This document shows, in pieces, positions 1-64,000 of a stretch of DNA of 64,000 bases; within the stretch, counting starts at the first letter, position 1; each line of letters begins with the position of its first letter. The translations under genes and the position numbers were made by a program. The notes below the pieces were generated by a model. It had not been told where the DNA came from. It did not search any database and saw only the letters and a program-made list of their open reading frames with translations. Source of the stretch: Candidatus Yanofskybacteria bacterium (GTDB taxonomy: Bacteria > Patescibacteriota > Minisyncoccia > 2-02-FULL-40-12 > GWA2-44-9); assembly GCA_003151795.1 (NCBI GenBank), contig PLYL01000008.1, positions 3,103-67,102 on the forward strand. Reading direction: 5' to 3'.

Positions 1-470
1 CTTCGGGCGACTGGAGTGGTTCAAAGGGTCCAAGCGGTAGTGAAGTTGTCGGACCGTTTGCAGTGGACGGCACCAAGACCTACACATTGACATGCGATGG
101 AGGCGTCGGCACGGCGGTTCTCGTCGTCGGCCAGGGGGGACCGGGCGGTGATGCCAACACTGTCACTTCGCCCGACGGTTCCGTGACGGTCACGATTGTC
201 CAGCTGATTCCGGCGGCTGGCCCGCTAGTACCAGGGCAGCCGCAAATGATGAAGGTGCACGTCGTTAACAGAGGCGACGATCAGATTGAAATAGAAAATG
301 ACGTTTTCAATTCCATACATGATTTTCCAGCTCGCTCCGAAAATGATTCGAACTGGGGATCATCTTTCGGATCTCTCTCGGGTTCGTTCCCCATTATCCA
401 TCTGAAAGGAACATATAGCAAGACGTATCCACAGGTATCGTGGACGATGGAGTTCCCGGGCTGGCCTTAA
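1..470 (+). CDS. hypothetical protein, C-terminal part; reading frame is open to window edge (5'-truncated)
   Basis: ORF 63..470 in track; same frame has no stop back to nt 3; followed by intrinsic terminator. Confidence 0.5.
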   Translation, partial: SGDWSGSKGPSGSEVVGPFAVDGTKTYTLTCDGGVGTAVLVVGQGGPGGDANTVTSPDGSVTVTIVQLIPAAGPLVPGQPQMMKVHVVNRGDDQIEIENDVFNSIHDFPARSENDSNWGSSFGSLSGSFPIIHLKGTYSKTYPQVSWTMEFPGWP

Positions 471-479
471 GTCTCGCGA

Positions 480-530
480 AAGAAGCCCCGTGCTGAAAGC
501 ACCGCTTCTGGCGCGGGGCTTCTTTTGTTT
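480..530 (+). terminator. rho-independent terminator
   Basis: 11-bp stem aagaagccccg/cggggcttctt followed by ttttgttt. Confidence 0.6.
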
Positions 531-540
531 ATAAGATTGT

Positions 541-570
541 TTGTTATAGGTGTTCATTTAGTTTTATAAT
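541..570 (+). promoter_or_regulatory. putative sigma70-like promoter (-35 ttgtta, ~18 bp spacer, -10 tataat 565-570) giving a near-leaderless transcript at ATG 577
   Basis: hexamer spacing read from sequence; no SD before ATG 577. Confidence 0.35.
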
Positions 571-576
571 AGCGGT

Positions 577-3006
577 ATGCAGTCAAAGAGAATCTTTCTT
601 GTCTTTGGTTTAGGCTTTCTTTTATTTGTTTCTTTTTCTCACACCGCCAAGGCTACTCCTCTTGGGAATAATGGCGGTACCACCAGCGGTTACTATGAGG
701 TAGACGGCGATAATGAAACAAAGGATCAGACCTTTTGGTTGCCGGGTCCGGCCGGCCAGACGTTTTATTATGGCGTTAACTCCGCGGGCGATTCAAATGA
801 TCCTGGGTCAATGACGGTTGATATTTGTTTCTGGGGTACTGCGCCGGGGGCTATATTTTGTGAAACTCCAATCAGTAGCCAACCTATTGGTAACTCTTTT
901 AACGCTGGGGGATACAACCCTTACAGAATTCCCAATAGTGGAGATATTGGAGGGGGTATGGGCCTAAACGATGTTTCCTCATATCGCGTGTGGGTACATA
1001 TTTGGGTTGATAGTTCCAGTAAATACAAAACAGGGACTACGGTTACCGCATACGGCCGATATGTGGTGGCGGGGACTTTGAGCGCATCAGCCACAACTAT
1101 TTCGCCAGGTGATCCCGTAACACTTAATTTTAATGCCACTAATGGGATGAGAGGTTACGTATTTAATGTCAATACTGGACAGTATGTTTCTGATCAGCTT
1201 AGCCCTAATGGGTCATGGACAACTCATCCAAGCCAAACAACTACGTATCGCTTTGCCGTTTATGGACCAGGATTATACTGGTACGACGACTCTAGTAACT
1301 GGGTTAATACTAACGATGTAACAGTTACCGTCGCTTCTTTTGTAAACCTGAATTTTCAGGTGACGGATGGGTGTTCGGGCGGGCTGACGGCGACTCCGGC
1401 CACCATCACCCTAAACAATGATTACGGCGGAGGGACGACCACGACGGCTAATGGTTCTGGCTTCGCGACTATTTCTGTCAGTCCGAATACTAATATTGGA
1501 TGGAGTTCGGCGGTGAATGGGTATGATACCGTGGGCGGAAGTGTTAATTCCGGCAATGGGACGACCGTCAATGTGGTACAGACGCGCACCTGTGGCGGCG
1601 GCACCCCGACTCCAACACCCACACCCACCCCTTCTCCTACCCCCATAAACGCAACACCCACACCCACCCCTTCTCCTACCCCCATAAACGCAACACCCAC
1701 ACCCACCCCTTCTCCAACTCCCATAAACGCAACACCCACTCCGACACCTTCTCCAACTCCTACCTGCCAAGATTCGGCCGCCACTAACTATGGCGGGCCA
1801 TTACCATGCACCTATTCTCCAGCCCCCACTGCCCACATAACCGCCAATGGCCAAAGCGGCATTGTTTGGGTTCCGCTTTGGTCTCAACCAACAATAGCGT
1901 GGGTTTCAAACGCGGCCTCGTGCAATGTATATATCGGCACGAATCAAGGTTATGATAACACCAGTCCGTGGTCGGCGGGCCATGCCAACTATACTGCGAC
2001 TTCTCCGCCGATTGGAGGAGACACGGTATTTTTCTTGGTGTGCGATGGCGGGGCTAGTTCCGACGAGGTAACCGTGAGACCGTTGCCAGCCTCAACACCG
2101 ACGCCAACACCAGGAAGTAATTCCGGAGCGGATTCGTGCACGGTGACGGTGCAAGCCCGGCCCGGCCCGAGCGTATCATTAACGGCAAACCCGAGTACTT
2201 TAAACTGGAATAATTCCGGCTCGACGCTGAATTGGTCATCAAGCAACGCCGATGCTTGCGGTGCTTCCGTCGATTGGTCCGGCGTCAAAGCATTATCCGG
2301 TTCGCAGGGTATAGGGGCTCTGACGCCCGGAAGATACACCTACGTCCTGACCTGTTCCGGTAACGGCTCGGGTCAATCAACGGCGTACGTTACGGTCAAT
2401 TCGCCGGTGCCGACCGCTTATAGCGTGACCCATTCCGAACCGGATTATTGTTTATCCGGCCCGGGCGGCTATGTGGCTTGGTCATACTCTGACCCGTCAG
2501 GCAGTCCGCAAACCGCCTATGAAGTTAAAATCGGCGGTTATGATTCCGGAAAGTTAACTTCGTCTTCCAAGATATTCGCGATTCCGAACGGCGCCTTGAA
2601 TTTCAATAACACCTACAACGCCCAAGTCATGGTCTGGAACACCTACGACCAGCCGTCAGCATGGTCCACTCCAACCGCGAATTGGACGACCCCGCCGTAT
2701 GCCTATCCCGATGTTATCTCGCCATATCAATTCACCTGGCCGACTCCGCCTAAGCCCCAGCAGAATAAGCCGGTCCAGTTCACCGACCACACTGTGTTCG
2801 GCGCCGGCGGCAATCACTCCTGGAGCTGGAATTTCGGCGATGGCGGCACCTCGACCCAGCCGAGTCCAGCCCACACCTATACCACCATCGGCAATTATAC
2901 GGTTAATCTCATCGCTACCGACGCCGCCGGCCAGAGTTGCGGTCTTTCCCAATCTCTCAATGTTCAAAAACCCATTCCGGTCATTAAAGAAGTGGCGCCA
3001 AAATAA
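577..3006 (+). CDS. large secreted cell-surface protein: signal peptide, Pro/Thr-rich tandem repeats, C-terminal PKD-like domain
   Basis: N-term MQSKRIFLVFGLGFLLFVSFSHTAKA signal peptide; TPTPTPSPTPINA repeats; C-terminal 'WSWNFGDGGTS...YTVNLIATDAAGQS' PKD-type motif. Confidence 0.8.
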   Translation: MQSKRIFLVFGLGFLLFVSFSHTAKATPLGNNGGTTSGYYEVDGDNETKDQTFWLPGPAGQTFYYGVNSAGDSNDPGSMTVDICFWGTAPGAIFCETPISSQPIGNSFNAGGYNPYRIPNSGDIGGGMGLNDVSSYRVWVHIWVDSSSKYKTGTTVTAYGRYVVAGTLSASATTISPGDPVTLNFNATNGMRGYVFNVNTGQYVSDQLSPNGSWTTHPSQTTTYRFAVYGPGLYWYDDSSNWVNTNDVTVTVASFVNLNFQVTDGCSGGLTATPATITLNNDYGGGTTTTANGSGFATISVSPNTNIGWSSAVNGYDTVGGSVNSGNGTTVNVVQTRTCGGGTPTPTPTPTPSPTPINATPTPTPSPTPINATPTPTPSPTPINATPTPTPSPTPTCQDSAATNYGGPLPCTYSPAPTAHITANGQSGIVWVPLWSQPTIAWVSNAASCNVYIGTNQGYDNTSPWSAGHANYTATSPPIGGDTVFFLVCDGGASSDEVTVRPLPASTPTPTPGSNSGADSCTVTVQARPGPSVSLTANPSTLNWNNSGSTLNWSSSNADACGASVDWSGVKALSGSQGIGALTPGRYTYVLTCSGNGSGQSTAYVTVNSPVPTAYSVTHSEPDYCLSGPGGYVAWSYSDPSGSPQTAYEVKIGGYDSGKLTSSSKIFAIPNGALNFNNTYNAQVMVWNTYDQPSAWSTPTANWTTPPYAYPDVISPYQFTWPTPPKPQQNKPVQFTDHTVFGAGGNHSWSWNFGDGGTSTQPSPAHTYTTIGNYTVNLIATDAAGQSCGLSQSLNVQKPIPVIKEVAPK
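1612..1767 (+). repeat. tandem 39-nt repeat (~4 copies) encoding ATPTPTPSPTPIN units inside 577..3006
   Basis: direct reading: gcaacacccacacccaccccttctcctacccccataaac repeated. Confidence 0.9.
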
Positions 3007-3461
3007 TGACTAATTATTTTAAAGCAAATAAAAAATTTATTAGTGCCACGGTTGCGGTTGCGGTGATTATCGCGACAGCCATTTTATTGGGCCGAGCCGG
3101 ATATTTTCAGCATAAATTAACAAGCAACGAATTTTCCGGTATGATTACGGGTGTTCAGTATCGGGTTATCACGATGAAAGGGGTTTATACTGTTTCGCAA
3201 CAGACGAATACTGATCCGGCGGTCATCCGCGAAATTACAGCCTCAATCACTCCCGAAGCCAAGATTTATAAGCAATCGGGGAACCCGTTCGCGGGCCAAG
3301 CGGTTAAAACATCAGTTACGTTCGATGAGTTGACCGCCGACATTCAACAGAAAAAATTTGTGTTAGCTAAAATCCACGCCAGTTATGACATTAACTTTAA
3401 GTCCCATGTCGTTCCCTATGAAGTCGTATATACGACAGATCCGCATGTACCCATTCAATAA
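3006..3461 (+). CDS. hypothetical membrane-anchored protein
   Basis: ORF with N-terminal hydrophobic helix; ATGA start/stop overlap with upstream gene. Confidence 0.55.
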   Translation: MTNYFKANKKFISATVAVAVIIATAILLGRAGYFQHKLTSNEFSGMITGVQYRVITMKGVYTVSQQTNTDPAVIREITASITPEAKIYKQSGNPFAGQAVKTSVTFDELTADIQQKKFVLAKIHASYDINFKSHVVPYEVVYTTDPHVPIQ

Positions 3462-3463
3462 TT

Positions 3464-4285
3464 ATGATTAAAAAATTTCTATTATTAACACTATTGGTAT
3501 TAGCAGGGTTATCTTTTTATTTTCATCATGGCGTTCAAGCGGCGGGAACCGCAACTATCACCGCCAATGGCCAAAGCGGCATTGTTTGGGTCCCGCTTTG
3601 GTCTCAACCAACAATAGCGTGGACTTCAGATGCCAGCACTTGCGATGTTTTTATCGGTACGAATCAAGGCCATGGATCAGAGCCTTGGTCCTCGGGCCAT
3701 CCCAGCTATACCGCGACTTCTCCGCCGATTGGGGCAGACACGGTATTTTTCTTGGTATGTTATACCTCGCCCGATTTCGCGAACCCGTCTAGTTCCGACG
3801 AAGTAACCGTGAGGCCTCTTCCAGCCCCCACCGCCTCCATCATCGTCAATGGCTCACATGATGTGACCACATCCGTTCCTTCTGGAACTGCCGTAGAAGT
3901 AACATGGTCTTCCAATGCCACTTACTGCCAGGTGCATCGCGGTGACGCCACAAATGACGGCCCAATTGCCTGGGAAGGTGCAAATGGTGACGTCAGTACT
4001 CCTATTACGTCATACACTAGATTTCGTTTATATTGCCAGGGTCCGAACGGTTCAGCTTTTGACCAAGCCTCGGTGGATGTGTCTGCTCCACCCGCCGTCG
4101 TTACGCATATCAGTTGTGACCCGGGTACCGTAGCATATGGCGGATCATCAAATATATCTTGGTCTTCAAGTTATGCCTCGTCATGCACGGTCTCGCCGGG
4201 CGGCTGGTCGGGAATTTCCGGCGGGCCTAACTCGACCGGCACGCTTTACTCCTCGACGACTTACACGATAAGTTGCAGCCGGTAA
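3464..4285 (+). CDS. secreted protein sharing a ~90-aa domain (near-identical at DNA level) with 577..3006
   Basis: signal peptide MIKKFLLLTLLVLAGLSFYF; segment ITANGQSGIVWVPLWSQPTIAW... shared with upstream protein. Confidence 0.75.
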   Translation: MIKKFLLLTLLVLAGLSFYFHHGVQAAGTATITANGQSGIVWVPLWSQPTIAWTSDASTCDVFIGTNQGHGSEPWSSGHPSYTATSPPIGADTVFFLVCYTSPDFANPSSSDEVTVRPLPAPTASIIVNGSHDVTTSVPSGTAVEVTWSSNATYCQVHRGDATNDGPIAWEGANGDVSTPITSYTRFRLYCQGPNGSAFDQASVDVSAPPAVVTHISCDPGTVAYGGSSNISWSSSYASSCTVSPGGWSGISGGPNSTGTLYSSTTYTISCSR

Positions 4286-4292
4286 CAACTAA

Positions 4293-4322
4293 AATCCGCC
4301 CGCTTCGGCGGGTTGATTTTAG
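4293..4322 (+). terminator. rho-independent terminator
   Basis: aatccgcc/ggcgggtt stem, loop cgcttc, then gatttt. Confidence 0.65.
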
Positions 4323-4360
4323 TTGACCAAAAGTCATTTTTTTAGTACTATTTTCGAATT

Positions 4361-4906
4361 ATGATTGAAACACATCCCTTACCGGTTCACGTGGTGCGTA
4401 TCAAATTATTGAAGTCGCTTTTGGCGATGATTGAGAACTCTGCCAAGGGTGGCAACAACTATTTTTTCCGTAATTTATGGGCCGACGAAGACGGTAAAGA
4501 AATTGATATTTTGGAAAACGGTCAAAATTCGTGCTGTGCGCATGTGACTTGGATTTTGTATCTCCTGAACGATACCTTGGAGTATGCTAAAAAACCACAC
4601 TGGATAAAGTTTAAGCACGCGACGGTATTTTCGACCGAAAAAGATTTGCTGGCGAACGGCTGGTTTGAGATTAAAGACCATCGGCCCGGGGCGGTAATTA
4701 TCTGGGAACCGAGAACGGCTTCGGTGCACGGACTTTTGGGCGACAAAAACGCGGAGCTTCAGCACATTGGTTTTTGCGTCAGCGAGACCGAGGCGATTAG
4801 CAATGATTCCAAAAAGACAGGCTTCCCAGTTCGCCACCACATTACTTACAATGAAACTCGGCCGATTAAAAAAATTCTCTGGCATCCGGAGCTAGATAAT
4901 GACTAA
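4361..4906 (+). CDS. putative papain-like (C39-like) cysteine peptidase, paralog of next gene
   Basis: Cys motif NSCCAHVTWILYLL and downstream His (SVHGLLG) arranged like next ORF. Confidence 0.45.
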   Translation: MIETHPLPVHVVRIKLLKSLLAMIENSAKGGNNYFFRNLWADEDGKEIDILENGQNSCCAHVTWILYLLNDTLEYAKKPHWIKFKHATVFSTEKDLLANGWFEIKDHRPGAVIIWEPRTASVHGLLGDKNAELQHIGFCVSETEAISNDSKKTGFPVRHHITYNETRPIKKILWHPELDND

Positions 4907-4908
4907 TC

Positions 4909-5442
4909 ATGCAAGACATTAAAATCGAAGCCCCACTTTGCAATCAGTATGATAAAGCCCACGACGAATCGTGGGCTTATCGGATGTGCGCGCCGTGCTC
5001 GCTTTGGATGCTTCTGAAGCATCATGATTCAGGGTTTGCTTTATCGCCCTTGGATTTGCGTGACAAACTTATGGCCCGCGATGGCTATCTAGAGAATATC
5101 GGCTTTAAGCATCAGGCCATCGCCGATATGGCTCGCGAATACGGGCTGCCGCTCACGTACGCGAAGAGATTTTTTTACACGCCAGAAGAAAAGGAAATTG
5201 GGATGGCAATCATCGACAAAAATCTGGAAGCTGGCCAGCCGATCATGGTTTCTATGTTCTCACATTTTAATCCGGCTCGGGGCGGCCACATGCTTGTCAT
5301 TCACGGTCTGCAGAAATTTAATGGCGTAACAATCGGTTATTATATCCAAAGCTCCGACGCTTCGTTCCGGGGTCATAATTATTTCGTTACCAAAGAAGAA
5401 TTCGTCCCTAACTGGCGCGGAGGATTGGTGTATAAGGACTAG
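4909..5442 (+). CDS. peptidase C39_2-like cysteine peptidase
   Basis: MCAPCSLWMLL (cf. C39 CGPTSLAMVL nucleophile motif) and GGHMLVIHG His motif. Confidence 0.55.
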   Translation: MQDIKIEAPLCNQYDKAHDESWAYRMCAPCSLWMLLKHHDSGFALSPLDLRDKLMARDGYLENIGFKHQAIADMAREYGLPLTYAKRFFYTPEEKEIGMAIIDKNLEAGQPIMVSMFSHFNPARGGHMLVIHGLQKFNGVTIGYYIQSSDASFRGHNYFVTKEEFVPNWRGGLVYKD

Positions 5443-5490
5443 CAAAAACCCTCAAATTGTGATAGATTTTGGCTACCCAAATTGATATTT

Positions 5491-5567
5491 GGGGGTGTAG
5501 CTCAATTGGTTAGAGCGCGTCCCTGTCACGGACGAGGTTGCGGGTTCGAGTCCCGTCACTCCCGCCA
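5491..5567 (+). tRNA. tRNA-Asp (anticodon GTC)
   Basis: cloverleaf folded by hand: acceptor GGGGGTG/CACTCCC, anticodon stem CGTCC/GGACG with loop CTGTCAC, T-loop GGTTCGAGT, encoded CCA. Confidence 0.9.
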
Positions 5568-5624
5568 GTAAAAATGATATGATTCCCAAAGGTCGATGTA
5601 CTTAATTAACCTAATTACAAAACT

Positions 5625-5780
5625 ATGATAAAAGGAAATTTTCTTGGGGCGGCGATTGTCGCAATAATCTACACGGTCTATATCGTATGGAATCCTCTTG
5701 CGGCGAAAGGACACACAGTATTGATATTGGTGATTCTTAACGCTTTGACTATCGTGTTGATGGCTTTTGCATTCAAATGA
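5625..5780 (+). CDS. small hydrophobic protein (51 aa, two predicted TM helices)
   Basis: ATG..TGA ORF MIKGNFLGAAIVAIIYTVYIVWNPLAAKGHTVLILVILNALTIVLMAFAFK, below track cutoff; sits just upstream of ABC transporter. Confidence 0.3.
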   Translation: MIKGNFLGAAIVAIIYTVYIVWNPLAAKGHTVLILVILNALTIVLMAFAFK

Positions 5781-5807
5781 CACAAAGTTGAAATAAGAAG
5801 TTTCTAC

Positions 5808-6602
5808 ATGAACAATATAATTGAGGTCAGGAACCTCACGAAAAAATTCGATCATTCAAACGCCGTCGACGACGTGTCTTTTTCGGTGGCTGAAGGCGAG
5901 ATTTTTGCTTTTCTCGGGCCGAATGGCGCCGGCAAATCGACGGCCATCAGAATGCTGACGACCTTGCTCCACCCCACCAGCGGCACCATGGCCATCAATG
6001 GATTGGATCCCGTCCAGAAGCCCGATGCGGTTCGGCGGATGTTCGGGATTGTTTTTCAAGACCCCAGCCTGGACGATGAATTAACCGCTTGGGAAAATAT
6101 GGAATTTCACGGGATACTCTACGATATTCCCAATCCTTTGCGCCGAGACCGCATGAAGCAACTTCTTGAATTCGTCGAACTCTGGGACCGCAAAGATGAT
6201 TTAGTGAAAGAATTTTCCGGCGGGATGAAACGGCGCCTGGAAATCGCCCGGGGCCTGCTCCATCATCCGAAAATTATTTTTCTCGATGAACCGACGCTTG
6301 GCCTTGATCCGCAAACTAGAAACGGGATGTGGATGTATCTCAAAGAGCTGAATAAGAATGAAAACACGACCATTTTTTTCACCACGCACTACATGGAAGA
6401 AGCCGAGCGCATCGCCCAAAGAATCGCCATCATCGACCACGGGAAAATAATCGCTTCAGGAACATCGGAGGAATTGAAACGGCAAACGGCCACCGCTTCA
6501 CTCGAAGAAGCTTTCCTGAAGCTGACCGGAAAAACAATCCGCGACGAATCCGTTGGTTCGGCCGAGCACATGCGGACGGCCCGGCGCATGTGGCGGAGAT
6601 AG
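5808..6602 (+). CDS. ABC transporter ATP-binding protein
   Basis: Walker A GPNGAGKST, signature SGGMKRRLEIA, Walker B IFLDEPT. Confidence 0.9.
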   Translation: MNNIIEVRNLTKKFDHSNAVDDVSFSVAEGEIFAFLGPNGAGKSTAIRMLTTLLHPTSGTMAINGLDPVQKPDAVRRMFGIVFQDPSLDDELTAWENMEFHGILYDIPNPLRRDRMKQLLEFVELWDRKDDLVKEFSGGMKRRLEIARGLLHHPKIIFLDEPTLGLDPQTRNGMWMYLKELNKNENTTIFFTTHYMEEAERIAQRIAIIDHGKIIASGTSEELKRQTATASLEEAFLKLTGKTIRDESVGSAEHMRTARRMWRR

Positions 6603-7360
6603 CTTTTATTATTATGAAAAAAATATACATTCTTTGGCTAAGGCAAATTAAGCGGTATCTGCGGTCCCGCTCGCGCATCGTGGGTTCTTTGGCTCAACCA
6701 ATCTTGTTCCTGCTGGCGCTAGGCTATGGTTTTGGTTCGGTGTTCCAGCAGGCCGGCCAGGGCAATTACGTCGAATTCTTGGCGCCGGGGATTATCGGCA
6801 TGGGCATTATTTTTACGGCGATTTTTACCGGAATCGAGATTATCTGGGATCGCCAGTTCGGATTTTTAAAAGAAATGATGGTCGCGCCGGTCTCGCGCTT
6901 GAGCATCATGTTCGGGCGGACGCTGGGCGGGGCGACGATTGCCGTGATGCAAGGCATTATCGTGCTCGCCCTTTCGCTTTTCTTGGGATTCCATCCTTAT
7001 GCCTGGGCGGGGATTTCGCTGGCCATCGGGGTGATGTTTTTGATTGCCCTTCTTTTTACCGCTCTTGGCACCATGATTACGTCGTTGCTCGACGACATGC
7101 AGGGGTTCCAGCTGATTATGAACTTTCTGGTGATGCCCTTGTTCTTTCTGTCCGGCGCCTTGTTTCCGCTCAAGGGCCTGCCGCCGGCCCTGGCCATCAT
7201 CGCCCGACTCGATCCGCTCTCCTACGGAATTGATGCGCTCCGCATCCTCCTGATTAATGTCGGCTTTTACGGCCTGGGCACGGATATTCTTGTTTTGACC
7301 GCGGTAACCGCCGTCTTCTTGTGGCTGGGAAGTTATTTCTTCAAAAAAATTCAGATTTAA
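6590..7360 (+). CDS. ABC-2 type transporter permease
   Basis: 6-TM ORF overlapping ATPase stop; ABC-2 permease-like. Confidence 0.75.
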   Translation: MAEIAFIIMKKIYILWLRQIKRYLRSRSRIVGSLAQPILFLLALGYGFGSVFQQAGQGNYVEFLAPGIIGMGIIFTAIFTGIEIIWDRQFGFLKEMMVAPVSRLSIMFGRTLGGATIAVMQGIIVLALSLFLGFHPYAWAGISLAIGVMFLIALLFTALGTMITSLLDDMQGFQLIMNFLVMPLFFLSGALFPLKGLPPALAIIARLDPLSYGIDALRILLINVGFYGLGTDILVLTAVTAVFLWLGSYFFKKIQI

Positions 7361-7370
7361 CAAAATTACG

Positions 7371-7757
7371 ATGCAAATAATGAAGCACAAGCATTTTTGG
7401 CGTTACGTCTTTGCAGGATTATTGATTGCGCTCATCGCGCTGCTGGGCTGGCTGATTTTTGACGTCAGAGATTTGTATCGCGGAGGCATGTTAAGGCCGA
7501 CGGGGGGATTCCGCCGGACGTATGTTCGAGAGCAGGCATCGGATACTTCTCAAATTCAGAGTTGGATGACTTTTTCGTACATTAATCATATTTTTAATCT
7601 GCCGCCAGCCTATCTGGCGTCGGCGTTGGCCATTCAAGACAGCCGTTACCCGGATTTAATCGTTAGCCAGTACGCCAAAAGTAAAAACCTGATTGATGCT
7701 GATTTTTTGAAGCAGGTCCAAGATTCAGTGAGTCAGTATCTTCAGAGCGCTCATTAA
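7371..7757 (+). CDS. hypothetical membrane protein
   Basis: ORF with N-terminal TM helix. Confidence 0.5.
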   Translation: MQIMKHKHFWRYVFAGLLIALIALLGWLIFDVRDLYRGGMLRPTGGFRRTYVREQASDTSQIQSWMTFSYINHIFNLPPAYLASALAIQDSRYPDLIVSQYAKSKNLIDADFLKQVQDSVSQYLQSAH

Positions 7758-8360
7758 ATGAGTTTAGTCTTTCAGAACATTCTTGGCTGGATTCTGGTCT
7801 ATAAATACTCCACGCTCTTTGCGGTTTCGTTTCTTTCTTCTCTCGGGGTGCCGTTGCCGGCCGCCGCGAGCACGGTGGCCTCGGCCGCTTTCGCGAGCCA
7901 GGGCTATCTCAACCTGGGAGCGGTTTTAATCGTGGGCCTGCTCGGAAATATTATCGGTGATTTCGCCGCCTACGGCTTAGTGAGAAAATACGGCAAACCG
8001 GTTTTGTACTGGTTTCATCTGGGGAAAGTGGTCGAATCTCAAGTTTTAAAAAATGTCGAGAATATCGAGAATACCTACAAAGCCACGGTGATCATGGCCA
8101 GCCGTTTTCAGGATCAGGCCACGACCCTCGTGAATATTATTGCCGGCCTGGGCAACATGGACTTCAAGCACTTCGCGCTCTATGCGGTTATTGGCGACGT
8201 CCTGCAGATTTTGTTTTACAGCGCTATCGGCTATTTCTTCGCCGGGAGCTGGCAGTCATTATATAACGCGGTTGGCGTGTTTGGCTGGCTGATTATTCTC
8301 GGCACGACCGTGGTGGCGATTCTAGCCTCGCGCAAATTTGTAAAACAATTATTAAAATAA
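7758..8360 (+). CDS. DedA/TVP38 family membrane protein
   Basis: DedA-like pattern (…LGVPLPAAASTVASAAFASQG…GNIIGDFAAYGLVRKYG…). Confidence 0.65.
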   Translation: MSLVFQNILGWILVYKYSTLFAVSFLSSLGVPLPAAASTVASAAFASQGYLNLGAVLIVGLLGNIIGDFAAYGLVRKYGKPVLYWFHLGKVVESQVLKNVENIENTYKATVIMASRFQDQATTLVNIIAGLGNMDFKHFALYAVIGDVLQILFYSAIGYFFAGSWQSLYNAVGVFGWLIILGTTVVAILASRKFVKQLLK

Positions 8361-9451
8361 TGAAAAAAGATATCGTCCTTTATTTTGCGGTTCTTTGGAT
8401 TCTGGCGCCGGCGGCGAGCCAAGCCAGCTATCATTTTGCCGATTTTAAGGGCCATCCGCCGCTGCATATTTATTCGGCCAATAAAAAGACGCCGACCGGC
8501 CTATCGCCGGATAAAATCAAATCCGCGTACAACTTGCCGGCCACGGGTGGCAAGGGCGTCATCGCGATTATTGACGCTTATGCTTCGCCGACGCTCGAGA
8601 AGGATTTAGCCGTCTTTAATTCTGCTTTTGGTCTGGCTTCCTGCACGGTCGCGAATGGCTGTCTAGAATTGCACCCCATGGCCGCAAAAATGACCGCGAA
8701 TTCCGGCTGGGCTTTGGAAACCGCGCTCGATGTTGAGTGGGCCCACGCGATTGCGCCCCAGGCCAAGATTCTTTTGGTCGAAGCGGTGACGCCGAGCGGC
8801 GCAAATTTAATTAACGCGGTTGATTATACCCGTGGCCGAAGCGATGTTGCGGCTATCTCGATGAGCTGGGGCGGAGCGGAATTTTCTGATGAAACAACGC
8901 TTGATACTCATTTCGTCAGCAGTTACGGCGCGATATTTTTTGCTTCTTCCGGTGATAATGGCGCCGGGGTCAGTTGGCCGGCCTCGTCGCCGCATGTGGT
9001 CGGCGTCGGGGGCACCACATTGACGTTTAGTAAAACAGGCGCTTTTCAAAAAGAGTTAGCGTGGCCGGGAAGCGGGGGCGGGGTCAGCGCCTATGAATCC
9101 CAGCCCTCATTTCAAGCTGGCTATAATATCAGCAAAGCCAATAAGCATCGGGCCGTGCCCGACGTCTCTTACAACGCCGATCCGAAATCAGGCTACTCGG
9201 TCTATGAAAAAGGAGCGTGGTACGTGCTGGGCGGGACGAGCGCCGGCGCGCCGCAATGGGCGGCCATTCAAGCGTTAGGCGGAACGGCTTCGAACGATAA
9301 GTTTTATACCGACAAGGCAGGAGATAATAACAAGAATTACTTTCGAGACATCATAAGCGGAAGCAATGGCGATTGCACCTATTACTGCGACGCGCACAAA
9401 CACTACGACTATATCACTGGCCTCGGCTCGCCATTAACCGCAACATTTTAG
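8360..9451 (+). CDS. secreted S8/S53 (sedolisin-like) serine peptidase
   Basis: signal peptide; IAIIDAYASP… Asp region, GGTSAGAPQWAA Ser motif. Confidence 0.7.
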   Translation: MKKDIVLYFAVLWILAPAASQASYHFADFKGHPPLHIYSANKKTPTGLSPDKIKSAYNLPATGGKGVIAIIDAYASPTLEKDLAVFNSAFGLASCTVANGCLELHPMAAKMTANSGWALETALDVEWAHAIAPQAKILLVEAVTPSGANLINAVDYTRGRSDVAAISMSWGGAEFSDETTLDTHFVSSYGAIFFASSGDNGAGVSWPASSPHVVGVGGTTLTFSKTGAFQKELAWPGSGGGVSAYESQPSFQAGYNISKANKHRAVPDVSYNADPKSGYSVYEKGAWYVLGGTSAGAPQWAAIQALGGTASNDKFYTDKAGDNNKNYFRDIISGSNGDCTYYCDAHKHYDYITGLGSPLTATF

Positions 9452-9820
9452 TTGTCAGATTTAGTCAAAATTGGTAGAGTAAAGCCCATGCATCGGCCCA
9501 TGCTTGTTATTTTGGGAATCGGAATTCTGGCCGCGATCGCGGTGGGGATTTTGATGTATTCGACCGATCCGTTTACGGCCAGCACGGGGATTAAGGCGCT
9601 ACTTTTTATTTCGGTTTTTATTTTGATTATGAGTGTCTCGGCCCTTGTGCTTTATGGAATCGCGGTGGCGTGGCATAACGGGATGCGATATTTTTTCGCG
9701 AACTATTTCGGCCCGGAAGAATCATATTTTAAATCAAGTTTTCAGGGCGCGGTATTGGTTACGGTAATAATGATGCTCGTAATCGGTCTGCGCCGATTCG
9801 GATTACTGCAATGGAAATAA
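9452..9820 (+). CDS. hypothetical membrane protein
   Basis: ORF with 3 predicted TM helices. Confidence 0.5.
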   Translation: MSDLVKIGRVKPMHRPMLVILGIGILAAIAVGILMYSTDPFTASTGIKALLFISVFILIMSVSALVLYGIAVAWHNGMRYFFANYFGPEESYFKSSFQGAVLVTVIMMLVIGLRRFGLLQWK

Positions 9821-10278
9821 AGGTTGAAAAAATACTTCAGAACAAAAATATAGGATATAAGTTAATAAAATTAAGCGAAGCTGCTTTTAGCGTGAGCGAT
9901 GTCATTAATAATTCAGGTGGTACCATCAACCCGAATGAGATTTGTAAAACAATAATCCTCAGGGGTAAAAAGTCTGGCAAAAAGTTTGCCGTCTTGTTGC
10001 GCGGTATCGATAGGCTGGATTTTTCTAAAGCTAAGAAGATTTTTGGGGAAGAAATGGCCATTGCCACAGCCGAAGAGGTTTTAGAAGCTAGCGGTGTTGA
10101 GCCTGGTGCGGTCTGCCCTTTTTTATTGAATGTGGCGCTGTTTATAGATAATAAAGTCCTGGACTTGGAAACGGTTAACTGTGGCTCCGGCGACCATTTA
10201 TACGGCATAGAATTTAAGTTGAAAGACCTTTTAAACAATTTAGATCATCAGACAATTGATATTTCTAAAACTCTCTAA
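9811..10278 (+). CDS. YbaK/ProX-like aminoacyl-tRNA deacylase domain protein
   Basis: similarity pattern to YbaK deacylase (…ICKTIILRGKK…GVEPGAVCPF…). Confidence 0.6.
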   Translation: MEIKVEKILQNKNIGYKLIKLSEAAFSVSDVINNSGGTINPNEICKTIILRGKKSGKKFAVLLRGIDRLDFSKAKKIFGEEMAIATAEEVLEASGVEPGAVCPFLLNVALFIDNKVLDLETVNCGSGDHLYGIEFKLKDLLNNLDHQTIDISKTL

Positions 10279-10290
10279 ATTTCTCAGGAT

Positions 10291-10319
10291 TTGCTATAAA
10301 AGTAGCCATGTGGTAGAAT
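10291..10319 (+). promoter_or_regulatory. putative promoter (-35 ttgcta, 17 bp, -10 tagaat) of a short ORF-poor transcript
   Basis: hexamers and spacing read directly. Confidence 0.35.
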
Positions 10320-10435
10320 TAGACCAATGTCAGCTAAATTCATAACAACTGCATATTGGCTCAGCTTGCACTTTACCCCTGCCAATCGGGAGTTGTTTAG
10401 AATTTCTTCGTAAAATATCGTTAGTCCAAGGATAT

Positions 10436-10472
10436 TCTCAACAACCCCTGATTCCCGGGGGTTGTTTGTTTG
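10436..10472 (+). terminator. intrinsic terminator-like hairpin (aacaacccc/ggggttgtt + tgttt); coordinates +/-1
   Basis: 9-bp GC-rich stem followed by T-rich tract, ~145 nt downstream of the promoter above. Confidence 0.45.
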
Positions 10473-10483
10473 AGAGGTGAAGA

Positions 10484-11386
10484 GTGCTTACAACAGAGAT
10501 GATTGGCTCGTCGCACGAAACCGCCATGAATTCCGGGGTTGTCGAACTCCCTGGTCGTATCGTTCAGAGTGGACCCGTGTTCTATGGCACATCGGATCCA
10601 GTTCCAAATGTTTCGGAACTAATCTTGACGGCTATCGTGGCAATTCTGTGCCAACAGCCAGCTAAGTTTTCGGTCTATCGAGGTGGTCGAACTGAATACG
10701 CGAAGGCCTCGGAGCGCTATTCCAGGAATTTGGTTGATGCGGGGATTGTGCCATCGGTGGATGAAGCCATTCGTATCGTGGGAGAGTGGTTCGGCCTGCG
10801 GATCAATGTCGTTTCCTTCGAGACGATCATGGAGGCCGGCGGTATATGGAATATGCCGTTGATTGAAATCGCACAGGCCATTCGAACTTTGCGGCCAAAG
10901 CCACTACGTTTTTGCTACATGCCCGAGATTTATGTACCAGACAGCCCAGCCAAAACGATCTACACCAACGATAAATGGTTGGAGAAGAATTCTCTAAAGA
11001 CAGTGGCCGATCTTCACGAAACGGGCGGCTGGTTATCGGGCGCTTCGATCCACTACTCGCTCCGGCGGTTCTCGGAGAAGTTTGCGGATCATATCCACGT
11101 CGTTCCATTCGGGACCAAAGGTGACGTTTATCGGATGTATGACGGAAGCGGTTCAAGGTTTGTTCTAGCTCCGGCTCTTCACATCCGTCCAGCAGGAGCG
11201 GAGCCAGAGTGGTTACCACTGGAATTGAGAACCTTCGCGGCTATCATTCAGCTCTGGCCAGAAGCTGAGCGAGTTCAGCTCCGAGATCGGCTTGTCTCGG
11301 AAGTCTCCAAGGGTTTTGAAGGAACGACCCAGAAAATTAGCTTGGAGTTTCGATCGGTTCAGGACTATCGAGTTACGATTGCCTAA
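10484..11386 (+). CDS. hypothetical protein (GC-rich relative to neighbours)
   Basis: 300-aa ORF, no recognisable motif. Confidence 0.55.
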   Translation: MLTTEMIGSSHETAMNSGVVELPGRIVQSGPVFYGTSDPVPNVSELILTAIVAILCQQPAKFSVYRGGRTEYAKASERYSRNLVDAGIVPSVDEAIRIVGEWFGLRINVVSFETIMEAGGIWNMPLIEIAQAIRTLRPKPLRFCYMPEIYVPDSPAKTIYTNDKWLEKNSLKTVADLHETGGWLSGASIHYSLRRFSEKFADHIHVVPFGTKGDVYRMYDGSGSRFVLAPALHIRPAGAEPEWLPLELRTFAAIIQLWPEAERVQLRDRLVSEVSKGFEGTTQKISLEFRSVQDYRVTIA

Positions 11387-11390
11387 CGAT

Positions 11391-11419
11391 TGTGGGCCGA
11401 CCCGTTCGGCCGGCCCACA
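11391..11419. terminator. hairpin tgtgggccg…cggcccaca between genes (terminator-like, no T-tract)
   Basis: 9-bp perfect inverted repeat immediately after stop of 10484..11386. Confidence 0.35.
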
Positions 11420-11434
11420 ATCAACTTATTAATT

Positions 11435-12154
11435 ATGAAAAAATCAAAAACAATTAAAGATAAACGAGCATTAATATTTACTGCCCACCCCGATGATCAC
11501 TTACTGTGTGCTGGAACATTAATGTTGCTCAAAGAAAAAGGTTTCAAAATAACCGAAGTTGTATTTACTGGTGGAGAACAGAGCGTATGGTTTGGTTCTG
11601 ATAATTCTGTAATTGATAAAGAGGCTCTAAAAAGTGAGCGAAAGAAAGAGATATCTAAAGCATCTCGTATTATTGGTATTGATGAGACAATATTTCTCGG
11701 AGAACCAGACAGTGAAGTCACAAGGAGTTTAAATCTTATTCACCGGATCATGGCTATTGTCCGAGAGGTAAGGCCGTCAATAATTTTCACTCTCCACTAC
11801 AATGATTATCACCCTGATCACCGAGCTGTGGCGACTATCGTGACCGAAGCGGTAGATAGAGCTTCGTGGTCAGTAGCTCCACATCTGGGAGAATCACACA
11901 GAGCGGATATGCTCCTGTACACTGATGGTGAATACCTATGTCGGGCAGATTTTCTTGTGGACATTTCTAAATTTGAACCAAAGATAGAGAAAGCGATGGA
12001 TGCTTATGGTTCACAGATGAGAGAGAAGCACAGACGATTGAGTCGTTCCATTAGGGCATACCGAGGATTCTTCAAGCGGTCTAATGTCGCTGAAGCATTT
12101 GAAATCGGCGAAAGATATCCGATTGATTTAGAATTATTTTCTCTATTGTCATGA
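11435..12154 (+). CDS. LmbE/PIG-L family N-acetylglucosaminyl deacetylase
   Basis: AHPDDHLLCAGTL and HPDHRA motifs; ATG 11435 preferred over TTG 11390 in track. Confidence 0.75.
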   Translation: MKKSKTIKDKRALIFTAHPDDHLLCAGTLMLLKEKGFKITEVVFTGGEQSVWFGSDNSVIDKEALKSERKKEISKASRIIGIDETIFLGEPDSEVTRSLNLIHRIMAIVREVRPSIIFTLHYNDYHPDHRAVATIVTEAVDRASWSVAPHLGESHRADMLLYTDGEYLCRADFLVDISKFEPKIEKAMDAYGSQMREKHRRLSRSIRAYRGFFKRSNVAEAFEIGERYPIDLELFSLLS

Positions 12155-13173
12155 AAAAGTTAAATCAAAAAATTCTGTTGGTCCACGACTACCCCGCACT
12201 ACATGGTGGAGGCGTTGTTCAGTTAAATTTAGATTTGGCAAAATCTCTAATCCAAAAAGGTTCACAGGTCACGATTGCCGTTCCAGAATATAACCCCGAT
12301 CTAAAGAAGTTGATAACAGAGAGCGACCAAATTTTGGTCAGCTTATCTAGTAAATTCAGAGAGATGGGTAAGAAATCGATTAGAATTGCTAGGGCTTGTG
12401 GTAAGCCTTACAAGGTTTGGTTACACACAAAATTGCCAGAAAATTATTGCGATTCTGAACAAGGAAAAGAAATGCAAAAAGTTTTATCTGATAAATTTTG
12501 CCTATCTTTTATTTGCGTTTCTCAAAGTGTCGCCGATGATATGGTCGCTAACTTTGGTTTTTCTTTGAAGGTAGCAGTTGTCTATCCGGGTGTATACATG
12601 GCTCAAAGATTTGAAGCTGACTCGCTGAACCTTGTGCTTAAAAGCGACGTTCTGTTCGCTGGAAGACTGTCTACTGAAAAAGGTGGCGATATATTTATCA
12701 GGGCTTTCAGTAAGCTTTTAAAGAATTCGCCAAATCTTAAAGGCGTGATTATTGGTGACGGGGAAGAAAAAAACTCGCTGGTTGAGTTGGCTTTTAATCT
12801 TGGAATTAAAAAGTCTATAACTTTTTTACCTGCGTGTAGCAGAGAAGAACTTTTCAAATACATCCGAAATACTCGTCTATTTTGTGTTTCATCTCGCACA
12901 GAATCTTTTTGTATAACATTAGCCGAAGCTCTTGCCTTAGGAGCTACAGTAGTCGCGCCAAACAGGGGTGGTCCGATTGAAGTATTGGATTCGGGAAGAT
13001 TTGGCTACTTGTTTAAACCAGAGGATCCTAATGATCTTGCTAGGATTCTTAAAGTGGCTCTATCTGAAAATCTATCAAGTAAGTTACTCCAAAAACTTTA
13101 TGTCATGAGACGATTTAATGCTAGTGTTCAGTTTATTCAGATGGCTAAGCTCGTAATATCGCCGAATTGGTAA
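12151..13173 (+). CDS. GT4 (group 1) glycosyltransferase
   Basis: C-terminal GT4 signature region (…FAGRLSTEKGGDIFIRAF…LAEALALGATVVAPNRGGPIEV…). Confidence 0.8.
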   Translation: MKKLNQKILLVHDYPALHGGGVVQLNLDLAKSLIQKGSQVTIAVPEYNPDLKKLITESDQILVSLSSKFREMGKKSIRIARACGKPYKVWLHTKLPENYCDSEQGKEMQKVLSDKFCLSFICVSQSVADDMVANFGFSLKVAVVYPGVYMAQRFEADSLNLVLKSDVLFAGRLSTEKGGDIFIRAFSKLLKNSPNLKGVIIGDGEEKNSLVELAFNLGIKKSITFLPACSREELFKYIRNTRLFCVSSRTESFCITLAEALALGATVVAPNRGGPIEVLDSGRFGYLFKPEDPNDLARILKVALSENLSSKLLQKLYVMRRFNASVQFIQMAKLVISPNW

Positions 13174-13270
13174 CCCGACCTTACCCCTGCCCTAAAAGCT
13201 ATGAAATTCTCTAGAACGTATGGAATTATAGTCCAAAAACATCTATACTATTGTTAACAATATACACCAT

Positions 13271-14401
13271 ATGAATATTACAGTTCCAGAAGATAATAAC
13301 CTGTTAGATAAAGTTGAGGCAAGGCAAGATGCTGAGGGTTTGCGAATCAAGCGATTCTTGGCGATGCCGGATCTATCGCGTACTGAAGGCAGTCCGATCA
13401 AGGAGGTTGTTGAACGGATTCTCGCGCTCCCTGATTTTGCGGGCTTGGATGTTATTGAAGTTCCGGAAATAGTGCCGACTGATATTCATTTTGATCTATT
13501 TGATTTTCCCGCCGATCATCCGGCGCGATCTAAATCCGACACGTATTACGTAGACGATAACCATATTCTTCGCACCCACACGACGGTGATGTGGTACTAC
13601 TATCTGCAGGATCCTGATGTTAAACGCCGTATGGCTGAGGGTGAGCCCGTAGGTTGTTTCTGTTTTGGCAAGGTCTATCGCAAAGATGAGATTGATCGGA
13701 ATCACATGAATGTCTTTCACCAGATTGACGGTTGGTATCTCGCCCCAAAAGATAAAAAGATAATTGGTGCGAAAGAATTAGAAGAGGCTCTCCGAGGAAT
13801 TGGTCGGGCGGTATTTGGTCCAGACACCCCGCTCAATATAATTCCGGATACTTTTCCATTTACTGATCCATCCCGTCAAATGGAAGTAGAAAAGAAGGGT
13901 GTCTGGCTCGAAGTCTTGGGGAGCGGTGTCGTGAAGGGGAGCGTGCTCGAAAAATTTGGCGTGGATTCTTCTAAATGGAACGGTTGGGCGTTTGGGCCGG
14001 GTATTGAACGTCTGGCGATGGTTTCCATGGAATTGCCCGATATTCGTTTGCTCTGGTCACAGGATGAGCGGGTGAAGAAACAGCTCAAGCTCGGCCAGAA
14101 ATTCAAAGAAGTTTCCAAGTACCCACCAATCGTTCGCGATATTTCGTTCATCGTCCACAAGGATTTCATCCCCAACAATTATTTCGATTTAATTCGCGAT
14201 ATCGGCGGAGATTTGGTGGAAGAAGTTCATCTTCTCGATAAATACGAAAACGCCGAAAAATTCGGGCCCGATAAAATCAGCTATACTTACCGTATCACTT
14301 ATCGCTCTATCGACCGCACTCTCACGACCGAAGAAATTGAGCCGCTTCAAGAAAGAGTAATCTCGGAAACCAAGAAACAGTTCCAAGCGGAAATCCGGTA
14401 G
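13271..14401 (+). CDS. pheS: phenylalanyl-tRNA synthetase alpha subunit
   Basis: class II aaRS motifs (FPFTDPS…; GWAFGPGIERLAM motif 3). Confidence 0.9.
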   Translation: MNITVPEDNNLLDKVEARQDAEGLRIKRFLAMPDLSRTEGSPIKEVVERILALPDFAGLDVIEVPEIVPTDIHFDLFDFPADHPARSKSDTYYVDDNHILRTHTTVMWYYYLQDPDVKRRMAEGEPVGCFCFGKVYRKDEIDRNHMNVFHQIDGWYLAPKDKKIIGAKELEEALRGIGRAVFGPDTPLNIIPDTFPFTDPSRQMEVEKKGVWLEVLGSGVVKGSVLEKFGVDSSKWNGWAFGPGIERLAMVSMELPDIRLLWSQDERVKKQLKLGQKFKEVSKYPPIVRDISFIVHKDFIPNNYFDLIRDIGGDLVEEVHLLDKYENAEKFGPDKISYTYRITYRSIDRTLTTEEIEPLQERVISETKKQFQAEIR

Positions 14402-14403
14402 TT

Positions 14404-15321
14404 ATGTATAAATATCATTTGCCAAAACCAATTATCATAAAGCTCAATGATGAGTCAGGTTTTCGGTTAAGACAAAAAGCGGCAGAACATATTTCCATAA
14501 ATCAAAATAAAACCGGCGCCGAGCGGGGAAGTTCCGAGGAGCAAGGCTTTGGGGCGCTCGCGGAGATGGTTATACGAAATAAATTGGGTATGCCGGAAAT
14601 AAATCCCAAAGACCATCCTTTAGGATATGACCTCCTACTCCCTTCTGGAATAAAAGTTGATGTTAAATGTCGCGGCGGAACATTACCGTTTAAGGAAGAA
14701 TACGAAAGTAGTGACGGTATCGCAAGGGAAGCAAAGCATAATTTCTTCGCGCGCCAAATGCATGACGAAAGACTGGACGCCGATATTTATGTTATGACCC
14801 ATCTTGAAACTCCCAGCAAAAGAGAACTCCCGGGTACGACCAGACAAAGAAAATGGATATTGTACGTTTGCGGATGGGTATCAAAAGAGCGGGTTGCGAA
14901 TGAAGGCGTTTATCTGCCGCGAGGCTCTCTCACTGAACAAGGAAGAACATGGTTTCCGTATCGCGGGCAAGAGATAGAATATTATAATCGTAATCTGAAC
15001 GGATTAGAGAAGATGGAAGATTTATTGAGCATTGAATTGCCAGACGTTGAGAAAGACAGAAATCATAAGGGTGATTTAAACTTAACTTCCGCCGACGCAA
15101 TAAGGATAGCCTATGATCTTATTGGCCGTGGAGTGTTAAACGAAAAACACCTTGCTTTTATTCAGAAGGAAGCGGGTATATCAAAAATCGTGAAACCGAT
15201 TCTGAACCCGAATCAATATTTTCACTTGCTGTACTGGCTTAAAGAAAAAGGCGCTCTGACTGAAGTAGAAATAAAAAAAGCGAAAGAGATCCTTAAAGAA
15301 GAACCTTTTGATGGAATTTAA
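14404..15321 (+). CDS. putative PD-(D/E)xK nuclease, candidate restriction endonuclease partner of adjacent methyltransferase
   Basis: 'GYDLLLPSGIKVDVKCRGG' fits D…(D/E)xK; AT-rich; convergent with MTase gene, 4-nt overlap of stops. Confidence 0.35.
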   Translation: MYKYHLPKPIIIKLNDESGFRLRQKAAEHISINQNKTGAERGSSEEQGFGALAEMVIRNKLGMPEINPKDHPLGYDLLLPSGIKVDVKCRGGTLPFKEEYESSDGIAREAKHNFFARQMHDERLDADIYVMTHLETPSKRELPGTTRQRKWILYVCGWVSKERVANEGVYLPRGSLTEQGRTWFPYRGQEIEYYNRNLNGLEKMEDLLSIELPDVEKDRNHKGDLNLTSADAIRIAYDLIGRGVLNEKHLAFIQKEAGISKIVKPILNPNQYFHLLYWLKEKGALTEVEIKKAKEILKEEPFDGI

Positions 15322-16433
15322 AATAGCCTACTTGTATTGGCTCTGTATTGAGCCGCCGCCTCTTTCGTTCTTTTTCTAGAAATCTCCACATAGTCAACCT
15401 TATGCTTTTTAAAGAGATAGACTTCTTCATTTTTCTCAATCCCAATAAATTTTCTTCCTTCCAAAACTGCCGAGACAAGAAAGCTTCCGCTCCCACAAGT
15501 ATTATCTAATACAATATCACCCTCTTTAGTAAAGGTGCGAACAAGATAACGGCCAAGCTCTATAGGTTTTTGTGTAGGATGAAAAACTTCACCTTCGCTC
15601 TCGGCGGTTTTAAAATAAACTACATCGGTCGGATACCTCTCACCGTTACTTTTTACCTCTACTGTTTTGAAGTCGCCGTAGCTTCCTGTTAGCTGATCTT
15701 TTCTGAATCCTTTATTGTACGGTTCGCCGTATGTCATTTGAGGATTGTAGATTGGCTGATTTTTGTAAAAGATACAAATGTCTTCGTGTTTTCGCAGCGG
15801 CTGTTTTTTTGCGTTCAAAAAATTTGTGGGCTTTGATTTAATCCAGGTAATTTTGTACTTGAAAAGTTTTGGTTTAGAGAGCATTAAGTTAGCCGTAAAA
15901 AGTCCTTGGCCCGTGAGAGCGATTGCCCCGTTATCTTTAATAATCCGCTCGTAGTGTGTCCATAGCTGATCCAGCGGGATCACGCTATCCCAATGATTTT
16001 GAGTAGTGCCGTAGGGTAAATCGCACAAAATCATGTCCACAGATTTTGAGGGTATATCCACCATTATTTCCAAACAGTCGCCTTTGATTACCTTGTTTTC
16101 AAAATCAGTGATTATTTTTTTGCTTTTCTCTACTTTTGCTCCTATTTCTTCCGCTCCCATATTTTTTCGTAGGTACCATAAGCAATAGGTATTTACTGGC
16201 AGGCCCTCTTGATTGGCGCGTTGTTCAAGTTCCAGATAAGAATCTGTTCCAAGTAGGCCACGTAATTCACTACTCCCAAAATTAGCAATATTTTTGTATA
16301 GATCTTTATTCCTTTCTCCAAAGGCTAAGATAAATCCCTTTGCTTTCGGGTTAACATCTTTGTAGTCGGGGAAATAGACTGCTTTGAAAGTTTGGTGACT
16401 CGGCATAGATATATTATAGTATGATACCCCCAT
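15318..16433 (-). CDS. site-specific DNA methyltransferase (N6-adenine/N4-cytosine, beta class)
   Basis: motif IV 'DLPYG' (DPPY variant) precedes motif I 'DNTCGSGSF'; 'HPTQKP' motif. Confidence 0.85.
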   Translation of the reverse strand: MGVSYYNISMPSHQTFKAVYFPDYKDVNPKAKGFILAFGERNKDLYKNIANFGSSELRGLLGTDSYLELEQRANQEGLPVNTYCLWYLRKNMGAEEIGAKVEKSKKIITDFENKVIKGDCLEIMVDIPSKSVDMILCDLPYGTTQNHWDSVIPLDQLWTHYERIIKDNGAIALTGQGLFTANLMLSKPKLFKYKITWIKSKPTNFLNAKKQPLRKHEDICIFYKNQPIYNPQMTYGEPYNKGFRKDQLTGSYGDFKTVEVKSNGERYPTDVVYFKTAESEGEVFHPTQKPIELGRYLVRTFTKEGDIVLDNTCGSGSFLVSAVLEGRKFIGIEKNEEVYLFKKHKVDYVEISRKRTKEAAAQYRANTSRLF

Positions 16434-16448
16434 TATTTATATATGGTT

Positions 16449-16457
16449 TTATCCACA
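16449..16457 (+). promoter_or_regulatory. consensus DnaA box TTATCCACA upstream of gyrB
   Basis: exact 9-mer; single copy seen. Confidence 0.3.
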
Positions 16458-16487
16458 ATCCTAGACAAAACTATCCAGTCCGAACCC

Positions 16488-16516
16488 TTGTTTGGCGGGT
16501 AGTAAAATGCTACAAT
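16488..16516 (+). promoter_or_regulatory. gyrB promoter (-35 ttgttt, 17 bp, -10 tacaat)
   Basis: hexamers and spacing read directly; start codon 15 nt after -10 (very short leader, no SD). Confidence 0.5.
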
Positions 16517-16531
16517 TATACAGTATAAAAC

Positions 16532-19500
16532 ATGGCTGATAAAGAGCTCAAAAAATCCGAATATACCGCCAAAGATATCCAAGTTCTTGAGGGGCTGGAA
16601 CCGGTCCGGAAACGGCCGGGGATGTATATCGGCTCGACGGGCGTCGACGGCTTGCATCACCTCATCTGGGAAGTGTTCGACAACTCGATTGACGAAGCCA
16701 TGGCCGGCCACGCCCATCATATCGAGGTTGGGCTTTTGGCCGACAACAAAGTTCGCGTCGCTGACGATGGCCGCGGCATCCCGACCGATATCCATCCTAA
16801 GACCAAAAAATCCGCCCTCGAAACCGCGGCCACGGTCTTGCATGCCGGCGGTAAATTCGAACAAGGCGCGTATAAAGTTTCCGGCGGTTTACACGGCGTC
16901 GGTTTGTCTGTTGTAAACGCGCTCTCGACCTGGATGAAAGCCGAAGTCTATCGCAAGCCGGATATCTTCGCTCAAGAATACAAAATCGGCAAACCGCAGG
17001 GGCCGGTCAAAAAAGTCGGGACCACCAAAAAGACAGGGACGACGATTACTTTCCAGCCCGACCCGACTATTTTCCCCGATACAACCTTCGACCTGCCGTA
17101 TATTCTTAATCACATTCGCCAGCAGGCCTACTTGACCAAGGGCGTTAAGATTACCGTGACTGATGCCCGTAATCCGATTATTGTCGCCGGCAAAGATGGC
17201 AACCTGCCTGCCGGCAGGCAGGGAAAACAGGAAGCGCCGTTCGATTACACGTTTTATTTCGAAGGCGGGATTATGTCGTACGTTGATTTTTTGAATCACG
17301 GCGAAGAGGTCAAAAACAAAAACATTTTTTATGTCGGTAAGGAACAGCAGGACATGTTCGTCGAAGTTTCTCTGCAGTATATCGAAGAGCTCACGAGCCG
17401 AGAATTATCTTTTGCCAACAACATCCATACGATTGAGGGCGGGACGCATCTGACTGGTTTTCGTACCGCGCTGACCAGAATTTTGAATGACTACGCGCGC
17501 AAGAACGGATTTTTGAAAGAAAAAGACGATAACTTGTCAGGCGAAGACGTCCGGGAAGGCTTGACGGTGGTGATTTCAATCAAACTTCGCGAACCTCAAT
17601 TCGAAGGCCAGACCAAAGCCAAGCTCGGTACAACCGAAGCCCGCAATGCCGTCGAGACCGTGATGACCGTTGAGTTCACGGACTGGCTGGAGCGTAATCC
17701 GAACGATGCTCGGGCGATTCTCGAAAAAGTTATCCTGGCCTCGAAAGCCCGTCTCGCGGCCAAAGCGGCTCGCGATACGGTGCTGCGCAAGGGCGCCCTG
17801 GAAGGCATGACCTTGCCGGGCAAGCTCGCCGATTGTTCCAGCCGGGATGCTTCGGAATCCGAATTGTTTATCGTCGAGGGCGACTCGGCCGGCGGATGTT
17901 TTTCGGGCGATACAAAAGTCGCTTTGCTTGATGGCAGGAACCTTTCGTTTAAGGAATTAGTAGAGGAGGACATGACTGGTAAGAAAAACTACTGCTACAC
18001 CATCAAAAATGACGGCAATGTCAGCGTGGCCCAAATTTTACATCCGCGAATTACTAAAAAGAACGCAGAAATAATAAGGGTTACTTTAGATAATAAAGAG
18101 GAAATTAGATGTACCCCAGATCATAAATTTATGTTGCGAGACGGGACTTATAAGGAAGCTCAATACCTAACAAAAAAGGATTCGTTGATGCCATTGTATA
18201 GAAGGTTGTCTAAAATCGCCGGTCGGATAACCATCAAAGGTTATGAGATGGTATATAATCCCGCCGAACATTATTGGCGGTTCACTCATGTTTTGGCGGA
18301 TCAATACAATCTTGCTCGAGATGTCTATACTCCTGAAGGTGGGGAAGCTCGGCATCACAAAGATTTTAATAAGCTGAACAACAACCCCGACAACTTGGTT
18401 CGTATGGGGAAACAAGAACATTTAATGTTTCATACGCAATGGCTTGAAAAGACAGCCCGAACACCGGAAGTATTAGAAAAACTGCGTAAGATTAGACAAA
18501 GTCCTGAATATCGCGCCAAAATAAGCCAGACCATGAAAATGCCAGCCATGCGGGCAATGCTTAGTGAACGCGCGAAGAAACAATGGGAAAATAAAGAATA
18601 TAAGGAATTTATGAATTCCAAGTTTTTAGAATTCTATAATTCCAATGAAGAATATCGAAAAACTAATAATAAACTTCTTAATAAAGCCCAAAAAACTTAT
18701 TGGGCCAGTAAAGACAATCGTCATGAACAGGCCAAGCGAGTTGCAGATTTCTTTGATAAAAATCCGGAATACCGAGCCTTGCTTTCTCAACAGGCGAAAC
18801 GGCAGTGGGACAATAAAGAGCTGGTGGCTTGGCGAAGTTTGGAGACTAAAAAACAGTGGACCCCCGAGTTCAGAGCCAAGAGAAAAGAGGCTTATAGCAA
18901 AACATACTTTACCCATACGATTAAATTTATGAAGGGTATTTTTGATCGGGATCATTTTCTTGATCAGTATGATGTCTTGAGAATTCAAAATAAAAGTCGA
19001 AATTTGTTACGAAGTGAAACATTCTGCCACAGGTTCTTTGACGACAATCCAACCGCCATGCTAGATGCGGTAAAAAACTATAACCATAAAATTAGGAAGG
19101 TAGAGAAATTAATTGAATGGACTGATGTCTATGATTTAGAAGTCTCTGGGACTCACAATTTTGCTTTGGCAAGTGGTGTCTTTGTTCACAATAGTTCCAA
19201 GCAAGCCCGTAATCGCCATACCCAAGCCATCTTGCCGTTGCGCGGGAAGATTTTGAATGTCGAAAAAGCCCGTCTCGACAAAATGCTCGCCTCGCAAGAA
19301 ATCCGCAATTTGATTATCGCTATGGGTACGGCCATCGCCGAGGAGTTTGATTTATCCAAATTGCGCTACCACAAGATTGTCATCATGACCGACGCCGACG
19401 TTGACGGCGCCCATATCCGGACATTGTTGCTCACGCTTTTCTATCGATATTTCCCGCAAGTTATCGCGGGCGGCCATTTGTATATCGCACAACCGCCGTT

Positions 19501-19933
19501 ATACAAAGTGCAAAAAGGAACCAAGATTCAATACGCATACAACGACGCGGAGAAAGATAAGGTGCTCGATATGTATCGAAAGGAAGCAGGCGAGAAAGCC
19601 GTCACCAAACCGAAAAAAATAAAAACAGACGCCGGCTTTGAAGTAACGGATCTTGATGGCAATGGCGCGGAACCCTCTTTCGCTGAAGCTTCGGCGGGCG
19701 AGGAAAAAATCGCTGGTGTTTCTCTCCAGCGTTACAAAGGTCTTGGTGAAATGAATCCGGACCAGTTGTGGGAAACCACCCTCAATCCCGAGAACCGAGT
19801 CTTACTTCGTGTTGATGTGAAAGATGCCCAAGCGGCCGACAAGGTCTTTGATATTCTGATGGGCTCCGATGTCATGCCCCGCAAGAAATTTATCCAGACC
19901 CACGCCAAGTCAGTAGTTAATCTAGATATCTAG
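16532..19933 (+). CDS. gyrB: DNA gyrase subunit B, interrupted in-frame by an intein
   Basis: N-term GHKL ATPase motifs; EGDSAGG|C…HN|[26 protein letters not shown]; C-term [10 protein letters not shown]. Confidence 0.95.
   Translation: [1133 protein letters not shown]
17897..19192 (+). mobile_element. GyrB intein (~432 aa) with HNH homing-endonuclease-like core and repeated basic motifs
   Basis: starts Cys (tgt 17897), ends His-Asn (19187-19192), +1 Ser; internal '[29 protein letters not shown]' HNH motif; repeats PEYRAK.SQ..K..W.NKE. Confidence 0.85.
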
Positions 19934-20014
19934 CAGGTTGACAGTTGATAAGCCTTTTGGTACTCTGCGGGTACGCCCTCGGGCGGTTTTTAGATAGTTT
20001 TAGCTAATCATTTT

Positions 20015-20197
20015 ATGGCAAATATTCCGCAATTTTTCCGAGAAGTCCGCGTGGAGATGTCCAAGGTGGTGTGGCCGACTAGCCGACAGCTAGTGATTTA
20101 CACGCTCGTGGTCATTGTTTTGAGCGTGCTTTTGGCCGTATTTCTGGGCGCGCTCGATTTAGGATTCCAGACGATATTAACCAAGTACATATTGTAA
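20015..20197 (+). CDS. secE: preprotein translocase subunit SecE
   Basis: 60-aa single-TM protein immediately upstream of nusG; conserved position and sequence style. Confidence 0.75.
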   Translation: MANIPQFFREVRVEMSKVVWPTSRQLVIYTLVVIVLSVLLAVFLGALDLGFQTILTKYIL

Positions 20198-20209
20198 TAA
20201 ATCGGAGTC

Positions 20210-20276
20210 ATTTATCCGCCCGAGGCGGATGAGAAGTTTGCAACTACTCACTCCGTTCGCAGGCAAACATCACATG
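20210..20276 (+). repeat. 67-bp leader repeat copy 1 (palindrome ATCCGCCcGAGGCGGAT + conserved tail ending in ATG of nusG)
   Basis: 66/67 identical to 20823..20889. Confidence 0.85.
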
Positions 20277-20819
20277 CCCAAACAAGTTGAAACAGGACAA
20301 CGCAATTGGTTCGCGATTCATACCTATGCCGGGTATGAGGATAACGTCGCGCGCAATTTAACCCAGCGGATTGAGTCGCTCGGTTTTGAAAATAAGATTT
20401 TTAATGTTTTGGTCCCGAAAGAAAAAAAGATTCGCATCAAATCCGGCAAGCGCGAGACCATCGAAGAGAAGATTTATCCGGGCTACGTCTTGGTGGAAAT
20501 GATTGTCGACGATGCTTCGTGGTATGTCGTGCGCAACACGCCCAACGTCACCGGCTTCATCGGCGCCGGGACCGTGCCGACACCGCTCGCGCCAGGCGAA
20601 GTGGAAGTTTTGCTCAAGCGCATGGGCGTGGATGAGCCGAAATACAAGATTGACGTGGCGGCGGGCGACCGAGTCAAGATTACCGACGGGCCGTTCAAAG
20701 ATTTCGACGGCAAGATTGCCGAGATTGACCCCGAGAAAGGCCGTGTTAAAGTGCTGGTGACGATTTTCGGGCGCGAGACGCCAGTCGAATTAGACTTTTT
20801 ACAGATTAAAAAATTATAA
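20274..20819 (+). CDS. nusG: transcription termination/antitermination factor NusG
   Basis: NGN and KOW domain motifs; start at ATG 20274 (MPKQ…) rather than track 20229. Confidence 0.9.
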   Translation: MPKQVETGQRNWFAIHTYAGYEDNVARNLTQRIESLGFENKIFNVLVPKEKKIRIKSGKRETIEEKIYPGYVLVEMIVDDASWYVVRNTPNVTGFIGAGTVPTPLAPGEVEVLLKRMGVDEPKYKIDVAAGDRVKITDGPFKDFDGKIAEIDPEKGRVKVLVTIFGRETPVELDFLQIKKL

Positions 20820-20822
20820 ATA

Positions 20823-20889
20823 ATTTATCCGCCAGAGGCGGATGAGAAGTTTGCAACTACTCACTCCGTTCGCAGGCAAACATCACATG
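20823..20889 (+). repeat. 67-bp leader repeat copy 2 (ends in ATG of rplK)
   Basis: 66/67 identical to 20210..20276. Confidence 0.85.
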
Positions 20890-21306
20890 GCCAAGAAAAT
20901 CAAGACAATCGTAAAGTTACAGGTTATCGCCGGTGGTTTAGAGCCGTCAAAAATCGGGCAGGCTTTGGGGCCTCATGGTTTGAATCTCCAGCAGTTCATG
21001 TCGCAGGTCAACGAAGCGACCAAAGACAAAGCCGGCCAGCAGATTCCGGTCGAGATTACGATTTATGACGACCGGACGTTCTCATTTATTTTAAAGACTC
21101 CGCCGGCCGCTTATCTTTTGCACCGAGCTGCGGGGATTGAAAAGGGTTCGGGCGTGCCCAACAAGACTAAAGTCGGCACCGTGACCAAAGCCCAAGTTAA
21201 AGAAATTGCCGAACAAAAGATGGGCGACTTGAACGCCAACGATATCAATGCCGCCGCCAAGATTATCGAAGGCACCGCCCGCTCGATGGGCATCGACGTT
21301 AAGTAG
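20887..21306 (+). CDS. rplK: 50S ribosomal protein L11
   Basis: [17 protein letters not shown]… L11 N-terminus; start ATG 20887. Confidence 0.9.
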
Positions 21307-21322
21307 ATTTTATCAAGAACTA

Positions 21323-21362
21323 CCAAATTAAAGCCCCGACTTGCGTCGGGGCTTTAATTTGG
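21323..21362. terminator. long perfect hairpin (ccaaattaaagccccgac/gtcggggctttaatttgg) after rplK
   Basis: 18-bp stem, loop ttgc; U-rich 3' arm. Confidence 0.55.
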
Positions 21363-21413
21363 TAGTATTCTCAAGGTTCGTTTATAACCTAATTTCACCG
21401 AGAGGTCAGCTTT

Positions 21414-22115
21414 ATGATTCCGAATCCGTATCCGGGAATTTTCATCGCCGTTGATGGTATCAATGGCTCCGGCAAAACGACCCAGGTTCAACTCTTGGAA
21501 AAATGGCTTCGGGAGCAGTATCCGACGCCAACGCTGGATTCTCACCATTCTGGCCGAGTCATCGAAGTTTTCAAGGAGCCGAACAAGGATGGCGAGTACG
21601 GCAAGCGAATCTACGAGGAATTGAACAAAGGTTTAGAAGGCTTGGCCATCAAGGATCCGATGAGCTTTCAAACTTGGTACGCTTGTGACAGCAAGGCCAA
21701 CCTGGAACTCAATGTGATTCCTCGGCTGAAGCTCGGCGGCATCGTCATTCTGGATCGTTTCCGTTCGTCTTTGGTGCATGGAGCTATTTCTGTCCATGAC
21801 ATTGATATACTGATGATGAAGAATCAGATCATCATTGGCGAACATTTCATCTTGCCGGATGCCTTGTTTATTATCGACACGCCAGTCGAAGCGGCCATGG
21901 AACGTCTAAAAGAGAAGGGCCGTGCGCTCGACGCTCAGGAAAACAGAGCCGATCAAGAGCGTACCGCCGGATATTTTCTGGCGTTTGCGGAGAAATATCC
22001 CAACTGTGTCGTCATCAAAGATGGTGGCGATTCGGCAAGCCTGAAATCCAAGCATCTGCAGATCAAGGCTCACGTTCAAAAGTTGCTGGAACAAAAACCT
22101 GCTCGTGGGATTTAG
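21414..22115 (+). CDS. tmk: thymidylate kinase
   Basis: P-loop IAVDGINGSGKTTQ; Tmk-like layout. Confidence 0.8.
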   Translation: MIPNPYPGIFIAVDGINGSGKTTQVQLLEKWLREQYPTPTLDSHHSGRVIEVFKEPNKDGEYGKRIYEELNKGLEGLAIKDPMSFQTWYACDSKANLELNVIPRLKLGGIVILDRFRSSLVHGAISVHDIDILMMKNQIIIGEHFILPDALFIIDTPVEAAMERLKEKGRALDAQENRADQERTAGYFLAFAEKYPNCVVIKDGGDSASLKSKHLQIKAHVQKLLEQKPARGI

Positions 22116-22126
22116 GGGAGGAATTT

Positions 22127-23056
22127 ATGTCTGAACACTCTGGCAGTGAACTACCGGCTCGAATTTTGAATGACCTTCAAACAAGTTTTCGACCAGTGAA
22201 CAAAGGCGCGGAGAAGTGGCTCTACCGGCCCATTCCATGCTTGAACCACGGCTTTGTTTATCTCGTCGACTACATGGGCAACGACGAAGCCATCGCCCAG
22301 GCGGCCCGAGTTTCCTACGGCACCGGCACCAAGAAAGCCCAGACCGACGCCGGCCTGATCCGCCATCTCTTACGGCATGCTCACACCACGCCGTTCGAAA
22401 TGGTCGAATTCAAGTTCCACTGCAAGATGCCGATTTTCGTGGCGCGTCAGTGGATTCGTCATCGCATGGCGAGTGTCAACGAATACTCCGGCCGGTATTC
22501 GGAGATGTTGGACGAGTTCTATCTGCCGGAGCCGGAAGTCATCAGAAAACAGTCGGTCAGCAATCGCCAGGGCCGAGGAGATGACCTCACTGTCGAACAG
22601 CAGAGAGAAGTGATCAGTATTCTCAAGGCCGAGTTCGCAAGCCAGTACGATGCGTACCAGAAATTGCTGCGCATGGACGTGGCCAAAGAACTGGCTCGCA
22701 TCGGCCTGTCGGTCGCGAACTATACCCAGTGGTACTGGAAGATTGATCTCCACAACCTCATGCATTTTTTGCGGTTGCGTCTCGACAGCCATGCCCAGCA
22801 CGAAATTCAGGTCTACGGCCAGGCCATGGCCCGAATCATCGAGAGCGCCGTCCCGATTGCCTACCAGGCTTTCTCGGACTACCGTCTGAATGCCATGTCT
22901 CTGACGGCACTGGATATCTCTTTTATCCAGTCAGGAGGCTGGCCACGGAGCGAGGAGCAGGTGTTGAAGGAACTGGCGGCACGATTCAGCAACAAACGGG
23001 AACGAGACGAGTGTCTCCAGAAACTCAAGCAACTTTCATTAGTCAGGAGAGAATAG
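22127..23056 (+). CDS. thyX: FAD-dependent thymidylate synthase ThyX
   Basis: ThyX motif [14 protein letters not shown]. Confidence 0.9.
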
Positions 23057-23610
23057 TGTCCATCAAACCAGACAGTTGGATTCGGCGCATGGTTAAAGAA
23101 CATGCCATGATTGAGCCGTTCGTAGACGAACAGATGCGAGAGGGCGTCATCTCATACGGTGTCTCGTCATATGGCTACGATCTTCGGGTCGGTAGTAGCT
23201 TCAAGGTATTCACGAATGTGTACAATGTAGTCGTGGATCCGAAGCATTTCGACCCGAAGTCTCTCGTAGATTTTGAGACTGACGTTTGCATCATCCCGCC
23301 GAACTCCTTCGCGCTTGCCGGAAGTGTCGAGTATTTCCGGATTCCGCGGAACGTCCTGACAGTGTGTCTGGGGAAGTCTACCTATGCCCGCTGTGGGATC
23401 ATTGTGAATGTCACCCCGTTTGAACCGGAATGGGAAGGTCACGTTACTCTAGAAATCTCCAACACGACGCCTCTCCCTGCGAAAATCTACGCCAACGAAG
23501 GCCTCGCCCAGGTCTTGTTCTTTGAAAGTGACGAAGTTTGCGAAACTTCGTACAAAGACAAGAAGGGGAAGTATCAAGCCCAACGTGGCGTTACTCTGCC
23601 GAGGATCTAA
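23053..23610 (+). CDS. dcd: dCTP deaminase (start GTG 23053 overlapping thyX stop, or ATG 23098)
   Basis: SYGYDLRVG and downstream dUTPase-fold motifs. Confidence 0.8.
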
Positions 23611-23636
23611 TCATTCTTGGCAGATCAGGTTATTAG

Positions 23637-23667
23637 GCCCCGGAAACGAATTCCGGGGCTTTTTTTA
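23637..23667 (+). terminator. rho-independent terminator
   Basis: gccccggaa/ttccggggc stem + ttttttt. Confidence 0.8.
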
Positions 23668-23695
23668 TCGAATAAATCGTGGTAAATTAAGCATT

Positions 23696-25198
23696 ATGAA
23701 ATACCAGCCGGTTGTCGGACTCGAAATTCACGCGGCGGTCAAAACCAAGACCAAGATGTTTTGTGATTCGCTGAATGATCCGGATGAGAAACGGCCGAAT
23801 TGGAATGTCTGCCCGATTTGCATGGGCCATCCGGGAACGATTCCAGTTATCAACGAAGAGGCGGTCAAGAAAGTTATTATGACGGGCTTGGCTTTGAATT
23901 GTTCCATTGCGCGCGATACTTTTTTCGAGCGCAAGAACTATTTTTATCCCGATTTGCCGAAGGGCTATCAGATTTCTCAATATCAAAAACCGTTGTGTTT
24001 CGGAGGCTACTTGGAAATTAAATCCGAAGCACGAAATCCTAAATCCGAAATAAATTCGAATATAAAAAATTCAAAAAGAATAAACATTACCCGAATTCAT
24101 CTAGAGGAAGACGCGGGCCGGCTCCAGCATGACCCATCGGGAGATTTCTCTTTGGTGGACTATAATCGGGCGAGTGTCCCGCTCATGGAACTCGTGACCG
24201 AGCCAGATTTTACTAACGGAGATGATGTGCGAGCGTTCGCGGAAGAGTATCAGCTGATTTTGAAATATATCGGCGCGTCGGATGCCGATATGGAAAAAGG
24301 TCTGATGCGGGTCGAGGTCAATATTTCTCTGACTAACGCTGACGGTTCCTACGGCACCAAAGTGGAAATTAAGAATCTCAATTCTATCGCCGCCGCCGCC
24401 GCATCGGTGGATTATGAAATGGCCCGGCAGAAAGAATTGATTGAAAGCGGGGGAGAAGTGGCGGCCGAGACACGCGGGTGGGACGAAAATAAAAAGGCGA
24501 CTTTCAGCCAGCGTTCCAAAGAGGAAGCCCATGACTATCGCTATTTTCCCGAACCGGATTTGCCGCCGTTGAAAATACAGGAATTACGAAGTAGGAATAA
24601 TGAATTAGGAGAAGAAAACCGAGGAGGATTTTATATTGATGAAATCCGAGCCATGTTACCTGAACTGCCACAGGCTAGACGTGAACGATTCAAGAAGCAA
24701 TATGGTTTACCAGATGCAGATGTTGAAATATTCACGACCGATAAGGAACTGGGAAATTACTTTGAGCATGTGGTATCGGAACTCGGCGATAACAGCCTCG
24801 CTAAATTGGCCGCCAACTATCTCATCACCGAAATCAGAAAACACGGCGGAGTGGTCGGAATCAAAATTACGCCCGCCGATTTCGCGGATTTTATTAAGCG
24901 CATCGCGAAGAAGGAAATCTCTTCCTCCGGCGCGCAAACGGTATTGGAAGAAATGTTCAAAACCGGCGCTTCGCCCGAACAAATCATTAAAGAAAAAGAT
25001 TTGGGCCAAGTTTCAGATGCCGGCGCCCTGGATGCGGTAGTAGATAAGGTCCTTGCCGATAATGCCAAAGCGGTAGAAGATTACAAGAAAGGCAAGGAAG
25101 CACCGTTGAAATTCCTAATCGGCATGGCCATGCGCGAAAGCAAGGGGAAGGGGAATCCCCAAGTTTTAGAAGAGATGATTAAACAAAAGCTCTTGTAA
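23696..25198 (+). CDS. gatB: Asp/Glu-tRNA(Asn/Gln) amidotransferase subunit B
   Basis: MKYQPVVGLEIHAAVKTKTKMFC… RIHLEEDAGRL; ATG 23696 (track 23522 is an upstream extension). Confidence 0.9.
   Translation: MKYQPVVGLEIHAAVKTKTKMFCDSLNDPDEKRPNWNVCPICMGHPGTIPVINEEAVKKVIMTGLALNCSIARDTFFERKNYFYPDLPKGYQISQYQKPLCFGGYLEIKSEARNPKSEINSNIKNSKRINITRIHLEEDAGRLQHDPSGDFSLVDYNRASVPLMELVTEPDFTNGDDVRAFAEEYQLILKYIGASDADMEKGLMRVEVNISLTNADGSYGTKVEIKNLNSIAAAAASVDYEMARQKELIESGGEVAAETRGWDENKKATFSQRSKEEAHDYRYFPEPDLPPLKIQELRSRNNELGEENRGGFYIDEIRAMLPELPQARRERFKKQYGLPDADVEIFTTDKELGNYFEHVVSELGDNSLAKLAANYLITEIRKHGGVVGIKITPADFADFIKRIAKKEISSSGAQTVLEEMFKTGASPEQIIKEKDLGQVSDAGALDAVVDKVLADNAKAVEDYKKGKEAPLKFLIGMAMRESKGKGNPQVLEEMIKQKLL
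24026..24085 (+). repeat. in-frame dispersed-repeat copy inside gatB (encodes SEARNPKSEINSNIKNSK)
   Basis: cgaaatcctaaatccgaaat resembles reverse complement of intergenic element at 34483..34546. Confidence 0.4.
24581..24614 (+). repeat. in-frame dispersed-repeat copy inside gatB (encodes ELRSRNNELGEE)
   Basis: gaattacgaagtaggaataatgaattaggagaag matches miaA copy and 55132..55174 arm. Confidence 0.5.
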
Positions 25199-26168
25199 GT
25201 TTCTCGGCGTTTTTCTCGGTTTTTAGCCAGCGGATTTCTTTGTTGCGTTTGAACCAGGTCATCTGGCGTTTGGAGTATTGAATTTCAGAAAGCGTAACTA
25301 ATTTTTTTGTTTCAGTTAAAGAGGTATTTCCCTTCAGGTATTCAAGGATGATTCGATAGCCTAATCCTAAATTATGAAGTCGTTGCCAAGAAATTCCGTT
25401 TGCGCGGAGTTTTTTAACTTCGGCAATCAGACCTTGTTTGAATCGGGCCGAGAGACGAGCGGAGATTCTTTGGTCAAGATTTTTAGGATTTAAACCGAGC
25501 CAAAGGACATCGTAAGGCGATTGTTTTTTAATTTGACCAACAGGCTGGCCGGTCGCGATAACAATCTCAATTGCGCGAATCAGGCGGCGGGGATTATGGC
25601 GGTCGATGTTTTGGGCTCTTTCTGGGTCGAGCTTTTGCAATCGAGCGAATAATTGTTCCGGAGTTTGTTTCTCGAGTTTCGTGCGGAGTTTATAGTTGGG
25701 CGGTACTTCCGGCAGAGAGAAGTTGTAGATAAGCGTATCAATGTATTGTCCCGTTCCGCCGACGATAATTGGTAGTTTGTTTCTTTTTAAAATATTTTTG
25801 ATAGCGCGCTGAGCGAGCTTTTGAAATTGGGCCACGCTAAAAATCCGTTTTGGATTAGCGACATCGATGAGATGATGTCTGATTCCGTTTGAGTAGTACT
25901 CATTCCTAATTCCTAATTCATAATTCCTACTTCTGTCTTTTGAGACTTTACCCGTGCCGATGTCCATTCTACGATATACTTGGCGCGAATCAGCGGAGAT
26001 AATCTCGCCATTGAATTTTCGGGCTAACTGAATCGCCAGGTCAGATTTTCCTGACGCAGTCGGGCCCACGATTACGATTATTTTAGGCTTGCCCAGTATA
26101 TCAACATCGACCCGCCTGCGGTTTTTGGAGACTGTCGAAGTTGTATTACTGGGTTTGATTTTGACCAT
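25179..26168 (-). CDS. miaA: tRNA dimethylallyltransferase
   Basis: P-loop GPTASGKS, …ISADSRQVYRRMDIGTGK. Confidence 0.9.
   Translation of the reverse strand: MVKIKPSNTTSTVSKNRRRVDVDILGKPKIIVIVGPTASGKSDLAIQLARKFNGEIISADSRQVYRRMDIGTGKVSKDRSRNYELGIRNEYYSNGIRHHLIDVANPKRIFSVAQFQKLAQRAIKNILKRNKLPIIVGGTGQYIDTLIYNFSLPEVPPNYKLRTKLEKQTPEQLFARLQKLDPERAQNIDRHNPRRLIRAIEIVIATGQPVGQIKKQSPYDVLWLGLNPKNLDQRISARLSARFKQGLIAEVKKLRANGISWQRLHNLGLGYRIILEYLKGNTSLTETKKLVTLSEIQYSKRQMTWFKRNKEIRWLKTEKNAEKLTRAFV
25902..25934. repeat. in-frame dispersed-repeat copy inside miaA (encodes RSRNYELGIRNEYY on - strand)
   Basis: attcctaattcctaattcataattcctacttctg. Confidence 0.5.
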
Positions 26169-26243
26169 GAAGTATGCGATAGTATACGCTCACATTGGTT
26201 CGTTGACAAGACTAAACATTCTTAGGCTCGACAAGGGGGACTT

Positions 26244-26813
26244 GTGGTTGTAAAAGCTCTGGATAAGCTTTTGTTTTTGACCCTCCTCTTCGTTGCCGGG
26301 CTTATCAGCATCTGCAACGTGGACTGGGTTCTCGCTCCCTTCATGGCCAGCCCCTTTTTTGGGGCTCATATTGGAGCAGTCTCGCTCAAGGAACGAGTAC
26401 TGATCGTGACCCTGGTGTCATTTATCGGTGCGAACTACGTCTATTGGTTCGCGAGATTTACCGACAGGCGCATTCGTGGATACGAAGAGAAGGGCCAGAC
26501 CTTAGCTGTGCTCGAATCTTCACCTCGCTGGCAGGACCAGAGAAGGGCAGCATTCATCCGCCGTCACCAAAAACTTGTTGCTCGCGATAACATCTGGGCG
26601 ATGAGGATGAGGAATTACGGTTGGCCGCTGGCGATGGGTGTCGGATTAGTTCCAGAGTTCATCACAATACCGTTCATGCGGACGACCCTAATCACTTTCT
26701 GTGCTATCTGGGAATCCCGTCAGGGGTTCGTGGTCTACTTGGCGGCCGAAGCGGCCAAGAACCTTACCTGGGGCACGCTGTGGGCCTGGCTGTGGATTAG
26801 ATTCTTTCACTAA
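26244..26813 (+). CDS. hypothetical membrane protein (GC-rich)
   Basis: ORF with several TM helices. Confidence 0.5.
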   Translation: MVVKALDKLLFLTLLFVAGLISICNVDWVLAPFMASPFFGAHIGAVSLKERVLIVTLVSFIGANYVYWFARFTDRRIRGYEEKGQTLAVLESSPRWQDQRRAAFIRRHQKLVARDNIWAMRMRNYGWPLAMGVGLVPEFITIPFMRTTLITFCAIWESRQGFVVYLAAEAAKNLTWGTLWAWLWIRFFH

Positions 26814-26830
26814 TGATTTGAGGAGGTGGT

Positions 26831-27199
26831 ATGACAGCCAGACATATGCAATCGTGTAAGTCGTGGGAAGATATTTTGGGAGGCGGACCGCGCGAAGAAC
26901 TCGGAAAAAGAATTGTGGCGAAGGCGCGAAATGCCGCTAACGTTGCGCGGGAACGCCAGCGTAAGAAAACGCCTCAACAACGCGACCCAAAAAAGGAAGC
27001 CTGGGCGGGTATTGTATGTGTTTCGGTGGAAGGACATTCTCTTGAGCAGGGAATGTGGCTCTTCGAACACATACGTGTTGCTACGGCAATCCTTAGAAAA
27101 GAAGGCTACATGGTCGAGCCGGACGCCTATCTTGAAGGGGAAGTCGAAAACCGGGTCTTCATTGCCGGCGTGAGATTCCTGCGGCTTGGGAAATTATGA
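26831..27199 (+). CDS. hypothetical protein (GC-rich)
   Basis: ORF with SD-like ggaggtggt upstream. Confidence 0.45.
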   Translation: MTARHMQSCKSWEDILGGGPREELGKRIVAKARNAANVARERQRKKTPQQRDPKKEAWAGIVCVSVEGHSLEQGMWLFEHIRVATAILRKEGYMVEPDAYLEGEVENRVFIAGVRFLRLGKL

Positions 27200-27218
27200 T
27201 CTGAAGCCGCGAATAACA

Positions 27219-27252
27219 GCGCGGGCCCGAGGGCCCGCGCAATTTATTTTTT
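27219..27252. terminator. bidirectional rho-independent terminator between 26831..27199 and thrS
   Basis: gcgcgggccc/gggcccgcgc palindrome + aatttatttttt. Confidence 0.75.
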
Positions 27253-28965
27253 GAGGCTGATTTCTTCTTTCAGTTGAGCGACGGCAGTGTCTATGAGCAT
27301 GGTGCCCATGTCGCCTTGACCGTGTTTGCGGACGGCGACGGTTTGCGCGTCGACTTCTTTGTCTCCGATCACGAACAGATAGGGGATTTTTTGGGTCTCG
27401 GCGTTGCGGATTTTTTTGCCGAGGGTTTCGTTTTCGTTATGAAGCTCAACCCGGACGCCGGCATGTTTTAATTTGTGCACGACGGCTTCGGCCCAGGCTT
27501 GTTGCTTTTCGGTTATAGTAATGACGGCGACTTGGACTGGCGAAAGCCAGAGCGGAAACGCACCGGCGTAGTGTTCAATAATAATTCCAAGGAATCTCTC
27601 AAGCGAGCCATACACTACGCGATGGACAACTACTGGCGTTTTTTTATTTCCGTCTCGGTCGGTGTAATAGAGTTCAAAGCGTTTCGGTAACTGGAAGTCA
27701 AGCTGAATAGTGCCCATCTGCCATTCACGGCCAAGACAGTCCTTCATTAAGATATCTATTTTTGGCCCATAAAAGGCGGCGTCGCCTTCTGCCACGATGT
27801 ATTCTTTGCCGGATTTTTTAAGAATCTCCCTAAGTTTTTCTTCAGCTTTATCCCAAGTCGCTTTCTCTCCTAAAAATTTTTCCGGCCTCGTTCCCAGGCG
27901 GAAAGAGTATTCAAGATTGAATATGCCATAAAACTTTTTACAGATTTCAAAAATATGTTCGTATTCATCTCCGATCATTTCTTCGGAGATAAAGTTATGA
28001 GAATCGTCTTGTTGGAATGAGCGGACTCGTAAGAGGCCATTAAGCGTCCCGCTTCGTTCATAGCGATGCAAACGATCGGTATCGGACAGCCGGATCGGAA
28101 GATCTTTGTAGCTCACTTGCATGGATTTGAAGACCACCATCGCATTCGGACAATTCATCGGTTTGATGCCGTAAATTTCGTTTTCTCCCATATCCGCGAT
28201 AAACATATCGTCTTTATAATGTTCCCAATGGCCGGAAATTTTCCAAAGTTCCGCCTTATTCACAAGCGGACTCGCTATTTCTTGATATCCGAGGGCACTA
28301 TGTTCAACTCGCCAGTAATTAACGAGTTCGTTGTAAATGATAAGTCCTTTCGGTAACCAGTAGGGCATGCCGGGTGAAGTTTCATGAAACATAAAAAGGC
28401 CGAGCTGGGGTCCGAGTTTCTTGTGGTCGCGCTTCCTTGCTTCTTCGAGGAGTATTAAATGTTTCTGCAGTTCGTCTTTGGTCGCGAAGGCTAGGCCGTA
28501 AATGCGGGTGAGCTGGGGATTCTTTTCATCACCGCGCCAGTAGGCGCCGGCGAGACGCGAGAGTTTGAAGGCTTTGGGATTGAGGTCTTTGATATTCTCG
28601 ACATGACCGCCTCGGCAGAGGTCGGTGAAATTTCCCGAAGTATAGAGAGTTATTGTTTCACCTTTTTTAACCAGTTCATCAATTAATTCTTCTTTGTAAG
28701 GGTTACTGGCGAATTGTTGCTTGGCTTCATCGGCGGAAACTTCTCGGCCTTCAAAACCTTGCCATGTTTTTAAAATCTCGCGCATCTTGTCTTCAATTTT
28801 CGGGAGGTCGGTGTCCGAAACTTTTTCCGGAATATCGATGTCGTAATAGAAACCATCGTCGATGGCCGGCCCGATGGCTAATTTAGAACCGGGATATAAA
28901 TCCAAAACCGCCGCCCCGAGCAAGTGGGCGAGAGAATGGCGGATATGTTCAATAGGGGAAGCCAT
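27244..28965 (-). CDS. thrS: threonyl-tRNA synthetase (no N-terminal TGS domain)
   Basis: HSLAHLL editing-domain motif, class II core, anticodon-binding domain. Confidence 0.9.
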   Translation of the reverse strand: MASPIEHIRHSLAHLLGAAVLDLYPGSKLAIGPAIDDGFYYDIDIPEKVSDTDLPKIEDKMREILKTWQGFEGREVSADEAKQQFASNPYKEELIDELVKKGETITLYTSGNFTDLCRGGHVENIKDLNPKAFKLSRLAGAYWRGDEKNPQLTRIYGLAFATKDELQKHLILLEEARKRDHKKLGPQLGLFMFHETSPGMPYWLPKGLIIYNELVNYWRVEHSALGYQEIASPLVNKAELWKISGHWEHYKDDMFIADMGENEIYGIKPMNCPNAMVVFKSMQVSYKDLPIRLSDTDRLHRYERSGTLNGLLRVRSFQQDDSHNFISEEMIGDEYEHIFEICKKFYGIFNLEYSFRLGTRPEKFLGEKATWDKAEEKLREILKKSGKEYIVAEGDAAFYGPKIDILMKDCLGREWQMGTIQLDFQLPKRFELYYTDRDGNKKTPVVVHRVVYGSLERFLGIIIEHYAGAFPLWLSPVQVAVITITEKQQAWAEAVVHKLKHAGVRVELHNENETLGKKIRNAETQKIPYLFVIGDKEVDAQTVAVRKHGQGDMGTMLIDTAVAQLKEEISLKK

Positions 28966-28967
28966 TA

Positions 28968-29030
28968 GTAATTAGCGATTAGGACTTAGTCAATAAAGAA
29001 TAACAAATAAATTCAGTAAGTTAAAGAGCT
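28968..29030. repeat. intergenic copy of AGGACTTAG/AAGAAT-type dispersed repeat
   Basis: attaggacttag… shares core with 34483..34546. Confidence 0.35.
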
Positions 29031-29037
29031 TGATTTA

Positions 29038-29358
29038 GTGTTTAGATTATTGTATTATATAGACGAGGAGATTGCTATGAGTGGAGACTTCTATCTTGGC
29101 CCAGATTTCCGGGTTTTGGGGGAGGGTGCAGGAATGACAGACCGGCGAGCATCAAAGAAAAGATGGAACGAGGGGAAGATTCCTGGTCAATTGGGACAGG
29201 AACTCTCGAAAGAGGAACTGGCGGAGATTGATGCCCGGTTTGAAGGACTTTCACCGGTCCAGACACTTATCAAGCGAGCCGAAAAATGTGATCCGGAGGC
29301 AGTCAAACTCCTTCGTGAGCACCACGAACGGCGCGGGAGGAATGAACGTGCCGACTAG
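29038..29358 (+). CDS. hypothetical protein (GC-rich)
   Basis: 106-aa ORF followed by terminator. Confidence 0.45.
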   Translation: MFRLLYYIDEEIAMSGDFYLGPDFRVLGEGAGMTDRRASKKRWNEGKIPGQLGQELSKEELAEIDARFEGLSPVQTLIKRAEKCDPEAVKLLREHHERRGRNERAD

Positions 29359-29408
29359 CTCGGCGATGAAGGAGCAAAGCTCCGCGTCGCCGAGCTCCTT
29401 TGTTTTTA
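29357..29408 (+). terminator. rho-independent terminator
   Basis: agctcggcga/tcgccgagct stem, then cctttgttttta. Confidence 0.65.
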
Positions 29409-29411
29409 TGC

Positions 29412-29492
29412 GGTCAGCCGGGTAGTAGAAGTTGCTGTTGCAGCTTCGCTGCTCGGAAATGCAGCAACTTTCACTACCCGGTCAGCATCGCG
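29412..29492. repeat. long imperfect inverted repeat (~25-bp arms) overlapping dnaE stop codon
   Basis: gtcagccgggtagtagaagttgctg … cagcaactttcactacccggtcagc. Confidence 0.5.
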
Positions 29493-32400
29493 ATTGATTT
29501 CACATCATCACAGAGGAGCTTGAGGGCGCCGTCGCGGTCATTGATTTTGCCGGTGGTGACGACGATAGCATTTTCTTTAAACATTTCGGGATATTTTTCA
29601 TAGACATTCGGGAAGACGACGACTTCGATTTTTGAAGTGAGATCTTCAACCCAGGCGAACATCATCGGCCGGCCGGTTTTGGTAATTATTTTTTGAACTT
29701 TGGTCACAATTCCGCCGATTTTGATTTGGCTCGTGCTGTTTGGTTTCACGTCTTTGATGGCGACAGTCTTTTCTAATTTCATGGTTGGTGCGTATTCGTG
29801 GAGGGGATGGGCGGAAACAAAGAGGCCGAGCAGTTCTTTTTCCCACATTAATTTTTCGGAGTTGCGGGCGGGCGTGGTGGCATTGAGCCGAAAGGCCGGC
29901 AGAGCAATAGGGTCGTTGCCAAACAAACTGGCTTGGCCCATGCTAGTGCTTTTTTGTTTGTCGTGGGCGAAGGAAAGAAGGTTTTCCAGATTAAGCAATA
30001 ACATGTTCCGTTCGCCGAAAGAATCCAGCGCTCCGCATTTGATGAGGGCCTCGAGCGATTTTTTGTTGAGGTCTTTATTGTGCACTCGCGATACAAAATT
30101 TTCGATGTCGGTATAGGGGCCATTGGCTGTTCGTTCGGCGATAATCGCCTCGGCGATATTTTCGCCGAGATTTTTAATGGTCAAAAGCCCAAATCGGATT
30201 TGATCCCTTTGTTCCTTGTTCATTGTTCCCTGTTCACTGGCTTTAATGACCGTAAAATCTTTAAAAGAGGTGTTAATTTCCGGCGGTAAAACCGGAATTT
30301 TCATGCGCTGGCATTCTTCAATCACTTGAGCGACTCTCTCCGTGTCGCCCGATTCGGCCGTGAGAATGGCGCACATATATTCCGCGGAATAGTTAGCCTT
30401 CATGTACGCGGTCTGGTAGGCGACTCGGCCGTAGCAGGCGGCGTGGGCTTTATTGAAGCCATAGCCCTGGAACGGTTCGAATAAATTCCAGATTCCTTCG
30501 GCTTGTTCGGTCGTCATACCGCTATGGGTTTTACAACCTTCAACGAAAATAACATGCTGTTTGGCCATCTCGGCCGGAATTTTTTTGCCCACCGCTTTTC
30601 TAAATTTGTCGACGGATTCCCAATTGTAGCCGGCCAATTCCATGGCCGTGAACAGCAGGTCATCCTGATAGACCAAGACGCCGTAGGATTTTTCCAGCCA
30701 TTGTTTAGCTTTAGGGTGAAAATAAATAGTCGGACTCCGGCCTTGTTTGCGGGCGATGTACTCCGAGATGTTATTAATCGGACCGGGCCGATACAGCGCG
30801 ACCATGAGATTAATATCATGAATAGTGGTGGGTTTGAGTTCCATGAGATACTTAGTCATACCCGAGGAACCGCCCAGCTGGAAAACTCCTTCGGTATAGC
30901 CGTTGGCGAGCATGGTGAAGGTTTTTTTGTCGTCGAAAGGAATTTTTTCAATATCAATAGTGATGCCTTGGTGTTCTTTAACCAAGCGGACGGCGTTTTC
31001 TAAGATGGCCAAGTTGCGGATGCCCAAGACGTCGAGCTTAAGGAGGCCGACGCCGTCTTCGCCGACCGTGTACATGTCGTATTGCGTGATAAGGTTGTTG
31101 CCTTCTTTAGGATCGAACTGAATCGGCACGTATTCGATGAGCGGTCTGGGCGAAATAACGAGACCGGCGGCGTGGACCGAGACATGGCGGACCGTGCCTT
31201 CAAGCTTTTTGGCGATGTCCATAATCTGCCGAGTTTCCAAATCCCGTTCGTAGAGATTTTTTAATTCCGGTTCAAGTTCCAGCGCTCGTTCGATGGTCAT
31301 GGGGAATCCTTGAGAACCCATGGGGATGAGTTTGGCGAGCCGGTCGCCGACTTCGTAGGACTTGCCGGTGGCGCGAGCGACGTCCCGTACCGAACCGCGG
31401 GCGAGCATGGTGCCGAAGGTGCCGATTTGAGCGACTTTATCGGCGCCGTATTTCTTTTTGGCGTACTCCACGATTTCTTGACGGCGGTTATCGGCAAAAT
31501 CCATATCAATATCCGGCGCCGACGGGCGAAAAGGATTCAAAAATCTTTCAAACGGCAGCTGGAATTCAATAGGATTGACGCTAGTGATGCCGGAAAGATA
31601 GGCGACCAGGGAACCGGCGGCGGAACCGCGGACCGTGGTATAGATATTTGATTCGTGGGCAAAGCGAAGCAGGTCGGCGACGACCAAAAAATAGGGCGCG
31701 TAATTTTTGTTTTTGATAATCTCCAGTTCGTATTGGCGGCGGGTTTCGATTTCGGGGTTATTTTCTAATTCGCGTTCGACGGCCCCTTTTTTGGTCAGCT
31801 CGTCCAACATCTGATCGGATGTTTTGCCTGGTTCGAGTTCAAAATTAGGGAAGATGAATTTACCGAGGGTCAGTTCGATGTTGCAGCGGTCGGCGATTTT
31901 TTGCGTGTTCGCGACGGCTTCGGGAGTTTCCTTGAATCGTTCGACCGCTTCTTCGGTGGAAAGAAAATGATACTCGCCTTGGCCGGAAAATATCGCCGGA
32001 TCGCTGACGTCGGTGTGTGTGGAGATGGCGACCAAAGTTTTATGGGCGACCGCATCGTCTTTGCGGAGGTAGTGGGAGTCTTGCGTCGCGACGAGGGGAA
32101 TATTGTGTTTGCGGGCTAGCTCGAGAATCGCACTTTTCCATTCCGGGAACCATTCCATATCAGGATGGTGCATGATTTCCATATAATAGTTTTCGGGACC
32201 GAAGATGGCCTGGTATTCCAGAACAATTGCTTCCGCTTTTTCTTTGTCGCCGTGCTGAATGGCTCGGCCTAACTCACTGCCGGGACAGCCCGAAAGACAA
32301 ATCAAGCCTTCAGCGTGCTGGCGGAGCAAGTCTTTATCGACACGCGGTTTGTAATAGAAGCCCTCGAGGTGGGCCGAGGTGGTGAGCCTGATTAAGTTTT

Positions 32401-32695
32401 GGTAGCCCGTCAAATCTTTCGCCAGCAAAGTGAGATGATAGCGCTTATTGTCGATTTGAGGTTCCTTTTGCAGTCGGCTCCGGTTGGCGACGTAGGCCTC
32501 AACGCCGATGATGGGTTTGATGCCGTTCTTCTTGCAGGCGGTATAAAAATCAATCGCGCCGTACATCACGCCGTGGTCCGTCAGCGCGATAGCGGTCTGG
32601 CCGTGTTCCTTCGCCAGCTTCACCATTTGATCTATCTGCGACATCCCATCCAATAATGAATAATGGCTATGTGTATGTAAATGAACAAATTTCAT
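29474..32695 (-). CDS. dnaE: DNA polymerase III alpha subunit
   Basis: PHP domain MKFVHLHTHSHYSLLDG; polymerase core motifs. Confidence 0.95.
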   Translation of the reverse strand: MKFVHLHTHSHYSLLDGMSQIDQMVKLAKEHGQTAIALTDHGVMYGAIDFYTACKKNGIKPIIGVEAYVANRSRLQKEPQIDNKRYHLTLLAKDLTGYQNLIRLTTSAHLEGFYYKPRVDKDLLRQHAEGLICLSGCPGSELGRAIQHGDKEKAEAIVLEYQAIFGPENYYMEIMHHPDMEWFPEWKSAILELARKHNIPLVATQDSHYLRKDDAVAHKTLVAISTHTDVSDPAIFSGQGEYHFLSTEEAVERFKETPEAVANTQKIADRCNIELTLGKFIFPNFELEPGKTSDQMLDELTKKGAVERELENNPEIETRRQYELEIIKNKNYAPYFLVVADLLRFAHESNIYTTVRGSAAGSLVAYLSGITSVNPIEFQLPFERFLNPFRPSAPDIDMDFADNRRQEIVEYAKKKYGADKVAQIGTFGTMLARGSVRDVARATGKSYEVGDRLAKLIPMGSQGFPMTIERALELEPELKNLYERDLETRQIMDIAKKLEGTVRHVSVHAAGLVISPRPLIEYVPIQFDPKEGNNLITQYDMYTVGEDGVGLLKLDVLGIRNLAILENAVRLVKEHQGITIDIEKIPFDDKKTFTMLANGYTEGVFQLGGSSGMTKYLMELKPTTIHDINLMVALYRPGPINNISEYIARKQGRSPTIYFHPKAKQWLEKSYGVLVYQDDLLFTAMELAGYNWESVDKFRKAVGKKIPAEMAKQHVIFVEGCKTHSGMTTEQAEGIWNLFEPFQGYGFNKAHAACYGRVAYQTAYMKANYSAEYMCAILTAESGDTERVAQVIEECQRMKIPVLPPEINTSFKDFTVIKASEQGTMNKEQRDQIRFGLLTIKNLGENIAEAIIAERTANGPYTDIENFVSRVHNKDLNKKSLEALIKCGALDSFGERNMLLLNLENLLSFAHDKQKSTSMGQASLFGNDPIALPAFRLNATTPARNSEKLMWEKELLGLFVSAHPLHEYAPTMKLEKTVAIKDVKPNSTSQIKIGGIVTKVQKIITKTGRPMMFAWVEDLTSKIEVVVFPNVYEKYPEMFKENAIVVTTGKINDRDGALKLLCDDVKSIAMLTG

Positions 32696-33222
32696 ATATA
32701 AAGTACTTGCCCGCCAAAATTTTGCTTTGCAAAACTTAGGCGGGTGAAGAGATGAACGAAATTATTTGTCGGATTTGAATCCATAGAGGTTTAAGCGCGA
32801 TTCACAGGATCAACCTATGCACGCTCGGATAAGTACTTAGAGATTGTATTTCATTGGCAGAAAGAATCCAGGGGATAACTAAAAAATAAAAAACCGCTGA
32901 AAATTTGACCACCCTAAGTCTCAAAGTTGGAATCATAAGCACCAGACGGTACGTACTAGAAGTGTGACAGGTAGAAGTCTTGCTTCTTTGCTGACCCGCA
33001 GGAACTATGTGTTTCGGTCATACTTTTTTCAAAGCATTTTTATAATACCAAGAGGATACGCATTTCAGCCGATGCTGCATCAAGCAACATATCGGGCATT
33101 AGAGTGGCCAAATTTTTAGAGGTCTACTTTTATTATACTCTTAAAAATTTATCACGCAATTGTGGGTAGGAAAATTATACTTGATTTTTATTAGGTAATG
33201 ATTTATAATACTGACCAAGGGG

Positions 33223-33522
33223 GTGGAAATGGCCAAAAAAGCCAAGAAGAAGAAAGCACCAAAGAAGCTGAGCCAGCGGGAACTGGTGAACGAGTTGTTA
33301 TCCTTTGAGCATCTCGATGAGATCACTCTTGTTAGCAAGGATAGTCCGGCGAAGGAATGCGTGTTTGAGTATATTCGTCAGATTTCCAAACCAGAACGAG
33401 CGAGCGATGACATGGTCGCTAGAATCGTTTTTCATGGTTTGGCGCAACTTGAAGCAGAGGCGTGGCAGCTTCGACAAGATCTATATCGAAGTTGCTCTTC
33501 GAACGGTCATCCGGTCCTATAG
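33223..33522 (+). CDS. hypothetical protein with Lys-rich N-terminus
   Basis: ORF with ggggg SD-like upstream. Confidence 0.4.
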   Translation: MEMAKKAKKKKAPKKLSQRELVNELLSFEHLDEITLVSKDSPAKECVFEYIRQISKPERASDDMVARIVFHGLAQLEAEAWQLRQDLYRSCSSNGHPVL

Positions 33523-33532
33523 TCCATGTTCC

Positions 33533-33588
33533 GCACGCTCGTCAGGAAAGGCACGTTCGCTTTCCGAGGGCGTGCTTTTTAATTTTTA
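33533..33588 (+). terminator. terminator-like structured hairpin + T-tract
   Basis: gcacgc/gcgtgc stem with nested ggaaag/ctttcc, then tttttaattttt. Confidence 0.45.
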
Positions 33589-34098
33589 TAAATAAAACGC
33601 CGGAGGCTCGTCTGTGGCCTCCGGCTGTCGTCTGAACGTGCGGGATCGGAATTCTAGGCCGCGTTGGGTCGGCACTCCAGCGGGCCCTTGTGAATCTACC
33701 TGTTCGCTGTGGTTCTCTCCCGGCCCTGGCCTGTAGGCCAAGATGTGGAACCCCTTCTTGATGCTCGGGAGGTCTCGCTCAATGAGCGTAGCCTTCAGTT
33801 GCGGTTCAACGGCGGACCGGTCGGAGGTTCGGAACGCCGTCGCGGTGAGTCTCGAGTAGTCGATCTCCCGCTTGACGCTGATTCCGACCAGGTCGCCTTG
33901 AAGGTCTTTCGTGCTGACCAGACGCCCGTAATCTCCTGCAGTGCTAACTTTGCAGAAGGCGATGACTTCTTTGAAGTCGCCGTACACTCTCACCCTTCCA
34001 TCCTGGTCGACTTCCACAAGTACTGTCTGGCCGTGACTTCGCTCAATCTCAAACTTGCTCGACATGGTTACCCTCCAGTGAAATCCAATCAAGACCAT
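33586..34098 (-). CDS. hypothetical protein (GC-rich; likely real start at internal MSSKFEIE…)
   Basis: ORF in ~60% GC segment. Confidence 0.45.
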   Translation of the reverse strand: MVLIGFHWRVTMSSKFEIERSHGQTVLVEVDQDGRVRVYGDFKEVIAFCKVSTAGDYGRLVSTKDLQGDLVGISVKREIDYSRLTATAFRTSDRSAVEPQLKATLIERDLPSIKKGFHILAYRPGPGENHSEQVDSQGPAGVPTQRGLEFRSRTFRRQPEATDEPPAFYL

Positions 34099-34257
34099 GC
34101 TACTCCATCTATAAATTCTGTAAATACATAGATGGGTGATTTAATTTGCAAAAGAAATCTTTTTGTGGTATCATCTTCAAGTAGTTAATATTAGTTGTTG
34201 GCGATTGGATTTTAGAGATTTATCTAAGTTCTAATGGCTAATTACTGAATTCTATCC

Positions 34258-34482
34258 GTGGCAGTACCGAGACACCATATGGCCAAAGGGAAGCAGCTGC
34301 GCCGACGCAGTCATTTGGCGTTGAAGAGCGGCACCTTAACGAAATGCGCTCATTGCGCTAAAATGATTATGCCGCATCAGGTTTGCAAATTCTGCGGTTT
34401 CTACAAAGGCCGAGAAGTTGTAAATGTTCTCGGTAAGGAATTAAAGAAGCAGGAAAAGCGCACCGCACAGCGTACAAGATAG
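34258..34482 (+). CDS. rpmF: 50S ribosomal protein L32
   Basis: MAVP…RRRSH…C..C…C..C zinc-ribbon pattern. Confidence 0.75.
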   Translation: MAVPRHHMAKGKQLRRRSHLALKSGTLTKCAHCAKMIMPHQVCKFCGFYKGREVVNVLGKELKKQEKRTAQRTR

Positions 34483-34546
34483 AATTTAGGACTCAGGATT
34501 TAGGACTTAGATTTGACTAAGTTCTAACTTCTAAGTTCTAACTCCT
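34483..34546. repeat. intergenic inverted-repeat element (TAGGACT/TAGAACT units)
   Basis: left taggactcaggatttaggacttag vs right ctaagttctaacttctaagttctaa. Confidence 0.55.
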
Positions 34547-34552
34547 TTATAA

Positions 34553-35074
34553 GTGGCATCACGTCATCTCTCTCGCAGCGTCGCAATGCAGTCCCTCTAC
34601 GAATGGGATTTTAAGGGCAGTAAAAAAGAAGACCTCGCCGACATTGTCGGGCGCAATATCGAAGAATTCGCTTCCGGTGTTGACGACCCGACGTTTATCG
34701 TCCAGATTGTCCAGGGCGTCGTTAAAAATCTCGACAAGATAAATGCGATTATCGAAAAAGCGGCCCCGCAGTGGCCCTTGGCCCAGATTGCCATTGTTGA
34801 TCGCAATGTCTTACGGATTGGTTTGTACGAATTGCTTTTCGGTAGCCGAGATGAAGTGCCGCCCAAAGTGGCCATCAACGAAGCCATCGAATTGGCCAAA
34901 TCATTCGGCGGAGATTCGTCCGGCAAATTCGTAAATGGTGTATTGGGTACCGTCTATCGTGAAATCGGCGAACCGGGCAAAAACGACGTCGCAAAATCAC
35001 GCGACCCCGAAGACAGCGAGCCAATCGAGGGCGTGCCAGTTGATGATGAGCCAGTGGAAGCACAGGAGAAATAA
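34553..35074 (+). CDS. nusB: transcription antitermination factor NusB (with acidic C-terminal extension)
   Basis: NusB-fold sequence pattern. Confidence 0.8.
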
Positions 35075-35084
35075 TAATTTAATA

Positions 35085-35151
35085 GAATTAAGAGTTAAGA
35101 ATTACGAATTAAGATTTTCAATCTTACTTCTTAATTCTTACTTCGTACTTC
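35085..35151. repeat. intergenic inverted-repeat element (AAGAATTA units)
   Basis: gaattaagagttaagaattacgaattaaga … tcttacttcttaattcttacttcgtacttc. Confidence 0.6.
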
Positions 35152-35160
35152 TTTGTGAAT

Positions 35161-35850
35161 ATGGCAGAAAATTTATCTAAACTAGAATCCAGTATCGGAG
35201 TCATTTTTCGTGACAAAAATCTTTTATTGCAGGCGCTGACTCATCGTTCGTATATCAATGAAAATCCGAAGTGGCCTTTAGACCATAATGAACGCTTGGA
35301 ATTCCTGGGTGATGCCGTGCTGGAGCTGGTAGTGACGGAGCATCTTTATCGGACTTATCCCAATCCGGAGGGGGAATTAACCAATTGGCGTGCGGCGCTG
35401 GTGAATGCCGTGATGCTCGCCGATATTTCTAAGGTTTTTGATTTAAATGAATATATGCTGTTGTCGCGGGGCGAAGCTAAAGACACCGGCCGGGCTCGTC
35501 AATACATTCTCGCTAACGCGATGGAAGCCGTCATCGGCGCCATTTATCTCGACCAAGGTTACGAAAAATCAGCCGAGTTTATCCATACTTTTATTTTGAG
35601 CGAACTCCCGCGCATTATTAAAAACAATCTCTATCGCGACGCCAAAAGTTTATTCCAAGAAAAAGCCCAAGAGCAAGTCGGCGTGACCCCGAATTACGAA
35701 GTCATCCAAGAATGGGGTCCCGACCACGCCCGTCAATTTAAAGTCGGCGTCTATCTCGGCAAAGACCTCATCGCCGAAGGCGAAGGCCCCTCCAAACAAG
35801 AAGCCCAGCAAAAAGCGGCCGAAACTGCACTGAAAGCCAAGGGTTGGTAA
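35161..35850 (+). CDS. rnc: ribonuclease III
   Basis: ERLEFLGDAVLELVV catalytic motif, C-terminal dsRBD; ATG 35161 (track GTG 35155). Confidence 0.85.
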   Translation: MAENLSKLESSIGVIFRDKNLLLQALTHRSYINENPKWPLDHNERLEFLGDAVLELVVTEHLYRTYPNPEGELTNWRAALVNAVMLADISKVFDLNEYMLLSRGEAKDTGRARQYILANAMEAVIGAIYLDQGYEKSAEFIHTFILSELPRIIKNNLYRDAKSLFQEKAQEQVGVTPNYEVIQEWGPDHARQFKVGVYLGKDLIAEGEGPSKQEAQQKAAETALKAKGW

Positions 35851-35860
35851 TTTTATTTGA

Positions 35861-36865
35861 ATGATCTGGCTTCTGTTTCTTATTGCCTATATCATCGGCT
35901 CACTGTCTCCCGGTTATTTTTTTAGTCGTGTGGTGAAAGGAATTGATATCCGAAAGCATGGCGACTTCAATACCGGCGCGACCAATGTCTATCGCGTCGT
36001 CGGTCCCGGATATGGCGTGATGACGGCGTCTTTCGATTTTTTCAAACCCATACTGGTATATTGGCTGGCAATTCGATATTTCGGGATGGGCCCGACCTTG
36101 GCCATAGTGCCGGGCTTGTTTGTTGTGATCGGCCACGTCTGGCCGTTCTATTTGAATTTTCGCGGAGGGAAAGGCGCCGCTTCGCTCCTTGGACTTGCCA
36201 TCGCGGTCATAATTTCAGATCGGAATTGGGTCACGCTAGGGTTCGTCTCGGCCGCCGGGATCTATATGCTTTATCTGTCGCGACGGCTCCAAGGGCTCTG
36301 GTCAATCAGAAAAACCCTCAAGCTTGGGGCTCTCATCCTGCCGTTCGGGTTCATACAAATTTCGGCCAAAGCGTTCCTTGCCATCACCGGGGCATTGCTG
36401 GCCGCGGCCATGGTTTTTGACGTGGTCCGGTCCTTGTCCCCCAAGATCAATCGTTGGTATCTGGCCCGGGGCCAGTTCGCCAAACAAAAGGAGCGACGGC
36501 GCCTCTCCGGTTATACCTTGTTTCTCTTGAGCGCGTTCACACTGTTCTATCTATTCCCGAAAGACATCACTCTTGTCGCCATAACCTTCTTCATCATCGC
36601 CGATCTGGCCGGACCGATTGGCGGGCGATTGATGTTACATAAAGAGATCACGCACAGCAAAACATGGGGCGGGGCCATATTGATATTCATATTGTGCGTC
36701 ATCGCGGGCTACTTCATGACCAATTTGTCGCCGGTGGCCGTCAGTTGGCGGCTCATCGTGGTCGGATCGCTGTCAGTCTCGGTTCTCGATCAATTGTCGT
36801 TCTTGCTCGATGATAATTTGCTGGTGCCACTCGGCACAGCTACGCTGGCCTTGCTGTTCCGTTAG
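35861..36865 (+). CDS. PlsY-like glycerol-3-phosphate acyltransferase with ~130-aa extra C-terminal membrane domain
   Basis: GDFNTGATNVYRVVG (cf. GSGNxGATN) and PlsY TM layout. Confidence 0.6.
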   Translation: MIWLLFLIAYIIGSLSPGYFFSRVVKGIDIRKHGDFNTGATNVYRVVGPGYGVMTASFDFFKPILVYWLAIRYFGMGPTLAIVPGLFVVIGHVWPFYLNFRGGKGAASLLGLAIAVIISDRNWVTLGFVSAAGIYMLYLSRRLQGLWSIRKTLKLGALILPFGFIQISAKAFLAITGALLAAAMVFDVVRSLSPKINRWYLARGQFAKQKERRRLSGYTLFLLSAFTLFYLFPKDITLVAITFFIIADLAGPIGGRLMLHKEITHSKTWGGAILIFILCVIAGYFMTNLSPVAVSWRLIVVGSLSVSVLDQLSFLLDDNLLVPLGTATLALLFR

Positions 36866-36877
36866 GTTTTTTCTAGA

Positions 36878-37255
36878 ATGGCAGAGATACCCAGATTTCA
36901 AATGAAAGACTATATCCGAATCACGTTCTATGGGGTCGGTATTCTGATCATGCTGGCGCTCGTTCCATCGGTGACGAACGACTATCTGCTTACAGCTGTG
37001 TACGTTGCCTTTATCGCTCTTGCGCTGATATCCAAAAAAGAACGTGCGGATTACTTGTTTCTCGCTCTCGGATTTTTCGGGGTCATTCTTGGAGAATATT
37101 TTTTTGTGCGGACGGGCGTGGAGACTTTTAATCGCAACACGCTCTTCGGTATCATGCCATTATGGTTGCCGTTCCTCTGGGCATTTGTATTTTTATCAAT
37201 GAAACGAATCTTCTGGCTTCTCGTCAAAGACTACTGGCATATCCAACTGAAATAA
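36878..37255 (+). CDS. hypothetical membrane protein
   Basis: 125-aa ORF with 3-4 TM helices. Confidence 0.45.
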   Translation: MAEIPRFQMKDYIRITFYGVGILIMLALVPSVTNDYLLTAVYVAFIALALISKKERADYLFLALGFFGVILGEYFFVRTGVETFNRNTLFGIMPLWLPFLWAFVFLSMKRIFWLLVKDYWHIQLK

Positions 37256-37302
37256 ATCCAACAGAAAGCGGCCGAAACCGCCTTGCAGAAAAAGGGCTGG
37301 TA
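37256..37302 (+). repeat. diverged duplicate of rnc 3' end (encodes …QKAAETALQKKGW*)
   Basis: ~75% nt identity to 35806..35850 (…QQKAAETALKAKGW*). Confidence 0.5.
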
Positions 37303-37308
37303 AGAAAA

Positions 37309-37330
37309 GTGCCGCCCGTACGGGCGGCAC
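37309..37330 (-). terminator. perfect palindrome gtgccgcccgtacgggcggcac; terminator for - strand gene (T-tract on - strand)
   Basis: followed on - strand by ttttctt. Confidence 0.6.
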
Positions 37331-37336
37331 CGAGTA

Positions 37337-37711
37337 CTACTGAAGATCGCTTGGTACTTCTATTCTACGAATCCCGTCAAGATCTTTGACAATGATGGTC
37401 TTGCCTTTGATGAGGTTCAAGACCGCATCGCGGCAATCTTTTTTGGTCCTTCCTTTTGTGGCGATTTTCTTTCGTCGGATTTCCTCGATAACGGTTTCTT
37501 CAGTTTGTTTGACCATGGTCTTGGTTTCCACCACAACCAGATAATCAAACGTTGGGTATCGAATCTCGCATCCCCATGTCTCGGTGGTTTTGTTGGCAAT
37601 CTTGGAGCCAATCGTGTAATGTCTCGGTTGCATAACAGACCACTCTCGGCAGGTCCTCCTCGTGAAACGAAGTTCAAGATCTTGATTTTCAACGAACCGT
37701 TCTAGTTTCAT
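37337..37711 (-). CDS. hypothetical protein (paralog-like C-terminus with 37809..38183)
   Basis: both end in …RRIEVP…/…RKIEVP…. Confidence 0.4.
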   Translation of the reverse strand: MKLERFVENQDLELRFTRRTCREWSVMQPRHYTIGSKIANKTTETWGCEIRYPTFDYLVVVETKTMVKQTEETVIEEIRRKKIATKGRTKKDCRDAVLNLIKGKTIIVKDLDGIRRIEVPSDLQ

Positions 37712-37808
37712 AACCGTGCCCTTCCGAGTCTAGCACACCATCAAGACAGGGCCTGTTCATAAAAACGCAAAGCCCACGGCTTTGCGTGGGCGAGTTAGGA
37801 AAGCACTT

Positions 37809-38183
37809 TCAGCGGAGGTTCTTGGGAACCTCGATCTTTCTGTCATGTCCTTCACGAGAACGCACGGTCACGATGATTCCACGAACGTGGCCGAGAAGGA
37901 CTTTTCTCCCCTCTTTCTTTGTACTCCGCCGGTCCGCGTCGAAATGAAGAGCGTGCCCGCCCCTATCGAGATCTTTGAGGATGACCGTCTCGTCTCGTCC
38001 ATTGGCGGGGCGAAGCGAGAAGCCCCATGAACGGAAGGTTCGTTCAACCGAGCGGTAAGTGCCCGGCTTGCTTCCAGAAACCCGCGTCTGGTTCATCATG
38101 AGATTACTGATTACCAGAACCTGATGCTTACGGAAGAACTGTTCCATCGTTTGCATAAAGACTCCTTGGCCGAGATTATACAT
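37809..38183 (-). CDS. hypothetical protein
   Basis: ORF, GC-rich. Confidence 0.4.
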   Translation of the reverse strand: MYNLGQGVFMQTMEQFFRKHQVLVISNLMMNQTRVSGSKPGTYRSVERTFRSWGFSLRPANGRDETVILKDLDRGGHALHFDADRRSTKKEGRKVLLGHVRGIIVTVRSREGHDRKIEVPKNLR

Positions 38184-38225
38184 CAGCTTGCATTAAAAGT
38201 AAATATCTGATAAAATAACGAAACA

Positions 38226-38669
38226 ATGTTAACTATGCGCTTACAACGAATCGGAAAGAGGGGTCAGGCCTATTTCCGGATTATCGTCACCGAACACACC
38301 AAGAAACCGCAAGGGGAATACTTGGAGCTTTTAGGTTCTTATGACCCGCATAAGAAGAGCTTATTGGTTAAGAAAGAACGCATTGAGCACTGGATGTCCA
38401 AAGGCGTCCAATTGTCTCCGACGGTCAATAATTTACTTGTAAACAACAAAATCATCGTCGCCGCCAAGAAATTAAGCTGGAAGCCAAAGGTTGTGGCTAA
38501 GGCAGTTGCCGCGCCTGTCGCACCGAAGGCTAAAGTTGAAAGTACTCCAGAATCTGTCAGTGAAGCTGAACCAGAAGCGGTTGTTGAAGTCGCACCCGAG
38601 GTGCCAGTAGAAGTTCCGGTTGAAGAGCCGAAAAAAGAAGAAGCTCCCGTAGAAACTCCGGCAGAATAA
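38226..38669 (+). CDS. rpsP: 30S ribosomal protein S16 with Ala/Pro/Glu/Val-rich C-terminal extension
   Basis: MLTMRLQRIGKRGQAYFRIIV…. Confidence 0.85.
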   Translation: MLTMRLQRIGKRGQAYFRIIVTEHTKKPQGEYLELLGSYDPHKKSLLVKKERIEHWMSKGVQLSPTVNNLLVNNKIIVAAKKLSWKPKVVAKAVAAPVAPKAKVESTPESVSEAEPEAVVEVAPEVPVEVPVEEPKKEEAPVETPAE

Positions 38670-38698
38670 ATTGACCACCTGGAGGTGGTCAATTTTCA
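38670..38698 (+). terminator. rho-independent terminator
   Basis: ttgaccacc/ggtggtcaa + ttttc. Confidence 0.6.
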
Positions 38699-38700
38699 CT

Positions 38701-39336
38701 ATGCGTATTATTAAGATTGATCTCAAACAGGATTACTCCGCTGCCATCAAGGAAGCTATTGATATCTTGAAGATGGGCGGGACGATTGTCTATCCGACCG
38801 ATACGGTCTATGGATTAGGTTGCAACGCGCTAGACGAGATTGCGGTCCGGCATATTTTTGATATTAAAAATCGAAGCTCAAAACCGTTGCCGATTCTGGC
38901 CCGCGATATGAAATGGGTCGAAGAGCTAGCCTATCTGACTGACCAACATCGCAAACTGGCGGATAAATTCTGGCCCGGCAAATTCACGCTGGTTTTACCC
39001 AAAAAAGACATTGTCCCACCCATTGTTACGACTGGTCTGCCCGCCGTCGGTATCCGGATTGCTGACTTTGTGTTTACCGATAAATTATTGGGCGCTTTTG
39101 GTTATCCGCTCGTGGCGACCTCGGCGAATATTTCGGGTGAACCGGCGACAGGGGATATCGAGAGTATTATCGCGTCCTTGGGCACCCAGCCTCGTCGACC
39201 CGATTTGGTTATCGACGCGGGCGTTTTGCCTCCCTCTAATTCTTCGGTCGTCATCGATTGTTCAACCGACAAGCCCAAAGTGATCCGCGTTGGCCCCTCC
39301 AAACCAGAAGACCTTTTGAAATTATTAGAAATATAG
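38701..39336 (+). CDS. tsaC: L-threonylcarbamoyladenylate synthase (YrdC/TsaC family)
   Basis: TIVYPTDTVYGLGCNALDE motif; ATG 38701. Confidence 0.8.
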   Translation: MRIIKIDLKQDYSAAIKEAIDILKMGGTIVYPTDTVYGLGCNALDEIAVRHIFDIKNRSSKPLPILARDMKWVEELAYLTDQHRKLADKFWPGKFTLVLPKKDIVPPIVTTGLPAVGIRIADFVFTDKLLGAFGYPLVATSANISGEPATGDIESIIASLGTQPRRPDLVIDAGVLPPSNSSVVIDCSTDKPKVIRVGPSKPEDLLKLLEI

Positions 39337-39350
39337 TTCATACTTAGTCC

Positions 39351-39875
39351 ATGAATACATCCATTTTTCTTGCGATAAACAACTGGGCGGGTCGTTGGGG
39401 TTGGCTCGATGGTTTGATGGTCTTTTGCGCCGAGTATCTGATGTACGTGATGATTTTGGTCGTGCTGGTCTATGCGATTCGGAATTACAAAAAGTATCGG
39501 GATATGGCGATCGTCTCGATTGGTTCGGCCCTCGTGGCTCGATTCGGTGTCGCTACTTTTATTCGGCATTTTTATTACAGTTCTCGGCCGTATTGGATTT
39601 TGACCAATGTCCATCTTCTGCTCGCTCGCGAAACGGAAAGTTCCTTCCCGTCGGGCCATGCGATATTTATGTTCGCCCTGGCGACCGGCGTTTATCGATA
39701 TAACAAAAAAGCCGGCTGGTGGTTCTACGCCTCGGCCTGCCTGGTCGGTTTCGCCCGCATCTTTGCTGGCGTCCATTGGCCCTATGATATTGTGGCAGGT
39801 GCCGTTCTCGGTGTTTTGACCGCTTTGGTGTGCGGATGGTTATTTAGAAAATTTAAACACGTTGTCGGGTTGTAA
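39351..39875 (+). CDS. PAP2-superfamily phosphatase
   Basis: PSGH … FARIFAGVHWPYDIVAG motifs. Confidence 0.75.
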   Translation: MNTSIFLAINNWAGRWGWLDGLMVFCAEYLMYVMILVVLVYAIRNYKKYRDMAIVSIGSALVARFGVATFIRHFYYSSRPYWILTNVHLLLARETESSFPSGHAIFMFALATGVYRYNKKAGWWFYASACLVGFARIFAGVHWPYDIVAGAVLGVLTALVCGWLFRKFKHVVGL

Positions 39876-39947
39876 AATAAGCTCCTATTTTTAGCGCAGT
39901 GGATAACCTTGTTGTAATTATAAATTTGTTGTATCGTACAGGTACAC

Positions 39948-40466
39948 ATGGGGAAAGCTCTGGAAAGAGGTGTTATTGCCACTAAAATCGACCAGCGTCT
40001 TTATAAGAACGCCGTTTTGTATTTTATTAAGTACTGTAATAATCGTTATCTCCACCAAACTAAACTTAACAAGCTTTTGTATTATTTAGATTTTATTTCC
40101 TATCGTGATAATAAAAAATCAGTTACGGAGGATGTTTATATTCATAAGCAATATGGTCCAGTGCCTGCACACGCAGATGAGATATTGACTCAACTCAAAC
40201 AGCAAGGTGCTATTGGAACAAGTATGTCTTCCCACAAAGACGGAGAGATGATAAGTTTTGAATTGAAAGATGAATCGCAATTAGATGAATCGGTTTTTTC
40301 TCCAGAACAAAAGAAGCTCCTCAAAGAAATTTGTGATGAGTTTGGGGGTTGGCCAACTGAAAAGATTGTTGCCCAAACTCATTTAGAAGCTCCTTGGTTT
40401 TATTCAAAGCCTTATGAAATCGTCGATTATGCCTACGCACAAGACATCGGTTTCTTCAGGAAATAA
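39948..40466 (+). CDS. Panacea (DUF4065)-domain putative antitoxin
   Basis: TKLNKLLYYLDF…HKQYGPVPAH… pattern typical of DUF4065 phage-associated proteins; AT-rich. Confidence 0.55.
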   Translation: MGKALERGVIATKIDQRLYKNAVLYFIKYCNNRYLHQTKLNKLLYYLDFISYRDNKKSVTEDVYIHKQYGPVPAHADEILTQLKQQGAIGTSMSSHKDGEMISFELKDESQLDESVFSPEQKKLLKEICDEFGGWPTEKIVAQTHLEAPWFYSKPYEIVDYAYAQDIGFFRK

Positions 40467-40474
40467 TCAGAGCC

Positions 40475-40858
40475 ATGTCGTGGGTATATATCGAGAGAGA
40501 GCAATTTGTCCGTATGTGTGACAAACTGGATATATCAGCCACCGTCAGAGAATCTATAAAATCATGGGCACCCACTGTATCTAGATATGAGATACCACGC
40601 CAAAAACTAGTTTATCGGTCTCCTAAAAATAAATATGAAGCTTGGGCTGCTGGGCTTCCTAACCCAGATAGTAATAAAGGTAAAAGTGGTGGCTACAGGG
40701 TTGTTTATTATCTAGATCTTATTGAAAAAACGATAAACTTGGATTTTATTGAGGATAGAAAGAATCTAGGTTTTAAAGATGAAGGTCATCGTAAAAAAGA
40801 CGGCTATAATGATTATATTCGTGGTCTCAAAGAATTTTTAAAAGAGAATGATTGTTAA
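40475..40858 (+). CDS. HigB/RelE-like (Gp49-type) putative toxin
   Basis: KGKSGGYRVVYYLD… motif characteristic of HigB-2/RelE-family toxins. Confidence 0.55.
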   Translation: MSWVYIEREQFVRMCDKLDISATVRESIKSWAPTVSRYEIPRQKLVYRSPKNKYEAWAAGLPNPDSNKGKSGGYRVVYYLDLIEKTINLDFIEDRKNLGFKDEGHRKKDGYNDYIRGLKEFLKENDC

Positions 40859-40860
40859 TT

Positions 40861-40890
40861 AAAACCACCGATAGAATATCGGTGGTTTTA
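40861..40890. terminator. bidirectional rho-independent terminator
   Basis: aaaaccaccgatagaatatcggtggtttt. Confidence 0.8.
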
Positions 40891-40894
40891 ATTT

Positions 40895-40981
40895 TGGTGC
40901 CGCTGGTCGGACTCGAACCGACAAGGGATTGCTCCCACGACATTTTGAGTGTCGCATGGTTGCCAATTTCATCACAGCGGC
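40895..40981 (-). tRNA. tRNA-Leu (anticodon CAA), long variable arm
   Basis: acceptor GCCGCTG/CAGCGGC, anticodon stem CGACA/TGTCG with loop CTCAAAA, variable hairpin GGGAgcaaTCCC, T-arm GTCGG-TTCGAGT-CCGAC, CCA. Confidence 0.85.
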
Positions 40982-41054
40982 ATATTGACACTATAGCATT
41001 TTATCACCTATTTTTCAATTGAAAATTTTATTAAATAGGTTAGAATGAACGCAT

Positions 41055-41819
41055 ATGGCACGCGTCATCGCAATCTGCAATCAAAAAGGGGGAGTGGGAA
41101 AAAGTACCACGAGTACGAATATTTGCGCCTATATGGCGGCAATGGGGAAGTACGTGCTTTTGGTTGATTTGGATTCTCAAGCCAACGCGACGGTGGGACT
41201 GGGGATTTCGGTCGGGCCGGAAGATTCTCATATTTATCACGCTCTCATCAATGACCAGAATCCGGCGGGGATGTTGAAAAAAACCAGCATGTTCGGATTC
41301 GATATTCTGCCGGCCGGCCAGAGTCTGGCTGGGGCGACGGTCGAGCTAGTAACAATGGAAGAGCGGGAATTAAGATTGAAAAAAGTTTTGAATTCTCTCC
41401 GCACCAATTACGATTTTATTATTATTGACTGCCCGCCGTCCCTGGGCCTTTTGACCGTCAATGCTTTAGCGGCGGCGGAACGGATTATCATTCCTGTTCA
41501 GTGCGAATATTATGCCCTGGAAGGCTTGGGCCAGTTACTTAAAACAATCGAGCTAATCCGCCAGGGGTTGAATCCCGATTTGCAGGTCTTGGGAGTATTG
41601 CTTACAATGTATGATAGGCGGAATCAGTTGGCGAATCAGGTCGTGAACGAAGTCCATCGCAATTTTCCCGGCCGAGTCTTTGATGCCGTAATTCCTCGAA
41701 CAGTCTCCCTGGCCGAAGCGCCGAGTTTTGGAAAAACAATCCTGCAGTTCGACCCGAATTCCAAAGCCGCTCGTGCCTACCGCCAATTGGCAGAAGAAGT
41801 CATTAAATACAGTAATTAA
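41055..41819 (+). CDS. parA: chromosome partitioning ATPase ParA/Soj
   Basis: deviant Walker A KGGVGKST. Confidence 0.9.
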   Translation: MARVIAICNQKGGVGKSTTSTNICAYMAAMGKYVLLVDLDSQANATVGLGISVGPEDSHIYHALINDQNPAGMLKKTSMFGFDILPAGQSLAGATVELVTMEERELRLKKVLNSLRTNYDFIIIDCPPSLGLLTVNALAAAERIIIPVQCEYYALEGLGQLLKTIELIRQGLNPDLQVLGVLLTMYDRRNQLANQVVNEVHRNFPGRVFDAVIPRTVSLAEAPSFGKTILQFDPNSKAARAYRQLAEEVIKYSN

Positions 41820-41820
41820 T

Positions 41821-42711
41821 ATGTCTATGGATAAAAAATTTTTCGGGCTTGGCAAGGGTTTAGGTTCGCTTATTCCTGAAGGAGCGAAGATGATGCAACC
41901 GACTTCTCAAAAAGAGAATGTTTTTTATGTGGAAGTGGCCAAGATTGAGGCCAATCCCGATCAGCCTCGGCAGGATTTTGATAATGATTCGCTCAAAGAG
42001 TTGGCCAGCTCGATTCGCAAGTATGGCGTGCTTCAGCCGTTGCTGGTTTCCAAAGTGGAAACTTTGTCGGTCAAGGGGATAGACGTCTCCTACAATTTAA
42101 TTGCCGGCGAACGCCGTCTACGCGCCGCCAAGATGGCCGGCTTGCCCCACGTGCCGGTGATTATCCGCGATGATTTCCGCCATGAACGGGACCGTCTTGA
42201 AGTGGCCTTGATCGAAAATGTCCAGCGCGAAGATTTGAATCCGCTTGAAGAAGCCGACGCGTACCTCCGCCTTTCCAAAGAATTCAGCCTGACCCAAAAA
42301 GAAATTGCCGAAAAAGTCGGCAAGTCCCGTGAAGTCGTGGCCAACACCATTCGCTTGCTCAACTTGCCCCAAGACATCAAAGACGCTCTCCGCGCCGGCA
42401 AGATTGCCCGCGCCAGCGCTCGCGCCTTACTCGCGTTCAACGACCCTGCTAAACAACGCCAGGTTTACGAGAGCATTCTCGCCGGGGGAGTATCTTCCCG
42501 CGATGTTGAAACCGCCGCCGCCGTCAACAAGCCCAGCACCAAACGCCCGCGCCTCACCGAAGGCAAGTTTGTGGAACTGGAAAAGAATCTCGCAGACACC
42601 CTCGGCACCCACGTCTCCATCCAAGGTGCCGTCGCCTCCGGCGGCCGAATCGTCATCAAATTCGCCTCCCTCGAAGACCTCAACAAAATCGCAAAGACCA
42701 TCGTCGACTAA
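41821..42711 (+). CDS. parB: chromosome partitioning protein ParB/Spo0J
   Basis: LIAGERRLRAAKMAGL ParB box; ATG 41821. Confidence 0.9.
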   Translation: MSMDKKFFGLGKGLGSLIPEGAKMMQPTSQKENVFYVEVAKIEANPDQPRQDFDNDSLKELASSIRKYGVLQPLLVSKVETLSVKGIDVSYNLIAGERRLRAAKMAGLPHVPVIIRDDFRHERDRLEVALIENVQREDLNPLEEADAYLRLSKEFSLTQKEIAEKVGKSREVVANTIRLLNLPQDIKDALRAGKIARASARALLAFNDPAKQRQVYESILAGGVSSRDVETAAAVNKPSTKRPRLTEGKFVELEKNLADTLGTHVSIQGAVASGGRIVIKFASLEDLNKIAKTIVD

Positions 42712-42996
42712 ATGGATACATTCTTAATTATAGGAGTAGTTGCGATTATCTGGATTTTAGAATCGATTAAAAAAGTACTTGTAAGCATTAGAACATTACT
42801 TGAATTACCCTCGAGCGCCAAGAAAAAATATGATGAAGAATTAAGTAAATTAAGTGATGAAATTGAAACAGATCGTATTGCGGTATTAATTTCTCCGTCC
42901 GGCGAAGTCGAAAATGGGTTCAAAAAACACCTAGAAGAGTTAATTGAAAAACGGAAACATATTTTAGAACAAAGAAAGAAATACTTTCACGATTAA
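42712..42996 (+). CDS. hypothetical small membrane/coiled-coil protein
   Basis: ORF starting at parB stop. Confidence 0.45.
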   Translation: MDTFLIIGVVAIIWILESIKKVLVSIRTLLELPSSAKKKYDEELSKLSDEIETDRIAVLISPSGEVENGFKKHLEELIEKRKHILEQRKKYFHD

Positions 42997-43004
42997 TCCG
43001 AAAC

Positions 43005-43034
43005 AACCAAAAACCGCCTAGGCGGTTTTTGGTT
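43005..43034. terminator. bidirectional terminator, perfect palindrome aaccaaaaaccgcctaggcggtttttggtt
   Basis: read directly. Confidence 0.8.
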
Positions 43035-43040
43035 AGAGTC

Positions 43041-43229
43041 CTATCTCTTTTTCTTCGGTGCTCTCTGGGAAAGATCGCTAGCTGCAACAGATTTTTTCTG
43101 TCGGTGAGAGGTTTTCTTATCCCTCAACATCTTAGAAGCGATTTTCGCCATCTTTGCTGATGTTCTTCTGCTTTTAGGCATAGGAAGAAAGTAAATGGAA
43201 TAATTTTCGGCAATAACACGTGGCCGCAT
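43041..43229 (-). CDS. small basic hypothetical protein (uncertain)
   Basis: 62-aa Lys/Arg-rich ORF ending just before terminator. Confidence 0.25.
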   Translation of the reverse strand: MRPRVIAENYSIYFLPMPKSRRTSAKMAKIASKMLRDKKTSHRQKKSVAASDLSQRAPKKKR

Positions 43230-43634
43230 CCAGCAAGTTCTACCTTCACTGATTTCAGGAAATGCTGTTTCAGTTATTGTTTCTCGACATTTACCCCAAG
43301 TACTGGTTTAAGTTATTTGGATTTTTCAAGGCGACCAAATTCGATAGTCCGGCTATATTATATAAAAATAAAAAACTTGACGAAAGGTTAATAAGAATGG
43401 TTTGGGGACAACTTTGTGGACAACTAAAACAAGCGAAGTGATTGCTATTTTTCTCAATCTGCACAATCGGCTCTATTTCAGCGACTCTGACGCTATTTCT
43501 CTGGGTACCGAACCGAGGATGTCGAAAACGGCCCGTTAGGGCCGCATGGTTCGACAGGAGTTGCTTCGGTCGGTCAGAGAAATTAGGAAGAGTCGTTAGA
43601 AATAGTCCGAGCGGAAGCCTGAGAAAAATGGCAA

Positions 43635-43925
43635 TTACGGAGCGACCTTTTTGGTATTCTTGCACTTCGGGAAATTGGAGCAGGCTTTGAACTTGCCGAA
43701 CTGGCCAGTGCGGATGATGAAGTGGCCGGTACCGCATTTGTCGCAGACTTCGTCGGTCATGACGGGGGCGTCGGCGCCGGTGGGCGGAGCTTTCTTTTCG
43801 ATATATTTGCAGTTCGGATAATTCGAACAGGCAGTGAAGTTGCCAAACTTCCCAGACTTTACAACCAGATTGCCGACATGGCATTCGGGACAAGTTTTTC
43901 CGGCGTTGTTTTTTGGGTCAGACAT
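43635..43925 (-). CDS. topoisomerase-type C4 zinc-finger protein (two zinc ribbons)
   Basis: CPECHVGNL…ACSNYPNCKY and CDKCGTGHF…ACSNFPKCK. Confidence 0.65.
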   Translation of the reverse strand: MSDPKNNAGKTCPECHVGNLVVKSGKFGNFTACSNYPNCKYIEKKAPPTGADAPVMTDEVCDKCGTGHFIIRTGQFGKFKACSNFPKCKNTKKVAP

Positions 43926-43929
43926 GAAA

Positions 43930-44157
43930 TTAGAGAAGTTTTTTAAAATCTTCGATTGAAATATTGATGTCGCGGATAATTGCTCGCAGAGTGCCACGAG
44001 GAATATCTTTGCCAGCATGGCGAGCGACCACCGCTCGACGGCCATCTGGGTGTTTAAAAATTACGTGCGAGCTACCGGTTTCGCGATGTTCTAAAAATCC
44101 AAGTTTATGGAGGATCTGGATTAATGCCCGATCTTTAATTACGGGAAGAGGAGACAC
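43930..44157 (-). CDS. hicA: HicA-like mRNA interferase toxin
   Basis: …LHKLGF…GSSHVIFKHPDGRRAVVARHAGKDIPRGTL… HicA pattern. Confidence 0.7.
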   Translation of the reverse strand: MSPLPVIKDRALIQILHKLGFLEHRETGSSHVIFKHPDGRRAVVARHAGKDIPRGTLRAIIRDINISIEDFKKLL

Positions 44158-44159
44158 GG

Positions 44160-44390
44160 CTAGGCGGTGAACTGAATACTTTCAAAAACCTCAATCCCTC
44201 TATCTTCCGGAATTGCTTCTCCATCGGCCTTGAGGCTACGGAGATACACGTCGATGGCATCACGTACATTGGCTCGTGTTTCTTCTAGAGACTCACCCCA
44301 CGTATGACAGCCTGGCAAGGCGGGAACAGAGGCGTGAAAAGTATTATTTTCATCTGGTTCAATAATAATGCGATATGTATAGGATTTCAT
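44160..44390 (-). CDS. hicB: HicB-like antitoxin
   Basis: …FHASVPALPGCHTWGESLEETRANVRDAI… HicB/UPF0150 pattern. Confidence 0.65.
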   Translation of the reverse strand: MKSYTYRIIIEPDENNTFHASVPALPGCHTWGESLEETRANVRDAIDVYLRSLKADGEAIPEDRGIEVFESIQFTA

Positions 44391-44399
44391 AATCTGATT

Positions 44400-46745
44400 C
44401 TAGGATTCTTTAGATGAAGTGTCAATGACAGCGATTTCCCCACTAGTAGAATCTTCAATGGCCTTCGGCTTTTTGGGAGTTGAAAATTCACTACCCGGCT
44501 TAGGCTTTCCATATTTTTTAGCAGGTTTAACTGGTTTTGATTTCCATATTACCAATGCTTCCTGCAGTTCGGCTTCGCTTTCGGGTTTCTTGCCCATCAG
44601 GAAGGTACAATCGGGCCAGCGGGAACAGGCATAAAAGAGTTTACCACGGCCGCGGGATTTTTTCTCCACAACATCGCCAGTCAGACAGTTCGGGCATTTG
44701 AATCCGGTCTTGTTGAAGATTTTGGAAATACCCTTACATTTAGGATAATCGACACAACCGAGGAAATAGCCGAAGCGCCCGCGGATTACTTTCATGGGTT
44801 TGCCGCAGATAGGGCACATTTCGCCTTTGGTTTTTTCTTCCAGTTCTTTTATTTTGGCGGCTTCTTCGGGCATAGGAAGCGAAACTTTGCTCCCAGGTTC
44901 GGGACAGGCGAGGAATTTACCGTTGCGTCCGAATTTAACGAGCATCATTTTACCGCAGTGCGGGCAAGGCGTAGTCGATTCGACGATTAGTTTTTCGACG
45001 AGTTCCGTTTTTTCTTTTAAGTTCTTGGCGAAAGGCGCGTAGAATTCTTCCACCACCGGCACCCATTTAATTTTGCCTTCGGCAATATCATCAAACTCTT
45101 CTTCAATGTGCGAGGTGAAATTTATGTCGATGACTTCTGGGAAGTTCTCAACGAGCATGTCGTTGACCGAAAAGCCAATTTCGGTGGGTTTATATTTCTT
45201 GTCTTCTTTTTCGACGTAGCCGCGGTCCTGAATCGTGGTGAGGGTCGGCGCATAGGTCGAAGGACGGCCGACGCCCGCGGCTTCAAGGGTTTTAATGAGC
45301 GAGGCGTCGGTGTATCTGGGCGGCGGTTCGGTGAAGTGCTGGTCTTTGGCGAGCTTAATCAGATTTAATAATTCTTTTTGGGACAATTCCGGAAGTTGGC
45401 CGTCTTCGTATGAGTCTTCTTCAGTCTTTTCGTCGTCTTCTTTGGTTTCGGTATAGGCGCGGATGAAGCCGTCAAATTTAACCGCTTGGCCGTTGGCGCG
45501 GAAGGTGTATTTTCTTGATTCTTGATTCTTGCTTCGTGCTTCTATATCCGCGGCGGTTTGGTCGAGAATGGCAACCTGCATCTGGCAGGCGATGGTCCGT
45601 TTCCAGATCAAGTCATAGAGGCGGAGCTGGCCGGAATCCAAATCTTTGTCGAGACTGTCGGGCAAGCGGGATAAATCGGTGGGCCGGACGGCTTCGTGAG
45701 CTTCCTGGGCGCCTTTGGATTTGTTGAGGAATGAGCGGGGCGCGTCGAGGCAATATTCCTTGCCAAATTGTTTCTTGATGACTTCTTGGGCTTGAGCCAG
45801 GGCAATTTCCGAGATATGCAAACTGTCGGTGCGCATGTAGGTAATCATGCCGGTTTCGTATAATCTCTGGGCCAAGGTCATGGTCTGTTTGGCGGAGAAG
45901 CCGAGTTTCTTGGCTGCTTCTTGCTGGAGAGTGGAAGTCGTAAATGGCGCGGGCGGGGTCCGTTTGACTTCTTTTTTCACGACGTCGATGACTTTATATT
46001 CGGCGCCGACTAATTCGTCGGTAATTTTTTTAGCGTCGGCTGGATTTTTAATGCCCAATCGGTCGATTGATTCTTCGCCCCCGCCTGGCCGGCCGGCAGG
46101 GATTTTGACGAGCCGAGCTTTGAAAGTCTTGTCCTCGTCTTTTTTAGAAAGGTCGGCTTCGACGGACCAGTATTCTTGGGGCGTGAATTTTAGGATTTCG
46201 CGTTCGCGCTCCACGACGAGGCGGACGGCGACGCTTTGGACGCGGCCCGCGGAAAGGCCGGAGCGGATTTTTTTCCACAGGAAGGGCGAGAGTTTGTAAC
46301 CGACGAGGCGGTCGATGATGCGCCGGGCCTGTTGGGCGTCGACGAGATTCTGGTCGAGCTGGCGGGGATGAGCGATGGCTTTTTCAATCGCGGGTTTGGT
46401 AATTTCATGGAAGACGACGCGTTCGGTCTTGCCGGCCGTGGTTTTCTTATCCAGGCCGAGGGCGTGGGCGAGATGCCAGGCGATGGCTTCGCCTTCGCGG
46501 TCCGGGTCGGTGGCGAGAATCACCATGTCGGCTTTGGCCGCCGCGGTTTTGAGTTCGCTGACAATCTTCTTGGCTTTTGTCGGAATAATATATTCAGGTT
46601 TGAAATCGTGGGCGATATCGATGCCGATGCCTTTCTTGGGTAAGTCGCGGATATGGCCGAAAGAGGATTTAACGACAAAATCGCCGCCGAGGAAGCGGGA
46701 GATGGTTTTAGCTTTGGTTGGGGATTCGACGATTATTAACTGCAT
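44400..46745 (-). CDS. topA: DNA topoisomerase I
   Basis: Toprim N-terminus, catalytic core, three C-terminal zinc ribbons, Lys-rich tail. Confidence 0.95.
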   Translation of the reverse strand: MQLIIVESPTKAKTISRFLGGDFVVKSSFGHIRDLPKKGIGIDIAHDFKPEYIIPTKAKKIVSELKTAAAKADMVILATDPDREGEAIAWHLAHALGLDKKTTAGKTERVVFHEITKPAIEKAIAHPRQLDQNLVDAQQARRIIDRLVGYKLSPFLWKKIRSGLSAGRVQSVAVRLVVEREREILKFTPQEYWSVEADLSKKDEDKTFKARLVKIPAGRPGGGEESIDRLGIKNPADAKKITDELVGAEYKVIDVVKKEVKRTPPAPFTTSTLQQEAAKKLGFSAKQTMTLAQRLYETGMITYMRTDSLHISEIALAQAQEVIKKQFGKEYCLDAPRSFLNKSKGAQEAHEAVRPTDLSRLPDSLDKDLDSGQLRLYDLIWKRTIACQMQVAILDQTAADIEARSKNQESRKYTFRANGQAVKFDGFIRAYTETKEDDEKTEEDSYEDGQLPELSQKELLNLIKLAKDQHFTEPPPRYTDASLIKTLEAAGVGRPSTYAPTLTTIQDRGYVEKEDKKYKPTEIGFSVNDMLVENFPEVIDINFTSHIEEEFDDIAEGKIKWVPVVEEFYAPFAKNLKEKTELVEKLIVESTTPCPHCGKMMLVKFGRNGKFLACPEPGSKVSLPMPEEAAKIKELEEKTKGEMCPICGKPMKVIRGRFGYFLGCVDYPKCKGISKIFNKTGFKCPNCLTGDVVEKKSRGRGKLFYACSRWPDCTFLMGKKPESEAELQEALVIWKSKPVKPAKKYGKPKPGSEFSTPKKPKAIEDSTSGEIAVIDTSSKES
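45514..45542. repeat. in-frame dispersed-repeat copy inside topA (encodes EARSKNQESRK on - strand)
   Basis: cttgattcttgattcttgcttcgtgcttc. Confidence 0.45.
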
Positions 46746-46760
46746 GTAACTGATTTAACC

Positions 46761-46865
46761 TTGAGAACTAACCCTTTCGCCCCAGACCCATGAAACCAGT
46801 CCCGTCGGTTTCCCCACTGCTGTGGGACCCCTTCCACTACTGGGGCTTAAAGGGTCAGTTCTCAA
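46761..46865. repeat. 105-bp element with ~25-bp near-perfect terminal inverted repeats between dprA and topA
   Basis: ttgagaactaaccctttcgccccag … ctggggcttaaagggtcagttctcaa; inner hairpin cccactgctgtggg; followed by ttttt. Confidence 0.55.
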
Positions 46866-46868
46866 TTT

Positions 46869-47732
46869 TTATTCTGACTTGCGAAAAATTCCGCCGGCCA
46901 TTTGTTTGATATGGCCCTGGATTTCCATGAGCGCGAGTGCGCCCATAACTTCTGACGCGCCAAACTTACTCTCTTCTATGATAGCGTCGATGTTTAAAGG
47001 GCCGTGTTCTTCGAGCACCGCAAGAATAGTAGCATGGGTTGGGTCGATTGTGGAGAGACGCGAAGATTTTGCGAGGGGAAGTTTGGAATAATCATCCAGG
47101 ACATCATGCGCAGAGGCGACTAGTTTTGCGCCGGTCCGAATGAGTTTATGCGGGCCCATCGATTTCGATGAAAAAATATTTCCCGGCACTGCGAAGACAT
47201 CGCGATTCTGTTCTCCGGCCAGCCGAGCTGTAATTAAAGAACCGCTCTTTTCATCGGCTTCGATAATGAGAACACCTTTTGATAAACCACTGATGATACG
47301 GTTTCGTTCGGGGAAGGACTGCTTGCCCGCTGGCTTCTTGCCAGGATGCTCGGAAATTATTAAGCCATTATTTTTCAAAATATCCAGCCCGAGCCGACGG
47401 TTTGTTTCCGGCGTTATAGTATCAATGCCTGAACCAAGGATGGCGATGGTCTTGCCGCCGCAATCAAGCGTGGCGCGATGGGCGACAGCATCAATACCCA
47501 AGGCTAGACCGCTCACAATCGTGAAATGGCGGGCGAGGCCAGGGACAATTTGCTGGGCGGCTTCTCGGCCATAGGGCGTCATCGAGCGCGTGCCGACGAC
47601 GGCGAAGCATTCCGTTTTGAATAACGCGATATTTCCACGGCAATATAAAACTTCCGGCGGATCCGAAATGTGTTTCAGGAGTTTCGGATAAGCCTTTGAT
47701 GTTCGCTCGACTTTGATGACGGGATAATCCAT
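46869..47732 (-). CDS. dprA: DNA processing protein DprA/Smf
   Basis: VGTRSMTPYGREAAQQIV…GLALGIDAVAH pattern. Confidence 0.85.
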   Translation of the reverse strand: MDYPVIKVERTSKAYPKLLKHISDPPEVLYCRGNIALFKTECFAVVGTRSMTPYGREAAQQIVPGLARHFTIVSGLALGIDAVAHRATLDCGGKTIAILGSGIDTITPETNRRLGLDILKNNGLIISEHPGKKPAGKQSFPERNRIISGLSKGVLIIEADEKSGSLITARLAGEQNRDVFAVPGNIFSSKSMGPHKLIRTGAKLVASAHDVLDDYSKLPLAKSSRLSTIDPTHATILAVLEEHGPLNIDAIIEESKFGASEVMGALALMEIQGHIKQMAGGIFRKSE

Positions 47733-47799
47733 GGATAGCCCATATTACCCCGGGAAACTGGAAAAAAGCAAATTAATGTGTTAGATTAGCGCATACAAT

Positions 47800-48528
47800 A
47801 TGCATCTGTCCGTCATCATTCCCGCGAAAAATGAAGAGAAGTTTATCGGGCCGACCGTGGCCTCGGTTTTCGAATATTTAACCGCACGCAACATTGAGCA
47901 CGAAATTCTGGTGGTGACGAATAAATCGACCGACAAAACCGGGGAAATCGTGAATGAACTGCAGGCTTCTACAGTTCCAACGGTTCGTCTTTTAGATTAC
48001 CCCAAAAATGGCGGCAAAGGTTTCGCCGTCCGGGAAGGCATGTTGCGGGCGAAGGGCGACTACCGGTTGTTTATGGATGCCGATAATTCGACTAAAATAG
48101 ACCAGCTTGAGCTGATGATGCCCTATTTTGAAAAGGGCTATGATGTCGTCATCGGTTCAATTCGCGCTCCCGGCCATGAAGTCGTTCGAGGCAGTGAATC
48201 GTGGCTTAGAATTTTTCTAGGCCGCCTCGCGGGCTGGTATACGCGCATTATTCTTTTGCCGGGGATTCTTGATACCCAGCGGGGATTCAAAATTGTGACG
48301 GCCAAAGCGACGCAAGATATCTTCTCCCGCTCCAAGATTACCCAATGGGGTTTTGACATGGAGATGCTCGCTCTCGCGCGCAAATTTGGTTACAAAATCA
48401 AAGAAGTGCCAGTGAAGTGGCACAACAGTCCCAATACCGAGTCGCACCCGCGCCTATCGGCATATGTCGAAACCCTCCTGGACACCCTTCGTATTAAGCG
48501 TGATTTATTACTCGGCCGGTATAAGTGA
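47800..48528 (+). CDS. GT2 glycosyltransferase (polyprenyl-phosphate sugar synthase-like)
   Basis: VIIPAKNEE…, DADNS (DxD) motif. Confidence 0.8.
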   Translation: MHLSVIIPAKNEEKFIGPTVASVFEYLTARNIEHEILVVTNKSTDKTGEIVNELQASTVPTVRLLDYPKNGGKGFAVREGMLRAKGDYRLFMDADNSTKIDQLELMMPYFEKGYDVVIGSIRAPGHEVVRGSESWLRIFLGRLAGWYTRIILLPGILDTQRGFKIVTAKATQDIFSRSKITQWGFDMEMLALARKFGYKIKEVPVKWHNSPNTESHPRLSAYVETLLDTLRIKRDLLLGRYK

Positions 48529-48540
48529 TATACTAATCAG

Positions 48541-49548
48541 GTGCTAAACGAATTCCGACAAGATCCGGTTTCGGGCGAGTGGGTGCTATTTTCGACGGCT
48601 CGAAGCAAGAAACCCCGCCCCAAAGACGAAGCGCCTTTCTATCAATCAAAGGAAGAATGTTTTTTTGAGCCGGAACGGATGGCCCAACAAGAAACTCCCG
48701 TGGCTGTATATAATCACGGCCAGATTGTAAATAATCTCTTGGCCGATTGGACGACGGTGGTGGTTCCGAACAAATTTCCGGCGTTGAAGCAGGGCATTTG
48801 CGGGCCAATAATTAATGTCGGACCGTTCACCGTGGCCGATGGCAGCGGTTTTCACGAACTGGTGATTACCCGCGATCATGAGAAGAGCTTCGCCCAATTC
48901 AGTGATGCCGAAACCGCCGAAGTCATTCAAGCTTACAGAGACCGGTATGCCGTTATCGCCAAAGATAATTGCGGAGAATATATTTCTATTTTTCATAATC
49001 ACGGCCGGCTCGCGGGCGCGTCCGTCTATCACAATCATTCTCAAATTCTTTCGATGCCCATGGTACCGACCTCTATTGTTCGGCACATGGATGGCGCCCG
49101 AGAGTATTTTAAAAAAACCGGCAGACGAATTCATGAAGTCCTGCTGGCGTGGGAAATGGCCGAGGACAAAAGAGTTGTTTATCAGAACGAGCATTTTATC
49201 GTCCTGTGTCCGTACGTGAGCCGGTCGGCGTATGAAATTAAGATTTTTCCGAAGCGCCCCAGCGCCAATTTTGGCGATATTTCCGATATTGAAATGCCGT
49301 TTCTTGCCAATGCTTTGACAGCCGTGTTAAAAAAACTTTTCACAGCGTTTAATGATATCGATTACGCGTTTTTCATCCATACGGCGCCGCCGAAAAAAGA
49401 AGGCTTGCCCAGCATATACGATTTTTACCAGTGGCACGTGGAAATTATGCCCCGCACCGGAATTGATGCCGGTCTTGAACTGGAAACAAACGTGCTTGTG
49501 AATACCGTCGACCCCGATGAAGCGGCGACGGCATTGAGAAACGCATAA
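48541..49548 (+). CDS. galT: galactose-1-phosphate uridylyltransferase-like HIT-family protein (GTG start)
   Basis: HNHGRLAGASVYHNHSQ (H-x-H-x-Q) active-site motif. Confidence 0.75.
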   Translation: MLNEFRQDPVSGEWVLFSTARSKKPRPKDEAPFYQSKEECFFEPERMAQQETPVAVYNHGQIVNNLLADWTTVVVPNKFPALKQGICGPIINVGPFTVADGSGFHELVITRDHEKSFAQFSDAETAEVIQAYRDRYAVIAKDNCGEYISIFHNHGRLAGASVYHNHSQILSMPMVPTSIVRHMDGAREYFKKTGRRIHEVLLAWEMAEDKRVVYQNEHFIVLCPYVSRSAYEIKIFPKRPSANFGDISDIEMPFLANALTAVLKKLFTAFNDIDYAFFIHTAPPKKEGLPSIYDFYQWHVEIMPRTGIDAGLELETNVLVNTVDPDEAATALRNA

Positions 49549-49553
49549 TTGTC

Positions 49554-50162
49554 ATGATTAATTTTTTAGCTAATATCGCTATTCACTTGTTGACCGTTGG
49601 CGGCTATAGCGGGTTGTTTGTCTTATCATTGCTTGAAAGCGCGGCGATTCCGATTCCATCGGAAGTAGTATTGCCGTTCGCGGGATTTTTGGTGGCATCA
49701 GGGCAATTTTCATTATGGACGGCGGTGATTGTGGCCACCATTGCTAATCTTGTTGGTTCAGCCATCTTGTTTTGGATTGGCATTTCGGGCGGCCGCTGGA
49801 TTCTGGAACGCTATGGCAGGTATGTATTGATTCAGAAACATGACATTGAAATCGGCGAAGCTTGGTTCGAGCGCCACGGCACCAAAGCCGTTTTTTACGG
49901 CCGACTATTGCCCTTGGTGCGGACATTTATATCGTTGCCGGCCGGCGTCAGCCGAATGAATTTTAAAAAGTTTTCGCTCTATACGGTTCTCGGCGCTTTG
50001 CCGTGGAATTTTGTCCTTATCTATGCCGGATACAAAACTGGCGAGCATTGGGATTCGCTCCGGCCATACTTCCATATAGCCGACATTGTTATCGGGATAT
50101 TCCTAGTGATACTTATCGGTTGGTATGCGTTCAAAAAACTCAAAAAGAAGAATGCCCAGTAG
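49554..50162 (+). CDS. DedA family membrane protein
   Basis: DedA signature G…YGRLLPLVRTFISLPAG. Confidence 0.7.
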   Translation: MINFLANIAIHLLTVGGYSGLFVLSLLESAAIPIPSEVVLPFAGFLVASGQFSLWTAVIVATIANLVGSAILFWIGISGGRWILERYGRYVLIQKHDIEIGEAWFERHGTKAVFYGRLLPLVRTFISLPAGVSRMNFKKFSLYTVLGALPWNFVLIYAGYKTGEHWDSLRPYFHIADIVIGIFLVILIGWYAFKKLKKKNAQ

Positions 50163-50292
50163 TGAAAGTCCGACTAGTTTTGCTTGGCGCTTTCAATAAT
50201 TTACTTTTAAGCTTAGTATAAATAAAAAATGTCTCGATGTGCGCTTTGTCCAGCAAAACAGAAAGCGCAGGTCGGACTTCTACTATCTGGGC

Positions 50293-51075
50293 ATGGCTAA
50301 AAAATATATTGTCGCCAACTGGAAAAATCATCCCGACTCTTGGGCGGAAGCTGAAAGTATTTTGAATTATATTGACGAGCATTTAAAGGGCATAGCGAAT
50401 CAAGAATCGTCTCTCGTTGTTTGCCCGCCATTCGTGTTTCTCGAAGAAGTTTCTAGAGTCATACAATTATCTCAACTTACCCAGAAAGCCGAACTTGGCG
50501 CGCAGGATATTGCAATAAATGACTCAATATCATTGACGGGGGGAATTTCGGGCATGATGTTGGTCAAACTTGGCGCCCGCTACGTGATTATCGGCCACTC
50601 TGAACGGCGTTGGCCTCGCGGTGAAAGCGCCGGCACCGGCGAGTCAAATCAAATCGTGAACTTAAAAATTAAACAAGCCTTGGCCGACGGCTTAATTCCG
50701 ATTGTGTGCGTCGGCGAAAAAGACCGGGCCGACGATTATATTAAATGGCTGAAGCAACAGGTCGGCGCGACGTTTGCCGGTTTATCCGGCGATCAAATCA
50801 GCCGGTGTTTAATTGCTTACGAACCGGTCTGGGCCATCTCGACCAACCCCGACGCCCGGCCCGACACGCCCGAATCCGCACTGGAATCAATCTCCGCGAT
50901 TCGAGATTTTTTGGCCGAAAATCATTCCCCGGCCGACGTCAGAATTCTTTACGGCGGTTCGGTGACCGAAAAAAACGCCAAAGACTTTCTTTCGTTGTCT
51001 GAAATCGCCGGTGTCCTCGTCGGTGGCGCCAGCATCCGCAAAGAAGAATTCGTCCAGATTATCAAACAGGTCTAG
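50293..51075 (+). CDS. tpiA: triosephosphate isomerase
   Basis: ANWKNH…, IIGHSERR; ATG 50293 (track 50239 is an upstream extension). Confidence 0.9.
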   Translation: MAKKYIVANWKNHPDSWAEAESILNYIDEHLKGIANQESSLVVCPPFVFLEEVSRVIQLSQLTQKAELGAQDIAINDSISLTGGISGMMLVKLGARYVIIGHSERRWPRGESAGTGESNQIVNLKIKQALADGLIPIVCVGEKDRADDYIKWLKQQVGATFAGLSGDQISRCLIAYEPVWAISTNPDARPDTPESALESISAIRDFLAENHSPADVRILYGGSVTEKNAKDFLSLSEIAGVLVGGASIRKEEFVQIIKQV

Positions 51076-51149
51076 GATTTGCTCTATACTTTACAGTGTG
51101 TTATAATTTGACTCCCCAGTATTAGTAGAGGGGAGAAAGGTAAATAGAC

Positions 51150-51440
51150 GTGATTCTGTCAGAAGGAAGTTCTGTTTTTGTCATCGATAATCCAGGGAGC
51201 GCTCCAGCCATAGAACTTCGGCTCCGCTTTCCTGGGCGGTCGTTCAAGATTGCCAGGGAACCACATCCCTGCAACTGCCCGCCATGGATGCCTAAAGATG
51301 ACGAAGCTTGCTCGGAGACCTGCCCGAGCCGCCAGTTCACAATTGAAGTTCCTCAAGGAGACAAGTTCGTCAAGAGGCGCGTAATGGTACGCGACTTCAG
51401 GATAGTGGAACAAGTAGCTCCAGTCCATACGTCCGCTTAG
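51150..51440 (+). CDS. hypothetical protein, GTG start, strong SD (aggggagaaagg)
   Basis: GC-rich 96-aa ORF between tpiA and pgk; antisense ORF 51159..51476 considered less likely. Confidence 0.4.
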   Translation: MILSEGSSVFVIDNPGSAPAIELRLRFPGRSFKIAREPHPCNCPPWMPKDDEACSETCPSRQFTIEVPQGDKFVKRRVMVRDFRIVEQVAPVHTSA

Positions 51441-51539
51441 GCGGACACAACGCTCCGCGCACTCGCACGATGCCATCTGGCATCGTGCCCCGAGCCCGGA
51501 GCTTTTGATTTTGTCTTATTTTAATGTACGATATGTAGG

Positions 51540-52613
51540 ATGCGAACTCTTCGAGACATCCCAGATTTAAAAGATAAAAAAGTCCTGTTACGGGTGGATT
51601 TTAATGTGCCCGTAAGTGAAAATGGGCAGATTGATGATGCGTTTCGAGTTAAGAAACAAAAAGAAATTCTAGACTTCCTTATCAGCCACGGCGCCAAAGT
51701 TGTGATGGTGTCGCATATCACGGCTACGCCAAGTTTCGCTGATTTAATACCCCAATTTCACATCCTGCTCGGTCTTGAAATTAATTTTATAAAATCGTTT
51801 GCTAATATCGGCGAGTATTTGGAACATTATGCCGGGCCCGCTCTACTAGATAATATTCGTCAGAATGAAGGCGAAGAAAAAAATGACTCCGATTTCGCGA
51901 AGCAGTTAGCTCAAGAATTTGATTTGTATATAAACAACGCGTTTGGCGAATGCCATCGGGATTATGCTTCTGTTTCGGCAATCACCAAATTTTTGTCGAG
52001 CTATGCCGGGCCATTGGTTGAGCAAGAAGTCGCTCAATTAAACAAAGTTATTGACGCGCCCAAAGAAGGCAAAGTGGTGATTATGGGCGGAGCGAAGGCT
52101 TCAACCAAAGTCCCGGTCATCAAAAATCTTATTGATAAATCGGAGGCGATACTGCTAGGCGGGGTCGTGGCCAATGATGTTCTCAAAGAAAAAGGCCAAG
52201 ACATGGGCAGTTCGGTGGTGGATGCCGAGGCACATGATTTGCTGGTCGGTCTCGATTTGAATGATTCCAGATTAGTGATTCCCAAAGATTTTATTATTTT
52301 TGATAACAAAATTCTGGATATCGGTGACGAAACCATGCGTCACTACATGGACATCGTTTCCAAAGCCACGATGATTATTTGGAATGGCCCACTGGGATTG
52401 TTTGAGAATCCCGTCTTCGCCAAAGGTACCAACGAGATTGCCCAAGCAATTATAGAATCATCGGCATTCAAAGTCATCGGCGGCGGCGACACGATATCCG
52501 CGGTTGATAAAATCGGTCTGTTGGCTAAATTCGATTTCGTCTCCACCGGCGGCGGCGCGATGCTCGCGTTTCTGGCGGGCGATAAATTGCCCGGCATAGA
52601 AGCATTGAATTAA
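51540..52613 (+). CDS. pgk: phosphoglycerate kinase
   Basis: LLRVDFNVP N-terminus and PGK hinge motifs. Confidence 0.9.
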   Translation: MRTLRDIPDLKDKKVLLRVDFNVPVSENGQIDDAFRVKKQKEILDFLISHGAKVVMVSHITATPSFADLIPQFHILLGLEINFIKSFANIGEYLEHYAGPALLDNIRQNEGEEKNDSDFAKQLAQEFDLYINNAFGECHRDYASVSAITKFLSSYAGPLVEQEVAQLNKVIDAPKEGKVVIMGGAKASTKVPVIKNLIDKSEAILLGGVVANDVLKEKGQDMGSSVVDAEAHDLLVGLDLNDSRLVIPKDFIIFDNKILDIGDETMRHYMDIVSKATMIIWNGPLGLFENPVFAKGTNEIAQAIIESSAFKVIGGGDTISAVDKIGLLAKFDFVSTGGGAMLAFLAGDKLPGIEALN

Positions 52614-53071
52614 TGAAAAACAAAATTACTATTTATACCGATGGGGGAGCGAGGGGGAATCCGGGGCCGGCGGGGATTGGGATTGTCATTGACGGATTGG
52701 CGGGCGGGAAGAAAACATTCGGCGAATATATTGGCGAGACGACCAATAACGAAGCCGAGTATCGGGCGTTGATTGTGGCATTGCAGAAATTAAAAAAACT
52801 GGCGGGCAAAAAAAAGTTGGAACAAGTTGATTGCTACGCCGACAGCGAATTGATGGTCAAACAGTTAAACGGCGAATATAAAGTTAAAGACACGAATCTC
52901 CGGGGACTTTTTATGGAAGTTTTAAAACTCAAATCGGAATTCAAGGTTCCGATATTATTTCATCATATCAAGCGGGCCCAAAACGCCGAAGCGGATGAAT
53001 TACTGAACCAAGTCCTTGATAAAGAGACGGGAAAACCCAGGTTTGATTACAAAGCTAAGGATATGGTATAA
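52613..53071 (+). CDS. RNase H-like protein
   Basis: IYTDGGARGNPGPAGIG…NNEAEYRAL…D catalytic residues. Confidence 0.75.
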   Translation: MKNKITIYTDGGARGNPGPAGIGIVIDGLAGGKKTFGEYIGETTNNEAEYRALIVALQKLKKLAGKKKLEQVDCYADSELMVKQLNGEYKVKDTNLRGLFMEVLKLKSEFKVPILFHHIKRAQNAEADELLNQVLDKETGKPRFDYKAKDMV

Positions 53072-53072
53072 T
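53043..53072 (+). promoter_or_regulatory. rnpB promoter: -35 ttgatt, 18 bp, extended -10 TGgTATAAT (inside 3' end of upstream CDS)
   Basis: read directly; RNA P1 begins ~7 nt downstream. Confidence 0.55.
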
Positions 53073-53075
53073 GAG

Positions 53076-53603
53076 GCGTCAGTACGCAGGCAATTGGTCG
53101 CCATAGGCGACAGGAAAGTCCGGGCACTATCCCGCACATAGCAAGCACTAGTTGCTTTCGCAATACGTATAGCGTGTTTGCGAAGAAAACGAGAATAAGA
53201 CGAGATACGTTGTTAATTAAACAATGTGTCGCAACAGTATTGCCAGTGCTTGCTATGTGCGGGAAACGGTAATGGGTAACTCCCATACACGGCAACGTGA
53301 GAGGTGCGAGCAGAGACGGCTTGTCTCGAAAGAGACGGCAAGCTAAACCCAGACCATTGATTTATCAAAGGTCACAGCTTAGCTCTCATCGGGGATACAA
53401 GATGAGAGGTGAAACGGCTAAATCCTTACTGGAGTGCAAGATCAAAGTCCCGCCCGCTTTTACCTAAAAGTGGGGCGGGATTACAAGTAGATCGCTTGAG
53501 CTCGCGAGCAATCGCGAGCCTAGATAAATAATTGTCGAGGCCCGCCACACTCATTCATGAGTGATGAGGGCTAGTACAGAACCCGGCTTATTACGTACTG
53601 ACC
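53076..53603 (+). ncRNA. rnpB: RNase P RNA (bacterial type, with AT-rich expansion)
   Basis: GGAAAGTCCGGGC (P4 5'), …GGGAAACGGTAA…, CCTAGATAAATAATTGTC, ACAGAACCCGGCTTA (P4 3'); P1 pairing of gtcagtacg with cgtactgac. Confidence 0.85.
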
Positions 53604-53638
53604 AAAATCGTCCGCCTCGGCGGGCGATTTTGTTTTAT
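53604..53638 (+). terminator. rho-independent terminator of rnpB
   Basis: atcgtccgcc/ggcgggcgat (one G·U) + tttgtttt. Confidence 0.8.
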
Positions 53639-55059
53639 TGAAAAATGCTTCTGGACATGTTAGTATTTATATTGTGAAAAAAGCCGACCTATTCTTCAAT
53701 GTCATCCGTCTGCCCGTTGATTTCGGGATGCTCATGTTAGCCGGGCTGACCGCCTATATTCTCCGCACTCAAGTCTTGGCGAGTCTTCGGCCCGTTTATT
53801 TTCAGCTAAACTTGCCGTTAATCTCGTACCTTTCCCTCGTGGCAGTGGTGGCTTTAGTGTTTCTTGGCGCCTACGCAATTTCCGGATTATATTCCATGAA
53901 AATCCGCATCGGCAAGGCCGAGGAACTTCTCAAAGTTATTGTCGCGTCTTCGGCCGGCCTTATGCTCGTTATCGTTTTCATATTCTTGCAGCAAGCTCTA
54001 TTTAATTCTCGTTTTCTCGTTCTCGGCGCATGGATTCTCGCGATGTTATTTGTTTCCGTTGGCCGGCTCTTGGTGCGCTATTTCCAGTATATCGCGATAA
54101 CTCGCTATGACTTCGGTATTCAGCGGGCGGTCTTGATTGGCGGCGATGAACTCGCGAAAGGATTGAAAACTCAACTCGAACAGAACCCATCTTCCGGCTA
54201 TCGGATTATCGCGCACTGGGACAAGCCTCAACTGGAAACACTTGCCCAGTTGGGCGATACGGTGGACGAAGTTTTACTGGTCACACCTCATTACGCCGAC
54301 GAACAGATCATTGATTTGGTAGACTTCTGCCACGAACATCATATCGTGTTTAAGTTCGTCCCGAATTTATACAAAACGCTTACTAAACATCTTGATGTCG
54401 ACACGATTGGCACGGTGCCGGTGATTGAGCTCAAACGTACCCCACTGGATGGCTGGGGCAAAGTATTTAAACGCACTCTTGATATTATTGGTGCCAGCCT
54501 AGGGCTTATTATTTTGTCTCCGGTATTTTTAATAATTGCTATCGCGGTGAAGTTAAATACTAAAGGGCCAGTATTTGTGTCGCTTGAACGGGTGAGTAAA
54601 AATAGAAAATTTGATTTGTATAAATTCCGTTCAATGATAGACCACGCCCATGATTTAAATCACGAATTACGTTCTAAATACAACGATCGCCCGAATGCTG
54701 GTCCGTTGTGGAAAATGCGCGATGATCCACGCGTGACTGCTATCGGAAAATTTATTCGAAAAACAAGATTAGATGAATTGCCCCAGCTCTGGAATGTTTT
54801 GAAGGGCGATATAAGTCTCGTCGGTCCGCGTCCGCATCAGCCTGATGAGATTGCTCGATACCAAAAACATCACAAAAAAGTCCTCGCCATCAAAGCCGGC
54901 GCGACGGGCCTGGCCCAGGTTTCCGGCAGTTCCGACTTGCCGTTTGACGAAGAAGTTACGCTCGATAGTTTCTATATTGAAAATTGGTCGATGGGCATGG
55001 ACTTCAAAATTATCTTCCGAACCGTCTTTAAGATGTTGCACGACCACTCGGCAGTCTAA
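53638..55059 (+). CDS. polyprenyl-phosphate sugar phosphotransferase (WbaP/CpsE-type 'bacterial sugar transferase')
   Basis: C-terminal domain [28 protein letters not shown]…GP…; TTG 53638 or ATG 53728 start. Confidence 0.8.
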
Positions 55060-55063
55060 CCTA

Positions 55064-55174
55064 GAAGCAAGAATATAGAGTTAAGAATTAAGCGGGATTG
55101 AATGCTGAGCTATAAATTGGTAGCTTTGTTTCGTGCTTGATCTTAATTCTTGATTCGTAATTCCTACTTCTTCC
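55064..55174. repeat. intergenic inverted-repeat element of AAGAATTA family (arms 55064-55096 and 55132-55174)
   Basis: gaagcaagaatatagagttaagaattaagcggg … cgtgcttgatcttaattcttgattcgtaattcctacttcttcc. Confidence 0.6.
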
Positions 55175-55176
55175 TT

Positions 55177-56256
55177 ATGCACATCGCTTTTGTCCATGAA
55201 TATCTCAATCAGTTCGGCGGGGCCGAGCGGATGCTGGCCGTGCTCGCGGAGATGTTTCCGACAGCGCCGATTTATACGTTGCTTTATGATGAAAAGGCGA
55301 CCCGCGGATTATTTAAAGGCCGAGCCGTCAAAACTTCATTCCTTCAGAAATTTCCAGGGGCGGTAGCTCATCACGAATGGTATCCGTTGCTGATGCCTCT
55401 CGCGATTGAGCAATTTGATTTCTCCGCCTACGATGTCGTCATCTCGGTTTCGGCCTCATTCGCGAAAGGCATTATCACCAAACCGGCCGCTCGGCACATT
55501 TGCTACTGTCTCACGCCGCCGAGATTTCTTTGGGACAATAGTCAGAAGTTTGGCAAGGACTTTGGCTTTCCGCCCGTGATTCGATTCGCCAGCCAGCCGC
55601 TGATTTCGTATCTGCGGATGTGGGATCACTCGGCGGCCGATCGCGTCGATGAGTTCTGGCGGATATCTGATTTTGTGGGCAAGCGAATTCAAAAATATTA
55701 TCATCAAGATTCCAAGCTCATCTATCCGCCCGTCGACACGACAGCCTTTCCCATGGCCGCCGAACCGCCCGAAGATTATTTTCTTATGGCCGGCCGGCTC
55801 GTTTCTTATAAAAAATTTGATGTCGCGATTAAGGCATTCAATGAACTGGGACTACCGTTAAAAATTGTCGGCACGGGCCCGGAGTTGGGGAATTTAAAAC
55901 GCCTGGCTAGTAAAAATATCGAATTTCTCGGCCAAGTGGATGACGCAGAATTGGCCCGCCGATACCAAGAAGCTCGCGCTCTGATATTCCCGCAAGAAGA
56001 AGACTTCGGAATCGTGCCGTTGGAAGCGATGGCCTCCGGCCGGCCCGTGATCGCCTATCGGGGCGGGGGAGCGGAAGAGACAATCATTGAAAATGAAACC
56101 GGGATATTTTTTGATACTCAAACTCCCGAAGCTATTATTGAGGCGGTCAAAAAATTTAGCGCTCAAAAATTTTCTTCAGCGACATGCCACGCTCAAGCGG
56201 AGCGATTCAGTACGTCTCGTTTCAAAGAGGAAATTAAAAAAGCCCTGAACCTATGA
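55177..56256 (+). CDS. GT4 glycosyltransferase
   Basis: EDFGIVPLEAMASGRPVIAYRGGGAEE; ATG 55177 downstream of repeat. Confidence 0.8.
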   Translation: MHIAFVHEYLNQFGGAERMLAVLAEMFPTAPIYTLLYDEKATRGLFKGRAVKTSFLQKFPGAVAHHEWYPLLMPLAIEQFDFSAYDVVISVSASFAKGIITKPAARHICYCLTPPRFLWDNSQKFGKDFGFPPVIRFASQPLISYLRMWDHSAADRVDEFWRISDFVGKRIQKYYHQDSKLIYPPVDTTAFPMAAEPPEDYFLMAGRLVSYKKFDVAIKAFNELGLPLKIVGTGPELGNLKRLASKNIEFLGQVDDAELARRYQEARALIFPQEEDFGIVPLEAMASGRPVIAYRGGGAEETIIENETGIFFDTQTPEAIIEAVKKFSAQKFSSATCHAQAERFSTSRFKEEIKKALNL

Positions 56257-57380
56257 TTATTGGCGTCGACATTCGTCCGATGTCAGGTTTAAAGACCGGC
56301 ATTCAGGAATATACCGAGCAAATTCTGGCTTATCTGATTCCGCTCGCGCCCGAGCACACATTTAAATTATTCTTTTCTTCTTTTCGCGGGAGAGCGCCCG
56401 ACCGGCCGTGGATGCACGCGCCAAATGTCCAGATTGTCCAATACCGGATTCCCAATAACTTCTTGTTTTTTATGGGGAGCATGTTTGGATATCCTTTCAT
56501 TGATGATTTGATTGGCGGTGCGGACGTATTTTTCTCGCCTCATTTTTTCCTCGCGCCGCTCTCAAAGGCGTGCCGGCGCGTAACAACGTTTCACGATCTT
56601 TCGTATCTTCGGTTTCCCGAATTTTTCACGTGGCGGAAACGCTGGTGGCACACGATTGAAATGGATCCCGCACGCCAAGCTAGATTTTCCAATCAAATTA
56701 TTGCCGTGTCGGAATCAACTAAGACCGACCTGGCCGATTGCTATCAGATTGATCCCGCTAATATTGCCGTCGTTCATTCGGGGACCGTCGCGGCCCGTCC
56801 GGAAAATGAGACGCTTCTTCAATTTAAAAAAACGCACAATCTTCCCGAGCGATTCATTTTGCATGTCGGCACTCTGGAACCCCGCAAAAATATTGTCGGA
56901 CTTATCCGAGCGTTTAATATTTTAAAAAACCAAGCGGGGCATGAAGATGTTGAACTCGTGCTCATTGGAAAAGAAGGCTGGCAATTTCAAAACATTTTTA
57001 AAGAAATTCAAAAGTCTCCTTTTAAGTCCCACATTCGCCGTCTGGGCCATATCGCCGGCGATTTAGCCCCGTATTACAGCTCGGCGGCCGTATACGTTTG
57101 TCCGTCTTTTTTTGAGGGTTTTGGCTTTCCGGTTCTGGAAGCGATGGCCTGCGGGACGCCGGCGATTGTCTCGGCCAATTCTTCCTTGCCGGAAGTGGCC
57201 GGCGATGCGGGCCTTTTCATAAATCCGTATGATATTTCCGAAATTGCCGAAGCTTTAAAGGCTGTTCTGTCTGAACCATTGATTCGCGCTCGAATGATTA
57301 AAAAGGGCCTCGTCCAAGCTGAAAAATTCGGATGGGACAGTGCGGCTCGACAAACACTCGATATTTTAATCCGGGAATAG
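56253..57380 (+). CDS. GT4 glycosyltransferase
   Basis: FFEGFGFPVLEAMACGTPAIVSANSSLPEV. Confidence 0.8.
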   Translation: MIIGVDIRPMSGLKTGIQEYTEQILAYLIPLAPEHTFKLFFSSFRGRAPDRPWMHAPNVQIVQYRIPNNFLFFMGSMFGYPFIDDLIGGADVFFSPHFFLAPLSKACRRVTTFHDLSYLRFPEFFTWRKRWWHTIEMDPARQARFSNQIIAVSESTKTDLADCYQIDPANIAVVHSGTVAARPENETLLQFKKTHNLPERFILHVGTLEPRKNIVGLIRAFNILKNQAGHEDVELVLIGKEGWQFQNIFKEIQKSPFKSHIRRLGHIAGDLAPYYSSAAVYVCPSFFEGFGFPVLEAMACGTPAIVSANSSLPEVAGDAGLFINPYDISEIAEALKAVLSEPLIRARMIKKGLVQAEKFGWDSAARQTLDILIRE

Positions 57381-57428
57381 GCGAACCATCCACAGGCCTC
57401 ACCGATACTTTAGGGGTATAATTAGGCC

Positions 57429-60005
57429 ATGCCAGGCAGTGAAAATGGCGGGCAAGCGATGTTTGACGTGAAGCCGGTGGATGAATCCGGCGCTCTTGAT
57501 GTTCAAAAAATCGACGCCGTTCAGCCGATAATCAACCTCGCCTCATTCAGGCCCAAGAAGCGCGCCGTGGCGCAGAAGCAAGAAGCAAGAATTAAGAATC
57601 AAGAGGAAAAAATTACCTCGCTAGTTACGCCGTCCGAAGAAATGTTGCCGCCGGTGATTGGTTTGCCGTCTCGCCAGGATATCAAAGAGCAGTTCGAGGA
57701 ACTCATGAATCATGACCTCGATCTGGGTATCGAGCTGGCGCAAATAAATATTATTAACCCACCCAAATTTTCCGGAGAAAAACTTAGGCGGGCAAGGCCT
57801 CGCTATCAAATTATTCAAAGCCGTTCGTCGAGAGTCCCCGCGCCTGAAGATGACCTATACGCGCCGCTCATCGCCGCTATCCATCAATCGGCCAAAACCA
57901 TTTCTCATGAAGAATATATCAGTCCGGAAATTCTCGCCGAGCTCGATGCAACCCTGATACCCAACGAGCTTTCTCAATCGGCCGAGACGGATGTGCGATC
58001 GCTCTTTGCTGGACCATCGATTCAGCTCATCGCTAAAAAGAAATCTTTTCCGAAGGCGTCTCGTATTCGCAAATGGCCTAAATTTAAAATTCCTCGAGCC
58101 TATGTTTTTATCGCTATTGCTGCGGCCATTGCGCTGGCGCTTATCATTCTTTATGGCTTTCACGTGAAGCGCCAGATTGTGCAACAGAGCTCGGCCGCCG
58201 TGGCCAATCTCCAGACCGCTCAAGGCGATTTAAAAGCGCTTGATTTTAAAAACGCTTCCCAAGATTTCTTTTCGGCCTACGCTGATTTTTCTCAAGCCGG
58301 CAATAGTTTGAATGTCTTCGGCGCGGGCATTACCGACATTCTTTCAGCTCTGCCGGGCGGGAGTACGCTCAAGTCCGCCAAGAATTTGGTCCAAGTCGGC
58401 CAGTTGCTTTCGGCCGCTGGCACATCAATGACGACGGCGCTTGATGCGGTTGCCAAGACCGGCGCAATTAGCGACCCCACTAATCCCCAGGTGCCAATCG
58501 GGCCGATTGTCAGCGCTTTGAAGAAGGCGCTTTTAGCTTCTCAACAGCAAGTGGCCCAAGCGAGCACGCTCATGGCTGATATTGATAGCAGTATCATTCC
58601 TATCGACAAGCAGGCCGGCTTTGATGATTTGAAAGCCAAACTGCCAGAGTTGGAAGCGGGCGTGAATATGAGCGCCGACTATGCCAAGTTTTTTGAAAAT
58701 TTAATCAATAACGGTAACGCCAAATATCTTGTGATGTTCCAGAACGGTTCCGAACTTCGGCCCACGGGCGGGTTTCCGGGGACGTATGGCGTGGTCTCGT
58801 TTACTGATGGCAAGATGGACAGCCTGTTTGTTGATGATGTCTATAATCTCGACGGCCAGCTCAAAGAAAACATTATCCCTCCGCTTCAGCTTCAGCACAT
58901 TACGCCCAATTGGGGGATGCGCGATTCCAATTGGTATGTCGATTTTCCAACGTCGGCCCGTAACATTCAAGCCTTTTATAAAAAAGAATCTGGCCAAAGC
59001 GTGGATGGCGTAATCATCATCAATCCCGAAATGATTGCGAAGATTCTCGATATTGTCGGGCCGATTGATATGCCCCAATACCACCTCACCCTCACGGCTG
59101 ATAATGTCCTCACGACCATCCAAAGCCAAGTCGAGTATGGCACGAATCGGGTCCAGCCTAAACAAATCGTCAAAGATTTCGCGCCGTTACTGCTGGCAAA
59201 AATATACTCCGCTGGTTCAGATAAATGGCTTCAAATTTTCAACACGCTTATCTTAAGCATGAATCAGCGCGATGTCTTGATGTCTTTTAATAACTTATCT
59301 CTCGAAAGCTTCGTGACTGACAAAGGCTTCGGGGGCCAAGTCCAGGAGGCGAAAGGCCAGGACTATCTGATGCCCGTCATCACTAACATCAAAGGTTCTA
59401 AAACCGACGCTGTCACGGATACGTCATTCGCAATCGATACGACATTTGACGGTACAACCGCTGTCCACACGCTCACCATTACCCGCCAACATAACGGCGG
59501 CGGGGAGAAGTTTGGATTCTATAATAAACAAAATCCGGCCTATGTCCGCGTCCTCGTGCCTGATGGTGCAGAACTGGTTTCCGTGACTGGCAATGACCAG
59601 CCGAACTTCGCTCCGATTATCAACTACGCGAAAGATAAGAGTTTTGTTCGTGATGACGAATTGAATGTTTTCGAGACAAGCGGGACGACCGACAATGCGA
59701 CTGACGTCGTAACCTATCGCGAATCCGGCAAAACCGAATTCGGCTTCTGGCTCATCACCGATCCCGGAAAATCAAAGACCGTCACGGTCACTTATCGCGT
59801 CCCGAATGCCTTGACTGATAAGGCCTACCAACTCTACATCCAGAAACAGCCCGCTCTCGTGGTAAAGAATTTCTCATTCTCGATGCAAAAACCTGACGGT
59901 CTCATGCCCGACGCTTCGGCTCCGGTCCTGACTACTGATGGTTCGTCATACGACTACTCGGCACCGCTCACCGAAGACCTTGCCGTCAAGGTTAATTTCA
60001 AGTAA
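57429..60005 (+). CDS. DUF4012-family membrane-anchored extracytoplasmic protein
   Basis: single N-terminal TM (AYVFIAIAAAIALALIILYGF); YLVMFQNGSELRPTGGFPGTYGVV DUF4012-like core. Confidence 0.6.
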   Translation: MPGSENGGQAMFDVKPVDESGALDVQKIDAVQPIINLASFRPKKRAVAQKQEARIKNQEEKITSLVTPSEEMLPPVIGLPSRQDIKEQFEELMNHDLDLGIELAQINIINPPKFSGEKLRRARPRYQIIQSRSSRVPAPEDDLYAPLIAAIHQSAKTISHEEYISPEILAELDATLIPNELSQSAETDVRSLFAGPSIQLIAKKKSFPKASRIRKWPKFKIPRAYVFIAIAAAIALALIILYGFHVKRQIVQQSSAAVANLQTAQGDLKALDFKNASQDFFSAYADFSQAGNSLNVFGAGITDILSALPGGSTLKSAKNLVQVGQLLSAAGTSMTTALDAVAKTGAISDPTNPQVPIGPIVSALKKALLASQQQVAQASTLMADIDSSIIPIDKQAGFDDLKAKLPELEAGVNMSADYAKFFENLINNGNAKYLVMFQNGSELRPTGGFPGTYGVVSFTDGKMDSLFVDDVYNLDGQLKENIIPPLQLQHITPNWGMRDSNWYVDFPTSARNIQAFYKKESGQSVDGVIIINPEMIAKILDIVGPIDMPQYHLTLTADNVLTTIQSQVEYGTNRVQPKQIVKDFAPLLLAKIYSAGSDKWLQIFNTLILSMNQRDVLMSFNNLSLESFVTDKGFGGQVQEAKGQDYLMPVITNIKGSKTDAVTDTSFAIDTTFDGTTAVHTLTITRQHNGGGEKFGFYNKQNPAYVRVLVPDGAELVSVTGNDQPNFAPIINYAKDKSFVRDDELNVFETSGTTDNATDVVTYRESGKTEFGFWLITDPGKSKTVTVTYRVPNALTDKAYQLYIQKQPALVVKNFSFSMQKPDGLMPDASAPVLTTDGSSYDYSAPLTEDLAVKVNFK
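57575..57606 (+). repeat. in-frame dispersed-repeat copy (encodes QEARIKNQEE)
   Basis: gaagcaagaagcaagaattaagaatcaagagg. Confidence 0.45.
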
Positions 60006-60023
60006 CATCTTATCGAGGTTGTT

Positions 60024-60359
60024 ATGGATGAAGAAGTCCCTGAGGAAGTTCTTCGACAGAAGCCTGAAGAGCCCCTGGAACACGTTGGCTATTTCTCCGA
60101 ACGGATTGTTTGGACTGACGGCGACCTGGAGCGAATACTCGCGTTCGGGTGGCTGGAGATGAATCGGCGGTACCGTGGTGATTGTTTCCTCGATCTTCTT
60201 CTCAACAACGAGGGCCACGACGAATCTCAAGAAACGACTCAGCGTGATGCGCGAGTGGCCGCCACGGTTGTTCAGTGGTTCGGTTCGAACTGCGGTTTCG
60301 GCTTTATGGTGGACTGTCTCCGTAAAGCTGGTTACCAAGTTTCCGAACAGCCGAAGTAA
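60024..60359 (+). CDS. hypothetical acidic protein (GC-rich)
   Basis: 111-aa ORF followed by strong terminator. Confidence 0.4.
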   Translation: MDEEVPEEVLRQKPEEPLEHVGYFSERIVWTDGDLERILAFGWLEMNRRYRGDCFLDLLLNNEGHDESQETTQRDARVAATVVQWFGSNCGFGFMVDCLRKAGYQVSEQPK

Positions 60360-60364
60360 AAACT

Positions 60365-60398
60365 AACGACCGGCCAAGCCCGGTCGTTACCTTTTTTA
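60365..60398 (+). terminator. rho-independent terminator
   Basis: aacgaccgg/ccggtcgtt + accttttttat. Confidence 0.75.
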
Positions 60399-60420
60399 TC
60401 CCCATAAGATACACTTTATA

Positions 60421-60531
60421 TAATGCTTAAATCTCGGATATTGCGGGCGAGTGTGATTATTGGGACGTTTAGTTTTGGGGTGGCGGCGGTGGGGCAGAAA
60501 CTAGTGCCGACTATTCAGTCAACAATGTTTT
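60421..60531 (+). pseudogene. truncated duplicate of murJ 5' end (36-codon ORF MLKSRILRASVIIGTFSF…)
   Basis: first ~60 nt ~85% identical to murJ start at 61196 (MFKSKILRASVIIGGFSF…). Confidence 0.55.
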
Positions 60532-60612
60532 AATAATTTTTATCATTAGAGGCAGTATGTTCCAAAATGGAACTAACTGAATTTTTGTCCAACCCTTTTG
60601 AATCAGACAGGA

Positions 60613-60655
60613 ACTTCATTAGTAATGTGCATTTTTTGCACATTACTAATGAAGT
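60613..60655. promoter_or_regulatory. perfect palindrome: 19-bp arms acttcattagtaatgtgca / tgcacattactaatgaagt, 5-nt ttttt spacer; candidate operator upstream of mazF-like gene
   Basis: read directly; 17 bp upstream of ORF start 60672. Confidence 0.55.
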
Positions 60656-60671
60656 TATTTGAAAATCATGA

Positions 60672-61100
60672 ATGACTGTTTTAGTTTTTCAAAAATTGTG
60701 GTTTAATTTTTCTATGTCTAAAGATTTCAAGGCATGGCATGATAAAAAGGCGGATATTGATGAGATAGTGAAAAGACTGTTTTTCCATGAGCGAGAGATT
60801 TGGTATTGCCATCTAGGGCTTAACATTGGATTTGAACAAGACGGAAGAGGGGAAGATTTCTTAAGACCAATAATAGTGCTAAGAAAATTTAATAAAGAGG
60901 TACTCTGGATTGTCCCACTTACACATACCAAGAAAAATAGTAGATATTATTACTCTTTTAATTTTGTTGGTGCTACAAGTACAGCCATACTTTCACAGCT
61001 TAAACTTATTGATAGTCGCCGTTTGTCTTATAAAATAGGAGAAATTGATAGTGAAAGCTTTTTAAGTCTAAAACAAAAACTCAAGGTGATTTTGCCTTGA
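60672..61100 (+). CDS. MazF/PemK-like endoribonuclease toxin (solitary; no antitoxin ORF recognised)
   Basis: …EIWYCHLGLNIGFEQDGRGEDFLRPIIVLRKFNKEVLWIVPLTHTKK… and C-terminal …QLKLIDSRRLSYKIGEI… PemK-like pattern; AT-rich. Confidence 0.5.
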   Translation: MTVLVFQKLWFNFSMSKDFKAWHDKKADIDEIVKRLFFHEREIWYCHLGLNIGFEQDGRGEDFLRPIIVLRKFNKEVLWIVPLTHTKKNSRYYYSFNFVGATSTAILSQLKLIDSRRLSYKIGEIDSESFLSLKQKLKVILP

Positions 61101-61113
61101 GTTTTTGTTTTTT
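61076..61113 (+). terminator. rho-independent terminator
   Basis: aaaactcaagg/ccttgagtttt + tgtttttt. Confidence 0.7.
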
Positions 61114-61195
61114 ACCTCTGTCTTTCGACAGAGTCGAGCCGAAGCCATTTGTAGCTACATCCTATCAAATAACTTATTAACTGTCAAATCAATCA

Positions 61196-62533
61196 ATGTT
61201 CAAGTCTAAGATATTGCGGGCGAGTGTGATTATTGGGGGATTTAGTTTTGTGGCTGATCTCGTTGCGTTGTTGAGAGACAGAATACTCACGTCGCATTTT
61301 GGAGCCACAAGGATGCTGGATATTTATTACAGCGCGTTCAAACTGCCGGATTTAGTTTTTAATTTGTTAGTGCTAGGGGCGGTATCCTCGGCGTTTATTC
61401 CGGTGTTCGTCGGGGAGTACAAAAAAGACGAGAAGAATGCGTGGCGCGTGGCGCAGAATTTTACCAGCATTGTTTTCGCGATGGTGCTTGTGTTCGCGGG
61501 CGTGCTGTGGATATTCGCGGGCTCGGTGGTTACGCTGATTGCGCCGGGGTTTATCGGCGCGGATAGACAGCTGGCGATTTCACTCACGCGAATAATGCTT
61601 TTGTCGCCAGTATTATTTTCGTTAAGTACGATTTGCGGTTCGATCTTGCAATCGCTCCAGCGATTCTGGGCCTATGCTATCGCGCCGGTGTTGTATAACG
61701 CGGGCATTATCGCGGGCGCGGTGTATTTCGTACCGTTGATGCGAGCCCATGGCTATCCTGAAGTCTATGGTTTGGGCTGGGGCGTGGTCTTGGGCGCTTT
61801 CGCGCATTTTGTATTGCAGTTTATCGCCGCGCGGATGGCCGGATTTAAATTTAAAGCGGTCTTTGATTTCGGCGATAAGAATTTCAGAAAGATATTTCGA
61901 TTGATGATTCCGCGTACCATCGGTCTGGGCGCGTACAGCATTGATTCGGCAGTGGTGAACGCGTTCGCCTCGACGATGACGGCCGGGAGCATCGCCGTTT
62001 TGAACGTCGCCAATAATTTGCAGTTCGTGCCGATTTCGGTGGTAGGCGTGGCCGTGGCCACGGCCGTGTTTCCGAAACTATCGGGCCACGGGTCGGATAA
62101 TGAGATGAAAGAATTTAAGCAAAAATTATATTCGGCTCTCCGAAACACCGCTTTCATTGTTACGCCCCTCGCGATTGCGGGAATATTCTTATCCCACTGG
62201 GCGATTAATTTTTTGTTCGGCGCCGGTTTATTCCATAGCGCCAGCGTGGGGCTCACGGCCTCGGTCCTGGCGATCTTTATGTTCGGGATTCCGGCCCAGA
62301 GCCTGATCCCGATTCTTTCCCGAGCCTTCTACGCTTTGCACAATACCAAGGCCCCTGTGCTTATTTCCATTTTTTCGATTATAATTAACTTAAGTCTGGC
62401 GTGGTTCTTTGGCGTCGTCCACGGCGGAGGCGTGAAGGGCCTGGCGATCGCGTTTGCTATCGCGGGGAATGTCAATTTCCTTCTGCTGTGGATATCTTTT
62501 ACAAGATTCTTTAAACGTGGTATAACAAGATAG
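61196..62533 (+). CDS. murJ: lipid II flippase MurJ/MviN
   Basis: 12+ TM ORF with MurJ N-terminal pattern. Confidence 0.85.
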   Translation: MFKSKILRASVIIGGFSFVADLVALLRDRILTSHFGATRMLDIYYSAFKLPDLVFNLLVLGAVSSAFIPVFVGEYKKDEKNAWRVAQNFTSIVFAMVLVFAGVLWIFAGSVVTLIAPGFIGADRQLAISLTRIMLLSPVLFSLSTICGSILQSLQRFWAYAIAPVLYNAGIIAGAVYFVPLMRAHGYPEVYGLGWGVVLGAFAHFVLQFIAARMAGFKFKAVFDFGDKNFRKIFRLMIPRTIGLGAYSIDSAVVNAFASTMTAGSIAVLNVANNLQFVPISVVGVAVATAVFPKLSGHGSDNEMKEFKQKLYSALRNTAFIVTPLAIAGIFLSHWAINFLFGAGLFHSASVGLTASVLAIFMFGIPAQSLIPILSRAFYALHNTKAPVLISIFSIIINLSLAWFFGVVHGGGVKGLAIAFAIAGNVNFLLLWISFTRFFKRGITR

Positions 62534-62553
62534 TACCCTAAACAGGAGAACCT

Positions 62554-62814
62554 ATGTCATTTGAACGACGATTCAGTAAGGTGGTGGCGAAAGAAAAGAA
62601 GAAAGAATTCTTCGGTCCGGACGGACATTTCACCAGTTTCGGTATTGAAGAATGGCTCTATGGCGATGTCAGCTACAGGAGTCAGCGTAAGAATCATCGA
62701 CCAGGCAAAGAACATCTAGCGATGTGTAAGACCTGCTCGGGTTTTATTCAACAGCGCCGTCTCACGGATCCAGGGGACAAGAGTCACGCCGTTCCTGTGG
62801 GAGATAGGGACTAA
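62554..62814 (+). CDS. hypothetical protein (GC-rich)
   Basis: 86-aa ORF with aggagaacc SD-like. Confidence 0.35.
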   Translation: MSFERRFSKVVAKEKKKEFFGPDGHFTSFGIEEWLYGDVSYRSQRKNHRPGKEHLAMCKTCSGFIQQRRLTDPGDKSHAVPVGDRD

Positions 62815-62856
62815 GGGCCTCGCCGACGCGGGGCTCTCTCAATTTTTAACTTAACC

Positions 62857-64000
62857 ATGAATATTAGAAATTTTTGTATCATCGCCCACATTGATCATGG
62901 AAAATCGACCCTCGCGGATCGATTTTTAGAATTGACGGGTACGGTCGAGAAGCGAAAGATGCACGAACAGTATTTGGATACCATGGATTTGGAGCGCGAG
63001 CGAGGTATTACTATTAAACTCCAGCCGGTGCGGATGAATTATCAATACAAAGACGAAGCCTACATGCTTAATCTGATTGACACTCCCGGGCATGTTGATT
63101 TTACTTATGAAGTTTCGCGGTCGTTGGCGGCCGTGGAAGGGGCGATACTTTTAGTGGACGCATCCAAAGGCGTCCAAGCCCAGACGCTCGCGAATTTACA
63201 CCTCGCCCAACAGCAGAAACTAGTAATTGTACCCGTGATAAATAAAATAGATTTGCCGAATGCCCGCACCCTGCAAGTCAAAGAAGAACTGGCATACTTA
63301 CTCGGTATTGAGCCGGAAGAGATTCTAGAAATATCCGCCAAAAGCGGGTTAGGCGTCGAAGAACTTCTTCAGCGCGTGATTGAAAAGGTACCTTCACCCT
63401 CCCAAATTTTGTCTGACAAAAATTGGGAGGGCAAGCCAACCACAACTTCAGCCGAAGTCGAATTGAAGGCGCTCATTTTTGATTCTTCTTTTGATACCTA
63501 TAAAGGCGTGATCGCGTATGTCCGCGTCTTCAGCGGTTCCTTAAAACAGAGCATGCCGATTAGCGCGTACGCGTCGCGGGCGAAGGCCGAAGTGCTTGAA
63601 GTCGGCTATTTTTCTCCCGGTTTGGTCGAATCAAAACTTTTGGGTCCGGGTGAAATCGGCTATATCGCGACAGGCCTAAAAGATCCAGGCCAGATTCGGG
63701 TCGGCGATACGATTACAGATCAGAATTACGAAGCAAGAAGTAAGAATCACGAATTTAAACCTCTGGCGGGCTACAAAGAACCTCGGCCGATGGTGTTCGC
63801 CAGTTTCTTCCCCGTCGAAGGCGAAGCCTATGATCTGCTCAAAGACGCGCTGTCGAAGCTCAAGCTGACCGACGCCTCGCTGATTTATGAGCCGGAATCT
63901 TCCGCCGGACTGGGCCGGGGCTTTCGAGTTGGATTTTTGGGGATGCTGCACGTGGAAATTATATCCGAGCGGTTGCATCGGGAATTTAATTTGAATTTAA
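62857..64000 (+). CDS. lepA: elongation factor 4 (LepA), 3'-truncated by window edge
   Basis: IIAHIDHGKSTLADR G1, DTPGH G3, NKID G4; not in ORF track because no stop in window. Confidence 0.9.
   Translation, partial: MNIRNFCIIAHIDHGKSTLADRFLELTGTVEKRKMHEQYLDTMDLERERGITIKLQPVRMNYQYKDEAYMLNLIDTPGHVDFTYEVSRSLAAVEGAILLVDASKGVQAQTLANLHLAQQQKLVIVPVINKIDLPNARTLQVKEELAYLLGIEPEEILEISAKSGLGVEELLQRVIEKVPSPSQILSDKNWEGKPTTTSAEVELKALIFDSSFDTYKGVIAYVRVFSGSLKQSMPISAYASRAKAEVLEVGYFSPGLVESKLLGPGEIGYIATGLKDPGQIRVGDTITDQNYEARSKNHEFKPLAGYKEPRPMVFASFFPVEGEAYDLLKDALSKLKLTDASLIYEPESSAGLGRGFRVGFLGMLHVEIISERLHREFNLNL
63724..63756 (+). repeat. in-frame dispersed-repeat copy inside lepA (encodes NYEARSKNHEF)
   Basis: gaattacgaagcaagaagtaagaatcacgaattt. 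Confidence 0.45.

Follow-up and report, generated by a model that had tools for sequence, protein, structure and literature searches.

The window, i.e., the whole 64,000-nucleotide stretch of DNA analyzed here, carries a small hicB-hicA toxin-antitoxin (TA) module on the minus strand between topA and a gene for a short zinc-ribbon protein, designated here as ZnF. In the order of transcription, the features of this region are as follows:

46869..47732, minus strand: dprA, a 287-aa ORF and the first gene of a conserved dprA-topA-ZnF arrangement
44400..46745, minus strand: topA, 781 aa, with Toprim, Topoisom_bac and three Zn_ribbon_Top1 stretches (TIGR01051, 794 bits)
43930..44435, minus strand: inserted hicBA cassette (promoter, hicB and hicA) of about 506 bp, delimited by comparison with an empty site
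44397..44425, minus strand: predicted promoter of the cassette, TTGACA-17 nt-TAGAAT, with 11/12 consensus matches
44160..44390, minus strand: hicB, small antitoxin of 76 aa with an ATG start (PF15919)
43930..44157, minus strand: hicA, toxin of 75 aa with a GTG start (PF07927)
43635..43925, minus strand: ZnF, stand-alone YrdD-like protein of 96 aa with two Topo-I-type C4 zinc ribbons (PF01396)
43522..43546, minus strand: possible intrinsic terminator, hairpin GCGGCCC-UAAC-GGGCCGU followed by UUUC, a tentative reading of the sequence

The genes are tightly packed, with spacers of 9 nt between topA and hicB, 2 nt between hicB and hicA and 4 nt between hicA and ZnF, and the ORF list agrees with an earlier sequence-only reading that had placed hicB (76 aa) and hicA (75 aa) on the topA strand directly after topA. 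The mechanical ORF of ZnF reaches 44045 but overlaps hicA; we placed the start at the ATG at 43925 because all homologues begin at this MSDPKNN-type position. The three Pfam families that the earlier reading proposed to search (PF07927, PF15919 and PF01396) all matched far above their gathering scores. That reading had also described the 96-aa protein as two Topo-I-type ribbons, and PF01396 indeed covers ZnF in two stretches (2.4e-28, 98 bits vs. a cut-off of 32) with no other family matching; its statement that the same ribbon occurs three times at the TopA C-terminus stands as to the three PF01396 stretches, but only two of these have all four cysteines, ribbon 1 (CPHC...LAC) having three. 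Elsewhere in the window, we found no second copy of hicA or hicB and no ZnF fragment. The base composition profile from 38 to 50 kb displayed no GC or skew anomaly at hicBA, a flatness compatible with an old insertion but of no help in revealing one. Rfam over the window returned nothing but one tRNA, with a tRNA-Leu called by ARAGORN only. No defence-system model of PADLOC matches HicA, HicB or ZnF, and an anti-phage role is therefore unsupported here.

HicA is well identified, with matches to PF07927 (HicA_toxin; 1.9e-18, 66.8 bits vs. a cut-off of 27, profile positions 3-58 of 58), to a PHROG toxin family (3.6e-15) and, among PDB entries, to TTHA1913 (1WHZ; 4e-10) and B. pseudomallei HicA (4C26/6G26; 5e-5). 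The G-S-x-H motif is present as G28-S29-S30-H31, with H31 aligned to the conserved His of TTHA1913, whereas the alignment to B. pseudomallei HicA, shifted by one residue, sets S30, not H31, opposite the catalytic H24. The E. coli HicA pattern, G-S-N-H, favors H31; together with the 1WHZ alignment, the G-S-x-H pattern supports H31 as the putative catalytic histidine.

The antitoxin matched PF15919 (HicB_lk_antitox; 2.3e-13, 50.8 bits vs. a cut-off of 27) over profile positions 1-63 of 123, a HicB-like PHROG (1e-14), the N-domain of B. pseudomallei HicB (6G1C, residues 3-57, 8.6e-7) and TTHA1756. Judging from the profile and 6G1C, HicB comprises a partial RNase-H-like domain only; no DNA-binding family such as HTH or RHH was matched, and the protein ends at residue 76. 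The HicBs of the related cassettes match it over its first 72-76 of 76 residues. Passages of Gerdes 2024 (mBio; PMC10865869) define Class 2 hicBA by a HicB of 63-103 codons lacking a DNA-binding domain, a reversed gene order and close linkage of the genes. As judged by hicB being first, its 76 codons and the 2-nt gap, the window module is a Class 2 hicBA, and by its domain content the window HicB is not a classical HicB (Gerdes Classes 3/4).

Comparison with relatives revealed both empty and occupied sites. In eight independent contigs of related Patescibacteria (L002, L176, L005, L007, L168, L170, L172 and L174), topA is followed directly by ZnF without hicBA. L002 and L176 carry the TopA type of the window (88% identical over the full length for L002, 77% over the C-terminal 193 aa for L176), and there ZnF begins 10-11 nt past the topA stop; L005, L007, L168, L170, L172 and L174 carry another TopA type, which in L005 and L007 has one ribbon plus Toprim_C_rpt. 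The only sites with hicBA between topA and ZnF are those of the window, L001 (a short contig identical to the window) and L003/L004; L087 has hicBA after topA but no ZnF there, and in this relative at least, ZnF is dispensable at the post-topA position. ZnF is a conserved downstream neighbor of topA in this Patescibacteria clade. The DprA of the window is 76-80% identical to the DprA encoded upstream of topA in L002, L003 and L087, Pfam DNA_processg_A being recorded for the DprA orthologues.

At the nucleotide level, the empty site of L176 reads ...GCGGAA TAA TAAATAACAAA ATG(ZnF), with 11 nt between the TAA and the ZnF ATG, vs. ...GGGGAA|ATCGCTGTCATTGACA...(hicB, hicA)...TAA TTTC ATG(ZnF) at the occupied site of the window, which keeps only TTTC after hicA. 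This comparison maps an insert of about 506 bp (window 44435..43930), and L002 provides a second empty site. The left junction falls in the fast-evolving, low-complexity tail of TopA, where an aligner weakly matches the -35 region to the tail of L002 (12/22 nt), the L176 empty site being much clearer; the junction of topA stop and hicB start is near-identical in every carrier. The earlier suggestion of a TA insertion next to topA is thus borne out by empty vs. occupied sites in relatives, and hicAB is not universal in the topA neighborhoods compared, as it would be had the module not been an insertion. We conclude that a hicBA cassette of about 506 bp entered, as one unit, the spacer of about 10 nt between topA and ZnF, with its boundaries and gene identities directly observed. 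To the explanation as a whole, comprising the insertion, a Class 2 hicBA, the workings surmised below and a YrdD-like ZnF, we assign a joint probability of roughly 80%.

The second suggestion of the sequence-only reading, that ZnF is a split-off TopA module, bears on the origin of the gene rather than on the cassette. ZnF lines up colinearly with the two final ribbons of a typical Patescibacterial TopA (42-47% identity), its ribbons are most similar to TopA ribbons 2 and 3, and in most ZnF-bearing genomes TopA keeps ribbon 1 only. With the cassette sitting exactly between topA and ZnF, the colinearity and the ribbon similarity might be taken to mean that the TA insertion itself cut the last two ribbons off a continuous topA. 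However, L002 and L176, without hicBA, already have a topA stop and the ZnF ATG 10-11 nt on; topA and ZnF are also separate in L005, L007, L168, L170 and L172, and the TopA of the window has its own three ribbons plus a Lys-rich tail. Since every site without hicBA has ZnF as a gene of its own, the insertion was not the cause of the split; a split by insertion is refuted by the hicBA-free empty sites, and we give it next to no credence. As an older event than the hicBA insertion, in turn, the splitting off of ZnF from the TopA C-terminus is plausible from its similarity to the distal ribbons. The comparisons support both suggestions in part, as two separate events.

Additional features point to the nature of ZnF. 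Across 29 homologues, none of the 8 Cys varies, nor do the beta3 aromatics F30 and F79, the latter aligning with Y728 of E. coli TopA D7; in E. coli TopA, beta3 aromatics drive the stacking on ssDNA bases (PMC4678816). ZnF matches the C-terminal domains of E. coli TopA in sequence (2e-11) and in fold (4RUL, probability 1.0), and its predicted model, of moderate confidence (pLDDT 69, pTM 0.35), consists of two three-stranded ribbons. It is 38-39% identical to E. coli YrdD (BLASTP 2e-20), for which a passage of PMC4678816 gives Zn-dependent ssDNA binding, citing Cheng et al. 2014. Stand-alone short ribbon proteins are common, being below 350 aa in 99 of the best 150 cluster representatives; a literature search on Topo I zinc ribbons in the Candidate Phyla Radiation found nothing. 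From these matches, we infer that ZnF is a YrdD-like protein derived from the distal ribbons of TopA, with predicted ssDNA binding, and that it probably acts alongside TopA.

A functional unit of hicB, hicA and ZnF, in which ZnF would supply the nucleic-acid binding (e.g., operator or target recognition) missing from a HicB without a DNA-binding domain, has some appeal in that the genes share a strand, are separated by gaps of 2 and 4 nt and have no intervening terminator, and that regulation of Class 2 modules is an acknowledged open question in the pertinent passages of PMC10865869. Nonetheless, the two components are distributed independently: ZnF lies behind topA without hicBA in the eight contexts described above, upward of 50 related hicBA cassettes lack a ZnF in their vicinity, and L087 has topA-hicBA without ZnF. 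In addition, Top1-type ribbons stack on ssDNA bases, not on duplex operators (PMC4678816). These independent distributions largely refute such a unit, which we consider highly improbable.

The 5' end of the insert has become part of topA. It encodes TopA residues 771-781 (IAVIDTSSKES) and the stop, i.e., 11 codons, whereas the TopA of L176 already stops at the equivalent of window residue 770; the tail IDTSSKES, IDASSKKS or IDTSPKKS occurs only in hicBA carriers. Within this stretch, the -10 hexamer TAGAAT begins with the topA stop TAG and ends 6 nt before the hicB ATG; because of this short distance, a leaderless hicB mRNA is predicted. The consensus is of the sigma-70 type, a match to which does not constitute evidence of function, and Patescibacterial promoters are poorly characterized. 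The resemblance could indeed be coincidental, with hicBA and ZnF transcribed by topA read-through only and hicB translated internally: consensus scans give false positives (7 sites in this region vs. 4.7 expected), and with a topA-hicB gap of only 9 nt, read-through is certain to contribute. We regard coincidence as unlikely, as evidenced by: 1) the 11/12 match is the best in the 5.3 kb scanned; 2) the same layout of -35, -10 and ATG, at a match of at least 9/12, recurs in 29/46 non-redundant related cassettes vs. 4.8% of shuffles, with the -10 ending 6-9 nt before the ATG in 27 of those 29; 3) a 39-nt block is conserved among the window, L003 and L087, but the 44 nt of TopA tail that flank it upstream are unalignable. 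The promoter is kept in L003 (TTGACG/TAGAAT) and L087 (TTGACA/TAGAAT), conservation stops sharply upstream of the -35, and the promoter-bearing relatives of the cassette sit in unrelated contexts. Our preferred reading is that the cassette carries its own near-consensus promoter, with its activity and the leaderless translation of hicB as predictions.

Could the module be in decay, the leftover of a selfish element that has lost its function and is now only a passenger? Decay is frequent among chromosomal TA modules, the hicA start is a weak GTG, and HicB is short, truncation being one route to short HicBs according to a passage of PMC10865869. The substitution data speak otherwise. Between the window and L003, dN and dS were 0.02 and 1.3 for hicB, 0.084 and 0.82 for hicA and 0.097 and 1.15 for topA; dN/dS was about 0.015-0.03 for hicB and 0.03-0.10 for hicA, and both ORFs are intact in the window, L003 and L087 despite near-saturated synonymous sites. 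Moreover, the catalytic-motif histidine is kept in HicA, and the family-wide match in HicB length fits the argument of Gerdes against truncation. Decay is thus very unlikely. Given that synonymous divergence matches that of topA and that dN/dS is low, we conclude that the module has long been inherited vertically and is maintained by selection.

The cassette is mobile, judging from the distribution of its relatives, with more than 50 metagenomic loci carrying hicBA that is 55-83% identical and has no topA nearby, and with two copies of a related hicBA on one 706-kb contig. In all loci of the family except one, hicB and hicA either share 8 nt or are separated by 2-15 nt. We compared DprA, TopA, ParB and ParA identities among the window, L002, L003 and L087, and the branching order differs by marker: L002 falls outside the three hicBA carriers with DprA and ParB, whereas L087 falls outside with TopA. 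As the marker genes disagree, a single gain of hicBA is argued mainly from the shared junction, although hicBA may also have been gained and then precisely lost in L002/L176. Some related cassettes display a conserved TAATTTTTCTCAAAGAAC motif and hairpins after hicA, recurring every 500-630 nt in some loci, and Rfam found nothing in this structured sequence. An integron-like nature of these cassettes was considered and set aside: no integrase was seen in the available flanks, the TAATTTTTCTCAAAGAAC motif does not fit the attC R''/R' consensus, and only TTTC is left in the window. Downstream of ZnF in the window, the 151-nt terminator region folds at -47.9 kcal/mol (z = -3.95); the hairpin at 43522..43546 is tentatively the intrinsic terminator of the operon, with the reservation that its U-run is short and that the consensus scan gave no terminator call.

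How would this module work? HicA would be a ribosome-independent RNase, its G-S-x-H histidine being catalytic, with predicted toxicity, and HicB would neutralize it by means of the partial RNase-H-like domain. Since HicB has no DNA-binding domain, hicBA is probably not autoregulated at an operator. Its transcription would stem from topA read-through as well as from the promoter of the cassette, now within the last 11 codons of topA, the latter yielding the leaderless hicB mRNA. The GTG start of hicA, conserved in L003 and L087 and 2 nt past the hicB stop, suggests translational coupling, and coupled translation from this weak start would keep the antitoxin more abundant than the toxin. As ZnF begins just 4 nt after hicA and no terminator intervenes, it would be included in the hicBA transcripts.

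In relation to known systems, the module shares with Class 2 hicBA the gene order, the small HicB and the near-contiguous genes, and differs from them in that the window copy is fixed in a housekeeping operon (dprA-topA-ZnF), that its promoter became the 3' coding end of topA, and that a near-consensus promoter ending 6-9 nt before the hicB ATG, with a predicted leaderless mRNA, does not feature in the Class 2 description within the relevant passages of PMC10865869. With classical hicAB (E. coli, Burkholderia pseudomallei, Yersinia pestis; 6G26, 4C26), it shares the HicA family, the neutralizing N-terminal domain of HicB and presumably the mechanism, whereby HicA cleaves RNA and HicB covers HicA via helix alpha1 of the RNase-H-like domain, as described in part of PMC10865869. 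In contrast to classical hicAB, the gene order is reversed and the HicB of the window has no C-terminal HTH or RHH, which rules out the classical form of operator autoregulation and of conditional cooperativity.

E. coli YrdD resembles ZnF in being a small protein made of Top1-type 4-Cys ribbons only and encoded apart from the topoisomerase core, but has about four ribbons (180 aa) vs. the two of ZnF (96 aa); the functional topA of E. coli is elsewhere, whereas ZnF lies directly behind an intact topA. Within smf(dprA)-smg-yrdD-tsaC, E. coli yrdD stands where many bacteria have topA behind dprA, as in a Legionella locus (L075) with dprA, a gap of about 490 nt and then topA. Domains D5-D7 of E. 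coli topoisomerase I (4RUL; RNAP-TopoI 9GDA-9GDH) share with ZnF the fold, the four Cys per ribbon and the beta3 aromatic; unlike them, ZnF is a separate polypeptide that can act only in trans. The genes of the window locus are of known kinds, and the locus is a well-supported instance of them rather than a novel system.

One may speculate further that ZnF is a detachable, trans-acting module of TopA (a "split TopA") across a large Patescibacteria clade, that the strong leaderless-type promoter of the long-fixed hicBA drives ZnF independently of topA, and that Class 2 hicBA lacking a DNA-binding domain generally forgo autoregulation, the toxin:antitoxin ratio being set by constitutive transcription, by an antitoxin mRNA without a leader and by coupling of toxin translation; in this generality, the proposal is rather doubtful. 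Neither of the two leads, i.e., the promoter layout and the topA-ZnF pair, alters the current understanding of these gene families. The locus does offer a natural example of a TA cassette embedding in an essential operon, for which empty and occupied sites are both available, and in which the promoter of the cassette was absorbed into the TopA reading frame, adding 11 residues, with the module then kept under purifying selection. The presence of a promoter near the antitoxin ATG in most members of this hicBA family without a DNA-binding domain bears on how Class 1/2 hicAB are regulated, a question left open in the portion of PMC10865869 devoted to it. Lastly, the conserved topA-ZnF pair, along with a TopA that usually has ribbon 1 only, suggests that in many Patescibacteria the tail binding ssDNA or RNA polymerase may be supplied partly in trans.

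The minus-strand interval 43635-47732 holds five genes (ORF list):

47732..46869, minus: dprA, ORF
46745..44400, minus: topA, 781 aa
44390..44160, minus: hicB, 76-aa ORF; Pfam HicB_lk_antitox, E-value 2.3e-13
44157..43930, minus: hicA, 75-aa ORF with GTG start; Pfam HicA_toxin, E-value 1.9e-18
43925..43635, minus: ZnF, 96-aa ORF; Pfam Zn_ribbon_Top1 in two stretches, E-value 2.4e-28

The spacers are short (topA-hicB 9 nt, hicB-hicA 2 nt, hicA-ZnF 4 nt). ORF positions and Pfam assignments agree with the sequence-only reading of a same-strand hicB-hicA pair after topA and, downstream, a 96-aa protein of two Topo-I-type ribbons; in the HMM check all three small proteins fell in the HicB, HicA and Zn_ribbon_Top1 families, i.e. 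all three genes are members of known families. The ribbon said to be repeated three times in TopA was borne out in part: Pfam recognizes Toprim, Topoisom_bac and three Zn_ribbon_Top1 stretches, but only the second and third stretches contain four cysteines.

The homologues retrieved with ZnF as query number 47 and almost all measure 75-160 aa, the named ones being chiefly from Patescibacteria (Pacebacteria, Yanofskybacteria), and its eight cysteines are invariant across an alignment of 29 homologues. When topA neighbourhoods were compared, ZnF directly followed topA, with hicBA missing, in eight relatives' contexts (L002, a Pacebacteria MAG; L007, from Yanofskybacteria; L005, L168, L170, L172, L174 and L176), with a gap ranging from a small overlap to ~150 nt and measuring 10-11 nt in L002, L005 and L176. 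Among the contexts examined, the order topA-hicB-hicA-ZnF occurs only in the window, in L001 (a 1.2-kb contig identical to it) and in the relatives L003/L004. One further hicBA carrier, L087, came from a HicB scan of metagenomes; its order is dprA-topA-hicB-hicA, then an unrelated opposite-strand membrane-protein gene (177 aa, in ZnF's place), then parB, with ZnF absent between hicA and parB in this gene context (L087 5464-6256). ZnF is thus the usual neighbour of topA and hicBA is an insertion, one of the two readings suggested from the sequence alone.

The boundaries of the insert can be read against L176, whose TopA is of the same type as that of the window (77% identical over the last 193 residues). 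It ends in ...KTIEDSPVAE*, aligning to window residues as far as E770, with TAA as its stop codon and the ATG of ZnF 11 nt after that, while the window topA frame runs 11 codons further (IAVIDTSSKES) to TAG, with the hicB start 9 nt past this stop and the hicA stop 4 nt before the ZnF ATG. From the L176 empty-site end together with the window junction positions, the insert measures ~506 bp (44435..43930). The last eight TopA codons are common to three carriers (IDTSSKES, IDASSKKS, IDTSPKKS), the sequence immediately upstream of this tail is not alignable among them, and the TopA ends of L002 and L176 differ from it. This shared junction argues for a single insertion event; marker identities do not settle in which order the four lineages branched, and gain of hicBA followed by its precise loss is a conceivable alternative to that single insertion. 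Between the window and L003, dN and dS were 0.02 and 1.32 for hicB, 0.084 and 0.82 for hicA, 0.097 and 1.15 for topA, and 0.205 and 1.73 for ZnF, and comparisons with L087 gave the same dN/dS picture. These values indicate that hicBA has co-diverged with its neighbours under purifying selection, strongest on hicB, and the cassette is neither a recent arrival nor in decay. The composition profile from 38 to 50 kb shows no GC or skew anomaly at hicBA.

The alternative proposal, that ZnF is a split-off TopA module, is plausible. ZnF is colinear with the last two main ribbons of the typical three- or four-ribbon Patescibacterial TopA (42-47% identity), and both of its ribbons are nearest TopA ribbon 2 (52% and 50%), followed by ribbon 3 (47% and 45%), and least similar to ribbon 1 (37%). 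In 5 of the 8 hicBA-free contexts, TopA has ribbon 1 only, at 66% identity to its counterpart in the typical TopA, then two Toprim_C_rpt repeats, and no stand-alone ZnF after a three-ribbon TopA was seen outside the window's clade among the TopA contexts examined. This pattern agrees with an ancient split or displacement by which ribbons 2-3 would have become a gene of their own, long before the TA insertion. TopA of the window's clade carries three ribbons and a Lys-rich tail (window 44400-46745). Because the window TopA is only 46% identical to that of L005, which has one ribbon and two Toprim_C_rpt repeats, vs. 67%, 75% and 86% for the flanking DprA, ParB and ParA, we surmise that topA was later replaced in situ, with ZnF retained; with a TopA from Saccharibacteria the window TopA shares more (55%). 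In the relatives compared, topA lies at 3818-5989 (L005) and 3643-5847 (L007). The TA insertion as the cause of the ZnF split was rejected, since ZnF is already a separate gene at the eight hicBA-free sites examined; insertion and putative split are two separate events.

ZnF matches the C-terminal domains of E. coli TopA in sequence (2e-11) and also in predicted fold, which comprises two three-stranded ribbons (pLDDT 69), with 4RUL and RNAP-TopoI complexes as the top Foldseek matches (probability 1.0). Both ribbons keep the beta3 aromatic (F30, F79; invariant in 29 homologues) that in E. coli TopA stacks on ssDNA bases and is required for processive relaxation (PMC4678816). At 38-39% identity ZnF also resembles E. 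coli YrdD, which is a free-standing homologue of the TopA C-terminus; for YrdD the same paper, citing Cheng et al. 2014, reports Zn-dependent ssDNA binding. The E. coli order is smf(dprA)-smg-yrdD-tsaC, placing yrdD in the slot after dprA where many bacteria have topA. Short proteins of Top1-type ribbons are common: among the best 150 of 979 cluster representatives at <=1e-10, 99 are <350 aa and 30 are TopA-sized.

The stretch from ZnF to the convergent parB differs in each relative, with small unannotated ORFs in the window (42996-43635), a dTDP-sugar isomerase gene in L002 (6294-7317) and Fic plus unknown ORFs in L003 (6294-9359), and appears to be a local gene-turnover hot spot. The 150 nt 3' of ZnF (43490-43640, minus) have an exceptionally stable fold (-47.9 kcal/mol, z = -3.95; no Rfam family) and include a GC hairpin then UUUC that could be a terminator. 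In L003 (6242-6774), as in L004, the ZnF gene holds a GIY-YIG nuclease ORF (2e-18) in its 3' part; a 54-aa fragment after this ORF, the remnant of the original second ribbon, resembles the window ZnF more closely than does the intact copy in L003, and this looks like a homing-endonuclease-type insertion bringing a replacement ZnF 3' end. The window also holds a likely second TA-like pair (39948-40858, plus) in a low-GC stretch (0.34-0.41) adjoining tRNA-Leu(CAA) (40895-40981, minus), comprising a 172-aa protein with a SocA/Panacea antitoxin domain (3.7e-19) and, 8 nt after its gene, a 127-aa ORF that matches no family.

The nearest solved relatives of HicA, which has a G-S-x-H segment with H31, are TTHA1913 (1WHZ, 4e-10) and B. 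pseudomallei HicA. HicB matches B. pseudomallei HicB (6G1C) in the N-terminal neutralising domain only, as well as TTHA1756 and TTHA0281, two short proteins of Thermus, and has no DNA-binding domain. HicB-like and toxin families of PHROGs match HicB and HicA; PADLOC has no model for HicA, HicB or ZnF. In hicBA order and small DBD-less HicB the module has the Class 2 organisation of Gerdes (2024), delineated in that paper by hicBA order, HicB of 63-103 codons and no DNA-binding domain, and described there as common, without experimental test and with regulation an open question (PMC10865869).

More than 50 other metagenomic loci have hicB-hicA pairs 55-83% identical to that of the window, with no topA nearby, and one 706-kb contig has two copies. 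In several of these related cassettes (L097, L099, L101, L106, L109, others) the 3' end is a conserved TAATTTTTCTCAAAGAAC motif, repeating on the same strand at 500-630 nt intervals and followed by ~100 nt of hairpin-rich sequence with no match in Rfam; the L087 spacer 3' of hicA retains the similar TTTTCTCAACGAA. In L099 (4933-6087), two tRNA genes enclose hicBA together with another small cassette, made up of a 50-aa ORF and a DUF2283 protein, and a 31-nt direct repeat flanks the two cassettes. Such loci may be small arrays of TA-like cassettes that are mobile.

A consensus scan of 5.3 kb gave as its best match TTGACA-17 nt-TAGAAT (11/12 matches; 44425..44397, minus strand), in which the topA stop codon supplies the first half (TAG) of the -10 hexamer. 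The end of the hexamer lies 6 nt from the hicB ATG, as would be expected for a leaderless transcript. Across the family, 29 of 46 non-redundant upstream regions match the promoter consensus at 9/12 or better, no more than 12 nt from the ATG (vs. 4.8% of shuffled sequences), with the -10 end 6-9 nt from the ATG in 27 of the 29. Because this layout recurs, the predicted promoter belongs to the mobile unit, its spacing to the start codon being a family trait, and in the window lineage it has been absorbed into the topA reading frame. In 31 of 32 family loci hicB and hicA either share an 8-nt overlap or are separated by 2-15 nt, consistent with translational coupling, and hicA starts with GTG in the topA-linked copies. 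We postulate that a strong unregulated promoter would drive hicBA, that the antitoxin message would be leaderless, and that the toxin, with its weaker start, would be translated by coupling. The points worth keeping are the topA-ZnF pair conserved in Patescibacteria, the mapped empty and occupied sites, and the predicted promoter capture by topA together with the leaderless-type layout of this DBD-less hicBA family.

Follow-up and report, generated by a model that had tools for sequence, protein, structure and literature searches.

Several systems of short repeats described in microbial genomes bear comparison with the DNA examined here. REPs are intergenic imperfect palindromes of ~20-40 nt with a conserved, genus-specific sequence that typically occur as hairpin-forming inverted doublets in operon spacers, are linked to RAYT transposases and excluded from coding regions, and have mRNA stabilisation as a known role. 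REP, BIME, and REPIN elements have reportedly been characterised in proteobacteria, and the RPEs of Rickettsia are said to be discrete elements of ~100-150 bp that have a family consensus and are inserted whole. Heptamer repeats termed STRR have reportedly been found in cyanobacteria, and the coding repeats of Borgs are said to have units that are multiples of 3 nt. According to one study, Borg tandem repeats arise independently and locally, give rise to new hydrophilic or disordered protein segments, and evolve rapidly (Schoelmerich et al. 2023, PMC9879509). The closest published case is that of the TAACTGA heptamers of marine Beggiatoaceae, cyanobacteria, and some Bacteroidetes, which occur in 2-6 copies, mostly a few nt ahead of the start codon, in genomes where Shine-Dalgarno sites are scarce; few copies lie in ORFs, there is no evident transposition, and a post-transcriptional role has been suggested (MacGregor 2015, PMC4679880). 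The same paper cites the binding of one CspB protein per heptamer, as well as an earlier survey in which heptanucleotides were the most abundant simple repeats of 5-11 nt in most prokaryotes and were ascribed to polymerase slippage (Mrazek et al. 2007 via PMC4679880).

We examined a stretch of 64,000 nt from a Candidatus Yanofskybacteria bacterium (GCA_003151795.1 PLYL01000008.1:3103-67102; hereafter the window), in which a 111-bp feature had been flagged as the best-preserved member of a dispersed repeat family. This feature is an intercistronic hairpin whose arms are inverted heptamer arrays, all on the plus strand. The 5′ arm (55063..55093; AGAAGCA AGAATAT AGAGTTA AGAATTA AG) starts 4 nt past the TAA stop codon (55057-55059) of a Bac_transf sugar-transferase gene, and the 3′ arm (55141..55171; TCTTAAT TCTTGAT TCGTAAT TCCTACT TCT, the complement of nGAAnnA units) ends 4 nt ahead of the start codon (ATG, 55176) of a gene for a GT4 glycosyltransferase; the inverted array pair fills the 116-nt spacer. 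Each arm comprises 4-5 degenerate heptamers (nGAAnnA or its complement), and the non-repetitive centre (55094..55140) has a small stem-loop of its own (GAGCUAU...GUAGCUU). The opposing orientation of the arms noted in the preliminary description of this DNA was borne out by an inverted-repeat search, which returned arms of 30 nt each, 77% complementary, with 49 nt between them. Folded as RNA, positions 55055-55180 form one long imperfect hairpin of -37.4 kcal/mol (z -4.8), and none of 200 shuffles was as stable. The spacer contains no promoter or terminator consensus, and an Rfam scan of the whole 64-kb window returned a single match, a tRNA, leaving the flagged element without a family. Its flanks (TAACCT/AGAAG... 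and ...CTTCT/TCCTTATG) carry no direct repeat and hence no target-site duplication.

The arms belong to a dispersed family of ~13 related arrays in the window, all of which have a GAA or GGA core in common. All of the sites named in the preliminary description were recovered, at the same positions or a few bases away, but its reading of the unit as an 8-9-mer was wrong: the unit is the heptamer nGAAnnA, with 4-5 units per array. Across the 64-kb window the motif ARGAATTA had 19 matches, compared to 6.8 expected from shuffles, and a fourfold (GAANNAN) pattern with up to 3 mismatches had 31 matches in ~10 clusters, compared to 1.4 expected, with none of 100 shuffles reaching 31. Self-similarity at period 7, irrespective of the unit, identified 12 arrays in the window versus 0.5 in shuffles; the other periods were near background, except for 14 (the double of 7), which was equally enriched, and 17 of the 37 rows reported by TRF for the window had a period of 7, 14, or 21. 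Given that the GC content of the window is 48%, AT-rich low complexity does not explain the family; a genome-wide lack of enrichment beyond such low complexity had been named beforehand as the finding that would overturn the repeat family, and within the window the enrichment lies far above shuffles.

Three of the four intergenic features of the window are spacer-filling inverted pairs, comprising the flagged element and two that flank nusB, and the other is a single array. The pair directly upstream of nusB (GTG 34553) lies at 34480..34543 on the plus strand, is of the TAGGACT/CTAAGTT type, and folds at -24.3 kcal/mol (z -3.4). The pair at 35084..35152 on the plus strand is of the AGAATTA type, has ~7 nt between its arms, fills the nusB-rnc spacer up to 2-8 nt before the start codon of RNase III (GTG 35155 or ATG 35161), and folds at -19.7 kcal/mol (z -3.7). 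The single array (28960..28995, minus strand; TAGTAAT TAGCGAT TAGGACT TAGTCAA on the plus strand) abuts the ATG of thrS, a minus-strand gene that ends at 28965, and is without a hairpin (fold z +0.3). The three paired elements of the window thus fold with z-scores of -3.4 to -4.8, yet they lack full-length similarity to one another and have only the type of 7-nt unit in common, and no further full-length copy of any of them, the flagged element included, was found in the 64-kb window or in 2 Mb of DNA from relatives. Stems of paired arrays follow a strict 7-nt rhythm, in which 5-6 pairs are followed by 1-2 unpaired bases. Paired arrays sit inside operons, and we detected no promoter or terminator signals at them.

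The remaining arrays of the window lie within genes. Two are in gatB, both on the plus strand: array 1 (24020..24066), with AAATCCG and AAATTCG units, is located in a beta-hairpin loop, inside an in-frame insertion of 12 residues, and array 2 (24574..24614; GGAATTA CGAAGTA GGAATAA TGAATTA) forms part of a 15-residue in-frame insertion in an inter-domain linker. On the minus strand, a miaA array (25893..25940; sense AGAAGTA GGAATTA TGAATTA GGAATTA GGAATGA) corresponds to a 13-residue in-frame insertion, a dnaE array with sense units of the GGAACAA type (30202..30235), absent from the list of the preliminary description, lies inside a 12-residue one, and a topA array (45509..45549; sense AGAAGCA CGAAGCA AGAATCA AGAATCA AGAAAAT) adds 7 residues in frame to a beta-hairpin loop; this topA array is also present in the relative L002 and missing from L001 and L003. 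The last two, on the plus strand, are an in-frame array in the N-terminal region of a DUF4012 protein (57574..57615; AGAAGCA AGAAGCA AGAATTA AGAATCA AGAGGAA AAAATTA) and a lepA array (63716..63756; AGAATTA CGAAGCA AGAAGTA AGAATCA CGAATTT) that adds 6 residues in frame. The claim that in-frame copies occur in essential genes was therefore upheld: six of the seven coding arrays (all but that of DUF4012) could be aligned to solved homologues, and all six fall on gaps of 6-15 residues in these homologues. Every coding array of the window keeps the reading frame, and its purine-rich strand is the sense strand. The preliminary description had proposed to examine whether coding copies encode hydrophilic loops, and for 56 coding arrays in relatives the mean hydropathy was -0.95 in the frame used, compared to +0.19 in the five others.

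TopA relatives place the window in Candidatus Yanofskybacteria, within the Patescibacteria (CPR), and our comparison set combined 80 loci from genomes, centred on topA, with 80 from metagenomes of groundwater sites (L081-L160), centred on gatB. In 1.2 Mb of these relatives we detected 146 arrays of period 7, compared to 4, 29, 29, 48, 7, and 3 arrays of periods 5, 6, 8, 9, 10, and 11, respectively. With a stricter detector, 102 near-perfect heptamer arrays were found in 2.0 Mb of CPR DNA versus none in 185 kb from other phyla; these had 3, 4, or 5 units in 18, 52, and 32 cases, respectively, and never six or more. Arrays occur at a density of ~1 per 5-20 kb, have the same size bounds in coding and non-coding DNA (21-38 nt), and lie inside ORFs in more than half of cases, and non-coding DNA is ~5-fold enriched in them. 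They are found in three settings, namely as single arrays adjacent to start codons, as inverted pairs in spacers that form long stems with regular mismatches, and, within housekeeping proteins, as in-frame insertions in loops at the surface. Inversion predominates among adjacent arrays (37 of 53 pairs inverted, 6 direct). The unit vocabulary is broad, with 148 canonical heptamers in 253 arrays, and we rejected the idea of a small unit set pointing to one conserved binder, as identical units were just 2.7-fold above expectation. Units form genome-specific families: 18.7% of array pairs within a locus were at most one mismatch apart, versus 5.7% between loci, and none of 2000 permutations reached the former value. 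Searching the literature for heptanucleotide or heptamer repeats in Patescibacteria or CPR returned nothing relevant, in keeping with the earlier statement that such a family had not been described for this lineage. Heptamer mini-arrays are a class of sequence that is common and conserved in Patescibacteria and that, apparently, has not been described before.

The resemblance of these arrays to the TAACTGA repeats lies in the 7-nt unit, the short arrays, the presence of some copies in ORFs, the lack of an evident transposition mechanism, and possibly the proximity to start codons in genomes with few Shine-Dalgarno sequences. The differences are considerable. A single fixed heptamer recurs across phyla in the published case (PMC4679880), whereas here we find ~148 unit types in genome-specific families, and TAACTGA itself is missing from the list of the 30 commonest units of the 253 arrays. 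Only one inverted pair was recorded in 170 sets of TAACTGA repeats (PMC4679880), compared to the 37 of 53 adjacent pairs found here; TAACTGA copies in ORFs are at protein ends, mostly of hypothetical proteins (PMC4679880), rather than in internal loops of essential enzymes; and TAACTGA arrays reach 43 copies in some species (PMC4679880), whereas we observed never more than five units. Relative to known heptanucleotide repeats, the present arrays stand out for their many genome-specific units, their fixed size of 3-5 units, the frequent inverted pairing, the stability, the conservation, and the repeated in-frame location in internal loops of essential enzymes.

The stability of the arrays bears on a further reading, in which they are ordinary heptanucleotide microsatellites that arise neutrally through polymerase slippage and have no function. 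Such microsatellites would fit the prevalence of heptanucleotides among the 5-11-nt repeats of most prokaryotes (Mrazek et al. 2007 via PMC4679880), the local derivation of units discussed below, the broad vocabulary, and the enrichment in non-coding DNA, and the arrays do consist of 7-nt copies arranged head to tail. The copy-number instability among strains that characterises microsatellites was not observed, however: 166 kb of aligned near-identical strain pairs, taken from different samples and mostly at least 99.5% identical, contained no indel of 7 nt or its multiples, which also led us to reject a hypermutable, contingency-type microsatellite. Nor are the lengths shaped as by slippage, since arrays of periods 5 and 6 show geometric decay whereas those of period 7 are peaked with a hard ceiling. 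The genome-specific unit families, the predominance of inverted pairing, and the conservation of arrays beyond that of synonymous sites in their host genes likewise speak against neutral microsatellites, a reading that is largely refuted and that we consider very improbable. A similar comparison applies to prokaryotic heptanucleotide simple sequence repeats and STRR in general, which share with the present arrays a preference for 7-nt units, a location outside the contingency genes of pathogens, and the invocation of a 7-nt slippage register. Those repeats are described as mostly intergenic and variable in copy number, and coding repeats among them mostly have units that are multiples of three; the arrays described here are of fixed small size, stable among strains, conserved, often inverted, and kept in frame by increments of ~3 units (21 nt).

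Several comparisons show that shared arrays are more conserved than the genes around them. Between the window and L091, 40 of 42 nt of gatB array 1 are identical and both differences are synonymous, which places it in the top 0.2% of windows, whereas the gatB gene as a whole has 69% nucleotide identity and third positions 45%. For the topA array, identity between the window and L002 is 92-97%, compared to 82% for the gene and 57-58% for its third positions, although the list of shared-array pairs that includes this comparison was chosen for common units and is therefore ascertained; the gatB array shared with L091 is colinear, ungapped, and has an irregular unit in common, and is thus robust to this concern. 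Outside of genes, the hairpin arms that flank nusB in L109, L102, and L134 are 90-97% identical, compared to 36-46% for the third positions of nusB and rnc. Shared arrays therefore exceed their surroundings in conservation, which indicates that something acts on the nucleotide sequence itself.

To consider how the arrays arise, the most informative site is a single beta-hairpin loop of TopA (...VDI.A-loop-Y.FRANGQ...), which carries arrays of differing heptamers in at least 17 lineages. The units found there include AGAAGCA, ACTAGAA, ACTACAA, GCAGACA, AAGCTAG, AGCTACA, ACCTCTA, CTTAGCC, GCCTCAA, CACTACC, AATGACA, and CAGCAGT, and the loop is without an array in L001 and L003, the nearest relatives of the window, as well as in controls from outside the CPR. 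Most array-bearing alleles equal the baseline plus 21 nt, or three units and seven codons. Units often hold the conserved codons that flank the loop, as with CTTAGCC, which includes the Leu-Ala of DILA, CACTACC, which includes the conserved Tyr codon, and GCTACAA, which begins at the conserved Ala codon. Likewise, in two loops of GatB and one of MiaA the units resemble conserved codons just upstream (GAAATT and AAATCC; GACCTA and CAACCTA). The inserts at GatB site 1 have lengths that do not divide evenly by 21 nt. The presence of differing units in one loop, often continuing the flanking codons, points to an origin in place, and this comparison of sequences indicates that the arrays are of local origin rather than products of transposition. 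Slippage from ~1.5 to ~4.5 units would pass through lethal frameshift intermediates in an essential gene, and a one-step addition of ~21 nt must therefore be assumed. Non-coding DNA, in which frame is irrelevant, has the same ceiling of five units, and a mutational model does not account for this.

A local origin has to be weighed against spread as a non-autonomous element akin to RPEs, MITEs, or REPINs, in which case hairpins and half-sites would have been dispersed by a transposase encoded elsewhere and the coding copies would be tolerated insertions. In line with such an element, one unit family occupies ~13 sites in 64 kb and arrays within a genome have units in common, the size of arrays is fixed, and gatB array 2 and the miaA array, located 1.3 kb apart, are 96% complementary over 23 nt and have rare unit variants in common in identical order. 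Relatives provide further support: L109 and L115 each have two near-identical copies of ~100 nt that flank nusB, L119 has another copy in a different context, and L057 has a complete inverted array pair inside topA. Arms are moreover conserved around variable centres, as in MITEs, and their similarity does not follow the protein phylogeny; L083, for instance, is the nearest to L109 by its proteins, yet has the most divergent arms.

The 30-nt, 77% complementary arms of the flagged element do resemble terminal inverted repeats, but the other hallmarks of a MITE, namely target-site duplication (absent at 55063/55171), numerous full-length copies (the hairpins of the window are single-copy), and a transposase, were not found. 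The preliminary description had proposed looking for an associated transposase, and none was present among ~55 screened ORFs from 64 kb of this genome, nor was an integrase or RAYT gene. The coding inserts are single arrays that vary from 18 to 45 nt, the units at one site differ by lineage and continue conserved flanking codons, and the 148 canonical units among 253 arrays are likewise difficult to reconcile with one mobile family. Taken together, we regard a mobile element of this kind as unlikely. The earlier comparison with RPEs held in part, in that the family and its tolerance in frame within essential genes are real, while a mobile palindromic element is not supported. Like RPEs, the arrays occur both between genes and in frame within essential genes at positions that homologues lack, encode hydrophilic surface segments, have hairpin potential, and bring no transposase of their own; they differ from RPEs in that no discrete palindrome of ~100-150 bp has been inserted whole, and the coding copies are short single arrays with no fixed consensus, lineage-specific units, and an apparently local derivation. 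A comparison with REP and REPIN elements gives a similar picture, since inverted doublets form spacer hairpins in both (here with 37 of 53 pairs inverted and z-scores of -3.4 to -4.8), but the present arrays are tandem heptamers, are found inside ORFs in more than half of cases, and have no RAYT in the window. Tandem repeats of Borgs are alike in being local repeats that write hydrophilic segments into proteins; here, in contrast, 7-nt units force reading of all three frames, and arrays are stable and conserved.

The location of many arrays next to start codons raises the alternative that they are sites for a protein that binds ~7 nt per domain, such as the OB-fold S1 or cold-shock proteins, with a role in translation initiation or mRNA control and with the coding copies as by-products or extra sites. 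By analogy with the TAACTGA proposal and the binding of one CspB per heptamer, for which PMC4679880 provides precedent, such a role would suit several of our observations. Among 119 non-coding arrays, 50 end between -6 and +25 nt from the start of a long ORF, mostly within 8 nt, and in L053 and L026 an array constitutes the entire leader from a consensus promoter to the topA ATG. Shine-Dalgarno sequences, loosely defined, are present in just 14 of 64 genes of this genome, arrays are conserved at the nucleotide level, and their 4-5 units would match 4-6 OB domains or a small oligomer. Spacers are short, however, which makes proximity to start codons partly trivial, and the lack of a Shine-Dalgarno sequence beside arrays is uninformative because most genes here lack one. 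Arrays favour neither strand with respect to the gene that follows, although a signal in single-stranded RNA would be expected to do so, and a G-poor strand next to the start codon was also rejected (G<C in 24 cases, G>C in 25). A genome has several of the many unit sequences, whereas S1 and the cold-shock proteins combine conservation with low specificity, and half of the paired arrays would be hidden in stems. We therefore view recognition by an OB-fold protein as distinctly unlikely.

Hairpins formed by paired arrays could act in other ways. Their arms hardly vary, and since no base pair varies there are no compensatory changes and covariation is uninformative. In 16 of 18 lineages the spacer between nusB and rnc has strong structure regardless of sequence class, and one candidate function was that of a specific autoregulatory leader of RNase III. 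Comparable spacers (n=170) have a median z-score of -2.7, however, and 52% of them are equally structured (z <= -2.6, versus 24% in other phyla), so the case for such a leader is weak; as spacers in these genomes are usually structured, the hairpin that precedes rnc stands out only mildly, and we do not claim an rnc-specific leader.

The explanation that we tentatively favour, and to which we would give slightly less than an even chance, is that heptamer mini-arrays are generated in place across the Patescibacteria and then kept by selection or drive acting on the nucleic acid, the flagged element being a hairpin of two such arrays. Arrays would first be made when a 7-nt word already at the site is copied repeatedly, through a stutter of replication or repair with a 7-nt register; comparison among lineages shows the local origin, and the enzymology proposed is putative. 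They then survive only where they are harmless, either in spacers or in protein loops, provided that there the insertion amounts to whole codons and the peptide is hydrophilic, as seen for the coding arrays. Once formed, arrays are length-stable, conserved in nucleotide sequence, and composed of genome-specific units, which would reflect selection or drive on DNA or RNA. Lastly, paired arrays such as the flagged one would most likely act as an imperfect duplex of ~30 bp in polycistronic mRNA that may govern processing, stability, or control of translation, for example by serving as a substrate of the window-encoded RNase III. RNase III, whose gene adjoins one of the paired arrays, is a natural candidate reader.

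It is also conceivable, though we consider it doubtful, that the arrays are phylum-wide cis-elements read in a 7-nt register by a lineage-specific trans-acting system, the preference of which picks those local arrays that spread. The trans-acting component could be a protein that binds DNA or RNA periodically, or else the machinery of DNA uptake and recombination, exerting molecular drive that resembles the dialects of DUS and USS. The likeness to DUS and USS is one of resemblance only, in that both are genome-specific, occur in coding and intergenic DNA, often form inverted pairs, are conserved beyond codon constraint, and lack a transposase; DUS and USS are single well-defined motifs found at ~1 per kb, and DNA that bears them is preferentially taken up by the competence machinery, whereas the present arrays are sparser and a whole array, not one motif, would have to be the signal. 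If correct, trans-acting reading would account for the genome-specific units, the fixed size of 4-5 units, the inverted pairs, the conservation of nucleotide sequence, and the finding that arrays have repeatedly settled in the same loops of essential proteins.

Patescibacteria have tiny and dense genomes, yet at the observed density a genome of ~1 Mb would carry arrays numbering in the order of a hundred, and their hosts include topoisomerase I, the alpha subunit of DNA polymerase III, GatB, MiaA, and LepA. If functional, the arrays point to a new system of regulation or DNA handling in a major branch of uncultivated Bacteria. If they instead reflect a special mutational process, segments of 6-15 residues (often 7) would have been added to essential proteins time and again in the same loops, and this process would be one source of the many lineage-specific insertions in these organisms. 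From a practical standpoint, arrays can be mistaken for mobile elements and may disturb phylogenies based on marker-gene alignments, and they are usable as lineage-specific markers.

Some additional patterns emerged from the relatives. A consistent order of arms in inverted pairs was rejected, with the purine-rich arm first in 19 cases and second in 18. In L047, inverted repeats of 175 nt flank pth and a DprA-like gene in an arrangement that we considered as a composite transposon and rejected, as the enclosed genes are not a transposase. Units are at times reused across sites within one genome, as with AGAGACA at both GatB sites in L100 and L132, and with CAACCTA and CAACTTA at different sites in L097. 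The genome-specific unit families, together with the paired 100-nt copies at nusB in L109 and L115, would also fit copying between sites.

The protein loops that carry in-frame heptamer arrays also receive inserts of other types. A second kind of small in-frame insert consists of GC-rich palindromes, such as GGGCGAGCCTCGCCCGC...GCGAGGCGGGCCGCC, which encodes the peptide GRASPALLERGGPP. In the metagenome loci around gatB, these palindromes occupy the GatB linker site in L096, L098, and L102 and are nested inside an AGAGACA array in L100/L101, while a perfect palindrome is inserted at the MiaA site in L107; the host loops are the same permissive loops used by the heptamer arrays (the GatB linker and MiaA sites). 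Rickettsia palindromic elements find a nearer likeness in these GC-rich palindromic inserts than in the heptamer arrays. A short CCTTCGACAGGCTCAGGG-type insert, which encodes PSTGSG or PSASSG, likewise recurs at permissive loops in different genes and lineages, namely at GatB site 1 in L088, L118, L123, L133, L150, and L152 and at the TopA loop in L004, and may be another dispersed mini-element.

In the topA locus L047, two inverted repeats of ~175 nt (positions 1-175 and 2183-2355) each consist of several different heptamer arrays joined end to end. The 2-kb segment between them, which lies upstream of topA, holds pth-like and DprA-like genes, identified by visual inspection and from synteny with the window, and no transposase was found within it. 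The inverted repeats could serve long-range RNA pairing or delimit an invertible segment. The window shares this neighbourhood, with DprA (46869-47732) directly adjoining topA.

Hairpin elements also recur around nusB. Two of the gatB loci carry a ~100-nt hairpin element in two copies, one on each side of this gene; in L109 (18401-18498 and 18995-19100) a 98-nt stretch of the copies is 99% identical, and in L115 (19853-19958 and 20491-20615) the copies share 92% identity over 52 nt and match in a further 30-nt piece. In the window, nusB is likewise flanked by a hairpin on either side, but its units differ from those of L109 and L115. Elsewhere in the window, a GC-rich hairpin repeat (GCCCGCC...GGCGGGC) is present in two copies that are 77% complementary over 43 nt; the copy at 32706-32748 adjoins the start codon of dnaE, and that at 57754-57796 lies within the DUF4012 coding region. 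An 85-nt repeat, also in two copies (20210-20294 and 20823-20907; 91% identical), is immediately upstream of or overlaps the nusG and rplK starts; a small CCGCC...GGCGG hairpin opens the repeat, which may represent a shared leader element.

More generally, CPR spacers are unusually structured: across 170 co-directional spacers of 60-170 nt the median folding z-score was -2.7, and 52% had z ≤ -2.6 compared to 24% of spacers from other phyla (n = 17). Even loosely defined Shine-Dalgarno-like motifs precede only 14 of the 64 gene starts in the window, and translation initiation in this genome therefore seems to proceed largely without Shine-Dalgarno pairing. Three promoter-like sites (10286-10324, 51074-51112, and 53039-53077) have an extended -10 (TGnTAnAAT) in common.

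Several window genes have further features. gyrB (16532-19933) encodes 1133 residues including an intein (Intein_splicing domain, residues 465-887) placed ahead of the Toprim domain. The gene of a PKD-domain protein contains a Pro/Thr-rich 39-nt tandem repeat in 3.6 copies (1574-1760), and the 86-88% identity between segments 1837-2042 and 3557-3759, ~1.7 kb apart, suggests paralogous surface-protein modules. The window also encodes a SocA/Panacea antitoxin-domain protein (39948-40466) and an N6/N4 DNA methylase (15318-16433).

Follow-up and report, generated by a model that had tools for sequence, protein, structure and literature searches.

Among type II toxins, MazF is the textbook example; ToxN, from type III systems, has a Kid/MazF-like fold. 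The par/Fst system of pAD1 (RNA I–RNA II) and the txpA/RatA and bsrG/SR4 systems of Bacillus subtilis belong to type I and have convergent antisense RNAs that overlap at their 3' ends; SymE and RalR are known exceptions to the small hydrophobic toxins of this type. A CjrA/CjpT RNA-antitoxin system of the Campylobacter jejuni plasmid pVir was reportedly described by Shen et al. in 2016. To our knowledge, few conserved regulatory RNAs have been described in Patescibacteria. Our literature search found no MazF/PemK toxin with an RNA antitoxin in Patescibacteria/CPR, and the main text of Weinberg 2017 contains no discussion of pemK. PMC7826846 reports an experimentally validated type I RNA antitoxin, cjrA, for pVir and its occurrence without a toxin in some isolates.

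In this study, we analyzed a 64,000-nt stretch of contig PLYL01000008.1 from Candidatus Yanofskybacteria (hereafter the window). It contains an AT-rich insert of ~770 bp, bracketed by two copies of the 5' end of murJ, and the GC content is 0.30–0.35 over 60500–61200 against ~0.50 in the flanks. We consider it likely that the insert is a two-gene toxin–antitoxin module of ~500 bp with an RNA antitoxin, that its small RNA (sRNA) silences the toxin and that the module arrived by insertion. The features of the region are as follows (positions in the window).

60422–60480, plus strand: left copy of the murJ 5' end (insertion scar), 59 nt, 85% identical to 61195–61253
60481–60611, no strand: AT-rich filler inside the insert, absent from the orthologous insertion in L214
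60612–60656, no strand: perfect 45-bp palindrome with 20-nt arms (60612–60631 and 60637–60656) and a TTTTT loop
60685–60713, plus strand: toxin promoter region TTCAAAAATTGTGGTTTAAT, common to L214 by alignment
60714–61100, plus strand: MazF/PemK-fold toxin gene, 128 aa (the longest ORF begins at 60672)
~61152 to 61069, minus strand: conserved sRNA gene of about 84–85 nt, candidate RNA antitoxin, 5' ACAAAUGG
61146–61144/61139–61137, minus strand: sRNA P1, UUCG loop
61133–61127/61122–61116, minus strand: sRNA P2, a covarying GNRA hairpin with a GAAA loop
61111–61095/61086–61070, minus strand: sRNA P3 terminator, after an A-rich linker, overlapping the last 11 toxin codons and the stop codon
61187–61159, minus strand: predicted sigma-70 promoter of the sRNA, TTGACA (61187–61182), 17 nt, TG, TAGGAT (61164–61159)
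61195–61253, plus strand: right repeat copy, the 5' end of the intact murJ (61196–62533)

The ORF at 60672–61100 matched the PF02452 PemK_toxin profile with 34.4 bits (E = 2.7e-8, cut-off 23.1). An earlier reading of the sequence alone (hereafter the sequence-only reading) had described it as a PemK/MazF-like protein of 142 aa; the assignment held, and the length needs correction. The homologues are 128–135 aa long and begin with MxKDF, and the real start is therefore most likely the ATG at 60714, giving 128 aa. A profile of the toxin family (alignment A1) matched EndoA, MoxT and MazF chains (E ~1e-4). All of the top 50 Foldseek matches in the PDB for an AlphaFold2 model of the toxin (pLDDT 78.7) were MazF-family proteins (TM 0.6–0.8, probability 1.00), indicating an SH3-like barrel of the MazF fold, to which the toxin adds an extra N-terminal helix. 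R51-P52 is invariant in alignment A1 and P68-L69-T70 is at least 90% conserved; from motif alignment and established knowledge, we take R51 and T70 to be the equivalents of the catalytic R29 and T52 of E. coli MazF. Judging by the modeled fold and these conserved residues, the toxin looks active. Its promoter has an extended −10 element, with TG at 60699–60700 and TTTAAT at 60702–60707, and the toxin mRNA is predicted to be leaderless, beginning at A60714. A −10-like box was present 4–9 nt upstream of the ATG at 30 of 76 loci, compared with a background of 7%. The terminator noted earlier at the end of the ORF proved to be a terminator-like hairpin with 17-nt arms (61070–61086 and 61095–61111).

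The covariance model of the downstream sRNA matched the window at 61060–61154 on the minus strand with 103.3 bits, and the family consensus at the 5' end is ACAAAYGGCUUCGGCCC. The sRNA had a minimum folding energy of −36.1 kcal/mol (z = −6.3). Across 74 sequences, 98.1% of the cells were paired, with double changes in 21 of 23 pairs, whereas slid controls reached 61% at most. The UUCG and GNRA loops can be read on the minus strand only, and read from the plus strand, the 18 G-U cells in P2 would become A-C mismatches; these features and a sigma-70 promoter at a fixed distance place the element on the minus strand. This promoter is the best promoter-like site in the region, and the predicted transcription start is A61152. 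Over 157 modules, the promoter contained TTGACA or TTGACT in 114 and TG in 98, and in 134 the −10 box was separated by 6 nt from the A of ACAAA. By their sequences, the toxin and sRNA transcripts would share a bidirectional terminator, so that their 3' ends would be complementary over ~45 nt. Rfam gave no relevant match at E ≤ 1 in 60300–61400, and no family, including the pemK motif RF02913, reached the gathering score over the sRNA in 15 loci; the sRNA matches no Rfam 15 family. A weak covariance-model match elsewhere in the window (21312–21387) was only the rplK terminator. Occasional loci (L021 and L022) have duplicated 5' or P2 units in the sRNA.

The toxin clade comprises at least 577 genomic stretches (E ≤ 1e-30), which form 251 clusters at 50% identity. 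In GTDB genomes, the sRNA was found directly downstream, on the opposite strand, in 80 of 80 homologous toxin loci, which were the best-scoring among at least 577, and the pairing recurs across hundreds of Patescibacteria genomes. Searching metagenomes with the motif first yielded 109 real sRNA loci, namely, 79 with intact toxins, 8 with toxin genes cut by the contig end and 22 with a deleted, truncated or frameshifted toxin beside an intact sRNA. A broken or deleted toxin was present at 22 of the 101 assessable sRNA loci (~22%), compared with 0 of 80 intact toxins lacking the sRNA (Fisher p = 9e-7). This contrast is subject to an ascertainment caveat: loci found from the RNA side had to contain one exact 20-nt motif, and those found from the protein side were the 80 best-scoring of at least 577 hits. 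An sRNA that outlives toxin loss and an intact toxin that never occurs without the sRNA represent the genetics expected of an antitoxin. Comparative sequence evidence demonstrates that the RNA gene exists, how it folds, which strand it occupies and that it is obligately linked to the toxin, and from the genetics we infer its antitoxin role. The guess of an RNA antitoxin in the sequence-only reading appears correct, but the RNA is encoded on the opposite strand downstream of the toxin and extends in part beyond the features described there. Carriage by phages was considered from five motif matches in IMG/VR and rejected as chance; the matches fell in GC-rich coding regions, with model scores of at most 16 bits.

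No MazE-like gene was found at the locus, as had been remarked from the sequence alone, and the ORFs around the toxin gene in the window had no Pfam match. Among ~75 toxin loci, no family of neighboring ORFs recurred in more than six, and no adjacent cotranscribed gene for a MazE, AbrB or RHH protein antitoxin, as in type II mazEF, was found. An upstream ORF of 111 aa was rejected as an antitoxin: it had no match in Pfam, NCBIfam or PADLOC, recurred only in L214, and both a terminator and the murJ scar lie between it and the toxin. The PADLOC defense models also gave no match. The palindrome, previously described as 43 bp with 19-nt arms, is indeed perfect, with a loop of T residues, but spans 45 bp with arms of 20 nt. 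It occurs once in the window; 15 nt separate its end from the ATG at 60672, and 57 nt from the probable start codon of the toxin. It had been suggested to be an operator or the precursor of an RNA antitoxin; however, neither the L214 insertion nor the locus of the closest toxin homologue (L002/L003) nor any other locus compared contains it, and we rejected it as a conserved operator or antitoxin because it is locus-specific. Comparable perfect hairpins were found at −70 to −116 in 9 of ~75 loci, including that of the window; those elsewhere look like terminators of the upstream gene, and the palindrome here may form a hairpin that insulates the toxin promoter from the old murJ promoter. Outside the promoter stretch common to L214, 60481–60713 showed no significant similarity to any fetched locus.

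The 59-nt direct repeat (0 chance matches in 100 shuffles) has a 27-nt core that is identical in both copies, at 60438 and 61211. A pseudo-ORF of 36 codons (60423–60533) begins in the left copy, and its first 19 residues mirror those of MurJ; the gene at 61196–62533 is a solid murJ (TIGR01695, 295 bits in a profile search). These findings confirm the duplicated murJ 5' end recognized in the sequence-only reading, and its proposal that the module inserted at the murJ start is also upheld. Relatives with MurJ proteins 95% (L213) and 86% (L216/L217) identical have an empty site, with a DUF4012 gene followed directly by murJ, and L214, compared with the window by alignment, carries an orthologous insertion. 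The left copy retains an ancestral-looking MLKS start, with which MurJ of the empty-site relative L213 also begins. We propose that the module arrived by insertion at the murJ start, duplicating ~59 nt of the target. Imperfect flanking repeats of 20–71 nt were present at 21 of 144 modules drawn from many studies (15%), compared with 3 of 322 control placements (p = 5e-9). Such recurrent long imperfect repeats point to the movement of small modules without a recombinase between genomes. The −35 box of the sRNA is only 8 nt from the murJ ATG. The special tie to murJ suggested earlier fell away, since the module was found in many unrelated contexts.

We weighed several other explanations of the locus. 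An orphan MazF left over from a classical type II mazEF system, with MazE lost or encoded elsewhere and the palindrome as its operator, would account for the PF02452 match, the MazF fold and the perfect palindrome upstream, and public annotations label the homologues "type II toxin–antitoxin system PemK/MazF family toxin". However, a conserved protein neighbor is absent from ~75 loci, neither the ortholog L214 nor any other locus has the palindrome, and at least 577 copies are consistently solo yet tied to one RNA gene, unlike orphan remnants; this origin is highly improbable. The downstream element could instead belong to the toxin mRNA, as its 3' untranslated region or terminator, or it could mobilize the gene as a recombination site in single-stranded DNA, resembling attC or a transposon end. 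An element with hairpins that moves along with the gene, in a mobile module flanked by repeats, would fit this idea, and covariation alone cannot distinguish RNA from single-stranded DNA folding. We regard it as very unlikely, because the element has a near-consensus extended −10 promoter at a fixed 6 nt from a conserved minus-strand 5' end, tetraloops and G-U pairs that exist on the minus strand only, and a terminator with a U run, because it stays intact after toxin deletion and because no integrase or transposase recurring near the module was seen in a comparison of neighboring ORFs.

The sRNA might also be a required cofactor, guide or regulator that, for example, activates the nuclease or controls neighboring genes. 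A specific RNA–protein complex of any function would be consistent with a strongly conserved single-stranded motif at the 5' end and with the obligate linkage, but such a role is unlikely given that a cofactor should not be kept preferentially once the protein gene is lost (22 of 101 assessable loci), that the protein is never kept without the sRNA and that the neighboring genes are unrelated between loci. A small peptide antitoxin translated from the AUG within ACAAAUGG (25 codons in the window) has in its favor an open frame, MASARLCRK...EFLF, in both the window and L003. This AUG is not conserved, with U changed to C in many loci (ACAAACGG), the length differences in P2 are not multiples of three, leaving a 10-codon frame in the short class, and the substitutions are paired-compensatory rather than codon-like; the peptide is almost certainly not real. 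An artifact of assembly or strain mixture as the source of the murJ duplication is brought to mind by the metagenome-assembled contig and by repeat copies that differ by 15%, as two strains might. In the Logan assembly of run SRR7151530 (L001), the stretch 60420–61434 (1015 nt) is 100% identical, both copies included, and because this assembly is independent, the duplication is not an assembly artifact of one pipeline. The left copy also runs on into unique sequence, and the analogous repeats flanking other modules exceed the controls, making such an artifact extremely unlikely.

We return to an RNA-controlled toxin. A MazF-fold endoribonuclease would probably be made from a leaderless mRNA with its own extended −10 promoter, and the convergent sRNA, transcribed from its near-consensus sigma-70 promoter, would keep the toxin silent. 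In a type I-like mode, the sRNA would trigger decay of the toxin mRNA by pairing with its 3' end; in a type III-like mode, the invariant 5' domain (ACAAAYGGCUUCGGCCC and the P2 hairpin) would bind the toxin dimer, possibly as an uncleavable pseudo-substrate. The predicted overlap with the toxin mRNA does not reach the 5' domain, which also showed no excess complementarity to the toxin 5' region (mean −15.87 kcal/mol versus −15.88 kcal/mol for shuffles), and pure antisense action would thus leave its conservation unexplained. Pairing of this domain in trans with the toxin translation start, as in SprA1AS or par, gave no signal and was rejected. A bolder and doubtful idea is that a phylum-wide MazF clade swapped MazE for one structured RNA that inhibits the enzyme directly, with the 5'-triphosphate ACAAAYGG-UUCG hairpin as an uncleavable pseudo-substrate in the groove of the MazF dimer, and that the modules spread by an undescribed insertion route leaving target duplications of 20–70 nt. 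If true, this RNA antitoxin mode would be neither a type III repeat array nor mere type I antisense. If the clade is RNA-controlled, hundreds to thousands of apparent orphan toxins in Patescibacteria would be complete systems, and toxin fold and antitoxin type would recombine more freely than the classification implies. For the Patescibacteria, this would also add an sRNA family that is well supported and has a defined promoter, offering a handle on promoters, leaderless mRNAs and RNA decay.

The module resembles type I systems in its predicted convergent toxin mRNA and candidate antitoxin RNA, its predicted shared or overlapping bidirectional terminator and the strong predicted promoter of the RNA. 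The predicted sRNA overlaps the last 11 codons, stop codon and terminator of the toxin (61069–61111), and this geometry was found at 80 of 80 loci. By contrast, the par/Fst, txpA and bsrG toxins are membrane peptides of less than 60 aa, whereas the toxin here, predicted to be a soluble MazF-fold RNase of 128 aa, is not a small hydrophobic peptide; unlike in par and SprA1/SprA1AS, no complementarity to the toxin 5' region was detected for the conserved 5' domain of the sRNA. In type III systems (ToxIN, CptIN and TenpIN; PMC8860590), an endoribonuclease toxin is neutralized by a structured noncoding RNA, as may be the case here, and the sequence-invariant RNA motif would fit direct recognition by the protein. 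However, type III antitoxins are tandem repeats located upstream on the same strand and processed by the toxin, whereas a single convergent copy lies downstream here, and the toxin belongs to PF02452 rather than to the ToxN/AbiQ families. MazEF, PemIK and Kis-Kid share the toxin fold and the presumed catalytic Arg and Thr equivalents, but the module differs from them in that it lacks a MazE/PemI gene, its toxin carries an additional helix at the N terminus and an sRNA is linked to it.

Solo homologues with the same convergent layout were found on C. jejuni pVir, in CJIE4 prophages and on Helicobacter and Nitratiruptor plasmids; these distant homologues have a convergent promoter and hairpins abutting the stop codon. 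The pVir homologue (WP_011117588.1, 30634–31038) matched PF02452 with 32.9 bits and shares the N-terminal extension; about 90 nt downstream of it is a convergent promoter, TTGATT-17-TG-TATAAT, and its stop codon adjoins a G+C hairpin. CjrA/CjpT may be the same kind of system as the module described here, although the PemK homologue is only ~30% identical to our toxin and the Campylobacter RNA lacks ACAAAYGGCUUCGGCCC and obtains no score with the covariance model. If the clade is RNA-controlled, the plasmid and prophage toxins of Campylobacterota are probably complete systems too, and the cultured Campylobacter and Helicobacter homologues render the hypothesis directly testable. The pVir sRNA region was also found on small plasmids without the toxin, and toxin-less cjrA parallels the toxin-less sRNA copies observed here.

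The ORF at 60672–61100 matched PF02452 at 34.4 bits (cut-off 23.1), and the PemK/MazF-like assignment made in the sequence-only reading therefore passed a profile search. Because most of the 273 homologues detected are 128–135 amino acids long and open with MxKDF, the true start of the toxin is most likely ATG 60714. The family profile also matched Bacillus subtilis EndoA/YdcE, Bacillus anthracis MoxT, Staphylococcus aureus MazF, and Escherichia coli MazF, and the top 50 PDB neighbours of an AlphaFold2 model of the toxin (pLDDT 78.7) were all MazF-family chains. R29 and T52, the catalytic residues of E. coli MazF, correspond in the alignment to R51 in an RP motif and T70 in a PLT motif, and residues 5–16 form an extra N-terminal helix. 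At E ≤ 1e-30, the clade comprised 251 representatives at 50% identity; PADLOC defence models gave no match. A hairpin with 17-bp arms and T-runs overlaps the toxin stop codon, in line with the strong terminator that had been proposed at this ORF end. In 30 of 76 loci from other genomes (L008–L087), against a 7% background, a −10-like box ends 4–9 nt upstream of the toxin ATG, pointing to probable leaderless mRNAs for many of these toxins.

The closest toxin homologue (77% identical; loci L002–L007) sits between an IleRS-like gene and recO without the palindrome found in the window, and over approximately 60 nt past its stop codon it agrees with the window; a hairpin in this stretch shows a compensatory change. 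The same element was present downstream of the toxin in all 80 loci retrieved, which belong to species-representative genomes and were the best 80 of at least 577 matching stretches; almost all came from Patescibacteria, and two contigs were labelled Alphaproteobacteria. The element reads on the minus strand as a promoter (TTGAC(A/T), 16–17 nt, TG-n-TATACT) with 6 nt to the start of a small RNA (sRNA), the motif ACAAAYGGCUUCGGCCC, a sequence-variable hairpin (P2) whose loop is GNRA or UUCG, an A-rich linker, and a U-run hairpin (P3) covering the last 10–12 toxin codons. Among 157 distinct modules, each a toxin gene plus the convergent sRNA gene, the −35 box was TTGACA or TTGACT in 114 and an extended −10 TG was present in 98; the −10 box fits TAnnnT (TATACT in 55), and its gap to the A of ACAAA was 6 nt in 134. 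The best match of a generic promoter scan in the window, TTGACA-17-TAGGAT with TG, places the predicted sRNA as listed below. This sRNA–toxin pairing is widespread in Patescibacteria, and we found no prior account of such a pairing there in the searchable literature.

Features of the module and its surroundings in the window
60024–60359: 111-aa ORF with no family match
60422–60480: left copy of a 59-nt direct repeat
60612–60631 and 60637–60656: arms of a palindrome with a 5-nt loop
60672–61100, plus strand: toxin ORF
61069–61111: overlap of the predicted transcripts, approximately 45 nt complementary
61187 to 61159, minus strand: sRNA promoter match
A61152 to about 61069, minus strand: predicted sRNA
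61195–61253: right copy of the direct repeat
61196–62533: intact murJ

In a hand-checked alignment of 28 sequences, 98.6% of cells were paired, with double changes in 12 pairs, and the covariance model built from it scored the window element at 103.3 bits. A model-based alignment of 74 sequences gave 98.1% of cells paired and compensatory changes in 21 of 23 pairs; this alignment leans towards the model, and a MAFFT-based count agrees with it. The observed pairing values were reached by none of 500 shuffles, and slid registers gave at most 61%. The window RNA folds at −36.1 kcal/mol (z = −6.3), the UUCG and GNRA loops are readable on the minus strand only, and P2 contains 18 G-U cells that the plus strand would turn into A-C mismatches. 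By these comparisons, the predicted sRNA structure is real and strand-specific. A peptide gene within the sRNA was considered and rejected, as many loci have ACG in place of the AUG within ACAAAUGG and no frame survives the P2 length differences. A comparison with Rfam 15 gave no family match for the window region at E ≤ 1 and none reaching gathering score in 15 loci.

No protein partner emerged: no neighbouring ORF family recurred in more than six loci, and those six are syntenic, consistent with the earlier remark that a MazE-like antitoxin ORF is not visible. The 111-aa upstream ORF, also tried as a partner, recurs in L214 only. We then took the 20-nt RNA motif as the query against metagenome contigs and obtained 120 loci, six of which matched GC-rich coding sequence by chance and had no model match and five of which were cut by a contig end, leaving 109 real loci. 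A full-length toxin lies beside the sRNA in 79 of these, the toxin is cut by a contig end in eight, and in the remaining 22 the sRNA is intact and the toxin is internally deleted, truncated, or frameshifted (for example MKDF-LVLKEKIRQLLT* in L148, L164, and L175; further cases are L107, L161, L171, and L155). In the protein-first set, the sRNA was present at 80 of 80 intact toxins. The loss is one-sided (0/80 toxins without sRNA versus 22/101 sRNAs without an intact toxin, p = 9e-7), with the caveat that each search needed its own query intact and that the protein matches inspected were the best 80 of at least 577. The RNA outlives the toxin and the toxin is never without the RNA, which is the pattern expected if prior loss of the RNA is lethal. 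We therefore weighed the sRNA as the RNA antitoxin of the MazF toxin and, from this linkage, consider that role likely. An RNA antitoxin had been guessed at from the sequence alone; a probable one exists, but it is the conserved sRNA downstream on the opposite strand and not the palindrome.

The layout resembles 3′-overlapping type I systems, with predicted convergent transcripts that share a bidirectional terminator and their complementary segment. The best-conserved part of the sRNA, its first 17–18 nt plus P2, lies outside the antisense overlap, and it showed no surplus complementarity to the toxin 5′ region (−15.87 versus −15.88 kcal/mol for shuffles). A divergent sub-clade (L058, L081, L083, L087, and the second module of L027) has a shortened RNA that consists of the 5′ motif and a single long GAAA hairpin running up to the stop codon. 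These results suggest that a conserved macromolecule recognizes the 5′ domain, the toxin being the most plausible candidate. MazF-type recognition sequences include ACA (E. coli) and UACAU (B. subtilis), which the 5′-ACA start of the sRNA resembles; the 5′ end could conceivably act as a pseudo-substrate of the toxin, although this is pure inference. Antisense pairing, protein binding, or both may silence the toxin.

The direct repeat around the insert is 85% identical with an identical core of 27 nt, and no chance repeat of this kind arose in 100 shuffles. A 36-codon ORF starts in the left copy and resembles MurJ over its first 19 residues, and the right copy is the start of intact murJ (MurJ Pfam 296 bits; TIGR01695 295 bits). 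The GC content is 0.30–0.35 between the copies and about 0.50 outside, and 60420–61434 is identical in an independent assembly of run SRR7151530; the duplicated murJ 5′ end around an AT-rich insert is thus confirmed. In L213 (MurJ 95% identical) and L216/L217 (86%), murJ directly follows the DUF4012 gene with nothing between, and this comparison of the murJ locus supports the proposal that the module inserted at the murJ start. L214 (MurJ 87% identical) has the gene order of the window (DUF4012, 110-aa ORF, PemK gene, murJ), lacks the left repeat and the palindrome, and carries a toxin only 56% identical to that of the window. Conserved between the two are 20 nt upstream of the toxin start and approximately 120 nt downstream of the toxin (83% identical), so that the common unit, as delimited by this alignment, is approximately 500 bp: toxin promoter, toxin, and downstream element. 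Because the DUF4012–murJ space is empty in L213 and L216/L217 and filled differently in L214 and the window, it is, on this sampling, a hypervariable hotspot. The 111-aa ORF is itself an indel, missing from this space in the relatives whose MurJ is 95% or 86% identical, and its counterpart in L214 is only 50% identical. The murJ ATG overlaps the module end in L214 and, in the window, lies only 8 nt from the sRNA −35 box; because of this spacing, transcription of intact murJ must, on the predicted layout, either pass through the module or start inside it.

Imperfect direct repeats of 20–71 nt (75–100% identical) surround 21 of 144 testable modules, compared with 3 of 322 control placements of the same geometry (p = 5e-9). 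They copy local site sequence (the upstream gene 3′ end in L061, the murJ 5′ end in the window) and enclose variable amounts of sequence beyond the module, and no recombinase recurred among the neighbouring ORFs. By this comparison the murJ duplication is a recurrent type of scar. This is most simply explained by insertion with duplication of tens of target bases and later decay of the copies. Campbell-type integration of a circular fragment via a short homeologous stretch, which would fit the identical 27–35-nt cores in the window and L024, is speculative beside target duplication with decay. Several metagenome contigs with the 77% homologue (L002, L006, L007, and other short ones) have their breakpoint precisely 64 nt before the toxin start, which fits strain-level presence/absence variation at that junction.

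The palindrome is perfect and lies upstream of the toxin ORF as described, with arms of 20 rather than 19 nt. It occurs once in the window and, being missing from L214 and from the closest toxin homologue, is specific to this locus, which argues against the suggested roles as operator or RNA antitoxin precursor. Nine of approximately 75 loci, this one among them, have perfect hairpins with 10–20-nt arms positioned −70 to −116 relative to the toxin ATG; those at the other loci look like upstream-gene terminators. The hairpin in the window, part of a −41 kcal/mol fold, separates the toxin promoter from the native murJ promoter, which is left stranded with a 36-codon stub. A possible role is to shield the toxin from read-through, but this is a guess because the hairpin has no U-tract.

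Full-length solo homologues of the toxin (27–40% identical; PF02452 33–54 bits) were found in cultured Campylobacterota, at the following sites.

Solo toxin homologues in Campylobacterota
Campylobacter jejuni pVir and pVir-like plasmids
CJIE4 prophages, between terminase and portal genes
Helicobacter suis plasmids
Nitratiruptor plasmids

Like the Patescibacteria loci, these have a convergent sigma-70 promoter approximately 90 nt downstream (TTGATT-17-TG-TATAAT in pCj2/pVir) and G+C hairpins abutting the stop codon, whereas their RNA sequences differ and none is scored by the Patescibacteria model. A validated type I RNA antitoxin, cjrA, with the protein toxin CjpT is reported for pVir (Shen et al. 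2016, as cited in PMC7826846), and PMC7826846 itself detected cjrA lacking a toxin in four isolates. The only annotated toxin on pVir is the PemK homologue, and that it may be CjpT is a lead rather than a finding. If the two are the same, the modules in Patescibacteria form one large and separate branch of a kind with one characterized member; if not, they are more novel. A 93% match to the pVir sRNA region is present on small Campylobacter plasmids that carry no MazF homologue. In C. jejuni pCJ419 (L223, NC_004997.1 3080–3174) and four similar 3.8–5.2-kb cryptic plasmids, it adjoins an unrelated 142-aa gene and may be an orphan antitoxin RNA.

Complete toxin–sRNA modules (model 50–56 bits) with GC-rich flanks occur in L075 and L086 (a 1.29-Mb contig), both labelled uncultured Alphaproteobacteria, which suggests transfer between phyla or mislabelled bins. 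L021 carries two tandem sRNA 5′ domains (about 4403–4505), a short-P2 unit with promoter and then a slightly degenerate motif with long P2, and in L022 P2 is duplicated (about 2461–2535); such units could have arisen by replacement of cassettes at the conserved motif, or could yield multivalent RNAs. Within about 1.3 kb, L027 holds two modules of different sub-clades (4019–4446 and 5104–5556), and L082 two modules or a second sRNA copy (4350–4440 and 5666–5755).

The window has many AT-rich islands (GC 0.36–0.42 versus about 0.50), for example 3001–3500, 9501–10500, 11501–13500, 15001–16500, 18001–19000, 40001–41000, 43001–43500, and 51501–52000; these may be further insertions, and the sRNA model found no second copy in the other islands. 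An 85-nt direct repeat (91% identical; 20210–20294 and 20823–20907) lies directly upstream of, and runs into, the nusG and rplK starts. It contains a short hairpin, makes both ORF calls open with the same 16 residues, and could represent a duplicated promoter or leader.
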